Shown: positions 1 to 51,493 of the stretch, piece by piece
Numbering within the stretch: position 1 is the first letter of the stretch
Layout of the letters: each line of letters opens with the position of its first letter
The notes under the pieces: model-generated
What the model was told of the DNA's origin: nothing
Seen by the model: only the letters and a program-made list of their open reading frames with translations
The model's database searches: none
Translations under genes and position numbers: made by a program
IMG/VR virus record: IMGVR_UViG_3300045955_000245
Location: 1 to 51,493 of that record
Source of the DNA: a virus
Taxonomy: Duplodnaviria > Caudoviricetes
DNA: 51,493 nucleotides
Reading direction: 5' to 3' (one strand)

Positions 1-127
1 CACGCCGCGCGGAACTCGTGCCGCGCCCGGAACAGCCGCGACTTCACCGAGCCGATGGTGGTGCCCCACTGCGCGGCCGCCTCGCGGTACGAGCGGCCCT
101 CGAGCGCCGTCTGCGCGAGCAACTCCC
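1..127. repeat. Terminal direct repeat (assembly overlap), copy 1
   Basis: 1-127 is identical to 51367-51493; 127 nt is a common assembler k-mer, and an ORF reads through the junction. Confidence 0.95.
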
Positions 128-617
128 CGTGCCTCGGCGGCAACCCGTCGAGCACCGCCCGCACCTCCGCCGCCACCCCCCCGGCGTCGTCGACCGCTAG
201 CGCCCGTTCCGGGTCGCAGAGCGGGTCGGTGTCGACCGCGATCGCCAGTCCGTTCAGCGCCTCCGCGCCGAATGCCCGTAGGCGCTGCCGCACCTGGCGC
301 CGGCGGGCGTCGTCGATGCACTGTCGCCACGCGATGCGGTACAGCCAGGCCTGGAAGCGCAAGCCCGGCGCCGTATTGGGCAGCGCCAGCCACGCCTTCA
401 CGAACACGTCTTGCAGGATGTCCTCGGCCAGCTCGACGTTGCCCCAGGTCGAGAACAAGACGAACTTGAGCAGCCGCGGCCGGTAGTGCCGGTACAGCGC
501 GTCGAACGCGGCGTCGTCGCCCGCCTGCGCTCGCTCGACGAGCGCCGCCTCGTCCCCGGTGGCTCCCGCTGGTGGCGGCGGCACGGTTCTTGTCGGCTGG
601 TCGGTTTCGGCTAGCAT
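1..617 (-). CDS. ECF-type RNA polymerase sigma factor (215 aa; continues across the circular junction to the TGA at 51336)
   Basis: Translated by hand from ATG 617: DEAALVERAQAGDDAAFDALYRHY...AEDILQDVFVKAW...FQAWLYRIAWRQCID (region 2) and LEGRSYREAAAQWGTTIGSVKSRLFRAR (region 4); absent from the ORF track because it spans the contig end. Confidence 0.9.
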   Translation of the reverse strand, partial: MLAETDQPTRTVPPPPAGATGDEAALVERAQAGDDAAFDALYRHYRPRLLKFVLFSTWGNVELAEDILQDVFVKAWLALPNTAPGLRFQAWLYRIAWRQCIDDARRRQVRQRLRAFGAEALNGLAIAVDTDPLCDPERALAVDDAGGVAAEVRAVLDGLPPRHGELLAQTALEGRSYREAAAQWGTTIGSVKSRLFRARHEFRAA

Positions 618-697
618 TGCCTCAGGCTCCTCTCCTGTGGTGTGGGGTGCGGCCGATGACGAAGCCCGGACGTGCAACCGTCCGGGCTTCGCGGCGT

Positions 698-1312
698 CTA
701 GGACTGGGTGCGCGCCGGAGCGCGCCGGGCCAACTTTTCGTCCTTCTGCTGCTGGTAGTGCGTGATCAGGTCGGCGGCCTTGCCCATCGTCAGGTTGGGC
801 GTGATCACCGTGTGTTCCTCGATGCCGAGGAAATCGAGCAGCGGCTTGAGCAGCCGCACCTGGCCCGTGGTCGCCAGTGACGCCGGCGAGCCGGACGGCG
901 GCGCCGCGTGCCCGTTCCCGTTCCCGTTCTGCGGTGCCGCCGCCGCTGCCGCTGCCGGCGCCTGGTGCCTTCGTGGCGGCTGGAGCAACTCTTCGGCGCC
1001 AGCCAGCCCCTTGTCCGAACCGGGGTAGCCGGCGTTGGCCAGCGCCCTGCCGACTGCCGATGTCTCTCCGCACTCGAACGGCGCGTCGCGCTCGGCCGCC
1101 TGCTTGCTGTCGATCGGCACCTCGGACGTGCCCATAAAGGCGCGGCCGTCCTCGAACGTCACCGTGGCCCGGCACAGGATCGCCGTCCCGATCGGAAAAA
1201 ACTCGGTGGTGATACTCCGAATGTCCTTGGGCCGCCCGGTCGCGCCGCCGTGCGCCGCGTCGAGCCGTTCCTTCACCGTCGCGTAGTCCTCCCCGTGGAT
1301 GTTTACTGGCAT
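698..1312 (-). CDS. Probable single-strand annealing recombinase (Rad52/Sak-like)
   Basis: YATVKERL and CGETSAVGRALANAG motifs, low-complexity C-terminal linker, early-operon position. Confidence 0.55.
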   Translation of the reverse strand: MPVNIHGEDYATVKERLDAAHGGATGRPKDIRSITTEFFPIGTAILCRATVTFEDGRAFMGTSEVPIDSKQAAERDAPFECGETSAVGRALANAGYPGSDKGLAGAEELLQPPRRHQAPAAAAAAAPQNGNGNGHAAPPSGSPASLATTGQVRLLKPLLDFLGIEEHTVITPNLTMGKAADLITHYQQQKDEKLARRAPARTQS

Positions 1313-1336
1313 GTGCGTGTCCCCTTTTCTGGCCTG

Positions 1337-1492
1337 CTAGTTCCACCGCCGCCAGTCCCGCCCGTACCGCGCCCGTTCGCTGGTGGCGTACCAGCGCAGC
1401 GCGAACACGCAGCCGAGCGCCAGCGCCGCCACCACGGCCACCACGAACAGCCACAGCGCGGCGCCGGCAAGCGCCAGGTCGAGCACGCTCAT
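1337..1492 (-). CDS. Small membrane protein (51 aa)
   Basis: MSVLDLALAGAALWLFVVAVVAALALGCVFALRW; ATGA overlap with the upstream gene. Confidence 0.6.
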   Translation of the reverse strand: MSVLDLALAGAALWLFVVAVVAALALGCVFALRWYATSERARYGRDWRRWN

Positions 1493-1860
1493 CCCCTTGA
1501 GTCCGCCGACTCCAGGGCATCGGCTTGCCGCTCAAACCGCTCGGCGATCTGCCGGTGCAGCGCCGCCGTCTCGCGCAGCCATGCAATCTCGTGGCCGCGG
1601 GCCAGCGCCGCCGCTTGCTGCGGTTCCTGCTCCTGTGGCGGCGCCGTCTGCGTCTCGCGCCCGAACGCCGCCACCACGTCGCTGCGGAACCGGCACCGCG
1701 ACTCGGACAGCCACACGCACGGCAACTGGCCGCTGTCTCGCAGCGCCGCCACGCGCTTGCGGTTCAGGCCCAGGTGCGCCGCCGTCTCGGCAATCGTCAG
1801 CAGCGCGTAGGGCAACGTGCCCTGTGCGGTAGTCGTCTGTTGTGCTTGGTTTTGCATCAC
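1489..1860 (-). CDS. Excisionase-like HTH DNA-binding protein
   Basis: LLTIAETAAHLGLNRKRVAALRDSGQLPCV..RFR matches the HTH_17/Xis pattern; downstream of the cro-like gene. Confidence 0.7.
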   Translation of the reverse strand: MMQNQAQQTTTAQGTLPYALLTIAETAAHLGLNRKRVAALRDSGQLPCVWLSESRCRFRSDVVAAFGRETQTAPPQEQEPQQAAALARGHEIAWLRETAALHRQIAERFERQADALESADSRG

Positions 1861-2138
1861 GGCACCCCAACCACGTTCTCCACGAGCGGTGCTACCACCA
1901 GTCCCGTGCGCGTGCTTCTTGGCACGTCACGCTGCAAAAAAAGGGCAACCGCGCGGGTCATGTCGGGGAACGCGCGCTGGATGCCGCCCAACACGCGCGT
2001 GCCGGGCCGGCGCCGCCCGCGCCGCACCAGGCTCCACATCGCCCGCGACACGCCCAGCCGGCGCGCCACGTCGCCGTCGCTCCAGGCGTTCGCCCGCTGC
2101 AACGACGCCACCGCTTCTACCAAATCCCTATCGCTCAT
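1857..2138 (-). CDS. Cro-like HTH regulator
   Basis: WSDGDVARRLGVSRAMWSLVRRGRRRPG HTH; divergent from the repressor. Confidence 0.75.
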   Translation of the reverse strand: MSDRDLVEAVASLQRANAWSDGDVARRLGVSRAMWSLVRRGRRRPGTRVLGGIQRAFPDMTRAVALFLQRDVPRSTRTGLVVAPLVENVVGVP

Positions 2139-2140
2139 GT

Positions 2141-2256
2141 TGTGACAACTGTAACACCTTTGGGAGCAGAAGTCAAGCGGTTTTGTGCCTTTTCCACTAG
2201 ACAACGTTACAATTGTCGCATAGGATAGGAGACGGTACGGCGTTACTGCGGTCACG
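2141..2256. promoter_or_regulatory. Immunity switch: three operators and divergent promoters
   Basis: Near-palindromes of consensus YGTTAC-N4-GTCRCR at 2141-2156 (minus), 2205-2220 and 2241-2256; leftward TTGACT(2176-2171)-N17-TACAGT(2153-2148); rightward TAGACA(2198-2203)-N17-TAGGAT(2221-2226). Confidence 0.8.
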
Positions 2257-2283
2257 GGCAGGCGTCCCGATAGGAGCACGACG

Positions 2284-2940
2284 ATGGGCATGCACGAGCT
2301 GGGCGCGTTTCTGCGCCGGGTGCGCGTCGAGCACGGGCTGACGCAGGCCGAGATGGCGCGCGCCGTAGGCGTGGATCGCTCGTACATCTCGCGGCTCGAG
2401 CGCGGCGACGACGGCTACAAAAGCATCGGCGAGGACGTGCTGATCCGGCTGGCGGCGGCGTACCGTAGCACGCCCGAGTACCTGCGCGCCGTGCTCTACG
2501 ACCGCCCGCTGCCCGACGCGCTGGTGGCCGATCCCGAGATGGCGCGCGAGGTGCCGATCGTGGCCCAGGCGACGGCCCGCGAGCGCGGCCAGCGCTACGG
2601 CGGCTTCCGCGCGCATCCAACGGAAGGCTGGCTGTGGGTGGGCGTCTCGGAAACGCGCGGCCGGCTACTGCGGGGCGTGCGCGTTACCGGCTCGTGCATG
2701 GCGCCGCTAATCGAGCCCGGCGACGTGGTGGTGATCGACGAGACCCAAAACCCGAGAGATGGGCAAATCGTGGTGGTGGAGCGCACCGACGGCGACGTGC
2801 TGATCAAGCGGCTCTATCGGGACAACGGCCGGGTGCGCTTGCAGCCCGACAATACCGACGCCGGCGAGCCGATCACGCTGGACGCCGACGACTGCCGTGT
2901 CGAGGGCGTCGTCTTGGAAATCCGGCGGCGCGTCTCCTGA
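2284..2940 (+). CDS. CI-like repressor (XRE HTH + S24 peptidase-like domain)
   Basis: LTQAEMARAVGVDRSYISRLERG; VRVTGSCMAPLIEPGDVVVID...GQIVVV...LIKRL. Confidence 0.9.
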   Translation: MGMHELGAFLRRVRVEHGLTQAEMARAVGVDRSYISRLERGDDGYKSIGEDVLIRLAAAYRSTPEYLRAVLYDRPLPDALVADPEMAREVPIVAQATARERGQRYGGFRAHPTEGWLWVGVSETRGRLLRGVRVTGSCMAPLIEPGDVVVIDETQNPRDGQIVVVERTDGDVLIKRLYRDNGRVRLQPDNTDAGEPITLDADDCRVEGVVLEIRRRVS

Positions 2941-2947
2941 CACCGGA

Positions 2948-4120
2948 GTGCCGGCTCGACACCGGGCACCCGACCACGACGCGCGGCCCACGCTGCTGCC
3001 GTCCGGCAACTGGGGCGTGCGCGTCTCGCTCGGCGGCCGGCGCTACCACCGCACGGCGGCGACGGCCGCGGCGGCCCGCGCGGCGAGAGACGAGCTCAAG
3101 CGCCTGCACCGGCTGGGGTTGCTCAATCCCGAGCCGCCGCCGCCCGAACCACTGGCACCAACGGTGGCCGGCGCGCTCGCCGCTTGGCTGCCGTCCGTCC
3201 GGGATGCCGTCGAGCCGAGCAGCTACGCCCGCTACGCGCTCGAAGCCAGAATCCGGTTGGTGCCCGCGCTGGGCACCGTCCCGCTGCCGGAGTTGACCAG
3301 GGCACAGGTGCGGGCGGCGCTGGAAGCGATGCGCCACCGGGTGAGTGCCAGGACGGTGCGGTACGCCCGCGAGACGCTGCGCCTGGCGCTGCAACGGGCC
3401 GTGGACGACGGACTCCTCACCGACAACCCGGCGGCGGGTGTGCGACTGCCCAAAGAGCGGCGGGCACCGGCGCGGCCATTGGGACCGGCCGACGTGCGGG
3501 CGTTACTCGCGATCGACGGCGGAGACGATCGGTGGCACCCGTTGTGGCTGGTGGCGCTGTACACCGGGATGCGGCTGGGCGAGCTGCTGGGGTTGCCGTG
3601 GTCCCAAGTGGACTGGCAGGGCGGCGTCCAGGTGTGCCAGGTATTGGCCGTGGCCGAGGGCGGCGGCTTCCATTTGCGCGGCTATCCCAAGCGCCAGGCC
3701 AGCGTCAGAAGGATCGACGTGCCGGCCGAGGTGGTCGACGCGCTGCGGGCCGTCGCCGATGGGCAGAACGACGCGCAGCGCCGGCTCGGGCTGGTGTTCT
3801 CGTCACGGGTCGGCACGTGGCTGCTGCCCCGAAACGTCGAGCGCGCGTTCCAGGCGGCGTGCCGGGACGCGGGGATCGTGCTGCGCCGCGGCGAGTCACT
3901 GCACTTGCTCCGGCACACCTACGCGAGCACGCTGCTGGCGGCGGGCCGGCCCATCACGGAGGTCTCGTATCTCCTTGGTCATGGGAATGCCGCCATCACG
4001 TTGGCCATCTACTCGCACTTTGTGGCGGCGCCGACGACGGCCGCGGCGGGTGCGCTGAGCGTGGCCTATTCGGCACCAAACGGCGCAAAAACGGGCGCAT
4101 CCGGGGGTGACTGCCGATGA
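2948..4120 (+). CDS. int: Tyrosine integrase (start uncertain)
   Basis: YTGMRLGELLGL (R), YPK (K), HLLRH, LGH and IYSH (Y) catalytic motifs; SAM-like core domain. Confidence 0.95.
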   Translation: MPARHRAPDHDARPTLLPSGNWGVRVSLGGRRYHRTAATAAAARAARDELKRLHRLGLLNPEPPPPEPLAPTVAGALAAWLPSVRDAVEPSSYARYALEARIRLVPALGTVPLPELTRAQVRAALEAMRHRVSARTVRYARETLRLALQRAVDDGLLTDNPAAGVRLPKERRAPARPLGPADVRALLAIDGGDDRWHPLWLVALYTGMRLGELLGLPWSQVDWQGGVQVCQVLAVAEGGGFHLRGYPKRQASVRRIDVPAEVVDALRAVADGQNDAQRRLGLVFSSRVGTWLLPRNVERAFQAACRDAGIVLRRGESLHLLRHTYASTLLAAGRPITEVSYLLGHGNAAITLAIYSHFVAAPTTAAAGALSVAYSAPNGAKTGASGGDCR

Positions 4121-4329
4121 CGTTGGTACTGCCGCCCGCCGACGGCGCCGCTGACCCGGTTCCCGTATCTGGTATGGGTATCCCGGAAGGAGCAAGACCT
4201 ACGGATTCCCGGTCCGCCGCGATGGGTCTGCGCCGTCCCGCGCCGGGCCGTTTGGGCCACGCCGCTCCTGGGAACGGTGCCCTACGGTGCCGTCGCGGGC
4301 AGCGCATCGGCGTTTTGACTGCCGATGAC
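4108..4329. other. Candidate attP region
   Basis: Non-coding gap after int bounded by the 14-bp direct repeat TGACTGCCGATGAC (4108-4121, 4316-4329), each preceded by GCGCATC; resembles arm-type sites. Confidence 0.5.
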
Positions 4330-4355
4330 CCATGCCAACGCGCACGTTGCCACCG

Positions 4356-4934
4356 CTATTGCGGCTCCCAGCGCAAGACCGGGAAGTGCCCGTCATGCGC
4401 CGCCTGCTTCCGCTGCTGGACGGTGGTGCGTAACTGCTTAATCAGCGGCACAAGCAGTGCCTCAACCTCCTCGCGGGTGTCGGCGCTGAAGGAGCGTCTG
4501 ACCGTGCTCCCGTCGGGGCGCGAACCCACGGTGAACCGACCGCTCCACCGCCCGGACGGCAGTTGGCAGATGCTCCCGGTGCCGCTCGGGCGGTTCACCC
4601 TTTCGTGCGGCTCCACGCTGCCACCTGGCCTGCGTGGCATGCCCACCAGGCGGCCGGCGAAGAAGAGTTCTGCCCGAAGCAGCATGGCGGGGAGGTCATC
4701 GCAGTCGAACACCTCGCTCCGCACCCGGCGGCACCCGTCGCGGGTGAGCGCCCAAATCGCGCTCGTTTCGTGCGCTCGCTCGCACGGCCAGCAGGCGACG
4801 ATACTCGCGGTCGGCGCCGAGCAGCGGAAGGACGCCAAGCGCCGCAGCGGACCACTCGACCAACCCAACTTGAAGCGGGTGCCCTCGGCTTCCAGGCGGA
4901 TGACGTAGAAGAAGCCGCGGACGGCGCTAGCCAT
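4356..4934 (-). CDS. GIY-YIG/T5orf172-like domain fused to an integrase-type arm DNA-binding domain
   Basis: N-term FFYVIRL...FKLGWS..P.RRL...E...SEVF; C-term GTGSICQLPSGRWSGRFTVG..PDG..VRRSFSADTREEVE. Confidence 0.6.
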   Translation of the reverse strand: MASAVRGFFYVIRLEAEGTRFKLGWSSGPLRRLASFRCSAPTASIVACWPCERAHETSAIWALTRDGCRRVRSEVFDCDDLPAMLLRAELFFAGRLVGMPRRPGGSVEPHERVNRPSGTGSICQLPSGRWSGRFTVGSRPDGSTVRRSFSADTREEVEALLVPLIKQLRTTVQQRKQAAHDGHFPVLRWEPQ

Positions 4935-5082
4935 CGCGCGCCGCCTTCTCTCGGATCGCCGCCAGTACCCACTCCCGTAGGGTCAACCCCTGGGCAACGG
5001 CTCGGCTGTGTACGGTGCGGATAAACGCCTCCTCCTCCGCCCGCAGTTCGATTGTCAGCCGCTTCCGGTACGTTGGCTCCAT
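4927..5082 (-). CDS. Ribbon-helix-helix regulator
   Basis: KRLTIELRAEEEAFIRTVHSRAVAQGLTLREWVLAAI; GGGAGG RBS. Confidence 0.65.
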   Translation of the reverse strand: MEPTYRKRLTIELRAEEEAFIRTVHSRAVAQGLTLREWVLAAIREKAARDG

Positions 5083-5118
5083 CCGGCGTGCCTCCCGGCG
5101 TTGATTGGACATATTGGT

Positions 5119-5168
5119 AGTATAGCACATCTGGGGTACTTGACAATCTGTGTAGCCTGTGCTACTAT
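5119..5168. promoter_or_regulatory. Divergent sigma70-type promoters
   Basis: Plus: TTGACA(5140-5145)-N17-TACTAT(5163-5168); minus: TTGTCA-N16-TATACT(5124-5119); both have a TG extension. Confidence 0.75.
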
Positions 5169-5191
5169 AGTAGGCGTAAGGAGCACACGAG

Positions 5192-5440
5192 ATGGCGACG
5201 ACAATCGACGCACTCACCCTGGCAGACATCAGTAGCGACGGCAGTGGCACGGACGAGGACGTAGAGCAGTTCAAGGCGGCGTGCCGGGACTACCAGCGCG
5301 TGAGCGGCTGTACCGACCGGGAAGCCATCGAGGCCATCTGGAATGACGGCGACTTCCAGCAGTGCCTGTTCTGGGGCGAAGCCAACTACGCGAAGGCGTT
5401 TCTCGACCGCATCGCCGAACCGCTGCACGGCAAGCCGTAG
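5192..5440 (+). CDS. Hypothetical protein
   Basis: AAGGAG RBS, follows a consensus promoter. Confidence 0.7.
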   Translation: MATTIDALTLADISSDGSGTDEDVEQFKAACRDYQRVSGCTDREAIEAIWNDGDFQQCLFWGEANYAKAFLDRIAEPLHGKP

Positions 5441-5455
5441 CACACTTGGGAGGGA

Positions 5456-5737
5456 ATGGGCACCGTGTTAGACACCCGCCAACGCAGCGCCATCCAGCGT
5501 GCGTTCGCGTCCGGCTTGGTGGACGGCGTGCAACGGGTGGGCTACAACACCTACCGCGTGCCGTCCACCACCCGCGAGGGCGTCGCCTATCTGGTGACGA
5601 CGAACCGCATGGGTGAGAAGTGGTGGTGCAACTGCACCGCGGGCGAGATGCGGCGTCCCTGCACCCACGCAGCGGCGGGATACGTCGCGTGGGTGCGGGA
5701 ACGCACACAGAGAACGAGCAAGCAGGAGGCAGCGTGA
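5456..5737 (+). CDS. SWIM zinc-finger protein
   Basis: YRVPS...Y.V...CNCTAG...PCTH (CxC-n-CxH). Confidence 0.75.
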   Translation: MGTVLDTRQRSAIQRAFASGLVDGVQRVGYNTYRVPSTTREGVAYLVTTNRMGEKWWCNCTAGEMRRPCTHAAAGYVAWVRERTQRTSKQEAA

Positions 5738-6264
5738 TGGCCGTTCGAGAAGCATCCGGTGAGGCCGTCTTGCGCCGGTTCGACGCCGACCGCGAGTGCC
5801 CGAAGTGCGGCACGCCCGACGTGGCGTTCACGTGGTGCCCCGGCCACCAGCGCGCCGGCCATTACGGGCCACTCGATGGCCGGTACGTCTCCTATGGCCG
5901 GTGTCTCAAGGGCGAACACCTGCACCGGCATTGCCAGGCGTGCCACTACGAGTGGCTCGAGGCATGTAGAGCGCGGGCTCTGGACGGCATCGACGACGCC
6001 GGCGGCGCTACCGATCAACCGCCGGTCGAGACACGCGACGACGTGATGGAGGCGCTGCTCGACGCCTACCAGGAGGCCAGGGCCAGGGCCCTGACCGCAG
6101 TCGGGGTGCCGGGGCACGTCGACCCGATGCGGCTGGCCGATCAGTGGGTGGTTGAGCGCCGGTGTATTGTGGCCGACTGCGACGGCTGGCGCGACCGCTA
6201 CCGCGCTGCCGTGCAGCGAGAGATGGCCCGCCTGCTCAACGACCGTGACGGACTCCGGGCATGA
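5737..6264 (+). CDS. Hypothetical Zn-finger protein
   Basis: CPKCG...EHLHRHCQACHYEW; start overlaps the upstream stop. Confidence 0.6.
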   Translation: MAVREASGEAVLRRFDADRECPKCGTPDVAFTWCPGHQRAGHYGPLDGRYVSYGRCLKGEHLHRHCQACHYEWLEACRARALDGIDDAGGATDQPPVETRDDVMEALLDAYQEARARALTAVGVPGHVDPMRLADQWVVERRCIVADCDGWRDRYRAAVQREMARLLNDRDGLRA

Positions 6265-6446
6265 GCGTGCGATTGCGGCGGCGCTCCTGGTTGGGCCGCC
6301 TCCGGCGCTTTCCCGGCGTGGTGTGGCAACACGCGCGCCTGCTGCGCCGCCACGGCAACGGCTGGCCGGCGTCGTTATGGCTGGCGTTCAGGATGTCGCT
6401 GCTTCTGTTGCTCCCAACAGCGTCGGGGAGGGGGAGAAGGCGATGA
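6261..6446 (+). CDS. Hypothetical protein
   Basis: ATGA overlaps at both ends. Confidence 0.45.
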   Translation: MSVRLRRRSWLGRLRRFPGVVWQHARLLRRHGNGWPASLWLAFRMSLLLLLPTASGRGRRR

Positions 6447-6796
6447 GCACGCGCGTCGCCGTGGGCGAGGTCGTCTGGTGGGGCCTGGACATCCCGTTGA
6501 CCTACATGTGCCGGACGTGTGGCAAGGTCGTCTACAAGGACGTGATGGGTAGGCCGGTAGCTGACGTGTACCCCGGCCCGGTGGTGTGCTCGGACGAGTG
6601 CAACCGGCGCTTTCTCAACTACCTGACATTCGGGGACGAGCGCGGGCCGTTCGGTGATGATCCCGACGACCCGTGCACGGAATGTGGGCGGTCGCTCGGC
6701 CGCCCCATCGAGGACGTGTACGACTGGTGCGACGCCTGCTTTACCCCGCGCGGGCTGCTGGAGGAGGGTGATGGCCATGACATTCCAGCCGTTTGA
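6443..6796 (+). CDS. Cys-rich hypothetical protein
   Basis: CRTC, CSDEC, CTEC and CDAC motifs; GGAG RBS. Confidence 0.6.
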   Translation: MSTRVAVGEVVWWGLDIPLTYMCRTCGKVVYKDVMGRPVADVYPGPVVCSDECNRRFLNYLTFGDERGPFGDDPDDPCTECGRSLGRPIEDVYDWCDACFTPRGLLEEGDGHDIPAV

Positions 6797-7007
6797 TTTG
6801 GATGGTGCCGAGCGTCGATGGCGCGAGGCCTACGAACTGGCGCCACTCGGCGCCGCCGTCGTGGTCGCCCACGTGGTACAAGTCGAGTACCCGGCGGCGC
6901 TGGCCGAAATCCGCCGCCTGCGCTCGGTCGTGACGCAGATGCAGCAGGCCATCGACCGGATGGGTGACGGCATCGAGCCGTTCCCCGGCGAGGACGACGA
7001 TGGCTAG
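6771..7007 (+). CDS. Hypothetical protein
   Basis: GGAGGAGG RBS; PAALAEIRRLR motif shared with 10651..10968. Confidence 0.55.
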   Translation: MAMTFQPFDLDGAERRWREAYELAPLGAAVVVAHVVQVEYPAALAEIRRLRSVVTQMQQAIDRMGDGIEPFPGEDDDG

Positions 7008-7320
7008 CCGCACCGGCGAGTTCGATTGGCTGGAACGCGAGATCGCGGCCGCTGTTACGCCGCTCTGCGAACGGTACGGCTACGGCGCGGTGATGGGCAC
7101 CGCCAGCCGTCTCTGGCGCGAACGCGATTCGGTTGGCGCCCTGGCGATGGACGACGGCGCCGCCCGGCGGGTCGCCGGCGCGCTGCTGCAGTACGCGATT
7201 GGCGACACCGCGGCCGACGACGGGTTGTACGTCGATTGGCGCTACGTGGCCGAGCAGATGGCGGCGGCGCTGGATGGGGGCAAGGATGGGGACGACGAAG
7301 CCGGCACGCCGCCGCTTTGA
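7000..7320 (+). CDS. Hypothetical protein
   Basis: Overlapping operon arrangement, GAGG RBS. Confidence 0.55.
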   Translation: MASRTGEFDWLEREIAAAVTPLCERYGYGAVMGTASRLWRERDSVGALAMDDGAARRVAGALLQYAIGDTAADDGLYVDWRYVAEQMAAALDGGKDGDDEAGTPPL

Positions 7321-7513
7321 CTGCTACGACCGCGCTGGCGTGCGGCGCTGCCGGGTGACGCTCACCGACGGCAGTCTCGAGGGCAGCGTGGTGTGGTATC
7401 GTCCACCCCTGGCCGGCGGGCCGGACGTGCGCCGCGTCGACCGCAGCGAGGCCGCCTGCCTGCTCTGGCGCTGGCGCCACGAGGGCGGGTCGGTGGTCGA
7501 GCTCGCGCGCTAG
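7286..7513 (+). CDS. Hypothetical protein
   Basis: Last ORF of the operon, converging on the AAA gene. Confidence 0.45.
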   Translation: MGTTKPARRRFDCYDRAGVRRCRVTLTDGSLEGSVVWYRPPLAGGPDVRRVDRSEAACLLWRWRHEGGSVVELAR

Positions 7514-8700
7514 GCCGCCCTCGCCCGAGCCCGCTCGGCCCGCTTCCGGCACGCATCGCATAGGCCATTGGCGTGGACCGGGCGGCCGCAGTCGGGCGTT
7601 TGGCACAGCGCACTCACCGTGGCAGCGCGCTCTGCCACCGGAGCGGCAACCGGCACGACGGGCACGAACGCCACGCACGTCGGCGCACCCGGCGGCCCGA
7701 TGAACTGCGCCGCCACCGACCAGGGTTCGGCCGCTAGCCCGAAGTTGGACTTAGCGTGCGTCACCTGGACGTAGCCGCCCTGGCGCTCGAGCGTGAGCTG
7801 GCTGCGGATTTTGGCGTGCTTCATGAAGCTGCCCACGGCGCCCTGTTCGGTGTGCTTGCCCGTGTGGTCGATGGCGACGACCGGCACGCCCCAACTCTCG
7901 AAGCCGCCCAGTACCCGGTTCCACCCGTTATGGTCGGAGAGCGCCACGCCACGTGCGCCGATCGTCAGCGAGTCGACCAGCACGCAGCCGGCGCGGTGCT
8001 TCCTGACGGCCCGACCAACCAGCGCGATGCCCTCGGGATCGCCGAGCGAGCACTCCACTTGCAGGTAGCGCAAGCCGCGCGGCGGACGTGAGAGGCCGCG
8101 TCCACGAGCCAGCGGCCAGGCACGCCGGCGACACTCCTCGCCCTCCAGCTCGGCGTCGACGTACAGCACGGACGATAGGCGGCGCACCGGGCGGCCCAAC
8201 CAGTCGCCGCCAGTGAGACAGGCGATGCCCAGGTCGAGTAGCATCAGCGACTTGCCCAGTCCACCGGGCGCCACCAGCGCCGTGACGTACCCGCGCGGTT
8301 CCAGCCGGAGCCACAGGCGGCGCGCCGGCGTCGGGCCGTAGGGCACCAGTCCATCGACCAGCCAGGCCCGCGGCGGCGGCTCGCTGCCGATAGACACGTC
8401 CAGCGTCGTCCCACCGTCCCCGGTGCGTCCCCGCGGTGCTGGCCGCCGCCCGCTCGTGGCAGTGGGCAGCACCCCCGGCGTCCCAGGCGTCCCACCGTGG
8501 GCGTCCCCCCTACGGGGGGACGAGCCGGCAGGATGGGACGGGTTGGGACGGCCGTGGGACGCCTGCTCTGCCCCGCCAACGGGTGAGCGGGATGGCGGAC
8601 GAGTGGGCGGGAGACGCATGAACCACCAGTGCCACGCCAGCATCGCCAGCGCGAGCACGCCGAGCCAGAGCGCGGCGTCGGGCGGCCTATCCGCCGGCAT
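7510..8700 (-). CDS. Membrane-anchored RecA/RepA-like (AAA_25) ATPase with C-terminal Zn finger
   Basis: N-term TM LWLGVLALAMLAWHWWF; WLVDGLVP; Walker A APGGLGKS; VLYVDAE; Walker B VLVDS; IDHTGK; CQTPDC...GLCDAC. Confidence 0.75.
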   Translation of the reverse strand: MPADRPPDAALWLGVLALAMLAWHWWFMRLPPTRPPSRSPVGGAEQASHGRPNPSHPAGSSPRRGDAHGGTPGTPGVLPTATSGRRPAPRGRTGDGGTTLDVSIGSEPPPRAWLVDGLVPYGPTPARRLWLRLEPRGYVTALVAPGGLGKSLMLLDLGIACLTGGDWLGRPVRRLSSVLYVDAELEGEECRRRAWPLARGRGLSRPPRGLRYLQVECSLGDPEGIALVGRAVRKHRAGCVLVDSLTIGARGVALSDHNGWNRVLGGFESWGVPVVAIDHTGKHTEQGAVGSFMKHAKIRSQLTLERQGGYVQVTHAKSNFGLAAEPWSVAAQFIGPPGAPTCVAFVPVVPVAAPVAERAATVSALCQTPDCGRPVHANGLCDACRKRAERARARAA

Positions 8701-8854
8701 CGCCGCGCTTCCGCGCCCTGAGGGCTTCCCGGACGAGTTGCACGACCTGGTAATTCACCGTCCGCGTCTCGCACGCCGCCAGCCGCTTGACCTCCTCCCA
8801 CACGTCCGGCGGCAGGTAGATCATGATGCGGTGCGGCGGCGGGCGCGTGGACAC
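8687..8854 (-). CDS. Arc-like ribbon-helix-helix regulator
   Basis: RIMIYLPPDVWEEVKRLAACETRTVNYQVVQLVREAL; GGAGGA RBS. Confidence 0.75.
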   Translation of the reverse strand: MSTRPPPHRIMIYLPPDVWEEVKRLAACETRTVNYQVVQLVREALRARKRGDAGG

Positions 8855-8875
8855 GGGCGCTCCTCCGTCCAAGCG

Positions 8876-8905
8876 TTGATGCTGCATGCTAGCATATGCT
8901 ATCGT
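8876..8905. promoter_or_regulatory. Probable promoter/operator of the T4SS-like operon
   Basis: TTGATG-N18-TATCGT with overlapping palindromes ATGCTAGCAT (8886-8895) and AGCATATGCT (8891-8900), between divergent genes. Confidence 0.5.
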
Positions 8906-8916
8906 GGCGGCGGGCG

Positions 8917-10056
8917 ATGGACGGCCTATCGGACGCGCTCAACGACGCGCTGGCGCAGTTCGGGCACGATCTGCTGCTCCAACTCAACGACGCGCTGCAA
9001 TCGGCGTTCTCGACGTGGATGAGCAACTCGGCACCGTCCCTGTTCGGGCGCCTGCTGACGATGGCGATCGGCGCCCTGGCCCAGTGGCTCTGGCAGGCGG
9101 CCGGCGGCGCCCTGGGCGGGTTCAACCTGTTTACCCAACTGCCGCCGATGTGGAGCTACGAGCTCAGGCCGGCCGTCGAGTTGCGCGACCGGCTCGGCCC
9201 GCTCGCCAAGGGGTTGGTCGGGCTGGCGTTCCTGGCCGGCATCGGCTGGGGCGCCGTCTGCCTGGCGACCGGCCGCACGTTCTCGCGCGTGGTCGGGGCA
9301 CTCCCGACGTTCCTGCTGGCGACGGGCGGGTTGCTGGCGGCCCCCACGCTGTGCAAGTGGTGGATCGACTTCGCCAACGCGGCCAGCGCGTCCCTGATGA
9401 ACCCGTCTAGCGGGTTGCCGGGGTTGGAGCAGGTGCGCGGCTGGGAGTACGAGTCGGCGCTTGGCGTGGTCGCCCTGGTCTACCTCGTGGTCGCCGTGCT
9501 GATGCTCCTGACGCGGCTCAAGCTGGTGGTGATCGTCTGCCTGCTGCTGGTGGTGGCGCCCATCGCCCTGGCATCGGCGGCGCTGCCCGTCCCGCTGGCC
9601 CAACGCTTCTTTTCGTGGTGGCTGGCGACGTTCGCGGGCGCCGTGTTCGTGCAGGTCTTGCAGGCGGTCTGCTTCGGGTTAGGCGCGGCGCTGCTGGCGG
9701 CGCCGTTCGTCACCGGCGGCGTGGAAGGGCCAGCCGAAGCCGTCTTGAGCGCCAGTATCGGCATCGGCTCGTTGCTGGCGGCGATGGCGCTGCCGGGGAT
9801 GCTGCTCGGTTCGCTGGCCCGCGCCGGATTGGCACCGGGCGTGTTGGGTAGCGCGTTGCAGGCGGGGACGCTGCTCGCCGGCTTTGGCCTGCCGCTGGCG
9901 GCCAGCATGGGCGCGGCGGGTGCCGCCGCGAGTGCCGGACGCGCCGCCGTGTGGCCCGTGGCGCCTCCGGCGCTACCCGCACCGAGCACGATGAGCTTGG
10001 CCCCAGTGGGCGGCTACGTGCGCAGCGTGTTGTTGTTGCCCGCACCGAAGGACTGA
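8917..10056 (+). CDS. VirB6/TrbL-like polytopic membrane protein
   Basis: Many TM segments; NLFTQLPP..SY, WWIDFANA and LLVVAPIAL...WWLATF...FVQVLQ patterns; Gly/Ala-rich tail; first gene of the operon with VirB4. Confidence 0.7.
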   Translation: MDGLSDALNDALAQFGHDLLLQLNDALQSAFSTWMSNSAPSLFGRLLTMAIGALAQWLWQAAGGALGGFNLFTQLPPMWSYELRPAVELRDRLGPLAKGLVGLAFLAGIGWGAVCLATGRTFSRVVGALPTFLLATGGLLAAPTLCKWWIDFANAASASLMNPSSGLPGLEQVRGWEYESALGVVALVYLVVAVLMLLTRLKLVVIVCLLLVVAPIALASAALPVPLAQRFFSWWLATFAGAVFVQVLQAVCFGLGAALLAAPFVTGGVEGPAEAVLSASIGIGSLLAAMALPGMLLGSLARAGLAPGVLGSALQAGTLLAGFGLPLAASMGAAGAAASAGRAAVWPVAPPALPAPSTMSLAPVGGYVRSVLLLPAPKD

Positions 10057-10074
10057 AAGGGAGGAACCGAGATA

Positions 10075-10308
10075 ATGACTCCTGAGGCAATCATCGCCAA
10101 CCTGACCGCGCTGGTCCAAGCCGTGATGGTGCCGCTCGGCGGCCTCTGCGGCGTCGCCGGCACCGTCCTGTTTGCCAGCGGCAAGGCGACCGACAGCCCC
10201 AACATCATCCGCTGGGGCAAGAACTCGTGGCTCGCTGCCATCATCGCCTTCGGCGGCGCCGCCGTCGTCTCGCTAGCCCAGTACCTCAGTGGCCGCATCT
10301 TCGCCTAA
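10075..10308 (+). CDS. VirB2/TrbC-like pilin
   Basis: 77 aa, two hydrophobic helices separated by a short basic loop (GKATDSPNIIRWGK); strong RBS. Confidence 0.65.
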   Translation: MTPEAIIANLTALVQAVMVPLGGLCGVAGTVLFASGKATDSPNIIRWGKNSWLAAIIAFGGAAVVSLAQYLSGRIFA

Positions 10309-10318
10309 CCAGGCGGTA

Positions 10319-10657
10319 GTGCCGGATGGCGCGATCGACGAGGCGCGGTTGTGGCACGCCTGCCCGCGACTGGACGCGCCCGCGCGGCTCTTGTTGGGCT
10401 TACCAAGTCACCAGGCGAAATGGTTGCTCGGCGGCGTGCTGCCGGCGCTCGTCTTGGTGGGCGCGTGGTCGGACGCCTGGGGCTCGCCGGCGTGGTGGGC
10501 GTTCCTGCTCGGCGGCCTGCTGGTGGGCATCGTGGGCGCGTTCGTGCGTCCCCACGGCCGGCACCTGGGCCACTGGGCGTCCGCGCTCGTGACGTATTAC
10601 ACCAGCCCGAGGCGGGCGGTGTGGAAGCCGGTAGGGAGGAGGACGCTCGTATGGTGA
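10319..10657 (+). CDS. PrgI/VirB3-like membrane protein
   Basis: P.LD...LLLGL...Q; two TMs; RPHGRHLGHW...YYTSPRRAVW signature. Confidence 0.75.
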   Translation: MPDGAIDEARLWHACPRLDAPARLLLGLPSHQAKWLLGGVLPALVLVGAWSDAWGSPAWWAFLLGGLLVGIVGAFVRPHGRHLGHWASALVTYYTSPRRAVWKPVGRRTLVW

Positions 10658-10968
10658 CGGACGCGCTCAACGTGGCCGAGATTGAGAGACGCGCGGCGTC
10701 TCTCGTCCAATCGCCCCGCTTGCATACGCATGGACTAGCAACACAGCGCGTGTTAGAGGTCGACGTACCCGCCCTGGTTGCCGAGGTGCGCCGCCTGCGG
10801 GGCGAGTTGGACGACTGCGCCCGCGACTACCGGGAGGCGTACACCAGACACATCCGCGCCATCGACCTCCTGATTGAGGTCCAGGACTGGCCGCACCTGA
10901 CCCCGCTCGACCCCGGCCTGTGCGACCGGATCGACACGTTCCTGGACGCGGACACAGACGGGCGATGA
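10651..10968 (+). CDS. Phage-type hypothetical protein
   Basis: DVPALVAEVRRLR motif; GGAGGAGG RBS. Confidence 0.6.
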   Translation: MVTDALNVAEIERRAASLVQSPRLHTHGLATQRVLEVDVPALVAEVRRLRGELDDCARDYREAYTRHIRAIDLLIEVQDWPHLTPLDPGLCDRIDTFLDADTDGR

Positions 10969-11639
10969 GCCTGCTTGCTCGGTGCTTCGCCATCGGCCGC
11001 CTCGCCCGCGCACCCAAGGCGCAGACGGCAGGCAGGATGCTGCCGCCCGCCAGCGTCCAGCGCAGCCAGTTGGGGTTGTCCATGGTGGACGTGCTCAACG
11101 GCGTCGTCACCGTCCGCGGCGGCGAGGTGCGCTGTCTCGTATCCCTGTCGGGGTTCCCGCTGCACCGCGCCGGCCCGCGCGAGGCGGCGGCGTTCCTCGC
11201 CGGGTTCGCCCGTGCGCTCAACGCGCTGCCGGCGGGCGCCGCGTGGATCGTCCGTTCACGGCCCGGTGGGTTGTACGGCCACATCACCAAGCAAGAGCAA
11301 TGGGGACCGGGCAGTACGGCGCTCGCCCGGTTGCGGCACGCGCAGTTGGCGCACGCCCGCTCACAGGAACTCACGGGTGCCGTCAGGGAGACGACCAACT
11401 ACGTCGTCTTTCGGCACCCCAAGGGCGACGTGCGGGCGTTGCTGACCGACGCCGCCGCCGCCATCGGGCAGTTGCGGGCGGCCGGCCTGCGCGCCGAATT
11501 GGTGACGGAGAAACGGTTGGCGGAGGCGCTGGCCGTGAGTTGGCACCCGGCGGCGCAGGAGCACCTGTGGGTGTCGGTGGGCGAGACGACGCTGAACTAC
11601 TCACCGTCGGCGGGCGCACGGGTGAGGTTTGCGGAATGA
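10965..11639 (+). CDS. VirB4-associated protein (resembles a split VirB4/TraC N-terminal region)
   Basis: SVQ...NGVVTVRGGEVRCLVSLSG...FARALNAL...IVRSR...NYVV...QLRAAGLRA. Confidence 0.55.
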   Translation: MSLLARCFAIGRLARAPKAQTAGRMLPPASVQRSQLGLSMVDVLNGVVTVRGGEVRCLVSLSGFPLHRAGPREAAAFLAGFARALNALPAGAAWIVRSRPGGLYGHITKQEQWGPGSTALARLRHAQLAHARSQELTGAVRETTNYVVFRHPKGDVRALLTDAAAAIGQLRAAGLRAELVTEKRLAEALAVSWHPAAQEHLWVSVGETTLNYSPSAGARVRFAE

Positions 11640-12118
11640 GCACTTGGCACTATCTGCGGTACTTGTGCCGGCACAAGTGGTGGGTATTCGTCTACGCCTG
11701 CAAGATGGGCGTGCCGTGGCGCGGCGTGACGCACGACCTGTCCAAGTTCCGGCCGAGCGAGTTCTTCCCCTACCGAGACTACTTCTACGGCGGCTATCCC
11801 AGAGACGCCAAGCCGCCCGAGGTACAGGCGGCGTTCGACCGGGCGTGGCTGTACCACCAGCACCGCAACAATCACCACTGGCAGCATTGGGTACTCAGGG
11901 AGGACGACGGCGGCACCAAGATGCTGCCGATGCCCGATGCGTGTCGGCGCGAACTACTGGCCGATTGGATGGGTGCCGGACGCGCCATCACCGGCAAGAG
12001 TGGCGGCACAGCCGATTGGTACCGCAAGAACCGGGAGCGGCAGCACATCAACGCCGAGACGCGGGCATGGATTGATGGCGTGTTGCTGTCTGCGCCGCCA
12101 CAGGAATCAATGTCGTGA
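11636..12118 (+). CDS. DUF5662-like HD-type protein
   Basis: RHKWWV...HDLSKF..SEF...AWLYHQHRNNHHWQHW...ELLADW.GAG. Confidence 0.7.
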   Translation: MSTWHYLRYLCRHKWWVFVYACKMGVPWRGVTHDLSKFRPSEFFPYRDYFYGGYPRDAKPPEVQAAFDRAWLYHQHRNNHHWQHWVLREDDGGTKMLPMPDACRRELLADWMGAGRAITGKSGGTADWYRKNRERQHINAETRAWIDGVLLSAPPQESMS

Positions 12119-14034
12119 GTGCCCTCGCGCTGCGGCGCCCGACGCTGCCACGGTTGCCACACGTGACCCTCGAGCCGGTGCGCCGCCGGATCGCCACGCT
12201 GAGAGAGACGTTACGCGCCGCCGCCCTCGTGGAGTCGGGCGAACGCACGTTGCTCGACGCCCTGGCGCCCGACTGGACAGAGCAGACGAAAGACACGTAC
12301 ACCGTGGCGGCGGACGGGCACGAGCACCACTGCCGGACACTCCTGATTCGGGACTGGCCGCCCAGGGTCAACGCCGGCTGGCTGGCGCCCCTGCTCTTTG
12401 ACTTGGCCGGCGACGTGTCCATCGGACTGCACACCGAACGGCTGGCGAAGGGCGCCGCCGCCAAGCGAGCGCGCAACGCGCGGGTGGTGCAGACGACGGA
12501 CGCGCTCGCGCGGGCGGAGGCCGGCAAGCTGTCAGACCCAGCAACGCAACTGAACGTCGCCAGCGCCGAGCAGATCGCGCTCGACGTGGAGGCCGGCGCC
12601 GAAGCCCTGTACTCGTGTACCGTGGCGCTCACCCTCCGGGCGCCCACGGCAGGCGAGTTGGACACGCTCACCAGGCGGGTGCAGGAGCACCTGGGCGCGT
12701 CGGGCGTGCGCGTGTCGCCAGCCCTGTGGGAGCAACGCGGCGGCTTCCTGTCCACCGTGAGTTACGCCGGCCCAACCCTGGAGCGGCCGCGCACGGTAGA
12801 CACGTCGACGCTGGCGCTGTCGTGGCCGTTTCTGGGGCAGGACTTGGGCACGCGGGATGGCCCGCTCATCGGCATCGCCCTGGCCGACCGGGCGCCCGTG
12901 CACCTCGACCTGTGGGCGCGCGAGGAGGGCTGGAACGCGCCCGGTTTGTGCATCGTGTCGCCGCCGGGCGGCGGCAAGACGGTGACGATCGGCACCCTGG
13001 CGGCGCGGCACCTGACCCAACCGGACGCGCCCGACGTGCTACTCGTCGATCCCATGAAGGGCGATTACCGCCGCCTCGTCAGAGAACTCGGCGGGCAGAT
13101 TGTCAGGCTGTCGACGTCACCCGACGTGGTGTGCAACCCGCTGGATTTGCCGCCGGCGACCATCCTGTCGGGGACGGGCGAGACCAGCGAGCAGAATCCG
13201 GTGACGGAACAGACGCGGTTGGTCACCGGCTTGCTGGCGCTGATGGTGACGGACCCGGGCCCGGACGGCGCACCAGGAAGGATGACGCGAGCCGAACGAG
13301 CCGTCGCCGAGGGCGCCGTGCTCGCCGCCTATGCCGGTGCCGGCATCCTGCCCAACGACGCCGGGACGTGGGACGCGACGCCGGCCGACGTGCCGGCGCT
13401 CCCCGACGTGTTGGCGGCGCTGGAACGGCAGGCGGCCGATCACGGCTCCACGACGGCCAGAAGTGTGGCCGAACGACTGGCGCCCTTTTGCCGCGGGACG
13501 CTGGCGGCGCTCTTCAGCCGGCCGACCACGCTCAGGCTCGACGCCGGGTTGACCAGCTTCGACCTGGAAGGCTTGGACAGCGAGCTCAGGCCGCTGGCCG
13601 TGTGGCTGATCGGGGATTACGTGTGGAAGGTGGCGAAACGTGACCGACGCCGCCGTATCCTCAGCATGGATGAGGTCAAGACGCTGCTCGAGTACCCGGA
13701 GAGCGCCCGACTGGTGGCACACCTGTACACCCTGGGCCGCGCCTACCACCTCTCGGTGTGGAGTGCGACCCAACTGCTCAGCGACTACGGCTCGACGCCG
13801 GAGGGCGAACGGGCGTTGCAGTCGGCCGATACGGTTCTTTTACTCCGTCAAGCGCCTGGCCGCGGCTCAGGAGACGCACAGGCGCGGTACGGGCTGACGG
13901 CGGGCGACCGGGCGTGGCTCGAGGCGTGTGGGCAGGGCGCCGGCGTGCTGCGCACCCCGAAGGGCACTGGGCGCGTGCAGGTCACGCCATCGCCCCTTGA
14001 GTTGGCGCTGATGGGCGGGCCGGAGGCGGCATGA
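12115..14034 (+). CDS. VirB4-like ATPase
   Basis: Walker A SPPGGGKT; VDPMKGDY; CNPLD; SFDL; Walker B MDEV; GRAY...ATQ; LLLRQ. Confidence 0.85.
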   Translation: MSALALRRPTLPRLPHVTLEPVRRRIATLRETLRAAALVESGERTLLDALAPDWTEQTKDTYTVAADGHEHHCRTLLIRDWPPRVNAGWLAPLLFDLAGDVSIGLHTERLAKGAAAKRARNARVVQTTDALARAEAGKLSDPATQLNVASAEQIALDVEAGAEALYSCTVALTLRAPTAGELDTLTRRVQEHLGASGVRVSPALWEQRGGFLSTVSYAGPTLERPRTVDTSTLALSWPFLGQDLGTRDGPLIGIALADRAPVHLDLWAREEGWNAPGLCIVSPPGGGKTVTIGTLAARHLTQPDAPDVLLVDPMKGDYRRLVRELGGQIVRLSTSPDVVCNPLDLPPATILSGTGETSEQNPVTEQTRLVTGLLALMVTDPGPDGAPGRMTRAERAVAEGAVLAAYAGAGILPNDAGTWDATPADVPALPDVLAALERQAADHGSTTARSVAERLAPFCRGTLAALFSRPTTLRLDAGLTSFDLEGLDSELRPLAVWLIGDYVWKVAKRDRRRRILSMDEVKTLLEYPESARLVAHLYTLGRAYHLSVWSATQLLSDYGSTPEGERALQSADTVLLLRQAPGRGSGDAQARYGLTAGDRAWLEACGQGAGVLRTPKGTGRVQVTPSPLELALMGGPEAA

Positions 14035-14351
14035 ACCAGGTGCGGGCGCAACTGCTGATCCACGGCGGGCGCGTCGTCGCCCGCGACTGGACGCTCGAAC
14101 GCAACGCCACGGGCGGCTGCCGCCTCACGCTCAACACCGCGCCGCTCACGGCACGCACCTACGGCTCGATTATGTGCTCGCTGATCCTCGGCCGGGCAGA
14201 GTTCCCAATCGTGTTCGACGCGACGATACACGGACGCGGCGTGCACTACGACGGCACGGCGTGGGTGGAGGAGATGACGACGGATTCCGGCCCGCCGGAG
14301 ACGCAGAGGCTCGTGTTCTGCTGGCAGCTGCCGATCGGTGAGCCGCGGTGA
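14031..14351 (+). CDS. Hypothetical protein
   Basis: ATGA overlap with the VirB4-like gene, GGAGG RBS. Confidence 0.55.
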   Translation: MNQVRAQLLIHGGRVVARDWTLERNATGGCRLTLNTAPLTARTYGSIMCSLILGRAEFPIVFDATIHGRGVHYDGTAWVEEMTTDSGPPETQRLVFCWQLPIGEPR

Positions 14352-14441
14352 GTGCAGCCAACCGGACGGTGCCAGCGCCGCCGCCCGGTCAATCCTGGAG
14401 TGGGCGTACCGCCGCCATGCTCGATGAGATGGCGGCCCCTA

Positions 14442-14579
14442 TCACGACGCCAGCATCGTCGCCGCCAGCCAAGCTCCTAGCCCCAAGGCCACCAGATTGA
14501 CCCGCGACGGCACGCCCACGGCGGCCAGGATGAAGCACACCAGCGCCAGGATTTGCAGGATGCGCGGCAGCACCAGCAT
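14442..14579 (-). CDS. Small two-TM protein, holin candidate (45 aa)
   Basis: MLVLPRILQILALVCFILAAVGVPSRVNLVALGLGAWLAATMLAS; GAGGAGGAG RBS; downstream of the endolysin. Confidence 0.55.
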   Translation of the reverse strand: MLVLPRILQILALVCFILAAVGVPSRVNLVALGLGAWLAATMLAS

Positions 14580-14594
14580 CGTCGTTCTCCTCCT

Positions 14595-14801
14595 CTAGGC
14601 CGGCGCCGCCACCCGCCGCGCCGCCACCCGCCGGTAGGTGAGCCCCGCCACGCGCGTGCGACGGCACCGCGCACAGAACACGTCATGCCGCCCGACGCGG
14701 CTGCCGAGGTCGCCCGGTCCGGCAATCGTCCACGACGCGCCGCACGTCTCGCAGCGGTAAACCCGCTCCACGGCGGTAACACCGCGCGACGGGGCGGCCA
14801 T
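14595..14801 (-). CDS. Small Zn-ribbon protein
   Basis: YRCETCG...FCARC. Confidence 0.5.
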   Translation of the reverse strand: MAAPSRGVTAVERVYRCETCGASWTIAGPGDLGSRVGRHDVFCARCRRTRVAGLTYRRVAARRVAAPA

Positions 14802-14803
14802 CG

Positions 14804-15637
14804 TCAGCCGGTCCAACTCGGCGGCGTGTTGGGTGCGTACACGCACACCCCTCCCTCAAAGACCATCCAGGCACGTCCCGAGCCATCGGGCGCCGCCTGC
14901 TCCGCCGCCTTCGGCAGCCCGCGGTACCTTCCAGAGCGGTACTCGGCAAGGAACGCCTTGTACAGCGCGGCGTCGGGGTTGAGCGGCACGCCGGCGGCCG
15001 CCCACAGCGGGGCAAAGACCCACTCGGTCAACTCCTGGTCGGTCACGATTGGTTCTCCTGGTATCGGGATAGGGATAGGGTGTGGTGCGACGCCGAGAAA
15101 CTCCAGGATGGCCGCGCAATCCGCCGCCGCGACCGTCTCTATCTGGTCGAACAGCACATCGTGATCATCGCCCTGCCCGATGCCGTGCTCGACGATGATT
15201 CCCGGTGTCTGGTCGGTCGTGGCGCGGAAGGCGTAGTAGTCCCACGTGTTCGGGTTGCGCCGCTGGTTGGCGACCGGGATACCGGTCGCCTCGACGTAGT
15301 GGCGCTCCCAGATGGCGATGGCCCGGTCGCTGGCGGCGCCCATCGGGTCGTTGCGGGCACGGTCGGCAAAGCAGCCAGTGTTGTTGCCCGGCCCGTAGAT
15401 AGCGGCGTCGTAGTGCAGCGCGACGAACAACTCCCAATCCTGCGAGCATTGGGGCGGCGGCTTGCGGACCACGCCGTTGCACAGCCACGCACCCACCACG
15501 TCGGCGGCCACACCCGCTGCCACCAACCGGCGGCGCAGGCGTCCCGACAGGTCGAGCGCCCAGTCTGCCTCGCCCGGTGCGCCGCCGCCCCCGCCGCCGG
15601 GGCAGTTGTGCCCCGCCTGAATCAGCACACGCGCCAT
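14804..15637 (-). CDS. Endolysin, N-acetylmuramoyl-L-alanine amidase (Amidase_3)
   Basis: LIQAGH...GE; FVALHYDA; IIVEHG Zn/catalytic motifs; Pro-rich linker and C-terminal binding domain. Confidence 0.85.
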   Translation of the reverse strand: MARVLIQAGHNCPGGGGGGAPGEADWALDLSGRLRRRLVAAGVAADVVGAWLCNGVVRKPPPQCSQDWELFVALHYDAAIYGPGNNTGCFADRARNDPMGAASDRAIAIWERHYVEATGIPVANQRRNPNTWDYYAFRATTDQTPGIIVEHGIGQGDDHDVLFDQIETVAAADCAAILEFLGVAPHPIPIPIPGEPIVTDQELTEWVFAPLWAAAGVPLNPDAALYKAFLAEYRSGRYRGLPKAAEQAAPDGSGRAWMVFEGGVCVYAPNTPPSWTG

Positions 15638-15738
15638 GTGGCAATCCCTATCTGGCAACAGGTAGAATAAGGGAAACGAACACGCCCCCGCGACGCTGGA
15701 ACGTCCGGGGGCACGGCACCAGCAAGGGGGTCTTGCCG

Positions 15739-16362
15739 ATGCAGCCTCAGCGTAACAAGCGGCATGCGCCGCTGCCGCCCACGCAGCGAGTTTGTGAGCA
15801 TTGTGGGCAACTGTTCATCGTCTACCACGCGGACCTTCGGCGTGGCCACAGCCGCTTTTGCGGCAACGCCTGCCATATCGCCCACCGCTACGGTTCGATT
15901 GAGCAACGCTTCTGGAAGAAGGTGGACCAGACTTCCAACCCCGATGGCTGTTGGCTCTGGACTGGGTGGCACGACGCGGCCGGCTATGGGGAAATGTCCA
16001 TTCCTGGAACCGGACGCAACACGAAAGCCCATCGTGTCGCCTACCTGTTGACGAAGGGGCCAATCCCGGACGGCCTGCTTGTGTTGCACCGCTGCGACAA
16101 TCCGCCCTGCGTGCGGCCTGGCCATCTCTTTCTTGGCACCCAGGGAGACAATGCGCGGGATAGGGAAGCAAAAGGCCGCGGGCGGCAACCGCGAGGTGAG
16201 CGGACTGGTCGAGCCAAATTGGACGCCACTCGCGTCTCCGCTATTCGTGCTCGCTATGCGTCGGGCACTGCGTCTCAACCACAACTGGCCCGCGAGTACG
16301 GAGTATCCACCAGCTTGATTAGTCTCATTGTTCGTCGGGAGGCGTGGCGGCACATTTCCTGA
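15739..16362 (+). CDS. HNH homing-type endonuclease with Zn finger and C-terminal HTH
   Basis: RFWKKV...CWLWTG...GYG...AHRVAY...VLHRCDNPPCVRPGHLFLGTQGDN...AKL...LAREYGVS. Confidence 0.9.
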   Translation: MQPQRNKRHAPLPPTQRVCEHCGQLFIVYHADLRRGHSRFCGNACHIAHRYGSIEQRFWKKVDQTSNPDGCWLWTGWHDAAGYGEMSIPGTGRNTKAHRVAYLLTKGPIPDGLLVLHRCDNPPCVRPGHLFLGTQGDNARDREAKGRGRQPRGERTGRAKLDATRVSAIRARYASGTASQPQLAREYGVSTSLISLIVRREAWRHIS

Positions 16363-16411
16363 CCGCATTACCGCTGCCCCTTTACCGCCAACCGTTCGAC
16401 GTAGGCGGGGG

Positions 16412-16852
16412 TCATTCTGCGGCCGCCTCCCGCTCGACCCGCTCGACCCGCTCGGTGCGTGCCCGCTCTGCCGCGTACCGCCGCAGCCGCGCGTCGAACC
16501 GGCCATCCTGCCAGATGTGCGCGTCCACCAGGACGGCCAGCAACGCCAGCAGCGCCAACTGCACCACGCCGATGGCGCTGCCCCGTAGTGCGGGCCAGGC
16601 GTAGCCGAGCAGCGCCACCCCAGCGACGATGCCCTTGAGCGCCACAACGCCGAGGTGCATCCGCACCCGCCACAGATTGGCCCAGGCGGCGTAGGTCAGC
16701 GCGCCGTCCGCGCCGCTGGCCCGCAGCCGCCACAGATCGCGCACCGCCCGGCCGTGTAGCCGCGCCGCCAAGAGCAGCCCGTACAACGAGCCGCCGAACC
16801 ACACAATCGTCGTGCCGAGTGCCAGCGCCCGAGTCACGTCCTCGATATCCAC
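16412..16852 (-). CDS. Membrane protein (lysis region)
   Basis: Three hydrophobic segments. Confidence 0.6.
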   Translation of the reverse strand: MDIEDVTRALALGTTIVWFGGSLYGLLLAARLHGRAVRDLWRLRASGADGALTYAAWANLWRVRMHLGVVALKGIVAGVALLGYAWPALRGSAIGVVQLALLALLAVLVDAHIWQDGRFDARLRRYAAERARTERVERVEREAAAE

Positions 16853-16890
16853 TCCATCACTCCCACTCCATCACTCCCACTCCATCACTC
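16849..16890. repeat. 3 x 14-bp tandem repeat CCACTCCATCACTC
   Basis: Exact copies at 16849, 16863 and 16877. Confidence 0.95.
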
Positions 16891-17100
16891 CCGCCGCAGG
16901 TCCACGTCCTGCCGCAGCCGTTCGAGCGTCTCGCGCGTCTCGCGCGCCTGCCGCTCGATAATTTCCTGCCGCCGGATAATCGATTGCTGCAACTCGTCGG
17001 GAATGTGCCCCCGCGCGGCACGGCCGCCGGTGCCAGCGTCGCCGCTCGGGCCGATACCGAGCGCCCGCACGACCCATGCCCACCAGCCGCCTATAGCCAC
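16885..17100 (-). CDS. Hypothetical coiled-coil protein
   Basis: Charged helical C-terminus; operon position. Confidence 0.5.
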   Translation of the reverse strand: MAIGGWWAWVVRALGIGPSGDAGTGGRAARGHIPDELQQSIIRRQEIIERQARETRETLERLRQDVDLRRE

Positions 17101-17137
17101 CCTGGTTGCCTTTTCGTCTTTCGCCGCGCTGCTGTGC

Positions 17138-17389
17138 TTACGGCGCTAGCCGGTCATTGTGCGCCATCTGCTGGCTCACGCGGATGGCATCGCGCGTCAA
17201 ATCCTGCTGCCGTTCCGCGAGTGCCGTGCCCTGCAAGGCCAACCCGCGCCAGAAGTCGCGGTCGCGCTCGACCGCCGCCACGTACCAGCCATACGCCCAC
17301 CACTTGCGGGCGCCCGTCAGCACGACGACGAGCAGCATCGTCACCGGCACGCCGAACCGCTCGACGAGGGGAATCCAGTCGTCAAACAC
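17138..17389 (-). CDS. Holin-like single-TM protein
   Basis: FGVPVTMLLVVVLTG TM then a coiled coil; start of the lysis region. Confidence 0.5.
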   Translation of the reverse strand: MFDDWIPLVERFGVPVTMLLVVVLTGARKWWAYGWYVAAVERDRDFWRGLALQGTALAERQQDLTRDAIRVSQQMAHNDRLAP

Positions 17390-17457
17390 GGCGCGTGTCC
17401 GTTCCCGCGGCGAGCGTCGTGCCCAGGAAGGTGCCGGCCAGCGTGGCGGTGTTCACG

Positions 17458-18669
17458 TCAGGTGCCCACCGTCGCCACCCACGAGCGGCCGCCGCCGCCC
17501 CTGAGCTCGAGCACCAGTTGGCTCACGCGCAGCGCCGACCCGCTGACGTACTGGTAGCCGTAGGTCTCCTGGTTGGGCACCGTGCCGTGCGCCACGGCGC
17601 TGCGGGCGTAGAAGTAGGTCGTCAGCGGTTGCGCGGACGCGATGGTCGAGAACGACGTGCCGAACAGCACCCGCAGCAGCGCCAACCCACCGAGCGCCGC
17701 CTCGCCCCGCACGAGCGCGCAGAGTTGCCCGTTGTAGCTCAGGATCGAGCCGAGTTGGTCGGCCGGCAGCGGCGGCGCGCCGAAGGTGTACACGTCCTGC
17801 GCGTCGGTGCCGCCGTCGGCCCGGACGTAGGCCGCGTCGTTGTCGGCGATGGTCTCGCCGACCGCCTCCAGATTGGTGGCGGCGCCCACCGGCGTCCAGA
17901 CGACGAAGCCGCCGCCGGGTGTGGCCGGACCGCTGGTGGGCAGGTAGGCCCGCACCGGCCGGTAGCCGGTGAGCTGCGATTCGAACGTCCCGCCGCTGCT
18001 CGTACTCGGCCCCAACAGGTGCGTGTACAGGTCGCACACGTCCACCCGCACCGCGTTGCCGCCGTCCTGGTTGCCGAACCGGACGCGGGTCAGCTGGGGG
18101 TTGGCCATCACCCCGACGTCGACCGGCGTGATGCCGTCCGCGTCGAGCACCGCGTCGCCGTCCACCCGCACCAGCGCCCGGCCGGTCCCCGGCGTGCCGG
18201 CGCCGTCGCCCAGGCGCAGCGCGATCTCCAGAAACACCCAGGTATCGAAGGGCAGCGCGCCGGTCCCGGTGGCCACCACGGTCGTCGGGTCGCTGACGGC
18301 GAACGTGCCGTCGCTGCGTAACCGAATCTGGGTCAACTCGGTGCGCGTGCCCAGCGCCGGCGTGGCGTCGTAGATGCCCTGCACCAGCGCGATCGACGTG
18401 GTGGCGCCCCACGTCCCGGAGTGGACGTACACCGAGCCGCCCCACGCCAGGTAGGTGCGGGCCGCCCCCGACCGGTGGAAGGCGTGCTCGACGCTGGTCG
18501 CGCCGCCGTCGAACCGCAGCGCGCTGCCGGCGGTGCGGCCGTCCACCAGTTGGGGCGTGCCCTGCACCACGGCGTACTTCTGGCCCACGTCGGCCGCCGC
18601 GTAGTGGCTGCACGAGTCCACGAACCAGTCGAGCTGTTGCAGCACCAGCGGGTAATCGGAGGAGGGCAC
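17458..18669 (-). CDS. Tail fibre/receptor-binding candidate
   Basis: Beta-rich lectin-like segment (TWVFLEIAL...VRVDG); last tail gene. Confidence 0.5.
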   Translation of the reverse strand: MPSSDYPLVLQQLDWFVDSCSHYAAADVGQKYAVVQGTPQLVDGRTAGSALRFDGGATSVEHAFHRSGAARTYLAWGGSVYVHSGTWGATTSIALVQGIYDATPALGTRTELTQIRLRSDGTFAVSDPTTVVATGTGALPFDTWVFLEIALRLGDGAGTPGTGRALVRVDGDAVLDADGITPVDVGVMANPQLTRVRFGNQDGGNAVRVDVCDLYTHLLGPSTSSGGTFESQLTGYRPVRAYLPTSGPATPGGGFVVWTPVGAATNLEAVGETIADNDAAYVRADGGTDAQDVYTFGAPPLPADQLGSILSYNGQLCALVRGEAALGGLALLRVLFGTSFSTIASAQPLTTYFYARSAVAHGTVPNQETYGYQYVSGSALRVSQLVLELRGGGGRSWVATVGT

Positions 18670-18696
18670 CGGATTACTCCACCCCTCTCCCTACCC

Positions 18697-19188
18697 CTAC
18701 ACCGGCCGCAGCCGCAGCGTCAGCGTCGCTAGGTTGATGCCCGACGCACTGCTCACGAAGGGGCGGAGCACCTGGCCCGCACTCAGGAGCGTCGTCCACC
18801 CGGTCATCGGCAGCGCGTCCGAGTCGTTCTTTTGGGCCGCGGTGAGCGACGGCGGCGCCGCCGCGCAGATGGACGCCACCGTCGGGTAGGCCGCGTAGGA
18901 CGCCGCCACCCGCAGGTCGACCGTCAGCGAGCCGGTGGTGTCGGCCAGGAGCGTCCAGCCGACGATCTCGTAGGACCAGGCAAGGTGCAGGTTGGCCTTC
19001 TGCCCGGTCGCCAACTGCGAGCCGCCGCCGTCGAGCACGACGAACAGGTGCTCGACGCGGTGCCGGTCACCCAGGTGCTCACTCACCAAATCCGTGGCCT
19101 GCCGCACCGCTTCGGCGACGGCGCGATCCTGCAACCCTTGTAAGGCACCGGGAAGCCGAGCGAGTTGTTGGTCGAGGTCGACTGCCAT
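18697..19188 (-). CDS. Minor tail protein
   Basis: Position in the tail module; beta-rich. Confidence 0.5.
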   Translation of the reverse strand: MAVDLDQQLARLPGALQGLQDRAVAEAVRQATDLVSEHLGDRHRVEHLFVVLDGGGSQLATGQKANLHLAWSYEIVGWTLLADTTGSLTVDLRVAASYAAYPTVASICAAAPPSLTAAQKNDSDALPMTGWTTLLSAGQVLRPFVSSASGINLATLTLRLRPV

Positions 19189-19197
19189 CTCCGTTGT

Positions 19198-20415
19198 CTA
19201 CGCCGCCGCCCGTTGGGCCACGCCCAAGGTCTGCGTCCAGCGCCCGCGGTCGAAACTCCACGAGATGTGCTCGAGCCAGTAGTGGGCGTCCAACTGGAGC
19301 GTCTCGGGCGCCAGCACCCGTACCGTGTGACCGGGCTCCAACCGGTCACCCCTATACGTAGGGATGCTGCCCCGCGTAATCGTAGAGTTGACCATCGCCA
19401 GGCGGTACTCGGCCTGCTGCTGGCAGCTGCGCCCCTGGCCAGCCGTCCCGGCCTCGCGCTCGAGCCATTGGCTTTCGGTGGCTTCGGTGGCGCTCTCCTG
19501 GCCCGGCGGCAGGATGGCATTCGTCCCGACGGCGGTGTACGTCAACTTGCTCTCGCCGGAGTGCCAGCCGTCCACGCGAGCGCGGTTGGCCACGTGGTCG
19601 CGCTCGTTGATGGTCGAGTCGGCGCCGTCCAGGATGTGCTGGCCCTGTACCAGCGCGGCGAACTCGCTCGCCGCCTCCGGGATGGCGGTCTGGTGCGTGC
19701 GGTAAATCTGCCCGTCGATGCCCTCGTAGGTGCGGAAGGCGCCTGGTTGGCCGCCCACTACCTGGGTAGACACTTCGTCTATCCGCTCGATGCAGTCCAG
19801 CCCGGTTTCGCCCTCCTTCCACACGAAGGGGTTGAGCTTCTTGTCGGCGTTGTAGCCGATGGTGCCCCACAGCGCGCCGGTGCCGCCGATGTTCTCTACC
19901 GTGTAGGGCACCCCGCAGCGGTCGAGGATCAGGCGCACCATCTCGTCGTCCGACCGGCCGGCGCCGCCGTTGCTCAGGTCGGTGCCGCCCTCTTCCAGGT
20001 TGCGATACCACACCGCGCGGTGGAGGCGCCCTCGCAACTCCCACGTCTTGTGCGCCGGCAGCACGCTCCTCTGGAGTTTGACGAAGTACCCGTAGAACCG
20101 GGTGTACTTCTCGGCCTCGGTTGGGCCAACCCGGATTTCGACCAGCTGCCACGGCGCCGGCTCGGGCTGCGCACCGTACTCGCCGTGCACGTCGGCGGCC
20201 ACCGTCACGCTGGCGCGAGCCACGCGCATGTCGAAGCCAAACTCGGCCGACGCCGCCACCGGCAACGTGTGTTGACTGCCGGCAACGTAGACCTCTAAGA
20301 CGGGCGATTGCTCGATCACATCTGGGACGGGCGGCGGTGCGAGCGCCAGCACCAGCGTGCCGCTGCCGGGTTCGCTGCCCGCCTCGCCCAACTCGAACAG
20401 GTCGCCGTCGGCCAT
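19198..20415 (-). CDS. Baseplate hub/Tal-like tail protein
   Basis: RFYGYF, LEPGHTVRV...YWLEHISWSF hub-type C-terminus. Confidence 0.6.
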   Translation of the reverse strand: MADGDLFELGEAGSEPGSGTLVLALAPPPVPDVIEQSPVLEVYVAGSQHTLPVAASAEFGFDMRVARASVTVAADVHGEYGAQPEPAPWQLVEIRVGPTEAEKYTRFYGYFVKLQRSVLPAHKTWELRGRLHRAVWYRNLEEGGTDLSNGGAGRSDDEMVRLILDRCGVPYTVENIGGTGALWGTIGYNADKKLNPFVWKEGETGLDCIERIDEVSTQVVGGQPGAFRTYEGIDGQIYRTHQTAIPEAASEFAALVQGQHILDGADSTINERDHVANRARVDGWHSGESKLTYTAVGTNAILPPGQESATEATESQWLEREAGTAGQGRSCQQQAEYRLAMVNSTITRGSIPTYRGDRLEPGHTVRVLAPETLQLDAHYWLEHISWSFDRGRWTQTLGVAQRAAA

Positions 20416-20467
20416 ACTCGCTCGCTCGTTCGGTCGCTCGGTCGCTCGGTCGCTCGCTCAAGAACGC

Positions 20468-20941
20468 CTAGGTAAAGAGCAGATAGGCGCCGTACAGGTT
20501 GGGATCGGCCGCGCCGTCGCCGCCGTACCAGCCGATTTGGAGTTGGCAGGCGGCGATCCGTGCGTCGGGCGGCACGTCAATCGCGTCAGTCAGGAACCAT
20601 ACCGTCGCGGTGTGGCTCCCGGCGCTGGTCAGTAGCACCTTCCACCCGGGATCGCTGCTCGCCAGGTTGAGGTTGGTGCTGGTCGGGTGGTAGCGGACTT
20701 GTATCTGGTGCGCCGCCACCAGCGTAATATCTGGGAAGGCGTACAGGCGCACCGTCTGGGTGCCCCGCAGGTCGACTAACCGGCGCTGCGTGGCGTCCTG
20801 GCTGAGCGGGTTGAACTGGCCGGCCGCCGGGTTGCTACACGTCGCCGAGTTGACCCCGTCATTCTCCTTGAGCACCAGCATCCCACCGGCGCCGCCGCCA
20901 CCGGGCACCGCGACGCGCGGGTTGCCACCGAACCCGGTCAT
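20468..20941 (-). CDS. Virion-associated hypothetical protein
   Basis: Coupled within the tail operon. Confidence 0.5.
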   Translation of the reverse strand: MTGFGGNPRVAVPGGGGAGGMLVLKENDGVNSATCSNPAAGQFNPLSQDATQRRLVDLRGTQTVRLYAFPDITLVAAHQIQVRYHPTSTNLNLASSDPGWKVLLTSAGSHTATVWFLTDAIDVPPDARIAACQLQIGWYGGDGAADPNLYGAYLLFT

Positions 20942-20943
20942 GC

Positions 20944-21354
20944 TCAATAATCCCCCGCATCGGCGGCCACGACGACGAAACTCTCGGCCAGGTGGGTACT
21001 CACCTTGATGACGGCCGACGCCGGCAGCACCAGCACCGGCCGGCCGTCCGTCCTGACCCATTCTTCTTCCCACGTCGCCACCGATGCACTCGCGGTGACG
21101 CTATCAACGGTGAACTCATGCACCAGCCGCGTCGTTGAACCCACGGTGACGAACAGGCGCACCATGCCCGCCGACGTGGACGAGCCGTCGCCCTTGGCGA
21201 GCACGCGCTCGATGCGGGCACCCAGCGTGCCGGCGGTAAACAGCGTGCCGTAGGTGCCGGTGATGCCGTCGCGGTTGGTGTTCGCCGTCGAGATGCCCAC
21301 GATCGGCATCTGCGGCGTGTACGGGAAGATCGGGTTGGTGTTGGGCGCGGCCAT
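20944..21354 (-). CDS. Virion-associated hypothetical protein
   Basis: MAAPNTNPIF...TANTNRDG...LFTAG..GARIE; GGAG RBS. Confidence 0.6.
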   Translation of the reverse strand: MAAPNTNPIFPYTPQMPIVGISTANTNRDGITGTYGTLFTAGTLGARIERVLAKGDGSSTSAGMVRLFVTVGSTTRLVHEFTVDSVTASASVATWEEEWVRTDGRPVLVLPASAVIKVSTHLAESFVVVAADAGDY

Positions 21355-21375
21355 CGCTTGCTCCCTCTCTGTCGA

Positions 21376-21891
21376 TTAAAAGTTGTAGTTGGCGGCGTGA
21401 TAGAGCGCCGCCGCGACGCGCACCCGCCCCGGCACGACAGCCGCGGCCTCGGCATCGAGTCCACCAACCGCACTGGCCCGCAGCACGGCCCGCTCGTTCG
21501 TCTCGTCCGCTTCCAGCGTCAGCCCGGCGCCCTCGACGGCGATGTCCCTGGCCGTTTGGACTACGGCGCCGCCCCGGTAGAAGGCGACCAGGTGGTCGAG
21601 CAACGCCTCGGTGACGACCGGCCGAAAGACGGAGCCAGCGGCGAACGCCTGGGCCGGGAACCGCGCCGCGTCCTCGTTGGCCCTGGTAAGCGTGACCTGG
21701 TTGGCGACGACGGCGGTGCCCAGTGCCAACTCGAACGTGCCATCGGTGGCGTTCTCCAATCTGACCGGGAATACGCCGTCGGTGGGCAGGATGCTGGGGT
21801 CGGTGACGATCGCCGTGGTGTCGCTGTCGCTCAGCGCGACGGCCAGACTGGTGGCCGGGCTATTGCCAATTCCGTAACGGTCGGTGGGCAT
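21376..21891 (-). CDS. Virion-associated hypothetical protein
   Basis: Position in the tail operon; AAAAGG RBS. Confidence 0.55.
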   Translation of the reverse strand: MPTDRYGIGNSPATSLAVALSDSDTTAIVTDPSILPTDGVFPVRLENATDGTFELALGTAVVANQVTLTRANEDAARFPAQAFAAGSVFRPVVTEALLDHLVAFYRGGAVVQTARDIAVEGAGLTLEADETNERAVLRASAVGGLDAEAAAVVPGRVRVAAALYHAANYNF

Positions 21892-21912
21892 CCTTTTTCC
21901 TTACGAGATGGG

Positions 21913-22251
21913 TTAGCCGGTGATCGTGAACCGTAGGCGCATCCGGCGCCACTCGGGATCCCACCAGTTCGCCTCGGTGGCGCTGGTCAACACGGCGCTG
22001 TGCGTGCCGCCCCAGTAGACCAACGTGCCCGACTGGTTCAGGCCGCCGAGTACGCGGTTCACCTGGGTTTGCGTTTGGCAGAGCACGTCCAAGTTCAGAT
22101 GCGGGAGCTGGTTGCCGGCCCGCTGGACGACGACAGTGTTGCCCCAGGGCACGTTGAGCTCGTGCACCGTGGCTTCCTGGCTATACTCCCGGCCGTCGAG
22201 CAGCGCGTCGAACGACGCCTCGACGCCGGGATAGGTGAATGAATCAGGCAT
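21913..22251 (-). CDS. Distal tail-like protein
   Basis: First same-strand structural gene after the tape measure gene. Confidence 0.5.
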   Translation of the reverse strand: MPDSFTYPGVEASFDALLDGREYSQEATVHELNVPWGNTVVVQRAGNQLPHLNLDVLCQTQTQVNRVLGGLNQSGTLVYWGGTHSAVLTSATEANWWDPEWRRMRLRFTITG

Positions 22252-22451
22252 CGTATTGGCTACCTACCCTGCTCGCCGCCGCCGTGGGGTTGGCCGTCGT
22301 CTTTCTCGTGCTAGTCGGCCTGTTCTTGCTGTTCCGCGCCTTCTGGTTGTGGTATTGGAAGCTCGACCGCATCGCCGCCGATATCGAGACGGCCAACGAG
22401 TTGTTGGCCCAAATCCGCGACCTGCTCCGGGCACGCGAGCGCGAGCGGTAG
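22239..22451 (+). CDS. Small single-TM membrane protein, antisense to the tail operon
   Basis: LLAAAVGLAVVFLVLVGLFLLFRAFWLWYWKLDRI plus an amphipathic helix. Confidence 0.65.
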   Translation: MNQASYWLPTLLAAAVGLAVVFLVLVGLFLLFRAFWLWYWKLDRIAADIETANELLAQIRDLLRARERER

Positions 22452-22461
22452 TCCATCGCCG

Positions 22462-24087
22462 TCATTCCGTGGGCAGCACGCCGCCGAGCGTGACCGAAGG
22501 CGACGGCTCCGCCTGACTGGCCGCCTCCAAGATGGCCGCCATCACCTGGGCGCCGAGTGCCTCGATCTGCGCGCTGTCGGTGGCGTCGATGCGGGCCACG
22601 GCGACAACCGGGCCGTTGACCGTCACGCCGCCGGTGAACGCGCTCCCGCCGCCGCCCGCCGCGCCAAAGGCGGCGCCCAAGGGCGGCGGCCGTCCCGCCT
22701 GGATGGCCGCCGCCGCCGGACCCAGCGCGGCGCCGATCAGGGGCAGGTTAGAGAAGAAGAGAATCTGGTCCTCGATCATCTTGCGCGTGTTGGCGATCAT
22801 GTCGGCGATGCGCGTCTCGATGGACGCGATGGCGCCCAGGACGGTCGTGACCATGACCGGGATATTCTGCTCAAGCCAGGTCTTCCACTCGATGAACTTG
22901 GCGATCACCACGTCCAGCGCCGCCGGGCCATTGGTCTGGATGAACGCGGCGAACTCCTGAAACTTGCCGGCCGCCGTCTCGACGATGCCCGGCAGGTTGG
23001 CCCGCAGCCACTCGAACCACTTGGGGACGTTCTGCACCAGCCAGCTGCCCAGGGCCTGCAGCGACGTGAACCACTGGTGAAACGTCTGCGCGCTGTTCGG
23101 CCCGAACACCTGGCCCAAGATAATCTCCAGGGACACCAGGCCGGCGTGGAGGAGGTCCAGCCCGTGCGCCTGGGCAATCCGGCCGGTCATCACCAGGAAC
23201 GTCCCGAGCGGCTGGATCAGCGATTGCACGCCCGAGCGGACGCGCTGCACGAAGTCGGTGAACGTCTGCGTCTGCAGGAAGTCCGCCAGGTCGATGGCTA
23301 GACTCTCCACCAGATCAAAGAGCGGCTTGAAGGCGTCCGCCAGCCCGAACCCGACGGCGTCCTTGATATTCGCGATGGCGCCCAGCAGCTTCCTGGCTTG
23401 CTTGGCCATCAGCCCGCCGAAGTTGGCCCGCAAGAACGCCCGCAGCGCCGCCAGGAAGAAGTCCGCGGGCACCTTGCCGGCCTCGATCAGCTTCTGGGTC
23501 TCGATGCCCGTCTTGCCGAGCGCCTCGGCAAGGATCCGTTGGGCCGGGATGCCGGCCTCCGTCAGCTGCAGCAGCTCGTCGCCCTGGACGCGGCCCTTGG
23601 CCTGGATTTGGCCCACGGCGGTGATCAGCCGGTTCAGGCCGCCGGGGCCGAGATTGAGTCCGGCCGCGGCGTCGCCCAGATTGGTCAGCAGCGGGATGAC
23701 GTCGTTGACCGAGAAGCCGAAGGCGAGCAACCGTTGCTGCGCCTCCAGCAACTGCGGCAGCTCGAACGGGGTCGCGATCGCGAACTGCTTCAAGCGGTTC
23801 AACTGGTCGCCGGCCGCCTTGCTCGAGCCGAGCATCGTCTCCAGGGCGAGCGACGAGCCTTCCAGCGTCGAGTTGAGTCCGAAAATCGAGTCGCCCACGG
23901 ACGAGACGACGCCGGTGATGGCGTTCAGCCCGAGCATCCCGCCGACGAAGCCCAGCGCCGTACCGGCCGCGTTGGTCAGGAAGTTGCCCGTGGAGGACAC
24001 GGCGCGGTTGACCCGCGAGAGGCCGCTCAGGGCGGCGGCCACGTCGCTCGTGACCTGCACCTGGAGTTGCGCTGCGCTTATAGCCAT
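22462..24087 (-). CDS. Tape measure protein
   Basis: LETMLGS...FAIATPFELPQL...LGDAAAG...GQIQAKGRVQGDELLQL.EAGIP domain; Trp/Phe-spaced repeats. Confidence 0.9.
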   Translation of the reverse strand: MAISAAQLQVQVTSDVAAALSGLSRVNRAVSSTGNFLTNAAGTALGFVGGMLGLNAITGVVSSVGDSIFGLNSTLEGSSLALETMLGSSKAAGDQLNRLKQFAIATPFELPQLLEAQQRLLAFGFSVNDVIPLLTNLGDAAAGLNLGPGGLNRLITAVGQIQAKGRVQGDELLQLTEAGIPAQRILAEALGKTGIETQKLIEAGKVPADFFLAALRAFLRANFGGLMAKQARKLLGAIANIKDAVGFGLADAFKPLFDLVESLAIDLADFLQTQTFTDFVQRVRSGVQSLIQPLGTFLVMTGRIAQAHGLDLLHAGLVSLEIILGQVFGPNSAQTFHQWFTSLQALGSWLVQNVPKWFEWLRANLPGIVETAAGKFQEFAAFIQTNGPAALDVVIAKFIEWKTWLEQNIPVMVTTVLGAIASIETRIADMIANTRKMIEDQILFFSNLPLIGAALGPAAAAIQAGRPPPLGAAFGAAGGGGSAFTGGVTVNGPVVAVARIDATDSAQIEALGAQVMAAILEAASQAEPSPSVTLGGVLPTE

Positions 24088-24330
24088 CTAGGCACCGCCC
24101 CCGCCGCCGGCACCGATCGTTCGGCCGCTCGGAGCCGCCCGCCGCCGGGCCGACGCCTGCGCCCGTTGGTGCTGCCAGCGCTCCTCCCGCTGCCGCCACT
24201 GGAGGAAGCGGCCCCACTCCAGGTACTCGGCGGCGCTCATGCGGGCTCGCAACTCGGCCACCGTCATACTTAGCCGCTCCGCCAGGGCGTACTCGAAGGC
24301 CAGGTCGTTATCCAGCGTCCGCGGGCTGAA
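24088..24330 (-). CDS. Tail assembly chaperone C-terminal (gpT-like) frame, probably reached by frameshift
   Basis: FEYALAERLSMTVAELRARMSAAEYLEW; overlaps the end of the chaperone gene in the +1 frame. Confidence 0.6.
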   Translation of the reverse strand, partial: FSPRTLDNDLAFEYALAERLSMTVAELRARMSAAEYLEWGRFLQWRQREERWQHQRAQASARRRAAPSGRTIGAGGGGGA

Positions 24331-24730
24331 ACGCGGCGGCGGACGCAGTTTGCTGCGCCGCCGTCAACCCCGACAACTCTAAGATGGCATCGGTGATGGT
24401 TTGGGCCACCGACGGCTCGAGCGAGTCGAACAGTGACGCCGCCTCGGCCTCCGACTCAATAGGTGGGTGCACGAAGGCGAAGAGCCACGTCAGATGCTCG
24501 GCCCGCTCCAAATCCTGGCCGGGCAACCCTACCTCGGCACGCCGGTTGATCTGGTGCTGCGCGTGCCTCGACAACTGTCGGATGCGCACCCGCACACCGC
24601 CCGCAAGGTCGAGGTCGCGCTCGGCCATCGGCGCCACCGTCCGCAGTTGGTCGAGCGTGGCGTAGCCCGCCTGCCCGTTCTGGCTCGGCGCCGCTGCGTG
24701 GTAGGCCACGGTCGTCTCGCTCATGATCAC
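24308..24730 (-). CDS. Tail assembly chaperone (gpG-like)
   Basis: VRIRQLS...AILELSGL; between the tail tube and tape measure genes. Confidence 0.7.
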   Translation of the reverse strand: MIMSETTVAYHAAAPSQNGQAGYATLDQLRTVAPMAERDLDLAGGVRVRIRQLSRHAQHQINRRAEVGLPGQDLERAEHLTWLFAFVHPPIESEAEAASLFDSLEPSVAQTITDAILELSGLTAAQQTASAAAFQPADAG

Positions 24731-25053
24731 GTCGCGCTGAACGCCGCCACGGTCACGCCGGTCACACCCGTATAGGTCAAATCAACCTTCCCATCGGCGC
24801 TGTTGAACCGTGCCGTCGGGAACGGACCCACCACGGTCTCGCCGGTACTCGTGATTTGCACCGTAATATCGTGGTCGAATCCTTGATCGCACGCCGTCAC
24901 GCTGTTCGCGGTGACCGAGATGGCGGCGCCGGTGCTCTTGAAATACAGGAAGGTGGTGCCGTTGTTGGTGAAGCGGTCGCCGCCGCCCGCCGCCGACACG
25001 TAGGACACGGTGACGCCGCTCAGCGTCGGCGTCTGGACTGCCAGATCGGCCAT
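24727..25053 (-). CDS. Virion-associated protein
   Basis: GGGDRFTNNG...VGPFP..RFN; AAGGAG RBS. Confidence 0.55.
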   Translation of the reverse strand: MADLAVQTPTLSGVTVSYVSAAGGGDRFTNNGTTFLYFKSTGAAISVTANSVTACDQGFDHDITVQITSTGETVVGPFPTARFNSADGKVDLTYTGVTGVTVAAFSAT

Positions 25054-25078
25054 GCTCGTCGCTCCTTGCCGTAGCGGA

Positions 25079-25507
25079 TTACTGCGTGGTGTTGTCGAGC
25101 GCGCCGCTCACGCTGAAGTCGGCCGTGCCCCGCGCCGCGTCGCCGTCGGCGTCGGTCTCGGCCTCGACGTTCGACCAGTAGACCTCGCAATCGACCTCGG
25201 CCAACCCGGCGCCGGCGCCCTCCGGCCGGTAGCGCAGCGAGCACGCGACGACGCTGGCGCCCTGGTCGATGTGCGAGCGCAGCGCGGCCCAAATCGTCTG
25301 GTCGTACCAGAACTCGATACTCCCCGAACTCTCAGCCGGCCCGACGACGGCGGCGCTGGCGTTGCCGCCGCCCCTTTTCAAGAAGGTCGGCTCGCGGTCG
25401 GTGGTGAACGTCACGCTCGAGATGAATTGCGAATAGTTGGTGAGCGCGCCGCCGGGCGTGGCGTCGAAGTGCAACTCGTAGACATTCGGCGGGACCGGAA
25501 ACGCCAT
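25079..25507 (-). CDS. Major tail (tube) protein
   Basis: Position, size, beta-rich with ADFSVSG C-terminus. Confidence 0.6.
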   Translation of the reverse strand: MAFPVPPNVYELHFDATPGGALTNYSQFISSVTFTTDREPTFLKRGGGNASAAVVGPAESSGSIEFWYDQTIWAALRSHIDQGASVVACSLRYRPEGAGAGLAEVDCEVYWSNVEAETDADGDAARGTADFSVSGALDNTTQ

Positions 25508-25539
25508 CGCGTGTGCTCCTTACCTAACCTGGACTGGGA

Positions 25540-25968
25540 CTAGTTGGGGTTGGCCTGCACCAGCATTTCATAGAAGCCGCCGCGGTGGTTGACCCGCCGC
25601 CCCTGGGGGAACTCGACCAGCGAGAACGCGCCCACCCGGCGGCACATCAGCACCGAGCCCTCCGGCACCGTGCCCGTGGTGCGGTCGAGCAGCGTGTCGA
25701 TGCGCGACGCGGCGACGTTGCCGTCCCACAAATCTTCGCCCTCGAAGATGACCCGCACCAGATAGGTGAGCCGGGCGGCCGTGCGGACGTTGTTGCCGGC
25801 CAGGTCGTCGCCCGCCGTCTGCAAGGTGATCAGCCCGTGCGGCCGGGTGACGCCCTGCGGCGGCGCGCCGTTGTAGATGCGGTCGATCCACACCGATTGC
25901 AGGATCGGATCGACGTTCAGCCGCCTCCAAAGGAAGGATTCACAAATATCCAATTCGAACGTCGCCAT
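25540..25968 (-). CDS. Tail terminator/completion protein
   Basis: RIYNGAPPQG..RP...YLVRV...RIDTLL. Confidence 0.65.
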   Translation of the reverse strand: MATFELDICESFLWRRLNVDPILQSVWIDRIYNGAPPQGVTRPHGLITLQTAGDDLAGNNVRTAARLTYLVRVIFEGEDLWDGNVAASRIDTLLDRTTGTVPEGSVLMCRRVGAFSLVEFPQGRRVNHRGGFYEMLVQANPN

Positions 25969-26060
25969 CACCACACGCTCCGGTGTACAATGAAGGCGCC
26001 AAGACGCCCCCGCGCTGCGTCAACAGCCGGGGGCACGGCACCCAGACTCAGGAGGTCTGA

Positions 26061-26600
26061 ATGCCCAACCAGCGTACCACTCGATCCCACCACGTTTCTG
26101 GCCCTAAGCCACGGCCACTGACCGATCGGTTCTGGGCGAAAGTCCAGAAAACCAAGTCGTGCTGGCTGTGGACCGGGAGCCGCAACGAGCACGGCTACGG
26201 GAGCATCCTGGGCAATGACCGCCGCTTGATCCACGCGCACCGCGTCTCGTGGGAACTGGCGAACGGCCCAATCCCCGCCGGCGTGGACGTGCTCCACAAC
26301 TGCCCCGGCGGCGACAACCCGTCCTGCGTCAATCCGGCCCACCTGTGGCTCGGCACGGCGACGGACAATAGCCGGGACATGGTGCGGAAGGGCCGCCACT
26401 ACGCCCACGCCACGCCCGAGCGCGTCCTGCGTGGCGAGCGGCACGGACACGCTAAGTTGACCGATGCCCAAGTCCGCACCATCCGCGCCCGCTACGCCCA
26501 GGGCGGCGTCACACAAACCGAACTCGGCCGGCAATTCGGCGTCCACGTCAGCCTCGTGCATCTGATTGTCCACGGGCGTATCTGGCGTCATTTGCTGTAG
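26061..26600 (+). CDS. HNH homing-type endonuclease with C-terminal HTH
   Basis: RFWAKV...CWLWTG...AHRVSW...VLHNCPGGDNPSCVNPAHLWLGT..DN...AKLT. Confidence 0.9.
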   Translation: MPNQRTTRSHHVSGPKPRPLTDRFWAKVQKTKSCWLWTGSRNEHGYGSILGNDRRLIHAHRVSWELANGPIPAGVDVLHNCPGGDNPSCVNPAHLWLGTATDNSRDMVRKGRHYAHATPERVLRGERHGHAKLTDAQVRTIRARYAQGGVTQTELGRQFGVHVSLVHLIVHGRIWRHLL

Positions 26601-26621
26601 GTCGAACTCGAAGGTCGCCAT

Positions 26622-26665
26622 ATCACATCACATCACATCACATCACATCACATCACATCACATCA
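26622..26665. repeat. (ATCAC)8 microsatellite; reads (TGATG)n on the coding strand
   Basis: Eight perfect units plus ATCA. Confidence 0.95.
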
Positions 26666-27034
26666 GAGCTTCCCGAGCGCCTGGATTGTGCGCTGCTGGT
26701 ACTTCGGCCACTCTTGGGTGGCGGCCGGCGTCATGTAGGGCTGCGGCGGGATGAAGTTGCCGCTGATCCAGTGGTGGAAGCCGTACTCTTGAAAGACCGA
26801 GTAGTCGAGCGGTGAGTACACCACCCAGGCGACGCTGTGGATGGGCGCCGCGTCCTGCGCCACCGCTATCGAGTTGCGCAGCGCGCCGGTATCCACCGGG
26901 GCCAGCGCTTTGGCCCGCGACTGGATGGCCCTGGCGGACTGCTCGGCCGACTGGAACGCCAGCCCCGGCAACTTCGACAGGATTTCCGGGAAGCGGTTCT
27001 GCCGCACCCGGACGGAGAGCGCGCGTTGGGCCAT
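26663..27034 (-). CDS. HK97 gp10-like neck protein
   Basis: AKALAPVDTGALRNSI...YS.FQEYG...PQPYMTPA. Confidence 0.85.
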   Translation of the reverse strand: MAQRALSVRVRQNRFPEILSKLPGLAFQSAEQSARAIQSRAKALAPVDTGALRNSIAVAQDAAPIHSVAWVVYSPLDYSVFQEYGFHHWISGNFIPPQPYMTPAATQEWPKYQQRTIQALGKL

Positions 27035-27291
27035 CAGCCGGCATCCTCCCGCGGCGTGCGCGGCTGGCCGCCCACCGGAAACGCCAGGGGTTGCGGCTCC
27101 GGCGGCTGCGTGCGGAGCAGCACCTCGGCCAGGTCGGTGCGCATCGCCTCCACCGTCAGGCGCAGCGCCGCCAGTTCGGCTCGCAGCGCGATCACTTCGG
27201 CCAAGATGACGCCGCCGTCCTCGGCGTATTCAGCGTGTAGCGGCCGCAGCAGTGGGCGGCGCGCCGGCGGGAGCGGATTGCCGGGCATCAT
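27034..27291 (-). CDS. Hypothetical protein
   Basis: Coupled at both ends; short coiled coil. Confidence 0.45.
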   Translation of the reverse strand: MMPGNPLPPARRPLLRPLHAEYAEDGGVILAEVIALRAELAALRLTVEAMRTDLAEVLLRTQPPEPQPLAFPVGGQPRTPREDAG

Positions 27292-27677
27292 CGGCCAATC
27301 TCCTGGCACCAGATGACCTTGTGTACCTCCTCGTTCCGTAGCGCGTCGACGCCGATCACCTCCCAGATACGACCAGCGTTGTTCCCGCTGGCAATGCGCA
27401 CCCGATCGGCCGGCACACAATCGGTGTCCTTCGGCACGACGACGCGCGCCGCAATCTGCGCCGAGATGCCGCCGGCAAATGCCCGCTCAAACGGCGGCTG
27501 GTAGCCCTTCTCGACGCGGCACGCCACCGTGGCGTCGACGCTGTAGGTCGCATCCAGCCCGCCGGACGGTCCGCGCGCCGAGAGCACCGGCAGGCGCAAG
27601 ATTTCGCACGTACCGTCCATTGCGCTCCCACTGAGTGCGGTCAGGTTGGCGAGTGCAGCAACGGGCAAGACTGGCAT
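27288..27677 (-). CDS. Head closure protein
   Basis: Position; CEILR...VACRV...DRVRI...WEVIGV. Confidence 0.6.
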   Translation of the reverse strand: MPVLPVAALANLTALSGSAMDGTCEILRLPVLSARGPSGGLDATYSVDATVACRVEKGYQPPFERAFAGGISAQIAARVVVPKDTDCVPADRVRIASGNNAGRIWEVIGVDALRNEEVHKVIWCQEIGR

Positions 27678-27687
27678 CGTCGTCCTC

Positions 27688-28374
27688 TCAGGCGAACACC
27701 AGTGGGCGCGGCAGCAGCGCGATCACGTCGTCGGGGATGCCCAGCAGCCCACGCTCGGCCGTGCTGGCAATACTGCTCGCCGTCGGGCTGCCGTAGGAAA
27801 TGCGCACGTCGCCCACCTGGTAGCTGGTGGCGGCGCCGCCACTGGCGGAGAGCGCACCGATGCCCGTAAGGGAGCCGCGCATCCAGTAGGCCACCAGCTT
27901 GGTGGCCGCCAACTCGATGCGCGGCGGCACGCTCACCGCCGGCGTGTAGCTCACCAGCGCCAGCCAGCCGCCGTAGCCGTTGGCCACGTTGAGCAGCCCC
28001 TGCTCCGCGTCAAGCAGCTCGTACTGCGTGCCCGCCGTCAGCGCTTGCAGCGTCGAGCCGATGGCGCTGGTTCTCACGGAGACGGATTGGATGGACGCTA
28101 CCGGCCTGGTGCGGAGTTGGAGCGTGGCCGGCGGGTACCACGACAGGTCGTACACCACGTCGACGGGCGAGGAGCCCTCAGTCCACGGCGCCGCCCGCAC
28201 CACGTAACTCTCGGCCGCCACTGCCGAGACGGTGCCCCAGACGCGGCCGGTTTTGTCGTCGATCCACTGCTCGGCCACCGGAATCAGCAGCGAGCACTCG
28301 GCCCGCTGCGCGTCCGTGAACGTCAGCGGGTTCAGCGAGTGCTCGACCCGATCGACCGTGGTGTAGCCAGGCAT
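27688..28374 (-). CDS. Head-tail adaptor
   Basis: YTTVDRV...AEQWIDDKTGR...VSYT...VPP.IELAA...VGDVRISY. Confidence 0.7.
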   Translation of the reverse strand: MPGYTTVDRVEHSLNPLTFTDAQRAECSLLIPVAEQWIDDKTGRVWGTVSAVAAESYVVRAAPWTEGSSPVDVVYDLSWYPPATLQLRTRPVASIQSVSVRTSAIGSTLQALTAGTQYELLDAEQGLLNVANGYGGWLALVSYTPAVSVPPRIELAATKLVAYWMRGSLTGIGALSASGGAATSYQVGDVRISYGSPTASSIASTAERGLLGIPDDVIALLPRPLVFA

Positions 28375-29894
28375 CAGGCGGCCACTCCTACCGGCTCCGG
28401 CTCGGTGGGTTCGGCCGCCGGTTGCGCGGCGGCGGCACAGCGGCCGAGCACCCGCCGGTAGAGCGCCGCGTGGCGCTCGGCCACCAGCCGCCACGAGTGG
28501 AACTCTTCGACCCAGGCGCGGCCGTTGTGCCCGTAGTCGGCGCGCATCTGGGGGTACGTCGCCAGCAGCACCATCTGCCGGTAGAGCTCGTCGGCGGTGC
28601 GCGCCTGCACGATGGGCGGCAACTCGCCCAACCCACCCGAGTCTAGGCACCAGCGGTGCACCTGGGGATCGAGATGGGTGATCACCGGCCTCCCGCAACT
28701 CAGGGCTTCGACGGTGGTAGTGCCGAAGCTACCGACGCTCCAATCGAACTGGTCGAGGATCACGTCGGCCGCGTGGTACAGGCGACGCATCCGGGGCTTG
28801 CTCGAGCAGGCCGCCCACAGGAAGCGACCGCCGTGCTTGAAGCCTAACCGCTCCATCAGGTCGGCCGTGTCCCGCGTTTCAAGCCCCCAGTACGACAGGA
28901 TCAGCACCGCCTTGGGCGCGCCCTGCGGTTCCGCTTCGTCGACGTAGCGCCGGAACGCGTGCAGCACCCGATCGTTGCGCTTGCCGCCCGCGACACCGGG
29001 AGCGGCCTGCCGGGCCGGTTGCCAGAAGATGACCTCCGCATCGCGGGTGGCGTCGCCGCCAGGCTCAAGCATCTGGCGGCGGAGTTGCTGCGCCGCCGCC
29101 ACGTCGCCGGCCGAGACGCACGGCGCAAAGCGGTCGGTATCCACCGGGTGCGGGATGAACAGCCGCCGGTCGGCGCCGCCCTCGTGCAACCCGAGCGCCC
29201 AGGCGGCCTCGGCACAGTCGGCGTTGGTCAGCACGTTGGCGTCGGCGTGCCGGTAGGCCAGCGCGATCAGCCGATGCTCGGGCGTGTTCTTGCTCGGCGC
29301 GTGGCGCATCGTGGAGTGCTCGAAGGTGACATAGGGCACGTCGGGCGGGAACAGCACGCCATACGCGGCCATCGGGCCGAGCAGCACAGTCAGGTCGTAG
29401 TTGGCCGCCAACGTGAGGATCGAGCGGACGGCCGGGTAGTCCTGGAGGTCGGCAACCGCCTGCTCCTGCTCGCCGGCATCGAGCCGCGAACGGGCGAGGA
29501 GCGTGCGGACGTGGGCGTCGCGTACCTGGCGGTGCTCGCCCGGCAGGGTGATGAACCGCGCCGCGCCGTAGAACCGCGCCAGGTCGGCCTGGAATGCCTC
29601 CTGCGTGTCGTACCACGGCTCGGCGCCGTCCGCGCCCAGGATTTTGGCCCACGGCGGCCGCGCCACCTCCCACTGCCGGGCGGGCGTCAGCCAATCGTAG
29701 TGGTCGGGGTAGATACCGCCGGTCTCGACGTCGAAGTCGGCCAGCTCCCAGTAGGGCACCCACATGGCGGTACCGCCGCCCAGGTCGAACGAGTCGGCCT
29801 CGATGCCTTGCCCGGCTGGCCGGTCCAGGCGGCGCAGCGCTTGCGCCAGCAGGAAGGCGTTTTGGGCGACGTTGCCGATGAGCGCCACGCGCAT
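28374..29894 (-). CDS. Glycosyltransferase (GT-B, GT4-like)
   Basis: GNVAQNA; IPHPVDT.RF; LYHAADVILDQF..GSFGTTTVEALSCGRPVI; WVEEFHSW. Confidence 0.85.
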   Translation of the reverse strand: MRVALIGNVAQNAFLLAQALRRLDRPAGQGIEADSFDLGGGTAMWVPYWELADFDVETGGIYPDHYDWLTPARQWEVARPPWAKILGADGAEPWYDTQEAFQADLARFYGAARFITLPGEHRQVRDAHVRTLLARSRLDAGEQEQAVADLQDYPAVRSILTLAANYDLTVLLGPMAAYGVLFPPDVPYVTFEHSTMRHAPSKNTPEHRLIALAYRHADANVLTNADCAEAAWALGLHEGGADRRLFIPHPVDTDRFAPCVSAGDVAAAQQLRRQMLEPGGDATRDAEVIFWQPARQAAPGVAGGKRNDRVLHAFRRYVDEAEPQGAPKAVLILSYWGLETRDTADLMERLGFKHGGRFLWAACSSKPRMRRLYHAADVILDQFDWSVGSFGTTTVEALSCGRPVITHLDPQVHRWCLDSGGLGELPPIVQARTADELYRQMVLLATYPQMRADYGHNGRAWVEEFHSWRLVAERHAALYRRVLGRCAAAAQPAAEPTEPEPVGVAA

Positions 29895-30274
29895 TACGGC
29901 GCCGCCTTCCGTGGGCGAGTGCGGGCCGGGCGCGGCTTCGGCCGTGGACGCGGGACCGGCGCCTTGACTGCCTTGTTTTCGGGCGGGCCGCTCAGCATCT
30001 TCGACTCTGACGCGGGCTCGACGTTCGGTTCTGGTTCTGGTTCCGGTTCGACAACCGACACCGCCGGCGGCGGGGCAGGTTCCGCCGCCGGCGGCTCGGC
30101 TTCGGCTGCGCTCCCGGCGAGGTGGCGCAACCCGTACCGCTCCACATCCGCCGCCGCCACCTCGCCGCCCTTGCCCGCGAGCAGGAAGGCGGCGCGCGGG
30201 TCGCCTTCCTCGACGAGGGTGGACCAGTCGCGCGTCACGTACAGCCGCCGCGGCGCCCGGTAAACCTCCGGCAT
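29894..30274 (-). CDS. Head-associated hypothetical protein
   Basis: RRLY...LVEEGDPRAAFLL; Pro/Glu-rich tail with PENKA. Confidence 0.55.
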   Translation of the reverse strand: MPEVYRAPRRLYVTRDWSTLVEEGDPRAAFLLAGKGGEVAAADVERYGLRHLAGSAAEAEPPAAEPAPPPAVSVVEPEPEPEPNVEPASESKMLSGPPENKAVKAPVPRPRPKPRPARTRPRKAAP

Positions 30275-30319
30275 CGGTATCCTGCCCTGCCCTTCCTCGA
30301 GCGTTCTCGGTCTGCTCCG

Positions 30320-30859
30320 TTACGTTTGCGCCGTCCAGGTAGGTGATCCAGCGGTCGTGCTGGTGTTGGCGTAGAGCGTGCCGTTGTCCGTGCGCACCAG
30401 CAGCGAGCCAGTGGCGGCGCCCCGATACGTCGCGTCGACGCCGGCTACGCTCTCCGTCACGCTCAAGGTAGGACTGGTGCCGGTCATGTCGTTGCGGTGG
30501 GCCACGATGGCATTGTGCGCCTTCTTGGCCAGCGAGCCGGCGAACGTGACGGAGACGTTGCCGACCCCCGCGGTCAGGGTGCCGCCGGCCGCCGTCGTCA
30601 CGCCGCCGGTGCCGATACTGGGCAGCGCCTCGAGCGCCGCGTCGATGCTGGCCACCAGGCTGGTGTTGGTCGAGCTCCAGGCAATGGCACTGGTGACGAA
30701 GCCCTCAAACGAGAGCCGGAAGGTGGACGCGGCCTCCTGCGACGGCGTGCCGCCAATGACGATGCTCTGCCGCTCGTCGGTGCCCGCGACGGGCGCTCCC
30801 GAGACGGCAATGGGGCCGATTGACCCCTCGATGACCTGGCCGCCAACTATCACGCTCAT
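30320..30859 (-). CDS. Probable capsid decoration protein
   Basis: Thr/Gly/Ser-rich; GSLLVRTDNGTLYANT...PTWT; just after the capsid genes. Confidence 0.5.
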   Translation of the reverse strand: MSVIVGGQVIEGSIGPIAVSGAPVAGTDERQSIVIGGTPSQEAASTFRLSFEGFVTSAIAWSSTNTSLVASIDAALEALPSIGTGGVTTAAGGTLTAGVGNVSVTFAGSLAKKAHNAIVAHRNDMTGTSPTLSVTESVAGVDATYRGAATGSLLVRTDNGTLYANTSTTAGSPTWTAQT

Positions 30860-30861
30860 CG

Positions 30862-31200
30862 TTAGACGTACTCCTTTCGCACCGCCACCCGGACGCTGCC
30901 CGACGTGAGCGGCTGAACCGTGAAGTGCAGCGCCGAGATCGACGACACGCCCATCGGCAGGTAGAACTGCCCCGGCGCCGTGGTCGAGAGCGCCAGCGTG
31001 CCGTCCGTCACCCGCTGCAAGCCCAGCGGCCAGCGCCGCGACCACTCCGGGTCGAGCGACGCCTGCCACGTCAGCGTGCCCACGAAGTTGCCGGTCACGT
31101 TCACGGTGAGGCGCGACCAGCCGGCCATATCGGTCGAGCCGATCGCGCCCGCCTGGCTCGTCTCCAGCACCACCTGGTACTCACTGTTGCTGATCGGCAC
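30862..31200 (-). CDS. Virion-associated hypothetical protein
   Basis: VTGNFVGTLTWQASLD beta-rich. Confidence 0.5.
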   Translation of the reverse strand: MPISNSEYQVVLETSQAGAIGSTDMAGWSRLTVNVTGNFVGTLTWQASLDPEWSRRWPLGLQRVTDGTLALSTTAPGQFYLPMGVSSISALHFTVQPLTSGSVRVAVRKEYV

Positions 31201-31223
31201 GGCTTATATCCCGGCTCTGCCCA

Positions 31224-32513
31224 TCAGATGCCCGTGCAGGTGCAAAAGGCCGATGGCCTATACACGGCAAGCGCTAATCTTGACTCAGCCAAGATGGCCA
31301 CCTTGTTGTCGATGAAATAGGTAGAGTGCTCGGTACTCAGGGTGACGGTGATGCCCTCGCGCCGCAGCACCTCGGCGTAGGGCCGGAACGCACCCACCAG
31401 GCCGGTGCCGGACGTGATATTCGTCGTCTGCCGCACCGGCAAGCCCCAAATCCGATCGGGGCCCTCGTCCGACGGGTTGCCCCAGATGTAGATGCCGTCC
31501 GTCGTCCGCAGCAATTTGATGTCCGTCCAGTCGCCGGGGTGCACCACGAACGCCGTGGGCTCGGCAAACCCACTGCCGGCGCTGCCTCGGACGAGCTGCA
31601 TGGCCTTGTACACCGTGTCAGGCGTCGGATCGGCGCCCTTGGCCTGCGTCTGGATGCCGGTGCGGTTGATAATGCCGTCCAGGTTGGGCGCGACGCCGTC
31701 GCCCACCAGCACCTGCAACTCTTCCCGGCGGCGGACGTTCGATGCCATCCGCCCCCGGAGTTGCGACTCGAGGAAGGGCACGTCGTCCAGCGCCTCTTTG
31801 GTGGCGGGTATCCAGGTCGGGATTTTGCGCACCGGTTCCGTCCGCAGCGTGAACCCTTCGGCGCTCTCCGGCTTGCTGACGCCCTCCGCTGTTTCTGCGG
31901 CGGCGTTCGTGACCGTCGTCTCTTCGTAGTACTCGACGCTGTTGCTCATGGTCTCGCCCTGGAGCATCAGGTCGGTGGTGGTGCGCTCCTCGACGGCCAT
32001 TGCGACGAGTGCGCGGCGGTCGGCCTGCGGCGAGATGTCACTGAGCGTGACCAGCGTCTTGAAGTCGAGATAGGGCAACTCGATTTCGACGGTGCCGCGG
32101 TTCGCCTGGCGAAACGCCTTGTACTCCTTGTGCTCGAGCAGGAAATGGCGCAGCGACTTGGCGGCGGGTTGCCCGTAGCCGTAGCCGTAGCCGTAGCCGC
32201 CGGAACCGTTCAGTCCAGCGGCGTGGCCATTCCCGTTCGGCAGCGGCACGTTGGGCACCGGCTCAGTCAAGGCCCGCACCTTGAGCGCGTTGTTCTGGTT
32301 AATCAGCCACAGGTTGTGCAGCCGGTCGAACTCGATGCCCAGCGCCTCGAGCTCGTCGTTGCGGCGTTTGATCTCGCCGGCCTTGTAGTGCGTGTCGCCG
32401 TCGAGCAGCGTCACCTTGGACAGGTCGAGGTCCGGGCCGGCCTCCTCGAAAATCTTGTGGAGCTGCTCCCGCTTGGCCGCCAACTCCTCGCGGACCTCGG
32501 CAAACGATGGCAT
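31224..32513 (-). CDS. Major capsid protein (HK97 fold)
   Basis: N-terminal delta-like region; AETAEG..KPES; AFVVHP.DW; IWGLPV; F..NKVAILAESRL...VYRP.AF. Confidence 0.95.
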   Translation of the reverse strand: MPSFAEVREELAAKREQLHKIFEEAGPDLDLSKVTLLDGDTHYKAGEIKRRNDELEALGIEFDRLHNLWLINQNNALKVRALTEPVPNVPLPNGNGHAAGLNGSGGYGYGYGYGQPAAKSLRHFLLEHKEYKAFRQANRGTVEIELPYLDFKTLVTLSDISPQADRRALVAMAVEERTTTDLMLQGETMSNSVEYYEETTVTNAAAETAEGVSKPESAEGFTLRTEPVRKIPTWIPATKEALDDVPFLESQLRGRMASNVRRREELQVLVGDGVAPNLDGIINRTGIQTQAKGADPTPDTVYKAMQLVRGSAGSGFAEPTAFVVHPGDWTDIKLLRTTDGIYIWGNPSDEGPDRIWGLPVRQTTNITSGTGLVGAFRPYAEVLRREGITVTLSTEHSTYFIDNKVAILAESRLALAVYRPSAFCTCTGI

Positions 32514-32532
32514 CGCTGTGGTACTCCTCTCC

Positions 32533-33711
32533 CTATCCGGGTACTGGGGGCTGCGGGGACGGCGGGGCAAGGTCCGCGAAGCGCCGCGCAAACTGGGCGT
32601 AGCGCCGGTGCAGTTCGTGGGGATGCAGCGCCGCCGGATCGTCGGCTCGCTTGAGCGCGCCGTCCAACTCGGCCCGCACCGCCTGGAGACGGCGCAGCAG
32701 GCCGCCGGCGTAGTCCTTCACCGCTAAGGCTTCGTCGTCCGAGGCGTTGGCCAGCCGCGCGGCGTACTCGTCCAGATCGGCCAGCACATGCTCGCCGGCG
32801 TCCAGGATGGACAAGCCCGCCGCCTTGAGTGGCGGCGGCTCCCTACTGCCGTCACGAAGATGGCGGGCCAGGTGCGCCCACACGCCTTGCCGATCCGAAT
32901 CAGGAATGGTCGTACCCGAGCGGCCGCCATTCAGGACGGCAATCCCGGACGAGCAGGCGGTCAGGTTGGCGGCGCCGACGCTCCCGCTACCGGAGACCTC
33001 GTGGTGCCCGAATTTATAAGTCGCTTTGGCCGCCGGGTCGCCGTCGCCGTCCATCCAGGCGTGCGCCCTTCTTAGGGCCGCCGCGTCGTTGGGTAGCCGG
33101 CGCTCGTTGGCCGGGCCGTCCCAACTCCCCGTAGAGGTGCCAGTGGAGTGGGCGCCGATCGCCCGCTTGGTGCCGGCTGCTGGCTCGACTTCCGGCGGCG
33201 GTTCGGCGTCAGGAGTGGGCGCCGCCTTGATGCGGGCGGTGCCGGTGCCGATGCCGGCGCCCAACAGCACCGGCGAGACCTCGAACACGTCCAGCCCCTC
33301 GAGGAAGCGCACCTTGGCGCCGTCGTGCTGGCCGACCGACCACTTGGTGATGATGAAGCCGTAGCTCCACTCCTGGAGATCACCGAGCTGCTTGACCGTG
33401 CGGTACGTATCGGCGCCGGCCGCCGTGTCCAGAAAGAAACTGCCGTCCACCCAGGCCCGATGGGAGTCGGCGTGGATAGTGCCCTTGCCGACCGGCAGCA
33501 CGCCCCAGTTGTGGCCCCACGCCGCGATGCGCACCGCCTGGTTTTGGGTGAAGGCGCCGGCGACGGTGACGTCGCCGTCCCAATCCTTTGTGCCGAACGT
33601 GGCGAACGTGGCGCGGAAGTCACCCTCGGCGGCGCCGGCGGTGCCCGCCTTGAGCTCGAGCGGACTGCGGTAGGTCTTGCGCTGGCCTTGGTCCAACAAA
33701 ACGGCCTCCAC
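32533..33711 (-). CDS. HK97-family prohead protease with C-terminal extension
   Basis: FATFG.KDWDGDV...GAF; H; EWSYGF; FEVSPVLLGA. Confidence 0.9.
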   Translation of the reverse strand: MEAVLLDQGQRKTYRSPLELKAGTAGAAEGDFRATFATFGTKDWDGDVTVAGAFTQNQAVRIAAWGHNWGVLPVGKGTIHADSHRAWVDGSFFLDTAAGADTYRTVKQLGDLQEWSYGFIITKWSVGQHDGAKVRFLEGLDVFEVSPVLLGAGIGTGTARIKAAPTPDAEPPPEVEPAAGTKRAIGAHSTGTSTGSWDGPANERRLPNDAAALRRAHAWMDGDGDPAAKATYKFGHHEVSGSGSVGAANLTACSSGIAVLNGGRSGTTIPDSDRQGVWAHLARHLRDGSREPPPLKAAGLSILDAGEHVLADLDEYAARLANASDDEALAVKDYAGGLLRRLQAVRAELDGALKRADDPAALHPHELHRRYAQFARRFADLAPPSPQPPVPG

Positions 33712-33840
33712 CCGGCTTAGCCGGGGAGGCCCATCAGCACACCGCCACGAAGGGCGCGCGGGACCGCGCGGGGAGTATGCGCTTTACGTCAGGTGTGGCG
33801 TTTGGCGTTCAGTCTAGCATACGTCCTGGTGACGCCGGCA

Positions 33841-34044
33841 TCAGGCCGGTGAGTTGGTCGTTTTGCGGCACCATTTGCACTGGATCGACCAGGGCCGCGC
33901 CGCCTTCCACGCCAGCGGATGGTCGCAGAACTGGCAGCGCGGCGCGTGGTCGATCACCTGGATACCGGCGGCGCTGGGCGGCAGCGCACACCGCTCCTCG
34001 CGCGTCTCCAACCGCTTGCGTTCGATGCGCGCCACGCCTGTCAC
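33841..34044 (-). CDS. Mu Com-like zinc-finger protein
   Basis: RCQFCDHPL...IQCKWCRKTTN. Confidence 0.55.
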   Translation of the reverse strand: MTGVARIERKRLETREERCALPPSAAGIQVIDHAPRCQFCDHPLAWKAARPWSIQCKWCRKTTNSPA

Positions 34045-34604
34045 GCCGCGGCCTGCCGTGCGTGGCGCCGCGCCCGCTGCACCGCCCGGTACCGCAGCGA
34101 CTTGACGGCCGTCCAGTGCACGCCGCTCCCGGCGGCGAGTTGCCCTTGCGATTGCTCCAGGGCAAGCATGTGCCACGCCGCCCACCGTTGCTCCCGCGTC
34201 AGGCCGGCGAGCACGCGCGTAGCCGCGGCGTGGGCGTCGTCCACGTCGATGCGGCGGAAGTAGGCGGCCTCGGGTTCGTCGTGCTCGGCCGCCCGGTGCA
34301 GGTCGTCGTGCGCCGGCGGGTCGTAGGCGGTCCACGTCAGCAGGCGGTTGTGGCGCCACACGTCCAGCGCCCGGCGCTCCGTGACGTGGAACAGCCAGCC
34401 GCGGAGCGCGCCGTCCACGCTCCCACCCGGGACGGTAAACCGCGGCAGCGCCGCCCACGCCCGCAGGAGCGCGTCCTGCACCACGTCCTCGGCCTCGCGT
34501 TCGCCCACGATGCGGGTGGCCGCTCGCAGCAGCGCCGCCCGGTTGTCGGTGGCGGCGGCGCAGAACCGCTCTGCCAACGAGCCGCCAGACAGGTCGAGCG
34601 TCAC
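34041..34604 (-). CDS. Second ECF-type sigma factor
   Basis: AEDVVQDALLRAW...LRGWLFHV..RRALDVWR; LTREQR...SQGQLA...TAVKSLRYRA. Confidence 0.85.
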   Translation of the reverse strand: MTLDLSGGSLAERFCAAATDNRAALLRAATRIVGEREAEDVVQDALLRAWAALPRFTVPGGSVDGALRGWLFHVTERRALDVWRHNRLLTWTAYDPPAHDDLHRAAEHDEPEAAYFRRIDVDDAHAAATRVLAGLTREQRWAAWHMLALEQSQGQLAAGSGVHWTAVKSLRYRAVQRARRHARQAAA

Positions 34605-36097
34605 CGCGCCAACTCCACCGTCTTGACGTGCCCGTTGCGCCTGGCACGCGCTCGCCGCTGCATCGCTTCGTCGTCGTCCTCTTCGTCGTCACCGGGCGGC
34701 GGCAGCGCGGGTAACGGCTCCGGTTCCTCCATGGGCAGCGCCAGCAGGTCGGCGGGCGCCGTCGCGGTGATAGTCGCCGGGACGTAGACCACATCGCCGT
34801 CCGGTTCGGGCATCGGGTCCAGCCCGATGGCGGCGCGCGCCTCGTTCAGCGTCACCATGCCGGCCAGCAGGTCGGCCCGCATCCGCTCGTGCAGCGCGTT
34901 CTGGTCCTCCTGCAACACCCGTACCTGGGTCAGGTCAAACGCCACCTTTAATCGGGACGGGTCGCCGAAGTCCGGCACCAGCTGGCTGTTCACGTCCGCC
35001 GCCAGCGAGCGTTGCATCGGCACGAGCAGCGATTCGTACAAATCTTCCCGCGCCTCGGCCATGTTGCTGTACGTCGATCGGGCAAGGCCGGCGCCCAGCC
35101 CGACGACGATGGCCGGCGTGCCGAACACCGCCGAGATGCGCTCCTCGGTGATCTGCCGCAACTCGCGCAGCACCATCTGCTGCGGGTTGAAGGCCAAGAC
35201 GGACACCTGGGTCTTGGCCGCCATCACTAGCGGCTCGCCCACGCGGTCGCCGCCGAACCTACTGGAGAAGCTGGCTTTAATCAGGTCGGCGTTCTCCTGG
35301 GTGAACTCGGCGTCGTCGCCCGGCGACAGCACCACGCCGGGCACGCCCAAATTCCTGAGAAGGGAAGCCGTCCAGTTGGCGGCGCTGTTGTCGGTGGCAA
35401 TCTCTCGGAACAAGCTCGCAAGGGGCGACAACCCCTTGCGCACGTTGTCCGGGTCCAAGCCATCCCGGAAGTGCACTACGTCTTGCGGCGGGATGCGGTA
35501 GTCGTTGCCGCCGACGCGGTACTCGTAGTGCGAGATGAACGTCGTACCGTCGCCGCCCCGCGACTGCTCGGGCCACTTCGGCTCGAGCATCGTCGATGGC
35601 ACCCACCACAGCTCGACGACGGTGCCGGCGGCGGCCCGCACCTTGAGCCAGTAGGCGTTGCCGGTCAAGACGTAGTCGGCCAGCGTGCCGGCCCACAAGA
35701 GCAGCCCGGAGTAGTACGGGTTCGGCCGTTCCAACACGGTTTGTAGCCGGTTCTCCGGCCGCGCTACCCACTCAGGATTACCGGGCGGCGCGCCGCCCCT
35801 GCCGTCCCGCCGGAAGTAGACGGTGCACGGCGCTTCCGGGAACGTGCGCACGATCTTGCGCATGCAGGCCATCACTACGGCGTTGCCGCGGCCGTCGCCC
35901 ACCTCGGCGGCATACTCGCGGCGGGTTGCACCCAACTGGCTGGCCCACCACCACGAGCGCGGCTGGCCGGTGGCGAAGCGCATCTGGAAGGCTTTCCAGC
36001 TGGCCCGCGCGGCGGCGAGCGTGCGCCGCACCAGCACGAACGGGACTCTTGGCGCCTCAGTGGGCGGCGCCGGATTAGCGGCCAGGTAGGTGCTCAC
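34601..36097 (-). CDS. Portal protein (HK97 family)
   Basis: LERPNPY; GNAYWLK; VVHFR...GLSPL; ISAVFGTP...TYSNM.EA; MVTLNEAR..IGL.P. Confidence 0.95.
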   Translation of the reverse strand: MSTYLAANPAPPTEAPRVPFVLVRRTLAAARASWKAFQMRFATGQPRSWWWASQLGATRREYAAEVGDGRGNAVVMACMRKIVRTFPEAPCTVYFRRDGRGGAPPGNPEWVARPENRLQTVLERPNPYYSGLLLWAGTLADYVLTGNAYWLKVRAAAGTVVELWWVPSTMLEPKWPEQSRGGDGTTFISHYEYRVGGNDYRIPPQDVVHFRDGLDPDNVRKGLSPLASLFREIATDNSAANWTASLLRNLGVPGVVLSPGDDAEFTQENADLIKASFSSRFGGDRVGEPLVMAAKTQVSVLAFNPQQMVLRELRQITEERISAVFGTPAIVVGLGAGLARSTYSNMAEAREDLYESLLVPMQRSLAADVNSQLVPDFGDPSRLKVAFDLTQVRVLQEDQNALHERMRADLLAGMVTLNEARAAIGLDPMPEPDGDVVYVPATITATAPADLLALPMEEPEPLPALPPPGDDEEDDDEAMQRRARARRNGHVKTVELAR

Positions 36098-37311
36098 GCC
36101 AACACCCGCCATTGCTTGGTGCGCATCCCTAAGAGTTGGCACGCGCCGGAGAGCGCGTCCACCTGGTCGTCGTGGGCACCCTGCGGAAACGCCTCGACCT
36201 CGGCCAGGAAGTCGCCCGTCCACGCACCCCGAACGAGTGCCACTTTGCCCTGCTCGGCCTTGGCGATCCACGGCTGCGCCCGCGCCAACTTGTCCCTGTC
36301 CACGGTCACCGGCCGTACCGGGGTCTTGACCGCCGCCACGTCCCTGAGAATATCTTGGACCGCCGCCAACTGGAAGCCGGCTTGCTCGATGCCCACGGGC
36401 GTCTCCGGTTCGGCCGCCATCGTCTCCAGGATCACCCGGCGGGCGTCGGGCCACTCCCACCGGCCGCGGCGGATGTCGGCTACCCATACCATCCCGTCCG
36501 TAGAGAGGGCCGCGCGGCAGCCAACGGTGTAGTCGGCGCTTTCCTTGGTGGACGCCGCCAGGTCCCAGTAGCGGCACCACTTGAGCGGCTCGCCGAAGGG
36601 CGGCGCGTCCACCAGCCGGAACCACTCGCGGCGGATCACGCCGGCGCCCAACGTCACGAACTCGCCGGCGAGCTCCTGGCGCGCGAACTCGCTCGAGTAC
36701 TGCGTCTGTAATGCCTGGCTGAAGTCCTCGTCCACGAACGGGTTGGCGGCCGTGCTGGTCTGGTAGATGGCCGTCATAGCATCGGCGCGCTGCACGAACA
36801 CGTCGTAGACCCAGTTGAAGCCCCGCGGCGTCGTCGTCACCCAGCAGCGGCCGGTCACGCCGCCCTCGCGCAGGACGCCCAGCAGCACCGGCCACGTCTG
36901 TGCGTCGCAGTGCGCCGCCTCGTCGATCCAGGCCCACGACGCGGATGGTCCCCGCAGGCGGTCGGGGTGCTCGGCCGAGCGAAACAGGACCTCGTGCCCG
37001 CCGCGCACGCTCAGGCGCATCTCCGACTGGTTGACGTGGTCGAGCAGTGGTGCCCACACGTCCAGGGCGACTCGCCAGGTGGCGTCCCGCAGGATCGGGT
37101 AGGTAGGCGCCACCACAATGCCCAGCGACGGCCGCCCGAACTCCTGCACCAGCGCCTTGGCGGCGCCGGCCATCGTCTTGCCCGAACCGCGCCCGCCGAT
37201 GAACGCGCAGAAGCGGTGCTGGTCTGACACGAAGCGGTACTGCGTCCCGGACAGCGCCAGGGCGGCGCTGTTGCCGGCGGCGGCGCTAGGACGCGCTCGG
37301 GACTCGATCAT
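36094..37311 (-). CDS. terL: Terminase large subunit
   Basis: GGRGSGKT; WIDEAA; TTTPRG; YWDLA...DYT; HDDQVDALS. Confidence 0.95.
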   Translation of the reverse strand: MIESRARPSAAAGNSAALALSGTQYRFVSDQHRFCAFIGGRGSGKTMAGAAKALVQEFGRPSLGIVVAPTYPILRDATWRVALDVWAPLLDHVNQSEMRLSVRGGHEVLFRSAEHPDRLRGPSASWAWIDEAAHCDAQTWPVLLGVLREGGVTGRCWVTTTPRGFNWVYDVFVQRADAMTAIYQTSTAANPFVDEDFSQALQTQYSSEFARQELAGEFVTLGAGVIRREWFRLVDAPPFGEPLKWCRYWDLAASTKESADYTVGCRAALSTDGMVWVADIRRGRWEWPDARRVILETMAAEPETPVGIEQAGFQLAAVQDILRDVAAVKTPVRPVTVDRDKLARAQPWIAKAEQGKVALVRGAWTGDFLAEVEAFPQGAHDDQVDALSGACQLLGMRTKQWRVLA

Positions 37312-37726
37312 CGACCACCCGCACCGTGAGCGCAAAGGGCAGCGGCGCGCCGCCCGGTCCGCTGTGCTCAAACGCGCCGCGCTCCTTGTACTTGTCGGGC
37401 GCCCGCCCTTTCAGCAGGAAGATGAGGAGGGTATCGCTGTACTTGGTCTCGACGATGCGCTCGAGCATCTCGCCGTTGTGGTACACGCCCCGCTCCGACT
37501 GCACGCCATCGGTGGCCCGCCGCCACGCCTCGGCCTCCAGGTATTCGGTTGCCTCGATTTCGGCCTGCTTGAATGACAGGGCGAAGGCGTCGTCGTGCTC
37601 CTGCCACTGGTACACGTCGGTGCGGTTGGGGATGCCGGCCTGGCGGCAGGCGGCGCTGACGTTCCCGCAGCGGGCGAACGCCTCCAGAAACGCCTTTTTC
37701 AGGTGTCGTACCTGTCGCCGGGTCAT
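37286..37726 (-). CDS. terS: Terminase small subunit
   Basis: AFLEAF...GNVSAAC..AG; LEAEAWRRA.DG; YSDTLLIFLLK. Confidence 0.85.
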   Translation of the reverse strand: MTRRQVRHLKKAFLEAFARCGNVSAACRQAGIPNRTDVYQWQEHDDAFALSFKQAEIEATEYLEAEAWRRATDGVQSERGVYHNGEMLERIVETKYSDTLLIFLLKGRAPDKYKERGAFEHSGPGGAPLPFALTVRVVDDRVPSAS

Positions 37727-38061
37727 ACCGGGTTCCGTTCCACCACCAGGCCCCACGGCGTGCTCGCCGCCGTCGGAGTGGTCGTCGCCAGCGCGCAGTC
37801 CCACCTACCGTCCTCGCCACTCACGGGTACCACGTCCACGTACAACCTTCCGGCGCTCTCCTCCACCAACGTCCCCGGATAGGTGTACGTCACGCTCGTT
37901 CTGAACCCTGGACTGGCCGCGTCGGGCTTGGTCACCGTCAGCGTAGCCGCCGCCGGCGTCGTCGCCACGCCGGCGGCGTTCGTCAGCGCGGTGCGGTCGG
38001 TATTGGCGTGGTTGCCCAACCTGAGCGTCTGCCCAATCGAAAAGGGGCCAGCGAGGGCCAT
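37723..38061 (-). CDS. Ig-like virion-associated protein
   Basis: TLTVTKPD...GRLYVDV...GRW. Confidence 0.5.
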   Translation of the reverse strand: MALAGPFSIGQTLRLGNHANTDRTALTNAAGVATTPAAATLTVTKPDAASPGFRTSVTYTYPGTLVEESAGRLYVDVVPVSGEDGRWDCALATTTPTAASTPWGLVVERNPV

Positions 38062-38258
38062 GGCGTTACGTCCCTACTCCGCCGCGCAGGCTGCCCACTT
38101 TCGAGGCGCCGCCCTGGAAGCCGCCCCCAACTACGAGGGATGCGCCGCCCCGGAGCGCGCCGCGCACATCGGTGGGAATGCCGCCCACCTTCGGAAAATA
38201 CCGCAGCGGGTAGTAGCGGCTGGCGAAGTACCTGGCGTTGAACATGGCTCCGTGCTCC

Positions 38259-39365
38259 CTACGATGCGTCCAACGTCACGGCCGTCCGGTTGCCGTCGGG
38301 GTCGACGCTCGCCGTCACCCGATTTTTGGTGTCGCCCACGTCCCTAATCGTGACGGTATTCGTCGCCGCGCCCGACAGTTTGCCGGCCAGCGACGACAGC
38401 ATCACGCGCATCGACTGGCGCAGCGTCCAGCCGGTCTCGACGCCGGCGGCCCGGTCCAAGAGCGCGTCGGCGTTCTGGGTCGCCGTGGGGATGTCCCCCG
38501 TGGCCGCCGGACTCGCCGGCAGGTTATCCGTCTTGGCCTTGATGGCCGCCACTTCGGTATCGACAAAATCGTCGATGGTGTCCACGCTGGTCTGCGTGGC
38601 CCTCGACGAGATGGTCGCGTTCACGTTATCCACCAGCAGCTTGCCGACGCTGTTCGCCGTCGAGAGCGCCGAGGTGAGCGCGTCCCACACCGCCTGCACC
38701 CCCGCTGCGGACAAACTGTAGCCGCTCTTGTCGTTGTTGGTCGCTACCGTCACGGTAAAGCCAAACGCCGAGAGCGTCCTAGTCGACGACGACCACACCT
38801 TATCAGCCGCCGCCTGGGAGAACTCGCTCGCGCCGATGGCGTCGGTGGCAATGGCGGCGGCATCGATGGCGCCCGCGGCGAAGGTGGCGGCCGTAATGGC
38901 GCCATCCGCAAGTTCGGCCGCGCCGATGGCGTCGGTGGCAATGGCGGCGGCATCGATGGCGCCCGCGGTGAACGCGGCCGCCGTAATCGCGCCGTTCTGG
39001 AAACTGCCGACCTCGACACCGCCCGAGGCGTCCACGTCCATGCTCCTGCCCGACGTGGCGGGATAGGCCAGGTCGTCGGGCACCCGCGCGTGGACACGCC
39101 ACTGGAGGTTCACGCGCTTGACGCCGGTGGCGCTCAGGCTCACCGTCAAGACGCCCAGGGTATCGGTGTGGCTGCTCGACAGGGTGAGCGCGTAAAACCC
39201 GTTCTCGCGCTCGCTCACCGTGACGGTCATGGCCGCGAAGGCGGCGCCGCCCTTGCTGATGCGCTTCGTCCAGTCGCCGTCGACCTTGCCGGTCACGCCG
39301 TCGCCCGACGCGTCGAACGCAAACACGACCACGTCGAGGCTGGTCGATTGCTTGCAGGGAAACAC
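38259..39365 (-). CDS. Repeat-rich fibre-like protein
   Basis: 10-aa repeats (GAITAATFAA/GAIDAAAIAT); NGFYALTL..HTDTLG N-terminus paralogous to 39605..41293. Confidence 0.7.
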   Translation of the reverse strand: MFPCKQSTSLDVVVFAFDASGDGVTGKVDGDWTKRISKGGAAFAAMTVTVSERENGFYALTLSSSHTDTLGVLTVSLSATGVKRVNLQWRVHARVPDDLAYPATSGRSMDVDASGGVEVGSFQNGAITAAAFTAGAIDAAAIATDAIGAAELADGAITAATFAAGAIDAAAIATDAIGASEFSQAAADKVWSSSTRTLSAFGFTVTVATNNDKSGYSLSAAGVQAVWDALTSALSTANSVGKLLVDNVNATISSRATQTSVDTIDDFVDTEVAAIKAKTDNLPASPAATGDIPTATQNADALLDRAAGVETGWTLRQSMRVMLSSLAGKLSGAATNTVTIRDVGDTKNRVTASVDPDGNRTAVTLDAS

Positions 39366-39367
39366 GG

Positions 39368-39598
39368 CTAATTGATCCTCCGCCACAGCCCGCCGAACAC
39401 CAGCCGGTGGAACGACCGCTCGATGGCGGCCAGTGCGAACCCACCCGGCGCCGCCGCCGCGATGCCGCTGTACAGGTAATCGGTGTGCAGGCGTTGCGCC
39501 GCCGACAGGTCGCTGCCGTCCGGGATCACCCCCGGCCGGTTCCACGGCGTGGCCAGCCCGATACAGCTCTTACGCTTCTCCGCCGTGTCGATGGCCAT
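39368..39598 (-). CDS. Hypothetical protein
   Basis: MAIDTAEKRKS...YLYSGI; coupled. Confidence 0.6.
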   Translation of the reverse strand: MAIDTAEKRKSCIGLATPWNRPGVIPDGSDLSAAQRLHTDYLYSGIAAAAPGGFALAAIERSFHRLVFGGLWRRIN

Positions 39599-39604
39599 CG
39601 TTCG

Positions 39605-41293
39605 TTACGCAAACTCGCCGCGAGTGTGCAACGTCCCCGAATCCGAATGGGTCGACGTCGCCAGCGTCGTGCTCCCGTCGTCTTTGAACAGCGTTTGGGT
39701 CGTCGCGTCCTGCGTGATCTTGTTGCGCGCCAGCGAGAACGCCCACGTCAGCGCCTCGAGCGTCGTGCCGGTCACGCCGGGCACCGCCGACAACTCGGTC
39801 ATGGCCTTGGCCCACACCGCATCGCGTATCTCGTTGGCGGCGTCACTGGCGATCGCCGCCGCATCAATCGCGCCGGCCGCGAACGTGGCCGCGTCGATCG
39901 TCCCGGCGGCCACCTTCGCCGCCGTAATCGCATCGGCGGCGATGGCCCCCGCGTCGATGGCGTTGTCCGCAATGACCGTCGCGGTAATCGCGTCGGCCGC
40001 AAACGTGGCGGCGGTAATGGCGCCATCGGCGAGCGCGTCGGCGTCGATGGCGTCGGTGGCGATCTTCGCGGCGGTAATGGCCCCATCCTGGATTGAGGTA
40101 GACGTGACGCTGTTCGCCGCGAGCGTGGCAACCGTCTGCACCAGCCCGCCCGCCAACGCGCTCGGGGCACCCCCGAGCCACAGCGCGAGGTCGACGCGGC
40201 CGGACGGCAGCAGCGCGAAGGTGCTGGTGGCGTCCGGGTTGGTGGCCCAGTTGGGCGTGACGTTGGCCACTTTCGACGAGCCGGTGTAGTCGCTCACCAG
40301 GCGCACCTGACCGGCCCCGGTGCCGCCGGTGAGGTAGACCAGCGCGTCGTTGTAGAAGTCGTCGGTGGCGCTCGCGCTCGCATCCAACGTAATCGTGCCG
40401 GCGGCGCCCGCCTGGGCGGTGTTGCTCCTGATGCTCTGCAAACCCGTATCGGCCGCAAAGGTAGCGCGGTCGATAGCGCCATCGGCAATCTTGGCGGCGG
40501 TGATCGCGCCGTCCGCCAATTCGGACGACGTGATGGCGTTCGCCGCGATGGCCGTGGCGTCAATCGCCCCGGCGGCAAACGTCGCCGCGTCGATCGCGCC
40601 GTCGGCAATCTTGGCGGCCGTAATCGCATCGGCCGCGATCTTCGCCGCCGTAATCGCGTCGGTCGCAATGGCCGTAGCATCAATGGCGCCGGCCGCGAAC
40701 GTCGCAGCGGTAATCGCGCCGTCCGCCAATTCATTGGCTCCGATGGCGTCCGTGGCGATGGCGGCGGCGTCAATCGCCCCGGCCGCGAAGGTGGCCGCGT
40801 CGATGGCCCCATCCGCGATCTTGGCGGCCGTGATGGCGTCGGCCGCGATGGCGGTCGCGGTGATGGCCCCCGAGGCAATGGCCCCGGCGCTGGCGTCCAC
40901 CCGGCCGGACACGAGCGCGTTGGGCGCGCTCCCTAACCACTGCGTCACGTCGACCTGGAGCAGGTCGGTCGCGAGGTACGAGTCCCACACCTGCGACGGC
41001 ACGACTAAGAACTCGCGCCACACCGGCAGCGCGCCGGACTCGTGCACCGCCACGACGAGCACCCCCAGGGTGTTGGTATCGGTGGCGTCGAGCGTGACCT
41101 CGTACCAACCGTTCTCCTCGTGCGTGAGCGTTTGGGCCGCCGCCTTCTGCGCCCAGTTGCCGGCGTTTTTCTTTAGGCGCACGTCCGGCTGCGTAATCGT
41201 GAGCCCGGTCTCGGCGGTCTTGCCGTCCGTGTCATCGAGGAACGGGCCGAGTGGCACGTCGACGCTCGTGGACTGGCGCAGCCAGGTGGCCAT
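39605..41293 (-). CDS. Repeat-rich fibre-like protein
   Basis: More than 20 decameric repeats; ASATDDFYN...GTGAGQVR...DYTG domain. Confidence 0.75.
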   Translation of the reverse strand: MATWLRQSTSVDVPLGPFLDDTDGKTAETGLTITQPDVRLKKNAGNWAQKAAAQTLTHEENGWYEVTLDATDTNTLGVLVVAVHESGALPVWREFLVVPSQVWDSYLATDLLQVDVTQWLGSAPNALVSGRVDASAGAIASGAITATAIAADAITAAKIADGAIDAATFAAGAIDAAAIATDAIGANELADGAITAATFAAGAIDATAIATDAITAAKIAADAITAAKIADGAIDAATFAAGAIDATAIAANAITSSELADGAITAAKIADGAIDRATFAADTGLQSIRSNTAQAGAAGTITLDASASATDDFYNDALVYLTGGTGAGQVRLVSDYTGSSKVANVTPNWATNPDATSTFALLPSGRVDLALWLGGAPSALAGGLVQTVATLAANSVTSTSIQDGAITAAKIATDAIDADALADGAITAATFAADAITATVIADNAIDAGAIAADAITAAKVAAGTIDAATFAAGAIDAAAIASDAANEIRDAVWAKAMTELSAVPGVTGTTLEALTWAFSLARNKITQDATTQTLFKDDGSTTLATSTHSDSGTLHTRGEFA

Positions 41294-41304
41294 GCGTCAG
41301 CGCC

Positions 41305-42039
41305 TCACGCCGCCCGCCGCGGGCGGTACTGCGCCCAGACCTGCGGCACCGCGTCGCCGGCGGCCGCGGCCGCGGTATACGGCGCCTCGCCGTCCTCGTA
41401 CACGCCCCATTCCCAGGTGATCGCTGGCCCGTCGGTGGTCGCCAGCGTGCCGCTGCTCGACAGCGCCAGCGACGCCGGCGCCCCGTTGGTCGTGTCCGTG
41501 TGCTTGAATAGCGGATACCAGCTATTCAGGTTGGTGAACCGGGTCGGCGTATACGTCCGCATCTCGACGGCGATCTCCGTGGCGCTGAGCGCCGCGTCCC
41601 AGATCTTGATGGCCGCGATCGAGCCGTTGAAGTTGTCGCCGTCGTTCCCGCGCAGGAAGCGGATGTTCTGCTCGGTCTGGTTGCTGTTCATGTTGGTATG
41701 GCTGAGGTCGAGCACGCCGTTGAAGTAGCCCAATTGCGTGCTGCCGCCCGGCCCCAACCCAGGGCAGACCATCGCCACGTGGTACCACGTCCCATCGGTC
41801 ATACTGGAGCCGGTGCCGCTCAGGCCGTGGTCGGAGTTGAACAGGCGGAACAGGTGGCCCGAGGTCATCAGGCAGGTGACGTAACTGCCGGAACCCCAGT
41901 CGATGTTAAAGAACGAGGCGTGGCCCCCCGTCAAACTCCCGCCCGGCCGCACCCAGGCCATGATGGTGAACGACGCGATGTCCGGGACGCTGCTCGCCCG
42001 AAAGAACTCCTCGCCGTCGGCGTCAGCCCTGGCCGCCAC
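41305..42039 (-). CDS. LamG/concanavalin A-like domain protein
   Basis: FTIMAWVR; TWYHVAMV; YFNG; FNGSIAAIKIWDAALSATEI. Confidence 0.8.
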   Translation of the reverse strand: MAARADADGEEFFRASSVPDIASFTIMAWVRPGGSLTGGHASFFNIDWGSGSYVTCLMTSGHLFRLFNSDHGLSGTGSSMTDGTWYHVAMVCPGLGPGGSTQLGYFNGVLDLSHTNMNSNQTEQNIRFLRGNDGDNFNGSIAAIKIWDAALSATEIAVEMRTYTPTRFTNLNSWYPLFKHTDTTNGAPASLALSSSGTLATTDGPAITWEWGVYEDGEAPYTAAAAAGDAVPQVWAQYRPRRAA

Positions 42040-42065
42040 CTCAACGCTCCCTGGTCCCTGGTGCG

Positions 42066-42584
42066 CTAGGCATCCGCGTACTGAAACTCAATCGACGTGA
42101 GCAGGAAATTGCCGGTGTACGTCGTGCCGCTGGCGTCGATAGCGAGATACCCGTATACCTCGTCGTCCACTGCGTAGTCGCCGGCCGTCAGCGTGATGCT
42201 GGTGGCATACAGATCCTCGTTACTGTACGCGCTGCCGGTGCCGCCGATGTCGGTGTTCTGCGTCGTCTGCTCGGCGTCGAACGTGCCGTCGGCGCTCTCG
42301 TTGTCGGCCACGGCGCGCTTGCGGAAGCTGAACCCCAGGTCATCGCCGTTGCTCGGTGCACCGTCCAGGATGCCGCGGATCACGACGGCGGGGCTGCCCA
42401 CGTAGTTCTTGGGGATGGTGAAGCGGCAGTACACGCCCTCGTCGCTGCCGCCGTCGGCGAGCACGTAGCAACGCAGGTTGCCCACGCTCGGTGCCGTCGC
42501 TGCCGTGATCTGGTTGCTGACCAAATCCAGCGGCACCCCGCTGTCGGGCTGGTCGATGCGCACCGGCTTGCGGAACGTGGCCAT
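42066..42584 (-). CDS. Virion-associated hypothetical protein
   Basis: Beta-rich, FTIPKNY motif; coupled. Confidence 0.6.
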   Translation of the reverse strand: MATFRKPVRIDQPDSGVPLDLVSNQITAATAPSVGNLRCYVLADGGSDEGVYCRFTIPKNYVGSPAVVIRGILDGAPSNGDDLGFSFRKRAVADNESADGTFDAEQTTQNTDIGGTGSAYSNEDLYATSITLTAGDYAVDDEVYGYLAIDASGTTYTGNFLLTSIEFQYADA

Positions 42585-42859
42585 CAGACGTGGGCCAGCT
42601 TCCAGGACAGGTAGCCGGCGTAGAGCTTGCGGGCCAGCGCCTGGCTGTCCGCGTTCTGCGGGATGCCCAACGCCGCCTCCATGTCCGCGCGGAACAGCCC
42701 GAACGCGGTCACCGTGCGATCCTCGGCCGCCTGCATGGTCGTCTTGAGCGTGCCCTCGGGCGGCAGCGTGGCGAGCTGTTGCAACTCCTCTTTGCCGAAG
42801 CCCTTGCGGTAAACGTACTCGCGGATTTCCTTGTAGTCGGCGTTGCCGAGCGTGGCCAC
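42584..42859 (-). CDS. Hypothetical protein
   Basis: Coupled ORF. Confidence 0.6.
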   Translation of the reverse strand: MATLGNADYKEIREYVYRKGFGKEELQQLATLPPEGTLKTTMQAAEDRTVTAFGLFRADMEAALGIPQNADSQALARKLYAGYLSWKLAHV

Positions 42860-42872
42860 GGCCTACAGCTCC

Positions 42873-43217
42873 CTACGGTTCGGGCGCCGGCGGCGGTGCG
42901 GGCGCGTCGGGCACGGCCGCGTCGAGCGCGTCCCTGGCGGCCGATAGCCGGCCGGTAATGGCGTCGAGTTGGGCCACCTCGTCGGACAGGTCGACGCCGG
43001 TCACGGAGTCGAGCGCCTGGCGCAGCTCCTCCAACTCGGCGACGGCTGCCGCCACCTGTTGCTCGACGCCGCCCACCGCAGAGAGCACGCCCCCAATGGA
43101 CGCCTGTAGGTTCGCCTCTTGTTCCTGATTACTCACCCGCATCGCCTCCAGTTGCTCGAGCACCGGCGCCAGCAGCCAATCCCGCAGCGCACCGCTGATG
43201 CTCTGCGACCCGGTCAT
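42873..43217 (-). CDS. Coiled-coil hypothetical protein
   Basis: Heptad pattern, Pro-rich end; upstream TG-c-TACACT extended -10. Confidence 0.6.
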   Translation of the reverse strand: MTGSQSISGALRDWLLAPVLEQLEAMRVSNQEQEANLQASIGGVLSAVGGVEQQVAAAVAELEELRQALDSVTGVDLSDEVAQLDAITGRLSAARDALDAAVPDAPAPPPAPEP

Positions 43218-43278
43218 GGCTGGTTGTCCCGGGCGGTAGTGTAGCACCGCGGCGGGATGGCGGCGCACGCCATCGTGA

Positions 43279-43659
43279 CTACCGACACGCCCAGTGGCGT
43301 GCGTAGCCGTTGGCGAGCGCCCATCCCGCCACCTGCGCCGCGGCGACCGGGTCATACGGCGATGCGCCGCCCCACCCCGCCTGCCAACTCATCCACCGCC
43401 AGGTGGCCGCGGAGAACTGGTACAGGCCGGCGTGCCCGCCGCGCGACGTGACCCACGGTTGATAGCGGCTTTCACAGGCCGCAACGCTCAGCAGCCACTG
43501 CTCACTCACCCCATGATCGACGGCTGCCTGGTGGATCGCCTCGGCCACTTCAACCGACTGGGCATTTCCAGCAGTAAAGCTGGCTCCCCAAACACAGCCG
43601 AGACCCAACCCCGCCGTGAACCAGATCACCAGGAGCAGTCGGTACAATAAGGGCAGCAT
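43279..43659 (-). CDS. Secreted lytic transglycosylase (SLT/Rpf-like)
   Basis: Signal/TM segment; [14 protein letters not shown]; GLYQF...TW; PYDP...HW. Confidence 0.75.
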
Positions 43660-43716
43660 GTGGCCCCGGCGGCGCACGAACGCCCCGGGGCCTGGCACCG
43701 GAGCTGGAGGCTCACG

Positions 43717-44250
43717 ATGCGCTTCAAGGATACCCCTGACTTTCGCGATAGGTTCTGGTCCAAGGTGGACCGCCGTGGCGGCCCGGATACGTGTTGGCCG
43801 TGGCTGTTCGCCAGAGACACCAAGGACTACGGCTCGCTTGGTAATGGGTGGGGCAAGACCATCCGCGCCCACGTCGTGTCCTACGAGTTGACCTACGGCC
43901 CCGTCCCTCGTGGCCTGTACGTCTGCCATGCCTGCGATAACCCACCCTGCGTCAATCCGCGGCACTTGTGGCTTGGGACTCCAGCCGAGAACTCGGCGGA
44001 TATGTCCGCAAAGGGTCGAGCGCGAGGTCGCATCTACCGGGGCGACGAACACTGGACCCGCCGACATCCCGAATGGCTCCTGCGGGGCGGGGCGGCCACC
44101 AGCGCAAAGCTGACCGAGGCGGATGTGCGAGCCATCCGTGCCTTGCGCATCCAAGGGCTTTCCCTTGAAGCGATCGGCACGCGATTTGGCGTGACGTTCT
44201 CGACCGTGAGCAATATCTGCCTCGGTCGAACCTGGCGCCACGTTCGCTGA
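43717..44250 (+). CDS. HNH homing-type endonuclease with C-terminal HTH
   Basis: RFWSKV...CWPW...YG...RAHVVSY...[22 protein letters not shown]...AKLTE. Confidence 0.9.
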
Positions 44251-44252
44251 GA

Positions 44253-44456
44253 TCACCACGCAACCCGCCTGAGCCACGCCTCAGAGACGCCGTGCTCCTG
44301 TGCCGCCGTGCTGATGGCGGCCGCCACTTCCACCGAAGGCGATTGTGCGTGCCCGTTGGTCGCCGCCATGCCGATGCAGCCGCCGACGTAGCCCGCGACG
44401 AAGCCCAGCGCCACTAGCACGCAGACCCGCACGCCGCTGCGCGTCACCAGGCCCAT
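44253..44456 (-). pseudogene. Truncated 5' copy of the transglycosylase gene
   Basis: GHAQSPSVEVAAAISTAAQEHGVSEAWLRRVAW* aligns to [34 protein letters not shown] and stops just before the catalytic Glu. Confidence 0.8.
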
Positions 44457-44806
44457 CGCTCACTCCCGTCCGGCTTGACGATGAGCAACCGCACCAGCGG
44501 TGAGCGGTGCCGTAGCAATTTCACGCGCATCCTGAACGCCTCCGTTTCCGGGCCCTTGACCTCGACCCAGTAGTCGCCGTGCGTCTGATGCCCGAACACC
44601 CAGAAGTCGGCGGTATAGCGCAGCCCCCAGCCGGGCCACTCGCACTCCAGCAGGCTGACGCCGGTGGCGCGCGTCCACCGCTCGATGACGCCGCCGGCTT
44701 GCAGCAAGTCCAGGTGCCGCGCGTACTCCGCTTCGGCCTTGCTCGGATACGTCTGGCCGTTGTAGACCGTGCGCCTGGCGGCGTACTTGTGCGTCCTAGT
44801 CGCCAT
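44444..44806 (-). CDS. DUF1064-like PD-(D/E)XK nuclease
   Basis: HKYAARRT...YPSKAEA...YTADF...VEVKG. Confidence 0.8.
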   Translation of the reverse strand: MATRTHKYAARRTVYNGQTYPSKAEAEYARHLDLLQAGGVIERWTRATGVSLLECEWPGWGLRYTADFWVFGHQTHGDYWVEVKGPETEAFRMRVKLLRHRSPLVRLLIVKPDGSERWAW

Positions 44807-44942
44807 CGTTGCCTCCGCCGACCAGTCGGCCGGTCGACGTCCACCGCTTCGGCTTGCTCATCCGGCCGCCACCTCGTCGAGCGCCAGGGGCAGCGTGGCC
44901 CACACCCGGCCGTCGCGCGCCCGCCCGCCTTGGCGCTTCCCG

Positions 44943-46271
44943 CTAGCCATCGCTCGCCCCCAAGTCGCAGCCGAGGAAGCGGTAGCCCAATCGGCGGGCC
45001 ACATCCCGCGTCGTGCCGCTGCCCGCGAAGGGGTCGAGGACCGTCCCGCCGTCCGGGCAGGCGTGACGCAACACCCGCTCGACCAGCGCATCTGGGAAGG
45101 GCGCGAAGTGGCCGCGGGCGGCCCCCTTGCGCCCGACCGGGATGGCCCACACGTCCGCGTGGTCGTCGCCCCGCTTGAAGTAGGCGTGCGTACTGCGCGT
45201 CAGGACGTAGATGGGTTCCCACGCCTGGGTGAGCCGGTCGAACACGTTCTCCGGTTGGTGCCCGACCTTATGCCAGACGATTTTTCCTGAGAGACGCCAG
45301 CCGAAATCGAGCACCAGGCGCAGCACGACGGTTTCGGGAATGAGGCAGAAACTTTTGTCGGGCACGTCCAATTCGCGGGCAGCCGGTGCCGATGACGCCG
45401 CCGCGATGGCGAGGTTGGAGATGCCGCGCGCCCGCGCTGGATCGCCCCGGTAGCGCCCCGGCTGACTGCCGAGCGTGTCGCCCAAGTTGAGGAACAGGCA
45501 GCCGGCCGGGGTAAGCACGCGCCCGACCTCGGCCAGGATGGCGCACAGGTTGGCGGCGTACTGCTCCGGCTCCGGCTCCTGGCCCAACTCGCGGGGATCG
45601 CCGTTGGTGTACGTGCGCTTCGCCCAATAGGGCGGCGACGTGAGGCAGGCATCCGCGGTGCCGTCGCGCAGCCAGCCGAGGTAGGTCAGCGCGTCGGCCC
45701 GCGCGATGCGGTCGAGTAATTCGGGCGGTTGCGGCTGCGGCGGTCGAGCGGCCACCCGAGCCTCAGACGCCGCGGTGCGCTCCTCGTGCGCCGCGGCGTG
45801 GCTTTTGGCCCGACGTTTCGGTTCAGGCTCCGACTCGGGTTCCTGGTCCGGCTCTTGTTCTGCTACCGGCCCCGGCTCCACTGATGCATTTGCATCATCC
45901 TCGGGAGTCTCGTCTTCTGGAGTCTCGTCCGTCGACGATGCATTTGCATCGCGCACGACCGTCGATTGATCGACTCCGAGGACGGACGCCGCTTCTCTCG
46001 TGGTCAGGCCGTCCTCGGTGAGTTCCTTGACGGCCTCCCGCCGGTCCTCGATCGACAGGCGCACGTAGCCCCCGAGGCGCTGGTCGACCCACTCCCTGGT
46101 GGTCAGCCCGAGGGCCTCGGGCACCCCGAGGCGGCGGCCAAGGGCCACCTGGCGCCAACCCCCGGCCACGACTTGGCCGAGCGCCTGCGTGTATTCCTCG
46201 GCCTCCTCACGGGAAAGGCGGGGAGGAGCATCCTCCCACGGCAGCGGTTGTTGGGCCAAGGTCGCGTTCAC
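44943..46271 (-). CDS. DNA methyltransferase (N4-C/N6-A, beta class) with N-terminal HTH
   Basis: GLTTREAASVLGVDQSTVVRD HTH; TSPPYW; FLNLGD; HFAPFP; VLDPFAGSGTT. Confidence 0.9.
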   Translation of the reverse strand: MNATLAQQPLPWEDAPPRLSREEAEEYTQALGQVVAGGWRQVALGRRLGVPEALGLTTREWVDQRLGGYVRLSIEDRREAVKELTEDGLTTREAASVLGVDQSTVVRDANASSTDETPEDETPEDDANASVEPGPVAEQEPDQEPESEPEPKRRAKSHAAAHEERTAASEARVAARPPQPQPPELLDRIARADALTYLGWLRDGTADACLTSPPYWAKRTYTNGDPRELGQEPEPEQYAANLCAILAEVGRVLTPAGCLFLNLGDTLGSQPGRYRGDPARARGISNLAIAAASSAPAARELDVPDKSFCLIPETVVLRLVLDFGWRLSGKIVWHKVGHQPENVFDRLTQAWEPIYVLTRSTHAYFKRGDDHADVWAIPVGRKGAARGHFAPFPDALVERVLRHACPDGGTVLDPFAGSGTTRDVARRLGYRFLGCDLGASDG

Positions 46272-46687
46272 CGCGTCGTTCCCCTCCTGAGTGCGGACTC
46301 CCACTCGCCAAGCGCCGCCCAATCCGCGCAGTCGGCCACCGGTTCGAGGCGCACGATCGGCGGTGACGGACGCCAGTCGCCGCCGTGGTAGGCCAGCACC
46401 CGGAACGGCCCGGTCTCGGCGTCGCGTGCCTCAACGACGAAGATGGGCACCAACCGCATCAGCGCGTTGTAGGCGATGACCTCGGCAAAACTGAGCGGTT
46501 CTCCCGGTTGCTTGCAGTCCAGGATGGCCACAATGCCGGGAGGCGCCTTGCGGATCAACACCAGATCGAGGTCCGATGCCCAGAACCCCGGCCCCAACTT
46601 CGCCTTATGGGCATGCTTGAAGGCATCCCGACGAGGGCTGCCCCGCAGCGAGAGCGCATGCTTGAAGTCGTCTACCCGCAACGGCAC
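46268..46687 (-). CDS. Putative PD-(D/E)XK nuclease
   Basis: ASDLDLVL...VAILDCKQ. Confidence 0.5.
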   Translation of the reverse strand: MPLRVDDFKHALSLRGSPRRDAFKHAHKAKLGPGFWASDLDLVLIRKAPPGIVAILDCKQPGEPLSFAEVIAYNALMRLVPIFVVEARDAETGPFRVLAYHGGDWRPSPPIVRLEPVADCADWAALGEWESALRRGTTR

Positions 46688-46788
46688 GCGTTCACCCCCA
46701 AGGGCGACGTACACACCACATGCACGCTGGCCGGCTCCATCGCGGCGAGCACGTCGACCACGTGGCCGGTGAGCACGCGCGTCGTCAT
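46672..46788 (-). pseudogene. Truncated methyltransferase 5' stub
   Basis: MTTRVLTGHVVDVLAAMEPASVHVVCTSP|LGVNACRCG*: MTase start broken inside the SPPY motif. Confidence 0.7.
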
Positions 46789-47147
46789 GCCCCCGGCTCC
46801 TGCCCGTAGATGGTCGAGCGATAACACTCGTACCGGTGCGCGTGTTTTCCGGGTTGGGCCGATGGACGCGTCGCACCCGTGCGGACGATCCAGCCCCGCT
46901 TGAGCGCCCGCTGCCACACGGCCCCCATCGCGTTTCCAGATACCGGGTGCCACTCCAGCGCCGCCGCCAAATCGTCGGTGTGCACGTAGCGATTGCGCCT
47001 GCACACCCGCTCGAGCACGTCCAGCGCGTACTCGCCCCACGCGGTGCCCGCCTGCGCCGCCGCGAGGTCCATCCCGCATTCCTTGCGCCGCTCGCCTTCC
47101 GGTGCGTCGAACAGCGGGAGTTGGCGTAGTCGTTGGCGCAGTCTCAT
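46785..47147 (-). CDS. Hypothetical protein (possible winged helix)
   Basis: QLPLF...NAMGAVWQRA..RGWI..TG. Confidence 0.6.
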   Translation of the reverse strand: MRLRQRLRQLPLFDAPEGERRKECGMDLAAAQAGTAWGEYALDVLERVCRRNRYVHTDDLAAALEWHPVSGNAMGAVWQRALKRGWIVRTGATRPSAQPGKHAHRYECYRSTIYGQEPGA

Positions 47148-47157
47148 GTCCGCATCG

Positions 47158-47366
47158 TCCTTTCCGCCGCGTGTTCTGTCGGTGTGCGTCCCTGCCTGGC
47201 CCTACCCGACCTTGCCACGCCTGACCGCACCCAGCCGAGCCCTCCCGGACCCAACCTTGCGCTACCCTGCCCAGCCTTGCCTGGCCCTACCCGACCTTGC
47301 CCGGCCCGGCCGCACCCAGCCGAGCCACACCGCGCCCTACCCGACCCAACCTGGCCCGACCCAGCC
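47158..47366 (-). repeat. GGY-NN pentamer array C (35 units, 47366-47192) plus conserved tail; candidate ncRNA
   Basis: 33 of 35 units start GGC/GGT in unbroken 5-nt phase; intergenic; tail ends ACGCGGCGGAAAGGA. Confidence 0.9.
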
Positions 47367-47377
47367 CTGTGGCCCGA

Positions 47378-47851
47378 TCACATCATCCCGTTGGCCCGCA
47401 GGATGTCCTCGATGGCATTCAGGCGCTGCTCGTGGGCGTGGGCAAACGCCGCCAGCGTGCCCAGGATTTTCCGTTGGGCATCGAACGACGCGAGTTGTTC
47501 GCCGGTCAACCGACTCAAGTCGGTCACGTTGGAGACGGTGAGTGCCGATTCGTACTGGCGGCGCGCCTTGCTCTTGTGCTGGTTGGCAACGCTCAGGTGC
47601 TCGACCGCCTGGATGACGCGGTAGCCCCTGCCCGGCAGCGCCACCAGCCAGCGCCGCCGCTGCTCCCCGAACTCCTTGCGTGCCCGGTAGATGGCGTGGC
47701 GCGTCCGCTTGACCTCCTCGACCGACTTCTCCAACACGTCGGCCAATTGGTCGTAGGTGATCACGTCGCCAAACTCGGCCCCGCTCAGCAAGTGGTCGAA
47801 GATCAGCCGCCACTCGGCGACCTCGCCCTTCGGCTCGAACAGCGTGCTCAT
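47378..47851 (-). CDS. Winged-helix-like protein between the pentamer arrays
   Basis: GDVITYDQLADVL...AIYRARKE...LVALPGRGYRVI, then a helical C-terminus. Confidence 0.65.
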   Translation of the reverse strand: MSTLFEPKGEVAEWRLIFDHLLSGAEFGDVITYDQLADVLEKSVEEVKRTRHAIYRARKEFGEQRRRWLVALPGRGYRVIQAVEHLSVANQHKSKARRQYESALTVSNVTDLSRLTGEQLASFDAQRKILGTLAAFAHAHEQRLNAIEDILRANGMM

Positions 47852-47860
47852 CGTCGTCGT

Positions 47861-48057
47861 TCCCTTTCGCCCCTGCGTCCTGCCTGTTGCGTATGGGTAT
47901 CCCTGCCCTGCCCAACCAAGCCATGCCTAGCCCTGCCGCGCCCAACCAAGCCACGCCTGGCCCCGCCGCGCCCCACCAAGCCCCGCCGAGCCACGGTCTG
48001 CCTCGCCCTGCCCCGCCTCGCCGTACCTCACCACGCCTCACCAAGCCACGCCAAGCC
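47861..48057 (-). repeat. GGY-NN pentamer array B (31 units, 48057-47903) plus tail; candidate ncRNA
   Basis: 30 of 31 units start GGC/GGT in phase; ends GGC-AG-GGA; tail ends GCGAAAGGGA. Confidence 0.9.
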
Positions 48058-48073
48058 GCGGCCTGCGCCCCGG

Positions 48074-48652
48074 CTAATGCGCGACGACCACCGTGAACCG
48101 GCCGTAGCCCAACTTGCGGGCGTCGCACAGGCCTTCGGATCGGCCAGCTTTCTCCGCGATCCGCACGAAGTCGTCGGGGTCGAGCACGTCCTCCTGGAGT
48201 TCGAGCTCGACCGTCAGCGACCAGCGGCGGAAGATGGGCCGCATCCGCATCACCTTGCCCCGCTGGATACCCACGCTCTTGCGGAAATGGAACTCCGGCG
48301 CCGCCCACAGTTTCAGCGGCTCGCGCGGGCCGTCGTACACCAGCGGCACGCGGTCGCTGACGACGGCGACGGCGCGAATCAGCGTGGCTCCCTGGCGCGT
48401 CAGCGTCGCGCCCCGCTCGAAGCACTTCACGACGTTGGCGGTCGGCACGTGGACGCCCATGTCGGCGTCGTGGTACAGGCCGCCCAGGAACTCCAGTCGC
48501 TCGATCTCGGCGTCGTCGGCCTCCGTCCGGTGCCGGCTCCCCTTGTCGGTCAGCTTCGCGATCTCCTTGGCGAAGCCGTTGGTCTTATCCGCCAGCTGCA
48601 CGTTGTGCATCACCAGCCCGGTCGTGCCGGTCAATTCCACGATGGTCCTCAC
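48074..48652 (-). CDS. RAMP/Cas7-like protein (192 aa)
   Basis: GTG start with GGGAGG RBS; VELTGTTGLVMHN strand, VPTANVVKCFERGA, RPIFRRWSLTVEL, C-terminal Gly loop GLCDARKLGYGRF. Confidence 0.65.
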   Translation of the reverse strand: MRTIVELTGTTGLVMHNVQLADKTNGFAKEIAKLTDKGSRHRTEADDAEIERLEFLGGLYHDADMGVHVPTANVVKCFERGATLTRQGATLIRAVAVVSDRVPLVYDGPREPLKLWAAPEFHFRKSVGIQRGKVMRMRPIFRRWSLTVELELQEDVLDPDDFVRIAEKAGRSEGLCDARKLGYGRFTVVVAH

Positions 48653-48757
48653 GTCGTTTCCTCCCACGATGTCGTGTTCTGCGAGTGGTGCCCGCCCGTA
48701 GACAGGCCAGTGGTTGTGGCGTGGGGGTCCGACCCCAGCCAAGCCCAGCCTGGTCCC

Positions 48758-48857
48758 TCCTTTCCGCCGCGTACTTTCCGTGTGTCCCTGCCTTGCCCAG
48801 CCCTGCCGAGCCCGGCCCTGCCTGGCCCCGCCCGGCCTGGCCCGGCCGCGCCAAGCC
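48758..48857 (-). repeat. GGC-NN pentamer array A (14 units, 48857-48788) plus conserved tail; candidate ncRNA
   Basis: 14 of 14 units start GGC; ends GGC-AG-GGA; tail ends ACGCGGCGGAAAGGA, identical to array C. Confidence 0.9.
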
Positions 48858-48860
48858 CTG

Positions 48861-49835
48861 TCATGCGGTGAACTTCTTGCCCAGCTTCTCCGCCGCCGCC
48901 CGCATCGTCTGGTGGAACCGCTGCCGCTCCGCGTCTGTCGGTGGCACCAAGTCTGGCCGATCGGGCACCCGGATGGGCACGTACCGATCGACCTCGGGCG
49001 GCGCGCGGCCGTTTCCCTGGGCGCGCCGGGCCGCGTCGGCCGCCGCGCGCTCGTCCAGCCGCGCCAGCCGATCCGCTTCGGCCTTGTCCAACCAGTTGAC
49101 CAGGAAGCGGTAACTACACCGCTTCTGCCGGTGGCGCGGCTCACGCAGCCACTCGGCGATCTTCTCCGCCTCGATGGGCAGGTCGAGCAACGGGTAGCGC
49201 GTCCCCAGCTTGCGGAGTTGGGCGGCGTCTACCGCGTACCCCTGCTTGCCGAAGCCCGAAAGCGTCTCGTGGAAGTTCTGGAGATCGCCGTCGGACGCCG
49301 TGGTGCCTTCGGACGCGTCAGCGTCCAGCACCGCCGCCTCGCGCGAGACGGCGGTCCGGTTAGGTCCGGTCCGGTTAGGTCCGGTAGGCGCGTTACTTAG
49401 CGTTACAGGTGCGTTACTAACGCGTTTGTAACGCGTTACGTTTGCGTTACTCGCTTCCTGTAGGGAGGAAGTGTCCTGGTGGCGTTCGCGCCAGTGCTGC
49501 ACGCGTTGACGCGTTTGCTCGCGCACCCGGTCGCGTCGCTCAAGCAGGCGCCCTGCGTACTCGTACCAGTCGTGGATGGTGTTGTCCGCATCCACGAACC
49601 CGCACCGCAAGAGGGCCGCCGACAGCGCGGCCGGATCGCCGTCCCACAGACACGCGGCGGCGACGTCGCCCGTATCGCTGTTCGACAGGTCGCCGTCCGG
49701 TGCGTAATCGAGCGCCCACCACCACAGCAAGTGCAGATGACCGATGGTGGCGGGGACCGAAACGCCAAGCGCACGAGCCAATCGCAGCGTCTTGGGGTGC
49801 CTCGCTAGCGTGGTGTGGGACTCTATCCAAGCCAT
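48861..49835 (-). CDS. Phage replication initiator (replisome organizer-like)
   Basis: MAWIESH..L.RHPK..RLAR.LG...IGHL..LWWWA..YAPDG; IHDWYEY; FLVNWL C-domain. Confidence 0.8.
   Translation of the reverse strand: MAWIESHTTLARHPKTLRLARALGVSVPATIGHLHLLWWWALDYAPDGDLSNSDTGDVAAACLWDGDPAALSAALLRCGFVDADNTIHDWYEYAGRLLERRDRVREQTRQRVQHWRERHQDTSSLQEASNANVTRYKRVSNAPVTLSNAPTGPNRTGPNRTAVSREAAVLDADASEGTTASDGDLQNFHETLSGFGKQGYAVDAAQLRKLGTRYPLLDLPIEAEKIAEWLREPRHRQKRCSYRFLVNWLDKAEADRLARLDERAAADAARRAQGNGRAPPEVDRYVPIRVPDRPDLVPPTDAERQRFHQTMRAAAEKLGKKFTA
49353..49450. repeat. Probable replication origin iterons inside the initiator gene
   Basis: GCGTTAC at 49390, 49400, 49411, 49433 and 49444, inverted copy at 49428; adjacent GGTCC/GGTTA pentamers. 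Confidence 0.65.
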
Positions 49836-49847
49836 GCTACTACTAGT

Positions 49848-49876
49848 ATTTTACTAAGCCATACGTATGTCAGCAA
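49848..49876 (-). promoter_or_regulatory. Promoter of the replication/array operon
   Basis: TTGCTG(49876-49871)-N17-TAAAAT(49853-49848) with palindrome CATACGTATG (49860-49869) in the spacer. Confidence 0.6.
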
Positions 49877-50891
49877 GTGTCGTTTCGTGCGATAATGGCG
49901 TGGATGTCGCACGAGCAGGAGCGGAGTGATCATGGGGACCGTTGTCGACGTGAAGTTGGTTGACCACCGGCGCCGCCGGTACATGACCCAGGTGGAGTTG
50001 GCCGCCGCCGCCGGCGTCACGCCCTCGACCATCTTCAAGTTGGAGAAGGCCGGGCACCGGCCCCGCCTGTCCACCATGCGCCGCATCGCCGCCGCCCTGG
50101 GCGTCGAGCCGCTCGACGTCGACGAGTTCGCCAGGGCCGTCGAGCGCGAGCGGTAGCACCTGCTGGCGCAGCCGGTTGGCGGCGATGGCGCAGTTCTGCT
50201 CAAGCAGTTCCACGCCGATGGCCCACAGGCCGCGTTGCTGCGCCGCCACCAGCGTCGTACCGGTCCCGGCGAACGGGTCGAGTACGACGCCCCCAGTGGG
50301 GACGATTGCCAGCAAGTCCACCATCAGCGCCGTGGGCTTGCCCGCAATGTGCCACTTGTCGGCCTGGCGCACGACGTAGCGGTAGAAACCGGGCAGGCAG
50401 GCGCCAGCATCGGCCATCGGACCGTTGCTGCCCCACACCACGTACTCGCACTGATTGCGATAGCGCCCCTTCTGCGGTCGGGCGGCCTCGCTTTTGTCCC
50501 ACGGCACGACGCCGCGCCACACCCACCCGCCGGCCTGTAGCGCGTCGGTCGTGGTGGGCAACTGCCGCCAGTCGGTGAACAGACAGCAGATGCCGCCCGG
50601 TTTCGTGACGCGCAGGCACTCCGCCAGCCACAGGGCACACCAGTAGCCGTAGGCCCGCTGGTCGCGCGTGTCACCAGCGAACTCGGCCCGCTGCACGGCG
50701 GGATCGGAGAGGTACTTCACGCTCGGCGGCGGCAGCCGGTCGCCGCGCACCATCCCACCAGACGAGTAGGGCGGGTCGGCGACGACGGCGTCGACGCTTG
50801 CATCCGGGAGCGATGCGAGCACGGCCAGCGCATCGCCGTGGTACAGCGTCACCCCGCCGTGGTGGTAGTAGGGCGGCGGCAACCCGTTCAT
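49854..50891 (-). CDS. DNA adenine methyltransferase (DPPY, beta class)
   Basis: LYHGDAL; VADPPY; HIAGKP; VLDPFAGTGTT; the last ~95 codons run antisense through the XRE gene and its promoter. Confidence 0.9.
   Translation of the reverse strand: MNGLPPPYYHHGGVTLYHGDALAVLASLPDASVDAVVADPPYSSGGMVRGDRLPPPSVKYLSDPAVQRAEFAGDTRDQRAYGYWCALWLAECLRVTKPGGICCLFTDWRQLPTTTDALQAGGWVWRGVVPWDKSEAARPQKGRYRNQCEYVVWGSNGPMADAGACLPGFYRYVVRQADKWHIAGKPTALMVDLLAIVPTGGVVLDPFAGTGTTLVAAQQRGLWAIGVELLEQNCAIAANRLRQQVLPLALDGPGELVDVERLDAQGGGDAAHGGQAGPVPGLLQLEDGRGRDAGGGGQLHLGHVPAAPVVNQLHVDNGPHDHSAPARATSTPLSHETTLADIRMA
49926..50156 (+). CDS. Small XRE-family HTH regulator
   Basis: MTQVELAAAAGVTPSTIFKLEKAGHRPRLSTMRRIAAALGV. 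Confidence 0.85.
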   Translation: MIMGTVVDVKLVDHRRRRYMTQVELAAAAGVTPSTIFKLEKAGHRPRLSTMRRIAAALGVEPLDVDEFARAVERER

Positions 50892-51082
50892 TCGCGCGGC
50901 TCCGTTTGGGCGCGCGTCCGTAGCCGGTACCGCCGCTCCTCTTCGCGGTGCTTCACCCGCCGGCACGCCGTCGCCTTGCAGTACCGCGCCCCGGCGTAGC
51001 GCAGCGGGTAGCCGCAGACGACGCACACGGCACCGGATGCGGCGCACGCGGCGGCGTAGCGCGTCGGGAGACTGGTACTCAT
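50888..51082 (-). CDS. Small Zn-finger protein
   Basis: CVVCG...YCKATAC. Confidence 0.55.
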   Translation of the reverse strand: MSTSLPTRYAAACAASGAVCVVCGYPLRYAGARYCKATACRRVKHREEERRYRLRTRAQTEPRE

Positions 51083-51339
51083 CGCCCCGTCCTTTCGGCC
51101 GCCGAGCGTACCCGCCGCCGGTACGCTGGCTCGTCCAGCAAGCGCCGCGCGTCCATCCGGCGCACTATCTCCCTGAGCCGGGTCTCGTCTGCCAGCCGCT
51201 GGCGGCGCATTCCCTCGGCAATCCACTCGCGCCGCTCGTCCTCCCGCGTCTGCCGCCAGCAAAGGCACGTGGCGACGAACGCGCCCAGCCACCCGGCGGC
51301 GAAGCCGAGCAGGGCCTCGGCCAACGCGAACGCGCTCAC
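51079..51339 (-). CDS. Small membrane-anchored protein
   Basis: N-terminal TM; GTGA overlap with the sigma factor stop. Confidence 0.55.
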   Translation of the reverse strand: MSAFALAEALLGFAAGWLGAFVATCLCWRQTREDERREWIAEGMRRQRLADETRLREIVRRMDARRLLDEPAYRRRVRSAAERTGR

Positions 51340-51366
51340 GCCGTTGCCCCCGCTGCCCGCGCCGCC

Positions 51367-51493
51367 CACGCCGCGCGGAACTCGTGCCGCGCCCGGAACA
51401 GCCGCGACTTCACCGAGCCGATGGTGGTGCCCCACTGCGCGGCCGCCTCGCGGTACGAGCGGCCCTCGAGCGCCGTCTGCGCGAGCAACTCCC
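51367..51493. repeat. Terminal direct repeat (assembly overlap), copy 2
   Basis: Identical to 1-127. Confidence 0.95.

Follow-up and report, generated by a model that had tools for sequence, protein, structure and literature searches.

Relaxase-less type IV secretion systems and contact-dependent prophage transfer

Type IV secretion systems (T4SSs) composed of TrsD-like, VirB4, VirB3/PrgI, and VirB6 proteins together with PF18895/VirB2-like pilins are found in Patescibacteria. They are of MPF-FATA ancestry, mostly lack a relaxase, and rarely have a coupling protein near virB4; they are chromosomal, near-universal in the phylum, and reported to be essential for epibiotic growth (PMC12102498). 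In archaea, the Ced system (CedA, CedA1/A2, CedB, and CedD) imports DNA without a relaxase or VirD4, and CedB and CedD jointly complete a VirB4 N-domain (PMC11868833; PMC9905601). Ced and Ted are archaeal and chromosomal, DNA import has been demonstrated after UV damage, and the Ted loci are linked to a helicase (PMC9905601; PMC11868833).

Prophages can also spread through cell contact or with the help of an ICE, either alongside their virions or in place of them, as the conjugative prophage Phi1207.3 and the phage-ICE tandems illustrate (PMC4260502; PMC5154133; PMC13651849). In a tandem, the prophage resides beside a complete ICE and uses its machinery, an arrangement explicitly described as not being a hybrid element (PMC13651849). 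For Phi1207.3, no statement that the phage encodes a T4SS was found in the abstract and passages covered (PMC4260502; PMC5154133).

The window analyzed here, an entire 51.5-kb virus record, harbors an operon with homologs of five T4SS proteins. The module resembles the Patescibacteria systems in its gene families, a likeness by gene set, but it is accessory and belongs to a temperate phage of another phylum (the host is probably a member of the Chloroflexota). With Ced and Ted, it shares a VirB6-like channel, two-helix VirB2-like pilins, and the lack of relaxase and VirD4; the pairing of VirB4 with a TrsD-like protein may parallel CedB and CedD as a functional analogy only. In contrast to the tandems, the T4SS core is located inside one phage genome with one integrase. 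No published tailed phage carrying VirB4 and VirB6 was found in the literature.

Genome completeness and assembly

The window assembles as a circle with 127-bp identical ends, a terminal repeat that proves a circular assembly path only, and its completeness as estimated by CheckV is 100%. ORF scans (30 ORFs against Pfam and 30 against PHROGs) identified the virion and lysis genes (TerS, TerL, portal, protease, MCP, TMP, and lysis genes) as well as an integrase and a CI-like S24 repressor. A separate replication-initiator gene is positioned at 48861-49835, away from the T4SS operon, which sits in the early/lysogeny arm. Judged by its genes, the window appears to be a complete temperate tailed phage from soil; the sequence-only reading had called it a complete-looking tailed phage, and the identical ends, the CheckV value, and the terminase-to-tape-measure gene set bear this out.

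That reading had named misassembly at the operon borders as a reason to abandon the finding. The border at 8.9 kb is bridged by contigs of two other soil runs (8158-9206 and 8141-9478) and the border at 14-15 kb by contigs of the same two runs (10911-15480 and 14411-17326), all with 0 differences; both runs derive from other samples and other studies. Sequencing depth is even across 4-20 kb, and at least 0.88 of the sampled words are present in six DNA runs, two of which may be the source. These data show no misassembly. The assembler could have fused a phage with a conjugative element, or the record could be a phage-ICE tandem that left its host chromosome as a single circle; either case would fit the limited meaning of the terminal repeat and the mosaic genome relative to the phage G403, but is rendered extremely improbable by the bridged borders, the even depth, the recurrence across runs, and the same join in a second, diverged phage (G001); furthermore, only one integrase and no relaxase, coupling protein, or bracketing repeats were found. 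Contigs from RNA libraries also match the operon, but such contigs cannot indicate transcription or timing.

Layout and components of the operon

The operon spans 8896-14351 on the plus strand (alternative first ATG at 8917) and consists of eight translationally coupled genes, five T4SS homologs and three small inserted genes. It had initially been delimited as 8917-14034 with five genes; all five gene types and their common orientation were confirmed, whereas the 3′ end lies at 14351 and two genes inside (10651-10968 and 11636-12118) had been overlooked. The proposed assignment to the VirB6-VirB2-VirB3-VirB4 core of a monoderm (MPF-FATA-like) mating-pair system agrees with the family matches and structure comparisons. 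T4SS profiles, whose complete silence would have counted against this assignment, do match, although none of the Pfam and NCBIfam T4SS matches obtained with the window proteins themselves reaches its curated cut-off.

The first gene (8896..10056, +) encodes a VirB6/TrbL-like polytopic membrane protein of 386 aa with at least five hydrophobic segments (TrbL_4, E 2e-4, 21.2 bits, cut-off 27). It is 47% identical to its G001 ortholog and resembles an ICE protein of G237 (tblastn E 5e-4) that itself matches TrbL_4 at 3.4e-15. It is followed by a VirB2-like T4SS pilin of 77 aa that takes on a two-helix hairpin (10075..10308, +; PF18895, E 8.8e-5, 22.9 bits, cut-off 26.6). Among five aligned pilin homologs, PF18895 is matched by three (best E 6.4e-12) and TrbC/VirB2 by one, and the pilin gene is retained in every locus covering its position. 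The 122-aa VirB3/PrgI-like membrane protein (10289..10657, +) matches PrgI only at E 0.04 when searched alone; six of nine aligned homologs match PrgI (best E 4.1e-9), and the motif G-x2-L-x2-W...Y-x3-P-[KR]-x2-V-W is common to their alignment (A6).

The fourth T4SS gene (10965..11639, +) encodes a TrsD-like protein of 224 aa, a stand-alone homolog of the VirB4 N-terminal domain. Its start was set by homologs, which begin at residue 16 of the ORF starting at 10920. A search at E <= 1e-3 yields 38 representatives, of which 37 stand alone and measure 120-295 aa; the remaining one is a 672-aa protein (P0070) with a weak match in eight stretches. The AlphaFold (AF2) model (pLDDT 84.6) fits the N-terminal domain of TrwK/VirB4: TrwK/VirB4 chains account for at least 11 of the 12 best Foldseek matches (listed ranks 1-10 and 12), and VIA-align yields Z 8.1-10.7 against VirB4 residues 8-397. 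BLASTP additionally retrieves TrsD-position proteins of Pontibacillus (2e-6) and a PrgI fusion of Embleya (1e-4). The "VirB4-associated protein" of the sequence-only reading can be assigned to this gene.

The VirB4-like ATPase (12115..14034, +; 639 aa) matches the NCBIfam profile CD1110 (E 8.5e-48, 163 bits, cut-off 325) over positions 180-726 of 752 and lacks about the first 180. Its sole relative in the PDB is the VirB4 entry 4AG5 (E 1.5e-28), and plasmid VirB4/TrsE proteins match with E values down to 4e-37. The Walker motifs GxxGxGK and DE, described earlier as intact, are invariant across 21 homologs. Membership in the CedB family was rejected (NCBIfam CedB, E 0.066, 11.8 bits, cut-off 700).

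The inserted genes differ between loci. A small soluble acidic protein of 105 aa (10651..10968, +) is encoded between VirB3 and TrsD with ATGGTGA and ATGA start/stop overlaps (GC3 0.83); a PHROG search gave no match, and the gene is missing from this junction in G001 and in locus L003. Between TrsD and VirB4 lies the gene of a phage-type DUF5662 protein of 160 aa (11636..12118, +; PF18907 E 4.3e-38; phrog_20637 E 2.4e-21), which is absent from L003, while other small genes occupy the junction in G001. The last coupled gene (14031..14351, +; GC3 0.90) overlaps the VirB4 stop by ATGA and encodes a small soluble protein of 106 aa with no match in Pfam, PHROG, or NCBIfam and Atlas scores <0.9.

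Upstream, a divergent gene (8687..8887, -; true start probably the internal ATG at 8826) encodes a putative small DNA-binding protein that looks ribbon-helix-helix (RHH)-like by eye; in the PDB it resembles Arc (E 0.061) and Mnt (E 0.54) weakly and without significance, and an NCBIfam search returned no match. Between the starts of the divergent genes lies a perfect 12-nt palindrome, TAGCATATGCTA (8890..8901), a candidate for the operator or for the core of the promoter. It occurs as one exact copy in the window; with <=2 mismatches, two matches are found against 0.25 expected.

The neighboring AAA_25 ATPase

Divergent from the operon, a RepA-like AAA_25 ATPase of 396 aa is encoded at 7510..8700 (-; Pfam AAA_25 E 2e-21). 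A hydrophobic helix at its N-terminus, the presumed membrane anchor, is followed by a linker rich in Pro and Gly and by a core of RecA fold, and a Cys4 motif is present at the C-terminus. AF2 models helix 9-28 with a pLDDT of about 90 and the core with values above 90; the best Foldseek matches are Rad51/DnaB/RadA, and RepA (1NLF) aligns with a TMt of 0.67. The source gene call (P0077) starts at residue 102 and thereby omits the N-terminal helix, yet codons 1-30 have a GC3 of 0.93.

A homolog adjoins the operon in all five distinct context-bearing loci of this VirB4 clade; as these belong to one clade, shared ancestry alone may account for the linkage. The protein matches PHROG primase/helicase families and may simply be a phage replicative helicase. 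Alternatively, it is a candidate motor or coupler for the T4SS operon. TraB of Streptomyces, an FtsK-type hexameric motor with a membrane anchor and a C-terminal DNA-binding domain, functions without a T4SS. The AAA_25 protein, with its presumed membrane anchor and DNA-binding tail, may be compared with TraB by architecture only, the difference being that its motor has a RepA/RecA fold and adjoins a T4SS.

Missing DNA-processing genes and origin in Chloroflexota ICEs

Neither the Pfam and PHROGs scans nor tblastn revealed a recognizable relaxase or coupling protein in the window, and tblastn queries with the ICE coupling protein, Replic_Relax, primase, and NlpC/P60 returned nothing at E <= 1 beyond noise in the window and G001. 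A second integrase (Pfam/PHROGs scans) and direct repeats bracketing the operon were likewise not found, in line with what the sequence-only reading had stated on relaxase, coupling protein, second integrase, and flanking repeats. As no VirB8-like protein or operon-linked cell-wall hydrolase was found either, canonical conjugation is unsupported.

The 23 close VirB4 sequences group in a single clade that arises from within the Chloroflexota VirB4s (SH-aLRT 100, stem length 0.96), and the window and G001 span its main subclade of 21. Of the 401 Chloroflexota genomes sampled, 72 carry related ICE T4SSs, and a single genome can have as many as three; the VirB4 of these systems is about 30% identical to the phage VirB4. 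These relatives carry PEGA, TrbL_4, NlpC/P60, pilin, PrgI, TrsD-like, VirB4, and DnaG-type primase genes as well as genes for a coupling-protein-like ATPase of 900-958 aa, Replic_Relax, and an integrase; the same gene set is found on an Embleya plasmid. The MPF-FATA-like ICE loci G237:C75 and G075:C114 and, from the Actinomycetota, the Embleya sp. plasmid NZ_CP108778 share families and order with the phages (TrbL_4/VirB6, PF18895 pilin, PrgI/VirB3, TrsD-like, short VirB4). They additionally contain NlpC/P60, a DnaG-type primase, an 800-958-aa coupling protein, and Replic_Relax, instead of which the phages, with a tailed phage as carrier, have the membrane-anchored AAA_25 ATPase. An ICE-type T4SS of the Chloroflexota gave rise to the module.

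Mobilizable elements normally bring an oriT or relaxase and borrow the channel. A helper-dependent conjugative phage would show the opposite arrangement: to transfer itself, it would bring only the channel and rely on a resident Chloroflexota ICE for coupling protein and relaxase, or vice versa. ICEs of this T4SS family that have a coupling protein and Replic_Relax are often found in the phylum, and phage-ICE tandems are a documented case of prophages being co-transferred by the machinery of an ICE (PMC13651849), but cross-recognition is doubtful because of the low VirB4 identity, and we regard this scenario as very unlikely.

Distribution and selection

G001, a 56.9-kb IMG/VR contig of a diverged phage, carries the same operon at the same place, as had been sought in other phage genomes. 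The gene order is as in the window (integrase, AAA_25, VirB6, pilin, VirB3, TrsD, VirB4, amidase, portal, protease, MCP) with 32-61% amino-acid identity between these genes; the five T4SS genes are intact and 43-56% identical. The window and G001 are the two known phage contexts of the module, and other members of the VirB4 clade, some on short contigs, may belong to non-phage elements. Of the 24 IMG/VR records of >=20 kb that encode a related MCP, G001 is the single one with VirB4, which is absent from all eight records that are >=90% complete. The virion module of G403 corresponds to that of the window (53-81% identity); the left arm is not shared. The module is accessory, since phages with closely related virion genes lack it, and mosaic.

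dN/dS (NG86) between the two phages is saturated and biased by a GC3 of about 0.9, and its values are therefore relative only: VirB4 0.25-0.28, TrsD 0.35-0.58, and VirB3 0.49-0.52, compared to 0.57 for MCP and 0.62 for the amidase as controls from the same genome pair. Pilin and VirB6 (0.64-0.88; pilin 0.77-0.88) equal or exceed the controls. VirB4 is the most and the pilin the least constrained gene. Relaxed selection had been put forward as the sign of a decaying remnant; VirB4, TrsD, and VirB3 are constrained about as strongly as the capsid gene or more so.

A decaying ICE remnant captured by recombination, or passive cargo, would explain the missing coupling protein, relaxase, primase, and hydrolase, the unrelated small genes inserted at gene junctions, the capsid-related close phages without the module, and the four in-frame TGA codons in the copy of the MAG G002. 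It is nevertheless highly improbable: all five genes are undisrupted, both in the window, where they are translationally coupled, and at the same place in G001; the catalytic motifs do not vary among the full-length VirB4 proteins of the clade, of which there are at least 21; and three genes are constrained at or above the level of the capsid gene.

Known exclusion systems consist of one or two small proteins. A conflict device, in which the partial mating channel of the lysogen blocks or subverts the entry of ICEs or of other phages relying on this type of T4SS (entry or superinfection exclusion) or jams a resident ICE machine, would suit the abundance of related ICE T4SSs in the presumed host phylum and an accessory position in mosaic genomes, as often seen for phage defense or exclusion cargo. 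A set of five conserved machine components, its ATPase intact, goes beyond such systems, however, and the invariant Walker motifs and the strong constraint on VirB4 indicate an active machine, which makes a conflict device quite unlikely.

More weight is due to a VirB2-type pilus or surface structure, or protein secretion without DNA, that alters lysogen adhesion, filament or biofilm formation, or cell-cell interaction, as suggested for Patescibacteria, although this too is unlikely. The gene set matches the relaxase-less Patescibacteria systems, for which co-option to other roles has been proposed (PMC12102498), a pilin gene is present wherever its position is covered, and the operon is placed in the early/lysogeny arm. 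On the other hand, the two phages have no operon-linked effector, adhesin, or sortase-type gene in common, and the pilin is the least constrained gene. T4SS pili are not known from monoderm bacteria (PMC9905601), which would count against this reading if the host has such an envelope. The constant DNA-binding AAA_25 neighbor would also be left unexplained.

Proposed function

The operon very probably provides the phage with a working membrane machine derived from a T4SS. We infer that its products assemble into one complex, an ICE T4SS reduced to a cytoplasmic-membrane translocon with a VirB6 channel, VirB3, a VirB2-like pilin, and a VirB4 ATPase that would be completed in trans by the TrsD-like N-domain protein. 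The module is selectively kept and dispensable for virion building, and would be transcribed from its own divergent control region.

Tentatively, and with somewhat less than even confidence, the machine may serve as a DNA conduit between touching host cells that operates without virions, relaxase, or VirD4. Such an envelope conduit could be Ced-like or conjugation-like and would either import DNA, as do archaeal Ced and ComB, or export the phage genome. The adjacent membrane-anchored, DNA-binding RepA-like AAA_25 ATPase might provide the motor or coupling function. Few would expect a phage to carry a conserved T4SS core without the usual DNA-processing genes, and this unusual combination suggests that DNA may have a second route between cells, one independent of virions.

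The phage genome

The window carries the genes of a temperate tailed phage, with terminase, portal, an HK97-type capsid with its protease, tape measure, integrase, and repressor all present, and on this content it appears to be a complete-looking temperate member of the Caudoviricetes. The IMG/VR record is 51,493 bases long with a CheckV completeness of 100%, and its ends (1-127 and 51367-51493) are identical over 127 bases. Since 127 is a common maximal k-mer of assemblers, this terminal repeat is probably the k-mer overlap of a circular assembly path and not a physical or packaged redundancy. The G+C content is ~69% throughout, and the composition is unbroken at the operon. The minus-strand arm from ~49 to 14.8 kb harbors TerS (Pfam scan), TerL (36094-37371, Terminase_6N, E 5e-21), portal, head protease, MCP, and TMP (PHROGs), two small membrane proteins that are holin-like by position, and an amidase-like gene (14804-15658). 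A replication-initiator gene (48861-49835, phrog_9474, E 3.5e-41) and two DNA methyltransferase genes (44943-46322, whose N-terminal part also matches a PHROG "DNA binding protein" family, and 49854-51047) lie on the same strand. The left arm encodes an HTH_17 protein, a repressor with HTH and Peptidase_S24 domains, and a tyrosine integrase (PHROGs), the only integrase found. As an integrase is present, integration is a simpler reading than extrachromosomal lysogeny; no partition gene, a criterion for phage-plasmids, was found among the window ORFs scanned, and no tRNA genes were found in the window.

The "portal" ORF (34601-37057, minus strand, 818 aa) overlaps the TerL ORF in a different frame. 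As the portal profile covers its residues 365-792 only, the genuine gene probably begins around 35.96 kb; in DNA this rich in G+C, ORFs often carry long spurious extensions. Within the head module, a minus-strand gene (28374-29894) encodes a 506-aa protein with weak glycosyltransferase-family matches (E 2e-4 to 5e-3), which is 48% identical in G001, a second, diverged IMG/VR phage contig, and unmatched in G403, a capsid-related phage. The minus-strand block 38259-44277, upstream of the terminase genes, is an unusual place for tail genes and encodes a repeat-rich "tail fibre"-like protein (39605-41293), a Laminin_G_3 protein (41305-42039), and an SLT transglycosylase-domain protein (43279-44277). 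This block is not conserved in G001, and G403 matches a 92-aa SLT piece alone. An HNH_3 endonuclease gene (15742-16362, plus strand) lies between the lysis genes on the opposite strand. Contigs from RNA libraries match this gene region (16036-16385 and 15690-15890) as well as parts of 4.8-16.4 kb including the operon, with almost nothing at 16.8-20 kb; such contigs show neither transcription, strand, nor level.

The T4SS-like operon

Eight coupled plus-strand genes, delimited by GC3 frame analysis and start/stop overlaps, span 8896-14351. The first (8896-10056) encodes a VirB6/TrbL-like protein of 386 aa that matches TrbL_4 at E 2e-4, under threshold. It is homologous to a protein of G237, a Chloroflexota ICE-type locus (tblastn E 5e-4; 4e-6 with the VirB6 of G001), which itself passes TrbL_4 at 56.6 bits (3.4e-15). 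A VirB2-like pilin of 77 aa follows (10075-10308; PF18895, E 8.8e-5, 22.9 bits versus a cut-off of 26.6), and three of five pilin homologues match PF18895 (best 6.4e-12). The PrgI/VirB3-like protein of 122 aa (10289-10657) reaches E 0.04 with PrgI (PF12666) alone, and six of its nine aligned homologues match this family (best 4.1e-9). Next come a 105-aa protein with no assigned product (10651-10968, coupled by overlaps), a TrsD-like protein of 224 aa with a fold match to the VirB4 N-domain (10965-11639), a DUF5662 protein of 160 aa (11636-12118, E 4.3e-38), the VirB4 ATPase of 639 aa (12115-14034; NCBIfam conju_CD1110, E 8.5e-48), and a 106-aa protein (14031-14351) that has no Pfam, PHROG, or NCBIfam family match and scores below 0.9 throughout in an Atlas search.

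VirB4 additionally matches NCBIfam VirB4_CagE (E 6.8e-19), with both this and the CD1110 match under the curated cut-offs, and spans CD1110 profile positions 180-726 of 752. The single PDB relative of the profile from 21 aligned homologues is the VirB4 C-terminal domain 4AG5 (E 1.5e-28). All 21 full-length homologues keep the Walker motifs, with G285/G287/K288 and E520 invariant. Matches to VirB4, TrsE, and CD1110 genes were found in 407 plasmid records at 21-30% identity (tblastn); pairwise BLAST of VirB3 and the pilin against named plasmid proteins was uninformative, and PHROGs holds no family for the VirB6, pilin, VirB3, TrsD, 105-aa, or 106-aa proteins. Because every family match of the window's own T4SS proteins lies under its curated cut-off, the assignments are based on the sets of homologues and on a gene order shared with ICEs, whose proteins pass. 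The composition is that of an MPF-FATA-like T4SS: VirB4 with Walker A and B, an adjoining VirB6/TrbL, VirB3/PrgI, and a VirB2-like pilin. The operon contains no cell-wall hydrolase, and tblastn found no homologue of the ICE NlpC/P60 protein in the window; the amidase-like gene at 14804-15658, which has no Pfam amidase match, and the SLT protein at 43279-44277 may serve lysis or infection instead. The single N-terminal membrane helix expected of VirB8 is absent from the small operon proteins in a hydrophobicity scan. The homologue matches, together with the CheckV value of 100%, bear out the sequence-only reading of a minimal T4SS-like operon on a complete-looking tailed phage.

Small phage-type, translationally coupled genes sit at junctions within the operon. 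In the window these are the DUF5662 gene (11636-12118) and the 105-aa gene (10651-10968). The TrsD/VirB4 junction of G001 (L162, 3372-4147) holds an 82-aa and a ~110-176-aa gene that differ from those of the window, and the operon of L003, a further locus of the VirB4 clade, has no small inserted genes. As the inserts differ among these three, the five T4SS genes form the conserved set, with junctions that accept small inserts. By eye, the window 105-aa and G001 82-aa proteins have a common "...R.RGEL.DC..." stretch. The Embleya sp. plasmid L072 carries an "XF1762 family" gene (7366-7863) between PrgI-TrsD and VirB4, the junction used by the window's DUF5662 gene; kinship of the two is ruled out, as the proteins show no similarity.

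A probable split VirB4

The TrsD start is fixed at 10965, since the starts of the best homologues correspond to residue 16 of the longest ORF. At E <= 1e-3, 38 representatives came out of an exhaustive search made without a profile: 37 stand-alone proteins (120-295 aa) and P0070, a 672-aa row with a weak match in 8 stretches. A sequence search of the PDB gave 0 matches. The AlphaFold model, built on 28 homologues, has a pLDDT of 84.6 and a pTM of 0.75, and 11 of its 12 best Foldseek matches (ranks 1-10 and 12) are R388 TrwK/VirB4 chains at E ~1e-3 to 1e-2. In VIA-align the model superposes on the N-terminal domain of VirB4 (residues 8-397), with 117-166 residues aligned at Z 8.1-10.7, a modest margin over the next unrelated chain at Z 8.0. 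PMC12102498 presents "TrsD" proteins as distant relatives of the VirB4 N-terminus, and the predicted fold of the window's 224-aa protein matches this description. A separate N-domain protein would explain why the phage VirB4 lacks the first ~180 profile positions. Plasmids have related arrangements: in Pontibacillus, a 274-aa TrsD-type protein is encoded upstream of a CD1110 VirB4 (BLASTP 2e-6), and in Embleya PrgI and the TrsD part form a single fusion protein (1e-4).

A second phage, selection, and distribution

The operon recurs at the same locus in G001 (56,865 bases, linear, CheckV 56%). Its layout is that of the window: the AAA_25 ATPase gene is divergent from the operon, which is convergent with the late and lysis genes. 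Amino-acid identities between the two phages are 47% for VirB6, 43% for the pilin, 47% for VirB3, 44% for TrsD, and 56% for VirB4, alongside 39% for the integrase, 32% for AAA_25, 40% for the amidase, 53% for the portal, 48% for the protease, 39-44% for MCP, and 61%, 48%, and 37% for the genes at 30320-31069, 28374-29894, and 27688-28698.

Decay, in which the module would be the eroding remainder of an ICE, would be compatible with its missing DNA-processing genes and predicts relaxed selection. The Nei-Gojobori dN/dS values are saturated and distorted by a GC3 of ~0.9 and are used only relative to core genes of the same genome pair. They amount to 0.25-0.28 for VirB4, 0.35-0.58 for TrsD, 0.49-0.52 for VirB3, 0.64 for VirB6, and 0.77-0.88 for the pilin, versus 0.57 for MCP, 0.62 for the amidase, and 0.43 for 28374-29894 as controls (the portal row was dropped as misaligned). 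Relaxed selection on the module is not indicated by these comparisons, with VirB4 well below MCP.

Scans of IMG/VR with the window VirB4, its 21-homologue alignment, P0018, and P0031 found no phage instance besides G001, and a metagenome scan for further instances gave 7 short contigs. In INPHARED, VirB4 was matched only weakly, by 17 virome fragments that are all titled "UNVERIFIED Bacteriophage sp." The one of these that was examined, MT835575.1 (L170), is a Firmicutes-type conjugative element with relaxase, VirD4 coupling protein, VirB4, TrbL_2, NlpC/P60, topoisomerase, and RepA_N, and phage hallmarks occur in 0 of its 10 large ORFs.

The MCP family has 271 IMG/VR relatives. Within the best 80, 24 records are at least 20 kb long; among these, G001 alone has VirB4, and none of the eight that are at least 90% complete has it. 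In G403 (32 kb, 99% complete), TerL, portal, MCP, head-tail, TMP, and tail genes are 53-81% identical to the window, and nothing is in common with the window's left arm. Since related phages including G403 lack the module, a virion can be built without it, and it is accessory to virion production. The window genome itself combines, as a mosaic, a structural module like that of G403 with a left arm like that of G001.

Missing conjugation genes and integrity of the locus

The sequence-only reading had reported no relaxase, VirD4, second integrase, or flanking repeats, and the searches agree. Relaxase families were found in none of 30 window ORFs scanned with Pfam and none of 30 scanned with PHROGs, and the ICE Replic_Relax protein gave only noise in tblastn against the window, which may still encode a very divergent or novel relaxase. 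Pfam and PHROGs scans found no VirD4/TcpA coupling protein, and two coupling-protein-like ICE ATPases gave noise (tblastn E >= 0.03). Near the operon there is one further ATPase, AAA_25, and its fold is that of RepA/RecA, not of the FtsK/VirD4 type. When twelve ICE proteins were searched against the window and G001 (tblastn), VirB4, TrsD, and VirB6 were recovered, VirB3 weakly so, and the coupling protein, Replic_Relax, primase, NlpC/P60, and PEGA gave nothing better than E 0.03. Identity as a self-transmissible conjugative element (ICE or plasmid) is not supported, as neither relaxase nor coupling protein was found among the ORFs scanned or by tblastn. A phage-ICE tandem is likewise rejected, with one integrase and neither of these proteins found.

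A chimera, in which unrelated sequences would have been joined in assembly, could produce such an isolated module on a phage. The 9.5-kb stretch is present at a word share of 0.88-0.99 in six metagenome runs of soil, which come from different samples and studies; two of the runs may be the source. Contigs of two non-source runs bridge the left border (8158-9206 and 8141-9478) and the right border (10911-15480, 14411-17326, and 15455-18068) with 0 differences, and summed depth is flat at 5-13 across 4-20 kb. No direct repeats bracketing the module were found. The module sits between the phage replication/lysogeny genes and the lysis genes, and likewise in G001. The feared misassembly at the borders therefore finds no counterpart in these contigs.

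Origin in Chloroflexota ICEs

A word-indexed search scored 8000 candidates and gave 38 VirB4 relatives at E <= 1e-5, mostly metagenome proteins, two of which are labelled Chloroflexota. Among species-representative genomes, three contigs of one Chloroflexota MAG carry VirB4 at 65-83% identity. A more diverged clade VirB4 of another Chloroflexota MAG (G002:C30:202000-202839, L006/L036) has four in-frame TGA codons and frame changes, and is either decaying or affected by long-read assembly errors. In an even sample of Chloroflexota, 72 of 401 genomes (a tally that takes in one flagged unpublished, G346, which enters no other claim) have a VirB4 relative at E <= 1e-20. One genome, G028, has three separate ICE-type VirB4 loci (contigs C17, C18, and C24; E ~1e-107 to 1e-110).

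Ten of the best ICE-type contexts were compared over 25-40 kb each, with ~20 kb on either side of VirB4 where the contig allowed. VirB4 is present at ~30% identity in all ten, an integrase homologue in five, and virion-gene homologues in none. Two annotated contexts (G237:C75 and G075:C114, 9 proteins scanned) encode PEGA, TrbL_4 (3.4e-15), NlpC/P60 (6.5e-28), pilin, PrgI-like, TrsD-like, and VirB4 proteins, followed by a DnaG-type primase, a 901-958-aa ATPase with weak DUF87/TrwB_AAD_bind matches, Replic_Relax (3.1e-23), and then an integrase. The annotation of the Embleya plasmid agrees with this gene set. In four sister-clade contexts only VirB4 was matched by tblastn.

In a quick maximum-likelihood tree (58 rows, LG+G4; omitting the partial P0036, a duplicate window row, and the fragmented L006/L036), 23 close VirB4 sequences form one clade (SH-aLRT 100, long stem of 0.96) nested within Chloroflexota VirB4s, and the window and G001 span its main 21-row subclade. 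On tree and synteny, the five T4SS genes derive from Chloroflexota ICE systems, minus the DNA-processing set. That the module depends on a resident ICE for relaxase and coupling protein is an unlikely reading. The frequency of VirB4 relatives in Chloroflexota genomes is compatible with it, and the VirB4 identity of only ~30% makes cross-recognition doubtful.

The AAA_25 ATPase and the control region

The gene at 7510-8700 (minus strand, Pfam AAA_25, E 2e-21) is divergent from the operon. A homologue adjoins the operon in every distinct clade locus with usable flanks (window, G001, L003 (= L011), L004 (= L012), and L005). In the window and G001 it is upstream and divergent; in the three MAG/soil loci it directly follows VirB4. 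The 10 ICE-type contexts and the 4 of the sister clade lack it. Five short contigs (L013-L017), on which no homologue was found, reach at most ~1.5 kb beyond VirB4, lack the upstream side, and are uninformative on this linkage.

In the AAA_25 proteins, 1-3 segments of strong hydrophobicity at the N-terminus precede a RecA-fold core, and the DNA-binding part at the C-terminus varies: it is an HNH domain in L003 and L005 (Pfam 4e-5 and 1.5e-5), a Cys4 motif in the window, and, by eye, wHTH-like in many of 14 database homologues. The AF2 model (pLDDT 73.8) combines a helix predicted with confidence (9-28) and a disordered linker with the core, whose best structural matches are Rad51, DnaB, RadA, and RepA of RSF1010 (TMt 0.67); PHROGs groups it with primase/helicase families. 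The source's gene call starts after the N-terminal helix, yet codons 1-30 look coding (GC3 0.93). Linkage to the operon and architecture make AAA_25 a candidate substitute for the lost coupling protein and relaxase. When VirB4 was modelled together with the AAA_25 core (residues 95-396), the complex scored 0.00, which gives no verdict and is evidence neither way.

The perfect palindrome TAGCATATGCTA lies at 8890-8901, in the center of the divergent intergenic region, which would be 70-90 bp long if the RHH-like gene starts at the internal ATG 8826. The RHH assignment of this divergent small gene is weak (Arc E 0.061, Mnt E 0.54). A promoter scan gave 0 sites, and terminator-like sites do not exceed expectation at any useful place.

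Possible function

On the likeliest reading, and by analogy to solved T4SS, VirB3, VirB4 with TrsD, and VirB6 would form a cytoplasmic-membrane complex, and the VirB2-like pilin a short conduit. The substrate would be DNA, imported or exported, and the AAA_25 protein would engage it. The phage could then be a dual-mode element that makes virions and also passes DNA between touching Chloroflexota cells via a relaxase- and VirD4-free T4SS, in which a hexameric helicase of the RepA type, anchored in the membrane and ending in a DNA-binding HNH, wHTH, or zinc motif, engages DNA and feeds the VirB4/VirB6 translocon. We regard this dual-mode scenario as unlikely. Among the rivals of the DNA-conduit reading, a pilus or secretion role ranks first; the retained pilin is in line with it, and the constant DNA-binding neighbor is left unexplained by it. 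Exclusion, in which the membrane proteins would keep out other elements, comes second; it fits a module accessory to virion production. Dependence on a resident ICE, decay, and a chimera follow in this order.

The nearest functional precedent for a DNA conduit is Ced/Ted, systems that take up DNA through the same minimal gene set, with the VirB4 N-domain likewise split (PMC9905601, PMC11868833). The likeness to the window is one of gene composition only, and membership of the window ATPase in the CedB family is rejected (NF041017, E 0.066, 11.8 bits versus a cut-off of 700). The relaxase-less T4SS of Patescibacteria (PMC12102498) is another precedent. Prophages moved by a neighboring ICE are explicitly said by their authors not to be a hybrid (PMC13651849), and Phi1207.3 is termed a "conjugative prophage" (PMC4260502, PMC5154133). 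Pfeifer et al. 2021 screened 2383 phages with CONJscan (PMC7969092); full-text literature searches found no tailed phage with VirB4 or VirB6, and the per-phage supplement of that paper may list cases. What appears to be new is a T4SS core in a new carrier, a tailed phage, with a new accessory ATPase.

Classifiers that tell viruses from plasmids and take VirB4 as a sign of a plasmid or ICE would go wrong on such genomes. The opposite mistake occurs too, as the VirB4-bearing "Bacteriophage sp." record examined (one of 17) is a conjugative element. Phages and conjugative elements are treated as two separate self-driven gene-transfer routes. Overlaps are known from phage-plasmids, which lack a mating channel, and from prophages carried along by a neighboring ICE. 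A tailed phage with a T4SS core of its own, retained under selection, blurs this line, and its module would be a bacterial, phage-borne addition to the few relaxase-less minimal T4SS (Ced/Ted, ComB, and Patescibacteria). The membrane-anchored RepA-like ATPase is a concrete candidate for DNA engagement in such systems. If the dual-mode scenario is true, its motor would represent a new class among T4SS substrate motors, and the phage would be the first of the tailed phages to have a conjugation-like route of its own. Should the core move DNA, the phage might need neither lysis nor a receptor to spread, for example along filaments or inside aggregates of soil Chloroflexota.

Follow-up and report, generated by a model that had tools for sequence, protein, structure and literature searches.

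The 51,493-nucleotide stretch of DNA analyzed here (the window) is a complete 51.5-kb temperate phage from soil with a GC content of 69%, and its early (replication) operon carries what we judge, at a probability of roughly 0.93, to be a complete VIPR locus, with type II, the vap1-associated form, as its most likely type. VIPR (Viral Interference Programmable Repeat) was first described in two 2026 preprints (10.64898/2026.04.26.720920,.720927), whose authors list 667 systems; the locus is a further example of that known system and not a new kind. The original prediction, made from the sequence alone, had proposed that a Cas7-like protein polymerizes along GGY-NN RNA and that the NN positions spell a gapped code, which is the architecture of the published VIPR system (10.64898/2026.04.26.720920,.720927). 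It had also pointed to VIPR by name, with the caveat that the system might not be wholly undescribed. This interpretation is borne out by a phmmer match to SUSP1 Vipr, a Cas7-type predicted fold, a Vap1-like partner gene and adjacent arrays in homologues, and the caveat was well placed, the system having already been described in the 2026 preprints. Type II is the most likely assignment, given the family to which Vap belongs and the sole Vipr with a solved structure.

Genome context of the locus

The window, a complete virus, contains a 127-bp terminal repeat and genes for an integrase, a CI-like repressor, capsid, terminase and tape measure. On the minus strand, array A, a 192-aa gene (vipr), array B, a 157-aa gene (vap) and array C follow one another (Table 1); the coordinates agree with the predicted order and with the predicted 14, 31 and 35 units, and the ORF coordinates place all three arrays between genes. 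Array A begins 3 nt past the stop of the 324-aa replication-initiator gene and lies between that stop (48861) and the GTG start of vipr (48652), array B lies between the vipr stop (48074) and the vap start (47851), and array C between the vap stop (47378) and position 47147, where a 120-aa ORF starts. This ORF adjoins vipr in none of the related loci examined and for that reason is probably no part of the VIPR system. The long ORFs running across the arrays (such as 47297-48871 on the plus strand, and 48074-49144 on the minus strand, which reaches upstream of the vipr GTG) were rejected as genes because a 5-nt period cannot keep a reading frame and because the homologues begin MRT....

Table 1. 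Positions in the window of the VIPR locus and its neighboring features
Feature	Position	Strand	Description
Promoter-like site	49845-49873	-	Promoter-like scan; ahead of the replication-initiator gene
Replication-initiator gene, 324 aa	48861..49835	-	phrog_9474, E 3.5e-41; immediately upstream of array A, co-directional
Array A (vrRNA)	48788..48857	-	14 of 14 units GGY-NN; ends GGCAA-GGCAG, then GGA
Post-A segment	about 48738-48787	-	
Out-of-phase remnant	48726..48750	-	GGCTG GGCTT GGCTG GGGTC GGACC; within the 135 nt that separate array A from vipr
vipr, 192 aa	48074..48652	-	Vipr, stand-alone Cas7-like RAMP; GTG start behind GGGAGG
Array B	47903-48057	-	31 units in one phase, 30 GGY; unit 13 is ACCGT (47993-47997)
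Array B tract 1, putative vrRNA B1	47998..48057	-	12 units, ending GGCGA-GGCAG ahead of ACCGT
Array B tract 2, putative vrRNA B2	47903..47992	-	18 units, ending GGCAG-GGCAG, then GGA
Post-B segment	47852-47902	-	
vap, 157 aa	47378..47851	-	Vap1-like accessory protein; phrog_5926, E 3.9e-8
Array C	47192-47366	-	35 units in one phase, 33 GGY; exceptions CGCAA (47257-47261) and GGGAG (47242-47246)
Array C tract 1, putative vrRNA C1	47267..47366	-	20 units, ending GGCTG-GGCAG
Array C tract 2, putative vrRNA C2	47192..47256	-	13 units, one of them GGGAG
Post-C segment	47148..47191	-	GGACGCACACC...ACGCGGCGGAAAGGA; runs into the next ORF's ribosome-binding site and ATG
120-aa ORF	46785..47147	-	phrog_27658 (function not assigned); immediately past array C; probably outside the VIPR system

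The predicted lack of cas1, cas3, cas10 and a CRISPR array held: none of the 65 window ORFs matched a Cas model (PADLOC, E ≤ 1e-5), and Tandem Repeats Finder listed no CRISPR-like array in the window. No tRNA genes were found in the window, and Rfam gave no match and hence no hammerhead ribozymes between the guides. In species genomes the nearest relatives of Vipr (36-43% identity) came from Streptomyces, Micromonospora, Solwaraspora and a Nitrospira MAG; among 401 Actinomycetota genomes the capsid protein gave partial matches only, at 39-51% identity. A search of sequencing runs returned six soil DNA runs with at least half of the sampled words of the locus; in the soil DNA runs X5 and X6 the arrays were present with no differences listed, which does not inform on NN variability. 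A single metatranscriptome run had a 0.06 share of the sampled words; it gave two 151-nt contigs (49467-49617 and 49681-49831), both within the replication-initiator gene and neither on the arrays, and is uninformative on vrRNA expression in either direction.

Vipr and Vap proteins

The product of vipr matched PDB chain 36pp_D, "SUSP1 Vipr protein", with an E value of 9.4e-19 (phmmer; residues 5-190 of the query against 6-189 of the chain) at about 31% identity, and was assigned to phrog_4652, as were the felixounavirus and LESphi2 Viprs. Its AlphaFold2 model (pLDDT 96.8) had its best structural matches in Csm3, Cmr4 and type VII Cas7, with 7-13% identity to those chains, and no PADLOC Cas7 model matched the protein at E ≤ 1e-5. 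As modeled, Vipr has a Cas7-type fold, in keeping with the RAMP/Cas7-like protein of the original prediction, and the sequence features named there are present in the translation (VPTANVVK and GLCDARKLGYGRF).

Residue alignment placed H17, R138, D177 and R179 of SUSP1 Vipr at H16, R138, D177 and R179 here. Mutagenesis of SUSP1 Vipr showed that R138 and D177, which contact GGY, are required (10.64898/2026.04.26.720920,.720927); among 46 homologues R138 is invariant and D177 is conserved in at least 90%. SUSP1 K33, a target-backbone contact, is likewise required (10.64898/2026.04.26.720920,.720927). It stands opposite A32, and a lysine (K33) lies one position on; the alignment may be off by one residue. 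At two places the proteins differ: W178, which stacks on G2 in SUSP1, is replaced by A178, and E71/M72 of the Y-pocket by A72/N73. These replacements suggest that the details of GGY recognition may differ from those in SUSP1.

The AlphaFold2 model of Vap (pLDDT 93.2) shows a winged-helix-like N-terminal domain, with weak winged-helix matches, and behind it a long hairpin of helices. In felixounavirus VpaE1 and in Pseudomonas phage LESphi2, phrog_5926 was also matched by the gene that comes after vipr (7e-76 and 4e-31), and BLASTP aligned Vap with the VpaE1 protein at an E value of 4e-4. The VpaE1 and SUSP1 Viprs match each other at 2e-127, and from its position we infer that the VpaE1 gene following vipr is vap1, a predicted DNA-binding accessory gene of VIPR type II (10.64898/2026.04.26.720920,.720927).

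Three phase-locked arrays

Re-extraction of the three minus-strand GGY-NN arrays reproduced the predicted NN lists unit for unit. Strict 5-nt phase is kept across all 80 units, as predicted; the constancy of GGC/GGT claimed alongside it fails in the three irregular units, GGY being present in 77 of the 80. Fifteen different dinucleotides occupy the NN positions. In a single phase, the longest unbroken stretch of GGY spans 21 units; shuffling the whole window 100 times with its dinucleotides preserved produced at most 5. The GGY periodicity is far above chance. A 7-unit GGY run on the plus strand (49353-49387) was rejected as a guide, being a 15-bp coding/iteron-type repeat inside the initiator gene.

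Judged by a terminal GGCAR-GGA motif, the three arrays probably comprise five guides of 14, 12, 18, 20 and 13 units (Table 1). The boundary of B1 was set at a terminal GGCAR motif of the kind found at the array ends of relatives, and is to that extent provisional. B2 contains an internal duplication of six units (30 bp), with 85% matches at the 30-bp period (Tandem Repeats Finder). C1 is followed by GGTAG and the irregular CGCAA (together 47257-47266) and then by C2, which repeats the 3′ portion of C1 in diverged form: TC TG GC .. .. AA CG AG CA is common to both, and two units differ. Position N5 is G-rich, with G in 37 of 77 units compared with 493 of 1811 in relatives, and the dinucleotides AG, CG and TG account for 32 of 77 units. 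This bias matches no codon-position pattern of the phage's genes, and the tracts may therefore be partly slippage products and not working guides.

All three post-array segments begin with GGA, and ACGCGGCGGAAAGGA is common to those after arrays A and C. In an alignment, the short terminus GGCNN-GGCAR-GGA was kept in all three arrays and in four relatives. Minimum-free-energy folding, which is blind to pseudoknots, predicted no stable fold for the segments after A, B and C (z +0.85, -1.56 and -0.32); a small GGGGTC/GACCCC hairpin was predicted within the out-of-phase remnant ahead of vipr. In the SUSP1 clade, the repeat tract is followed by an invariable 3′ tail structured with a pseudoknot (10.64898/2026.04.26.720920,.720927).

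Conservation of the locus in relatives

Arrays were called as at least four tandem GG[C/T]NN units, a criterion taken from the VIPR preprints. A full-length Vipr relative was present at 78 loci, of which 52 had an array on the vipr strand and 5 on the opposite strand; where at least 500 nt flanked vipr on both sides (48 loci), arrays were present in 36 and vap in 31. In the co-occurrence check suggested in the original prediction, vipr, co-directional arrays and vap stood together in all 21 of the adequately flanked relatives whose identity was 40% or more. Counted by array, 148 were on the vipr strand and 10 opposite. Close relatives carry arrays of 25-47 units at loci with a full-length vipr, and one further locus (L050) has arrays of 46 and 51 units, which shows that length by itself is typical of the clade. 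In the close relative L022, two arrays meet at a single shared base (3769).

Search for targets

The published targeting rule is a 1-nt skip with at least 80% of NN positions matched and the phage's own genome spared (10.64898/2026.04.26.720920,.720927). At a 1-nt skip, the best matches in the phage's own genome were 16-24 of 24-40, no better than shuffled guides. The search that had been proposed, for NN strings with gaps of 0-3 nt against shuffled controls, likewise yielded nothing above the null in this genome; the only perfect matches were the arrays themselves, at a skip of 3. When mismatches were tolerated, scanning 394 kb of related VIPR loci and 492 kb from phages whose replication initiator is related also gave nothing beyond the shuffled-guide null.

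Large collections were searched with exact seeds only. In IMG/VR no match was obtained for units 4-13 of A, the common core of C1 and C2, or units 1-9 of B2. Units 4-12 of B1 gave nine exact-seed matches, all at 31-47% GC, which extended poorly except at L148-150 (22 of 24); these contigs have 31-32% GC, and as a B1 target they were judged to reflect chance or to be ecologically implausible. Units 1-9 of B1 gave 48 matches, compared with 4 for the reversed unit order, and 41 of the 48 read [LF]VFDVETDG near the N-terminus of the exonuclease domain of T7-like DNA polymerases. The contigs concerned have a mean GC of 43% and a best full-guide score of 20 of 24; three phage polymerases of higher GC (53-63%; Ralstonia and Pseudomonas) reached only 13-14 of 24 against B1, and none of 401 sampled Actinomycetota genomes matched B1 at up to three mismatches. 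The correspondence between the first nine units of B1 and the ExoI motif of T7-like DNA polymerases is to be taken as a lead only.

Alternative explanations

A VIPR locus could be genuine and still have guides that are largely decayed or idle, arrays B and C having been inflated by replication slippage and duplication into much filler with no current target, which would make it a relic or only partly working. The 30-bp duplication inside B, the origin of C2 as a diverged copy of part of C1, the three irregular units, the strong G bias at N5 with its excess of AG, CG and TG, and the lack of a target in the phage's own genome, in related loci, in the sampled Actinomycetota genomes and in the IMG/VR exact-seed searches are all consistent with such decay. 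We nevertheless consider it unlikely: vipr and vap are intact with high-confidence predicted folds, the phase is unbroken over 80 units, and close relatives carry comparably long arrays. Paired guide variants against one site are, moreover, expected where targets are polymorphic, and the target searches were insensitive, using exact seeds only in the large collections.

The pentamer tracts might instead act as DNA, as binding sites for the winged-helix protein or the initiator or as G-rich structured spacers that regulate the operon. They do lie in 5′UTRs beside a replication-initiator gene with iterons of its own, and the partner protein has a predicted domain of DNA-binding type. However, a fixed GGY with a variable NN is the opposite of an iteron, and the GGY-NN motif, the strand bias (148 versus 10) and the linkage to Vipr are those of the published RNA-guide system, in which vrRNAs co-purify with Vipr in the characterized cases (10.64898/2026.04.26.720920,.720927); we regard a purely DNA role as very improbable. 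Descent from a class 1 CRISPR-Cas system, with vipr a remnant of a type III or IV Cas7, would account for the structural matches to Csm3, Cmr4 and type VII Cas7. Set against the low identity to those Cas7 chains is the sequence match to SUSP1 Vipr, and the absence of Cas-model matches among the 65 ORFs, of a PADLOC hit for vipr itself at E ≤ 1e-5 and of any repeat-spacer array, the repeats being 5-nt units, reduces this origin to a negligible probability. A VIPR locus remains by far the preferred reading.

Proposed mechanism and implications

By analogy with the VIPR systems published for SUSP1 and P. fulva, the operon transcript would be cut into vrRNAs, on which each pentamer would be bound by one Vipr protomer and each GGY sequestered by two adjacent protomers. 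The exposed NN dinucleotides could then pair with double-stranded DNA, skipping every third base, and the filament on the target would act as a roadblock to transcription, by which a rival phage, prophage or satellite is silenced. Vap1 would be expected to strengthen the silencing.

A doubtful extension of this scheme concerns the soil clade as a whole. Its vrRNAs might be built unlike the characterized ones, with guides that lack a structured tail, comprise 12 to about 50 units, are fused head to tail in the 5′UTRs of vipr, of vap and of the gene that follows, and have GGCAR-GGCAR-GGA as their sole boundary mark, and with B1 perhaps aimed at a wobble-proof reading of the ExoI motif ([FL]V[FL]DVETDG) in the DNA polymerase genes of rival phages. 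If the tracts are fused in this way, guides would mature in step with the expression of the genes in their own operon, and the filaments could be far longer than the solved 12-mer; if B1 is directed at the ExoI motif, targeting would be broad-spectrum, at the level of a protein motif.

Discovered very recently, VIPR binds DNA under RNA guidance by means of a gapped code and has been proposed to be older than CRISPR; each well-annotated natural locus helps to chart its diversity. The locus described here extends vap1-associated VIPR to a complete temperate soil phage of 69% GC and describes a clade, numbering at least 21 loci, in which the fused 5′UTR arrays are long, the GGCAR-GGA terminus is plain and A178 takes the place of the tryptophan that stacks on G2. 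Such contrasts should be useful for defining vrRNA ends and GGY recognition; the general picture of VIPR is unchanged.

Comparison with known systems

The closest counterpart is the type II VIPR of SUSP1 and felixounaviruses (10.64898/2026.04.26.720920,.720927, 10.64898/2026.10.15.759431). The Viprs are homologous over their full length and both belong to phrog_4652, a phrog_5926 gene follows vipr, GGY-NN arrays lie on the gene strand both upstream and downstream, and the systems are phage-borne and have no cas genes. SUSP1-family vrRNAs have 9-13 units, each with a GGG-initiated tail of ~60-70 nt containing a hairpin or pseudoknot. Here, in contrast, tracts of 12-20 units are joined in arrays of 31 and 35 and end in GGCAR-GGA with no predicted stable tail, and a third array sits between vipr and vap. 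The Vipr sequence is ~31% identical, with A178 for W178 and A72/N73 for E71/M72, and the carrier is a temperate 69%-GC soil phage, not a lytic coliphage.

Like the Pseudomonas prophage VIPRs (the P. fulva clade, of which LESphi2 was examined), the locus belongs to a temperate phage and has vipr beside the lysis-lysogeny/early region. LESphi2 Vipr is 37.6% identical to that of the window, its vap is in phrog_5926, and its GGC-rich units end in GGCAA or GGCGA. It differs in that three vrRNAs of 11-12 units lie upstream and each bears a strongly structured tail (z -4.26), of a kind not predicted in the window. Published targets of the P. fulva clade are resident prophage regulators (10.64898/2026.04.26.720920,.720927), whereas for the window's guides no such target was found in the searches made. 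The "staggered" vrRNA arrays mentioned in the legend to fig. S18 of 10.64898/2026.04.26.720920, whose vrRNAs abut or overlap, are similar in their long unbroken tracts where guides follow one another directly, as also seen in L022, although in the window the 5-nt phase is unshifted across the putative guide junctions.

With class 1 CRISPR Cas7 proteins (Csm3, Cmr4 and type VII Cas7), the window has only the Cas7-type fold in common, and it carries no CRISPR array, adaptation genes, Cas10, Cas5 or Cas6. VIPR has a period of 5 nt along the guide and 3 nt along the target, compared with 6 nt on both in class 1 CRISPR, and its target is double-stranded DNA that is bound without cleavage (10.64898/2026.04.26.720920,.720927).

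Three GGY-NN arrays and two genes make up the locus

The VIPR system is already in print: in parts of three preprints (10.64898/2026.04.26.720920, 10.64898/2026.04.26.720927, 10.64898/2026.10.15.759431) it is described as a protein, Vipr, with guide RNAs (vrRNAs) made of GGY/NN pentamers plus a 3′ tail. One protomer binds per repeat, and the NN dinucleotides pair with double-stranded DNA with one base skipped, so that satellites and prophages are silenced transcriptionally; seven types and six families of the partner gene, vap, are distinguished. On the minus strand of the window, a replication-initiator gene is followed by array A, a 192-aa gene (vipr), array B, a 157-aa gene (vap), array C and a 120-aa ORF. 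The original prediction of phase-locked arrays interleaved with these two genes is confirmed, and its NN strings agree with the sequence at every unit. A single 5-nt phase runs throughout each array as it had claimed; the constant GGC/GGT holds in 77/80 units, the irregular ones being ACCGT in array B and CGCAA and GGGAG in array C. The longest perfect in-phase GGY run is 21 units, whereas 100 dinucleotide shuffles gave runs of no more than 5.

Of the array termini, only GGCNN-GGCAR-GGA is invariant over the three window array ends and four relatives. Since the irregular internal units come after GGCAG, arrays B and C may each be divided into two putative guides, B1/B2 and C1/C2. B2 contains an internal 6-unit duplication, and C2 repeats part of C1 in diverged form. 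The second variable base is G in 37/77 window units versus 493/1811 (27%) in relatives, with AG, CG and TG together filling 32/77; the bias matches none of the codon positions in the phage's genes. The segments after the arrays continue into the next gene's ribosome-binding site.

Features of the locus and of the surrounding phage genome
Feature	Position	Strand	Units or source
CI-like repressor	2284-2940		PHROG
Integrase	2897-4120		PHROG
Major capsid protein	31224-32591		PHROG
Large terminase	36094-37371		PHROG
Head protease, tape-measure protein, tail fibre	window		PHROG
N6/N4 DNA methyltransferase, first gene	44943-46322		PHROG
120-aa ORF	46785-47147	-	
Array C	47192-47366	-	35 units
157-aa gene (vap)	47378-47851	-	
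Array B	47903-48057	-	31 units
192-aa gene (vipr)	48074-48652	-	
Array A	48788-48857	-	14 units
Replication-initiator gene	48861-49835	-	PHROG
N6/N4 DNA methyltransferase, second gene	49854-51047		PHROG

Vipr, its partner and related loci

No Pfam family was found for the 192-aa protein; it matches phrog_4652 (E 1e-40) and, over residues 5-190, its sequence decisively matches the 'SUSP1 Vipr protein' chain of PDB entry 36pp (E 9.4e-19), the characterised Vipr of Escherichia phage SUSP1. The family is large: a word-indexed search returned 156 proteins and an exhaustive search 2013 clusters (50% identity, E <= 0.001). The 157-aa protein matches phrog_5926 (E 3.9e-8), as do the products of the genes directly 3′ of vipr in the felixounavirus VpaE1 (7e-76), whose Vipr matches that of SUSP1 at E 2e-127, and in Pseudomonas phage LESphi2 (4e-31); its direct BLASTP match to the VpaE1 protein has an E of 4e-4. 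In a structure model (pLDDT 93.2, 26 sequences), residues 13-80 form an N-terminal unit of the order helix-strand-helix-helix-helix-strand-strand and residues 82-153 form two long helices; the protein weakly matches winged-helix DNA-binding domains. We read this protein as Vap1-like, and the locus is probably type II; in the part of the preprint cited, DNA binding is predicted for type II Vaps, and Vap1 raises protection (10.64898/2026.04.26.720920).

IMG/VR, species genomes and metagenomes yielded 90 loci that encode a Vipr relative, 78 of them with a full-length match, and arrays of at least 6 GGY units were counted. At least one array lies on the vipr strand in 52/78 full-length loci and on the other strand in 5/78; over the related loci, 148 arrays are on the vipr strand versus 10 opposite. 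Among 48 loci with at least 500 nt on both sides, 36 have arrays and 31 a vap homologue. At 40% or more Vipr identity both occur in 21/21 such loci; below 40%, arrays occur in 15/27 and vap in 10/27. This co-occurrence, the SUSP1 match and the Vap1-like partner support the earlier interpretation of a RAMP/Cas7-like protein with an NN target code, for which VIPR had been named. The nearest relatives (53-62% identity) share the window's layout of array, vipr, (array), vap, array, with 25-47 units per array where vipr is full-length, and 51 and 46 units in L050. Array ends are stereotyped, and all three window arrays conform: GGA forms the next three bases in 55/148 arrays, and the final unit is GGCAG or GGCAA in 52/148.

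Very long arrays occur in the close relatives L022 (3620-3948) and L050 (846-1369). The L022 arrays count 47, 30 and 36 units; the last two share one base at which the phase shifts, resembling the 'staggered' arrays listed among the varied layouts in part of one preprint (10.64898/2026.04.26.720920). The related metagenome loci L028 (2524-2941) and L029 (63-480) carry three long opposite-strand arrays (12, 26 and 24 units) upstream of vipr and a same-strand array after vap, a divergent layout absent from the window.

The phage genome

The record (51,493 bases, IMG/VR completeness 100%) has a 127-bp terminal direct repeat and 69% GC, and its DNA is present in several soil metagenome runs. Functions assigned by scanning 28 ORFs against PHROG show, as judged from gene content, a temperate tailed phage. 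The two methyltransferase genes flank the initiator-VIPR block on either side; no restriction partner was found among 65 ORFs scanned against PADLOC, and they are probably orphan anti-restriction methylases.

Within the initiator gene, 49352-49439 holds a 15-bp repeat (CGGTCCGGTTAGGTC x2.3), then repeats of 11 bp and 21 bp (CGCGTTACTAA x4.7) and an inverted repeat of 16 pairs; these look like origin iterons embedded in the gene, compare lambda O. The + strand of the 15-bp repeat reads as 7 GGY-NN units by happenstance, and we rejected it as an array. A perfect pentamer microsatellite, (ATCAC) x8.8 and not a GGY repeat, lies at 26622-26665 between ORFs 26061-26600 (+) and 26663-27034 (-). Long imperfect coding repeats of 30/90/120 bp (38825-38993 and 39933-40870) occupy two neighbouring ORFs, the second of which (39605-41293) has three repeated stretches and matches tail-fibre PHROGs. 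A perfect 14-bp repeat (x3.1; 16849-16892) and a (CTCG)n / 8-bp repeat (20417-20459) lie between structural-region ORFs or at ORF ends.

Search for targets

Targets were scored as the fraction of NN positions matched, gapless, against a shuffled-guide null, as in the cited parts of two preprints (10.64898/2026.04.26.720920, 10.64898/2026.10.15.759431). No self-target of the window guides was found in the window, and neither 394 kb of related VIPR loci nor 492 kb around related replication initiators contained a match above the null. Large collections were searched with exact patterns (seeds) only: three guide seeds gave 0 matches and one further seed 9, which were chance-like.

B1 units 1-9, used as a seed, matched 48 times, versus 4 for a reversed-order control. 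In 41/48 the matched sequence reads [LF]VFDVETDG, which is motif I of the exonuclease domain that T7-like DNA polymerase genes encode at their start. Of 7 fragments scanned, 4 matched Pfam RNase_H_2, 2 of these exceeding the curated cut-off. A tblastn search with one fragment matched 1650 phage records; of the 40 listed, most are annotated as DNA polymerase, T7's included. We rejected the matching contigs as natural targets of this 69%-GC soil phage because their mean GC is 43% and they match at most 20/24 NN positions. Three higher-GC phage polymerases (53-63% GC) match B1 at 13-14/24 NN positions, and 0/401 sampled Actinomycetota genomes match it with up to 3 mismatches. The idea that B1 reads a polymerase ExoI motif is consistent with the point, made in part of one preprint, that a skipped wobble base prevents escape via synonymous change (10.64898/2026.10.15.759431); with one seed and one control behind it, we treat this as a lead.

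Comparison with published VIPR systems

From its sequence, the locus is a complete VIPR system and fits the published description. In the SUSP1 readout of G1/G2/Y3, described in part of one preprint, H17, E71/M72, R138, C173, D177, W178 and R179 take part, W178 stacks on G2, and R138 and D177 are needed in vivo (10.64898/2026.04.26.720927). The 36pp alignment places H16, R138, D177 and R179 of the window protein at H17, R138, D177 and R179; SUSP1 K33, a contact to the target backbone, aligns to A32, with a lysine at the neighbouring position. The window protein differs in having A178 for W178, unchanged across 20 close homologues, A72/N73 for E71/M72 and E173 for C173. No stable fold is predicted in the segments after the three window arrays (z +0.85, -1.56, -0.32), whereas the tails of LESphi2 and VpaE1 score z -4.26 and -1.78. 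Finally, published vrRNAs of the SUSP1 and P. fulva clades have 9-16 repeats, in the part of the preprint cited (10.64898/2026.04.26.720920), and we counted 9-13 units per vrRNA in VpaE1 and LESphi2, whereas the window has fused arrays of 31 and 35 units, each in one phase.

Follow-up and report, generated by a model that had tools for sequence, protein, structure and literature searches.

Three pentamer arrays of a soil phage share a 3' end that is probably a VIPR guide tail junction joined to the Shine-Dalgarno site of the next gene

A complete contig of 51,493 bp (69% GC, the whole assembly, referred to here as the window; IMG/VR record IMGVR_UViG_3300045955_000245) has the appearance of a phage genome and carries on its minus strand three arrays of short repeats that end in the same way, which raises the question of what the common end is for. 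A first-pass annotation of this DNA had proposed a processing or handle signal. The arrays are probably vrRNAs of a VIPR system, encoded in an early operon of a soil phage, and the shared end would combine the tail junction of the guide with the Shine-Dalgarno (SD) site of the next gene. At least 86% of the sampled words of the window were present in six soil-metagenome DNA runs (11 public runs were listed), and one metatranscriptome held a 6% share of them in the form of two 151-nt contigs (49467-49617 and 49681-49831), both within the replication gene described below and neither on the arrays.

All three arrays are intergenic and keep a perfect 5-nt phase of YNNGG pentamers: 15 units in array A (48786-48860, a candidate vrRNA guide region), 32 unit slots in array B (47901-48060, 31 of them with GG) and 36 in array C (47190-47369, 35 with GG). 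Of the 83 units, 82 have C or T at position 1, 81 have G at position 4 and 82 have G at position 5; the NN of positions 2 and 3 takes 15 different forms. Nothing else in the genome looks like this: a scan of all 51.5 kb for GG with a period of 5 returned arrays A, B and C only at a threshold of at least 9 out of 10; outside them, the minus strand reaches 8 at most and the plus strand 7. Array B includes an internal 30-nt duplication, and in each of arrays B and C a single degenerate unit follows shortly after a CAGGG unit (CAGAC in B; TAGCG in C, right after GGCAGGG). CAGGG is the commonest unit (11/83), and both A and C start with CAGGGC; the first-pass annotation had reported this correctly, but the shared start is no more than chance and has no meaning, CAGGG being the opening unit of 15/204 arrays (7%) in homologous loci versus 6% of internal units.

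The 3' ends are another matter. On the minus strand all three arrays close with GGCAGGG followed by A (48785-48792, 47900-47907 and 47189-47196), then a C/A-rich stretch (ACACAC, ACGCACACC and ATACCCATACGC in the three tails), then a purine-rich motif, which confirms the common end originally described. Tail A (48754-48785) is composed of A, CACAC, GGAAAGT, the 15-mer ACGCGGCGGAAAGGA (48758-48772) and GGGA; tail B (47852-47900) of ATACCCATACGCAACAGGCAGGACGCA, GGGGCGAAAGGGA (47861-47873) and 9 nt before an ATG; and tail C (47148-47189) of ACGCACACCGACAGAAC, the 15-mer (47158-47172) and 10 nt before an ATG. The identity of the 15-mer in A and C is exact, as had been stated, with two copies in the genome versus 0.00 in 100 shuffles, and the variant reported for B is indeed what stands in place of the 15-mer there; B also carries ACGCAGGGGCGAAAGGGA. 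The alignment of tail B with the other two tails is limited to GGCAGGGA, a few C's and ACGC..G..AAAGG. The genome contains three copies of GGCAGGGA, all at array ends, versus 2.52 expected (at least three in 51 of 100 shuffles); because this copy number matches composition, only the placement at the three ends is informative.

The gene between arrays A and B indicates what kind of locus this is. VIPR (Viral Interference Programmable Repeat) is a phage system for RNA-guided silencing of DNA, in which Vipr, a minimal RAMP protein, is accompanied by the accessory gene vap; a vrRNA strings together 9-16 YNNGG repeats, conserved at GGY and hypervariable at NN, and ends in an invariable 3' tail that the authors compare to a crRNA handle, and the NN dinucleotides pair with double-stranded DNA by a one-base skip (10.64898/2026.04.26.720920). 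Known Vipr proteins have an RRM core, a G-loop and a thumb; the tail has a conserved secondary structure, and the vrRNAs, expressed as RNAs of about 100 nt, co-purify with Vipr. The gene in question (48074-48652, GTG start at 48652) encodes a 192-aa protein, a member of phrog_4652 (unknown function), that is 29-30% identical over 187 aa to Vipr (gp039) of the E. coli phage SUSP1 (E 6.5e-21; pairwise E 3e-26). Its AlphaFold2 model has a pLDDT of 96.1 with a 44-sequence alignment (38 from the single sequence), and ranks 1-50 of a Foldseek search of the PDB with this model contain nothing but CRISPR RAMP entries (Cmr, Csm, type III-D, type VII and Cas6), the best listed match having an E of 7e-6 and a TM of about 0.5. 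The 44-sequence alignment shows conservation of residues H16, R138, D177 and R179, which align with H17, R138, D177 and R179 of SUSP1. No Pfam family matches the protein, and a Vipr search of genome_contigs found no relative. By homology and predicted fold, the gene is vipr, encoding a minimal RAMP.

The gene that follows array B (47378-47851, ATG at 47851, phrog_5926) is vap-like: its 157-aa product is weakly similar to SUSP1 gp038, which occupies the vap1 position (27% identity over 90 aa, pairwise E 1e-4), and matches the product of the gene after vipr in a homologous locus, L131 (E 8e-13). In MakoManhole and LittleE, homologs of the 157-aa protein adjoin vipr homologs; searches of viral_contigs and genome_contigs with the protein found no relative. 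DNA binding, which characterises the vap of type II systems, is a candidate function here, taken from the annotation of another record. As judged from Vipr homology, the predicted RAMP fold, the YNNGG arrays and the vap-like gene, all on the same strand, the locus is a VIPR system, probably type II-like.

The type II system of SUSP1 provides the closest comparison. SUSP1 has one array upstream of vipr, then vap, then three arrays, in agreement with the paper; here vipr lies between arrays A and B, and array C comes after the vap-like gene. Both loci place YNNGG repeats with variable NN on one strand with a RAMP gene of approximately 190 aa, which the arrays flank, and a vap1-like gene, and in both the repeats finish with a constant last unit and a 3' tail. 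Unlike SUSP1, in which vipr and vap are adjacent, the present phage has an array between the two genes; its three tails are not identical; and arrays B and C, at 32 and 36 units, are longer than the 9-16 units published. [quoted passage not shown] Whereas that tail spans about 40 nt, the tails here are short and C/A-rich, with no stable fold predicted for them (z-scores 0.44, -1.88, 0.67 and 1.53) and nothing resembling the SUSP1 pseudoknot, and they hold the SD site of the next gene. A tRNA-like character of these tails was rejected, as ARAGORN detected 0 tRNAs across the window. The handle proposed at the outset essentially corresponds to the published vrRNA tail, here in what would be a variant form.

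There is also a likeness to the crRNA handles of class 1 CRISPR-Cas systems with Cas7/Csm3 filaments, which likewise combine a variable guide, a constant cap and a RAMP-fold protein that polymerises along RNA. Unlike those systems, this locus has no repeat-spacer array and no cas genes, its period is 5 nt, its conserved bases lie inside the guide, and its "handle" is not a CRISPR repeat. Rfam gave no match on 46500-49500 at E up to 1, and its sole hit on 11 related loci was a sub-threshold CRISPR-DR16 outside the arrays of L134. A CRISPR array in the proper sense was rejected, identical direct repeats of 24-48 nt with unique spacers being absent. Other candidates (a TRAP-like ring binder, a CsrA sponge, a Chi cluster, a G-quadruplex or R-loop, and a ribosome standby site) were dropped after the match to the VIPR literature.

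That the arrays are nothing but DNA or RNA structure (G-quadruplexes, R-loops or a Rho-loading C-rich antisense RNA) or neutral slippage, with shared ends as accidents of descent, is hardly credible. A GG every 5 nt on the non-template strand could in principle support a G-quadruplex or R-loop, and the internal duplication in array B would be compatible with slippage, but conservation is confined to GGY while NN varies, which fits a repeat that is read by a protein. Moreover, the arrays are tightly linked to a RAMP gene of equal orientation: 83 homologous loci with Vipr homologs (37-62% identity) have 216 arrays of at least six units on the vipr strand versus 4 on the opposite strand. Binding and silencing by such RNAs were shown experimentally (10.64898/2026.04.26.720920). 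The earlier argument that slippage satellites would not share defined ends, and that the 3' end is a defined functional terminus, is upheld, since the published vrRNA architecture was matched and the junction is conserved in homologs; such a criterion of defined ends separates functional repeat RNAs from satellites.

The arrays are embedded in a run of genes on the minus strand that would be transcribed as an operon. A promoter-like site is predicted at 49845-49873, upstream of the run, and the first gene encodes a replication initiation protein (48861-49835; phrog_9474, E 3.5e-41) whose stop codon abuts array A. Tail A, the vipr leader (48653-48753), vipr, array B, the vap-like gene and array C follow, and after tail C comes a 120-aa gene of unknown function (46785-47147, ATG at 47147, phrog_27658), the SD site of which lies in tail C. 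No promoter-like or terminator-like sites were predicted within the arrays or tails, so that the arrays, in contrast to those of SUSP1, have no predicted promoter or terminator of their own. Because of this, and because the tail overlaps the next ribosome-binding site, the vrRNAs would have to come from the operon transcript, presumably by processing.

If the tail is part of the guide, its junction with the repeats might be expected to recur in homologous loci. A generic 13-unit GGYNN pattern occurs in at least 120 IMG/VR stretches, and a contig among the matches listed usually has several arrays, whose conserved tails are specific to that contig; blastn of the region matched array B only, a similar pentamer array being found in Cluster F mycobacteriophages. 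From the loci with Vipr homologs, removal of duplicates and of ends near a contig edge left 188 unique array ends in 66 loci. At 76/188 of these ends the array closes with CAGGG or CAAGG (CA[AG]GG), a form taken by 340/2702 internal units (odds ratio 4.7, p 7e-20; 82/202 ends before the removal), and this enrichment at array ends marks the repeat-tail junction as conserved. Past the junction, homologous tails are lineage-specific. The first 12 nt of the tails have a mean identity of 0.46 within a locus versus 0.26 between loci, the pairs not being independent, and 18.6% of pairs within a locus versus 0.27% of those between loci are at least 75% identical over the same 12 nt. The only non-array 6-mers enriched in the tails of the clade are GAAAGG (9 versus 1.5 expected), ACACAC (8 versus 0.8) and GGTTCG (16 versus 4.3). 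Across homologous loci it is thus the terminal unit that is conserved, and the sequence beyond it varies with the lineage.

The shared end can accordingly be described as two layers. The first, consisting of the last repeat CAGGG, the A and the C/A-rich stretch, would be the repeat-tail junction and the counterpart of the constant tail of SUSP1; most likely it is where the Vipr filament ends or starts. The second, the purine-rich GAAAGGA, would be the SD site of the next gene, that is, of the vap-like gene in B and of the 120-aa gene in C, with an orphan copy in A.

Evidence for the second layer comes from the placement of the motif. Shine-Dalgarno sites are complementary to the 3' end of 16S rRNA, and GAAAGGA would presumably be so in the host of this phage. 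The genome includes four copies of GAAAGGA, all on the gene strand, of which three sit 7-12 nt upstream of an ATG, and two, at 51096 and 30878, precede genes without an array. At this same spacing, GAAAGGA or GAAAGGGA is found upstream of the ATGs at 47147, 47851 and 51085 and of the gene after 30878. In tails B and C, 9-10 nt separate the motif from the ATG that follows, with CGAAAGGGA 9 nt upstream of the vap ATG in B, which agrees with the earlier statement that the tail overlaps or abuts the next ribosome-binding site in these two arrays. A purine-rich motif 5-12 nt before a real gene start is therefore present in B, in C and at the two array-free genes, and not at the A copy (48758-48764), which lies approximately 100 nt upstream of the vipr GTG and is without a canonical start at normal spacing: the closest in-frame start, a TTG, comes 14 nt past AAAGGAG, and homologs of Vipr begin at the position of the GTG at 48652, which has an SD site of its own (GGGAGGAAACGAC). 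Relatives show similar placement, with CG(G)AAAGGA 8-12 nt upstream of the vipr start in L134, L140, L144 and L148. L134, the closest relative with context (62% identity), has the same layout of a C/A-rich stretch and then an SD site: GGCAAGG at the array end, followed by ACACACGACACGG and, after an interval, by CGAAAGGAAAGACGACACACC and the ATG of vipr. With three of four copies before an ATG, two of them array-free, and with B and the relatives similarly placed, the sequence points to the purine motif as mainly the SD site of the next gene; since it also precedes two array-free genes, it needs no handle function. Of the processing or handle signal proposed at the outset, the part that stands is the junction, with its conservation and its vrRNA-tail architecture, whereas the purine motif is better explained by translation initiation.

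The same observations lend themselves to a narrower account, in which the shared end is a translation-initiation region and nothing else: the C/A stretch and GAAAGGA would be leader and SD site, the A copy a leftover of duplication, and Vipr would read no part of the tail. The arrays would still be vrRNAs, but their ends would depend on how far the filament extends and on host nucleases. This is an unlikely reading, with the following points in its favour. GAAAGGA behaves as an SD site at three of its four positions, and a similar context, GCGGC(C)-GAAAGGA, is present at the array-free site 51096; the tails have no predicted structure; an array ends no more than 60 nt (7-53 nt) upstream of the vipr start in 30/65 unique homologous loci; and in L190, L180 and L149 the last unit itself makes AAGGAG. 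However, CA[AG]GG is likewise the last unit of arrays that have a further array or a hairpin behind them in place of a gene (L132, L153, L200, L205), the A copy lacks a canonical start at normal spacing as described above, and the SUSP1 tail belongs to the RNP according to what is accessible of the preprint cited for it. In a further difference from ordinary SD sites, the identity between A and C reaches 8 nt past the SD core. A general rule that a gene start follows an array end was dropped, because in a crude ORF test an ORF start occurred within 45 nt of 98/188 array ends versus 449/940 random positions (p 0.30), which equals the random control.

The two layers could also act as a combined signal, close to the autoregulation that the first-pass annotation had offered as an alternative, in which Vipr on the tail hides the SD sites of the vap-like and 120-aa genes (of vipr itself in relatives), so that assembly of the RNP feeds back on translation of the operon. 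The SD sites of B and C do lie within the 42-49 nt between last repeat and start codon, and the 30/65 loci with an array 7-53 nt before vipr have a suitable geometry, but ORF starts near array ends are as frequent as at random, and SUSP1 manages without an array between vipr and vap; such feedback seems very improbable.

The preferred reading, that of a guide tail junction followed by the SD site of the next gene, would work as follows. By analogy with SUSP1, each Vipr protomer would bind one YNNGG unit by its GGY bases, and the two N bases would stay available for pairing with target DNA according to the published one-base-skip rule. Vipr would polymerise along the repeats, and the constant junction and tail would mark the 3' end of the filament. 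Under that rule, no targets with a match of at least 80% were found in the phage itself (best 16/22) or in 1.4 Mb of fetched VIPR loci (best 19/24). By the standards of the family, in which the median length is 14 units and 15/188 arrays have 30 or more, both B and C are long; their degenerate-unit sites could be internal vrRNA boundaries of the "staggered" kind named in a figure legend of a VIPR preprint. In a bolder and rather improbable version, the vrRNA of this soil-phage branch of VIPR has no structured cap, and its tail doubles as the region where translation of the next gene is initiated; guides would be cut from, or assembled on, the operon mRNA, loading of Vipr at the junction would set translation of vap and the downstream gene (vipr in relatives), and the arrays of 32 and 36 units would either form filaments of great length or be staggered tracts of several guides, divided at the internal sites of GGCAGGG plus degenerate unit.

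VIPR has been described only in 2026 bioRxiv preprints, and almost wholly from SUSP1 and a Pseudomonas prophage. The present locus extends this logic to an uncultured soil phage of high GC content, with 83 guide units in three arrays and a tail quite unlike the SUSP1 pseudoknot. Tail types among the homologous loci include C/A-rich stretches plus an SD site, hairpins, and tRNA-like minihelices in actinophages. The accessible text of a third preprint takes a consensus tail in common to make a vrRNA competent for loading and complex formation with Vipr (10.64898/2026.10.15.759431). If the tail decides which Vipr loads a vrRNA, as the satellite-competition preprint assumes in its accessible part, then a catalogue of tail types would be needed to predict the hijacking of guides between phages.

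The relationship of arrays A and C is a separate matter. In a by-eye comparison from the 3' end, their NN positions agree at about 9/30, close to chance level, and the exact 15-mer is common to both; because of this combination, the simplest reading of the two sequences is that A and C derive from a duplicated array-plus-tail module, the guide part of which has since diverged. The purine motif of A is probably an orphan copy that was carried along in this duplication. A 23-base gapped pattern of the tail had 0 matches in IMG/VR and one in genome_contigs, in an Acidobacteriaceae MAG (L130); this was rejected as a relative with the same tail and read as chance, the match lying in coding-looking DNA without arrays.

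The leader between tail A and vipr contains five further pentamers (48729-48753), a second C/A-rich stretch, a small hairpin (48690-48707) whose loop is UACG, CAGAACACG and the vipr SD site. CAGAACACG is not clearly enriched in tails, CAGAAC being observed 5 times versus 2.2 expected, in three loci; besides the vipr leader, it is present in tail C and in the tails of the homologous loci L132 and L133.

A perfect 13-unit GGYNN pattern was matched in at least 120 viral contigs of IMG/VR (comparison loci L002-L121), the GC content of which ranges from 29% to 76%. The tails of these arrays (the segments 3' of the last repeat) are highly diverse and particular to each contig; some are UUCG-loop hairpins or intrinsic terminators, and others are AT-rich boxes or short linkers, for example CTACCTCAGGG.

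Actinophage loci of VIPR (the phage RNA-guided DNA-silencing system) and several metagenome loci possess a tRNA-like minihelix 3' of the array, made up of an acceptor-like stem and a T-arm with a GGTTCGA loop. Such tails are found at L126:1365-1405 and 2695-2745, L127:2680-2735 and 2835-2885, and L128:1345-1400, as well as in L052, L186, L195, L198 and L212, and the actinophages with minihelix-tailed arrays are Gordonia phage MakoManhole and Mycobacterium phages LittleE and prophiBWHA-1. The GGTTCG motif is enriched in tails (16 occurrences in 14 loci, versus 4.3 expected). ARAGORN called just two odd "tRNAs" across these eight loci, Rfam called no tRNA in them, and the word tRNA is absent from the body text of the preprint that first described VIPR (bioRxiv 10.64898/2026.04.26.720920). 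A tRNA-like minihelix placed after an array would lend itself to processing by RNase P/Z.

Cluster F mycobacteriophages (Cheoctovirus; 12 records, including Saal, Gorge, BobaPhett, Mattes, SwagPigglett, James and Philus) carry an NNNGG pentamer array of approximately 250 bp between gp50 and gp51 (L001:2925-3175 = Saal 36583-36833; also L214). The profile of Vipr, the minimal RAMP protein of the system, matches the C-terminal ~180 residues of gp51 (E = 9.2e-5). These phages probably encode an unannotated VIPR system adjoining the immunity region.

Between tail A and vipr, the window contains a five-unit mini-array (CCAGG CTGGG CTTGG CTGGG GTCGG, in that order), followed by a C/A-rich stretch and then a UACG-loop hairpin (48690-48753). 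This segment may be a degenerate second vrRNA (the repeat-and-tail guide RNA), or part of the vipr leader.

The replication-initiator gene of the window includes iteron-like repeats (49352-49440) that consist of 2.3 copies of CGGTCCGGTTAGGTC followed by GCGTTAC-type 11/21-bp repeats, the latter forming a 16-bp hairpin. These are probably the replication origin, located inside the initiator gene; the origin of phage lambda likewise sits within its initiator gene, O. Back-to-back promoter-like sites separate the early minus-strand operon from a plus-strand gene for a 76-aa HTH_3 (Cro/CI-type) protein, a region (49845-49896 and 49926-50156) that is likely to be a lysis-lysogeny or early-control switch.

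Elsewhere, long-period tandem repeats (periods of 30, 90 and 120 bp, with 64-93% matches) occupy coding-looking DNA of the minus strand at 38825-38993 and 40450-40870, possibly encoding a repeat-rich structural protein.
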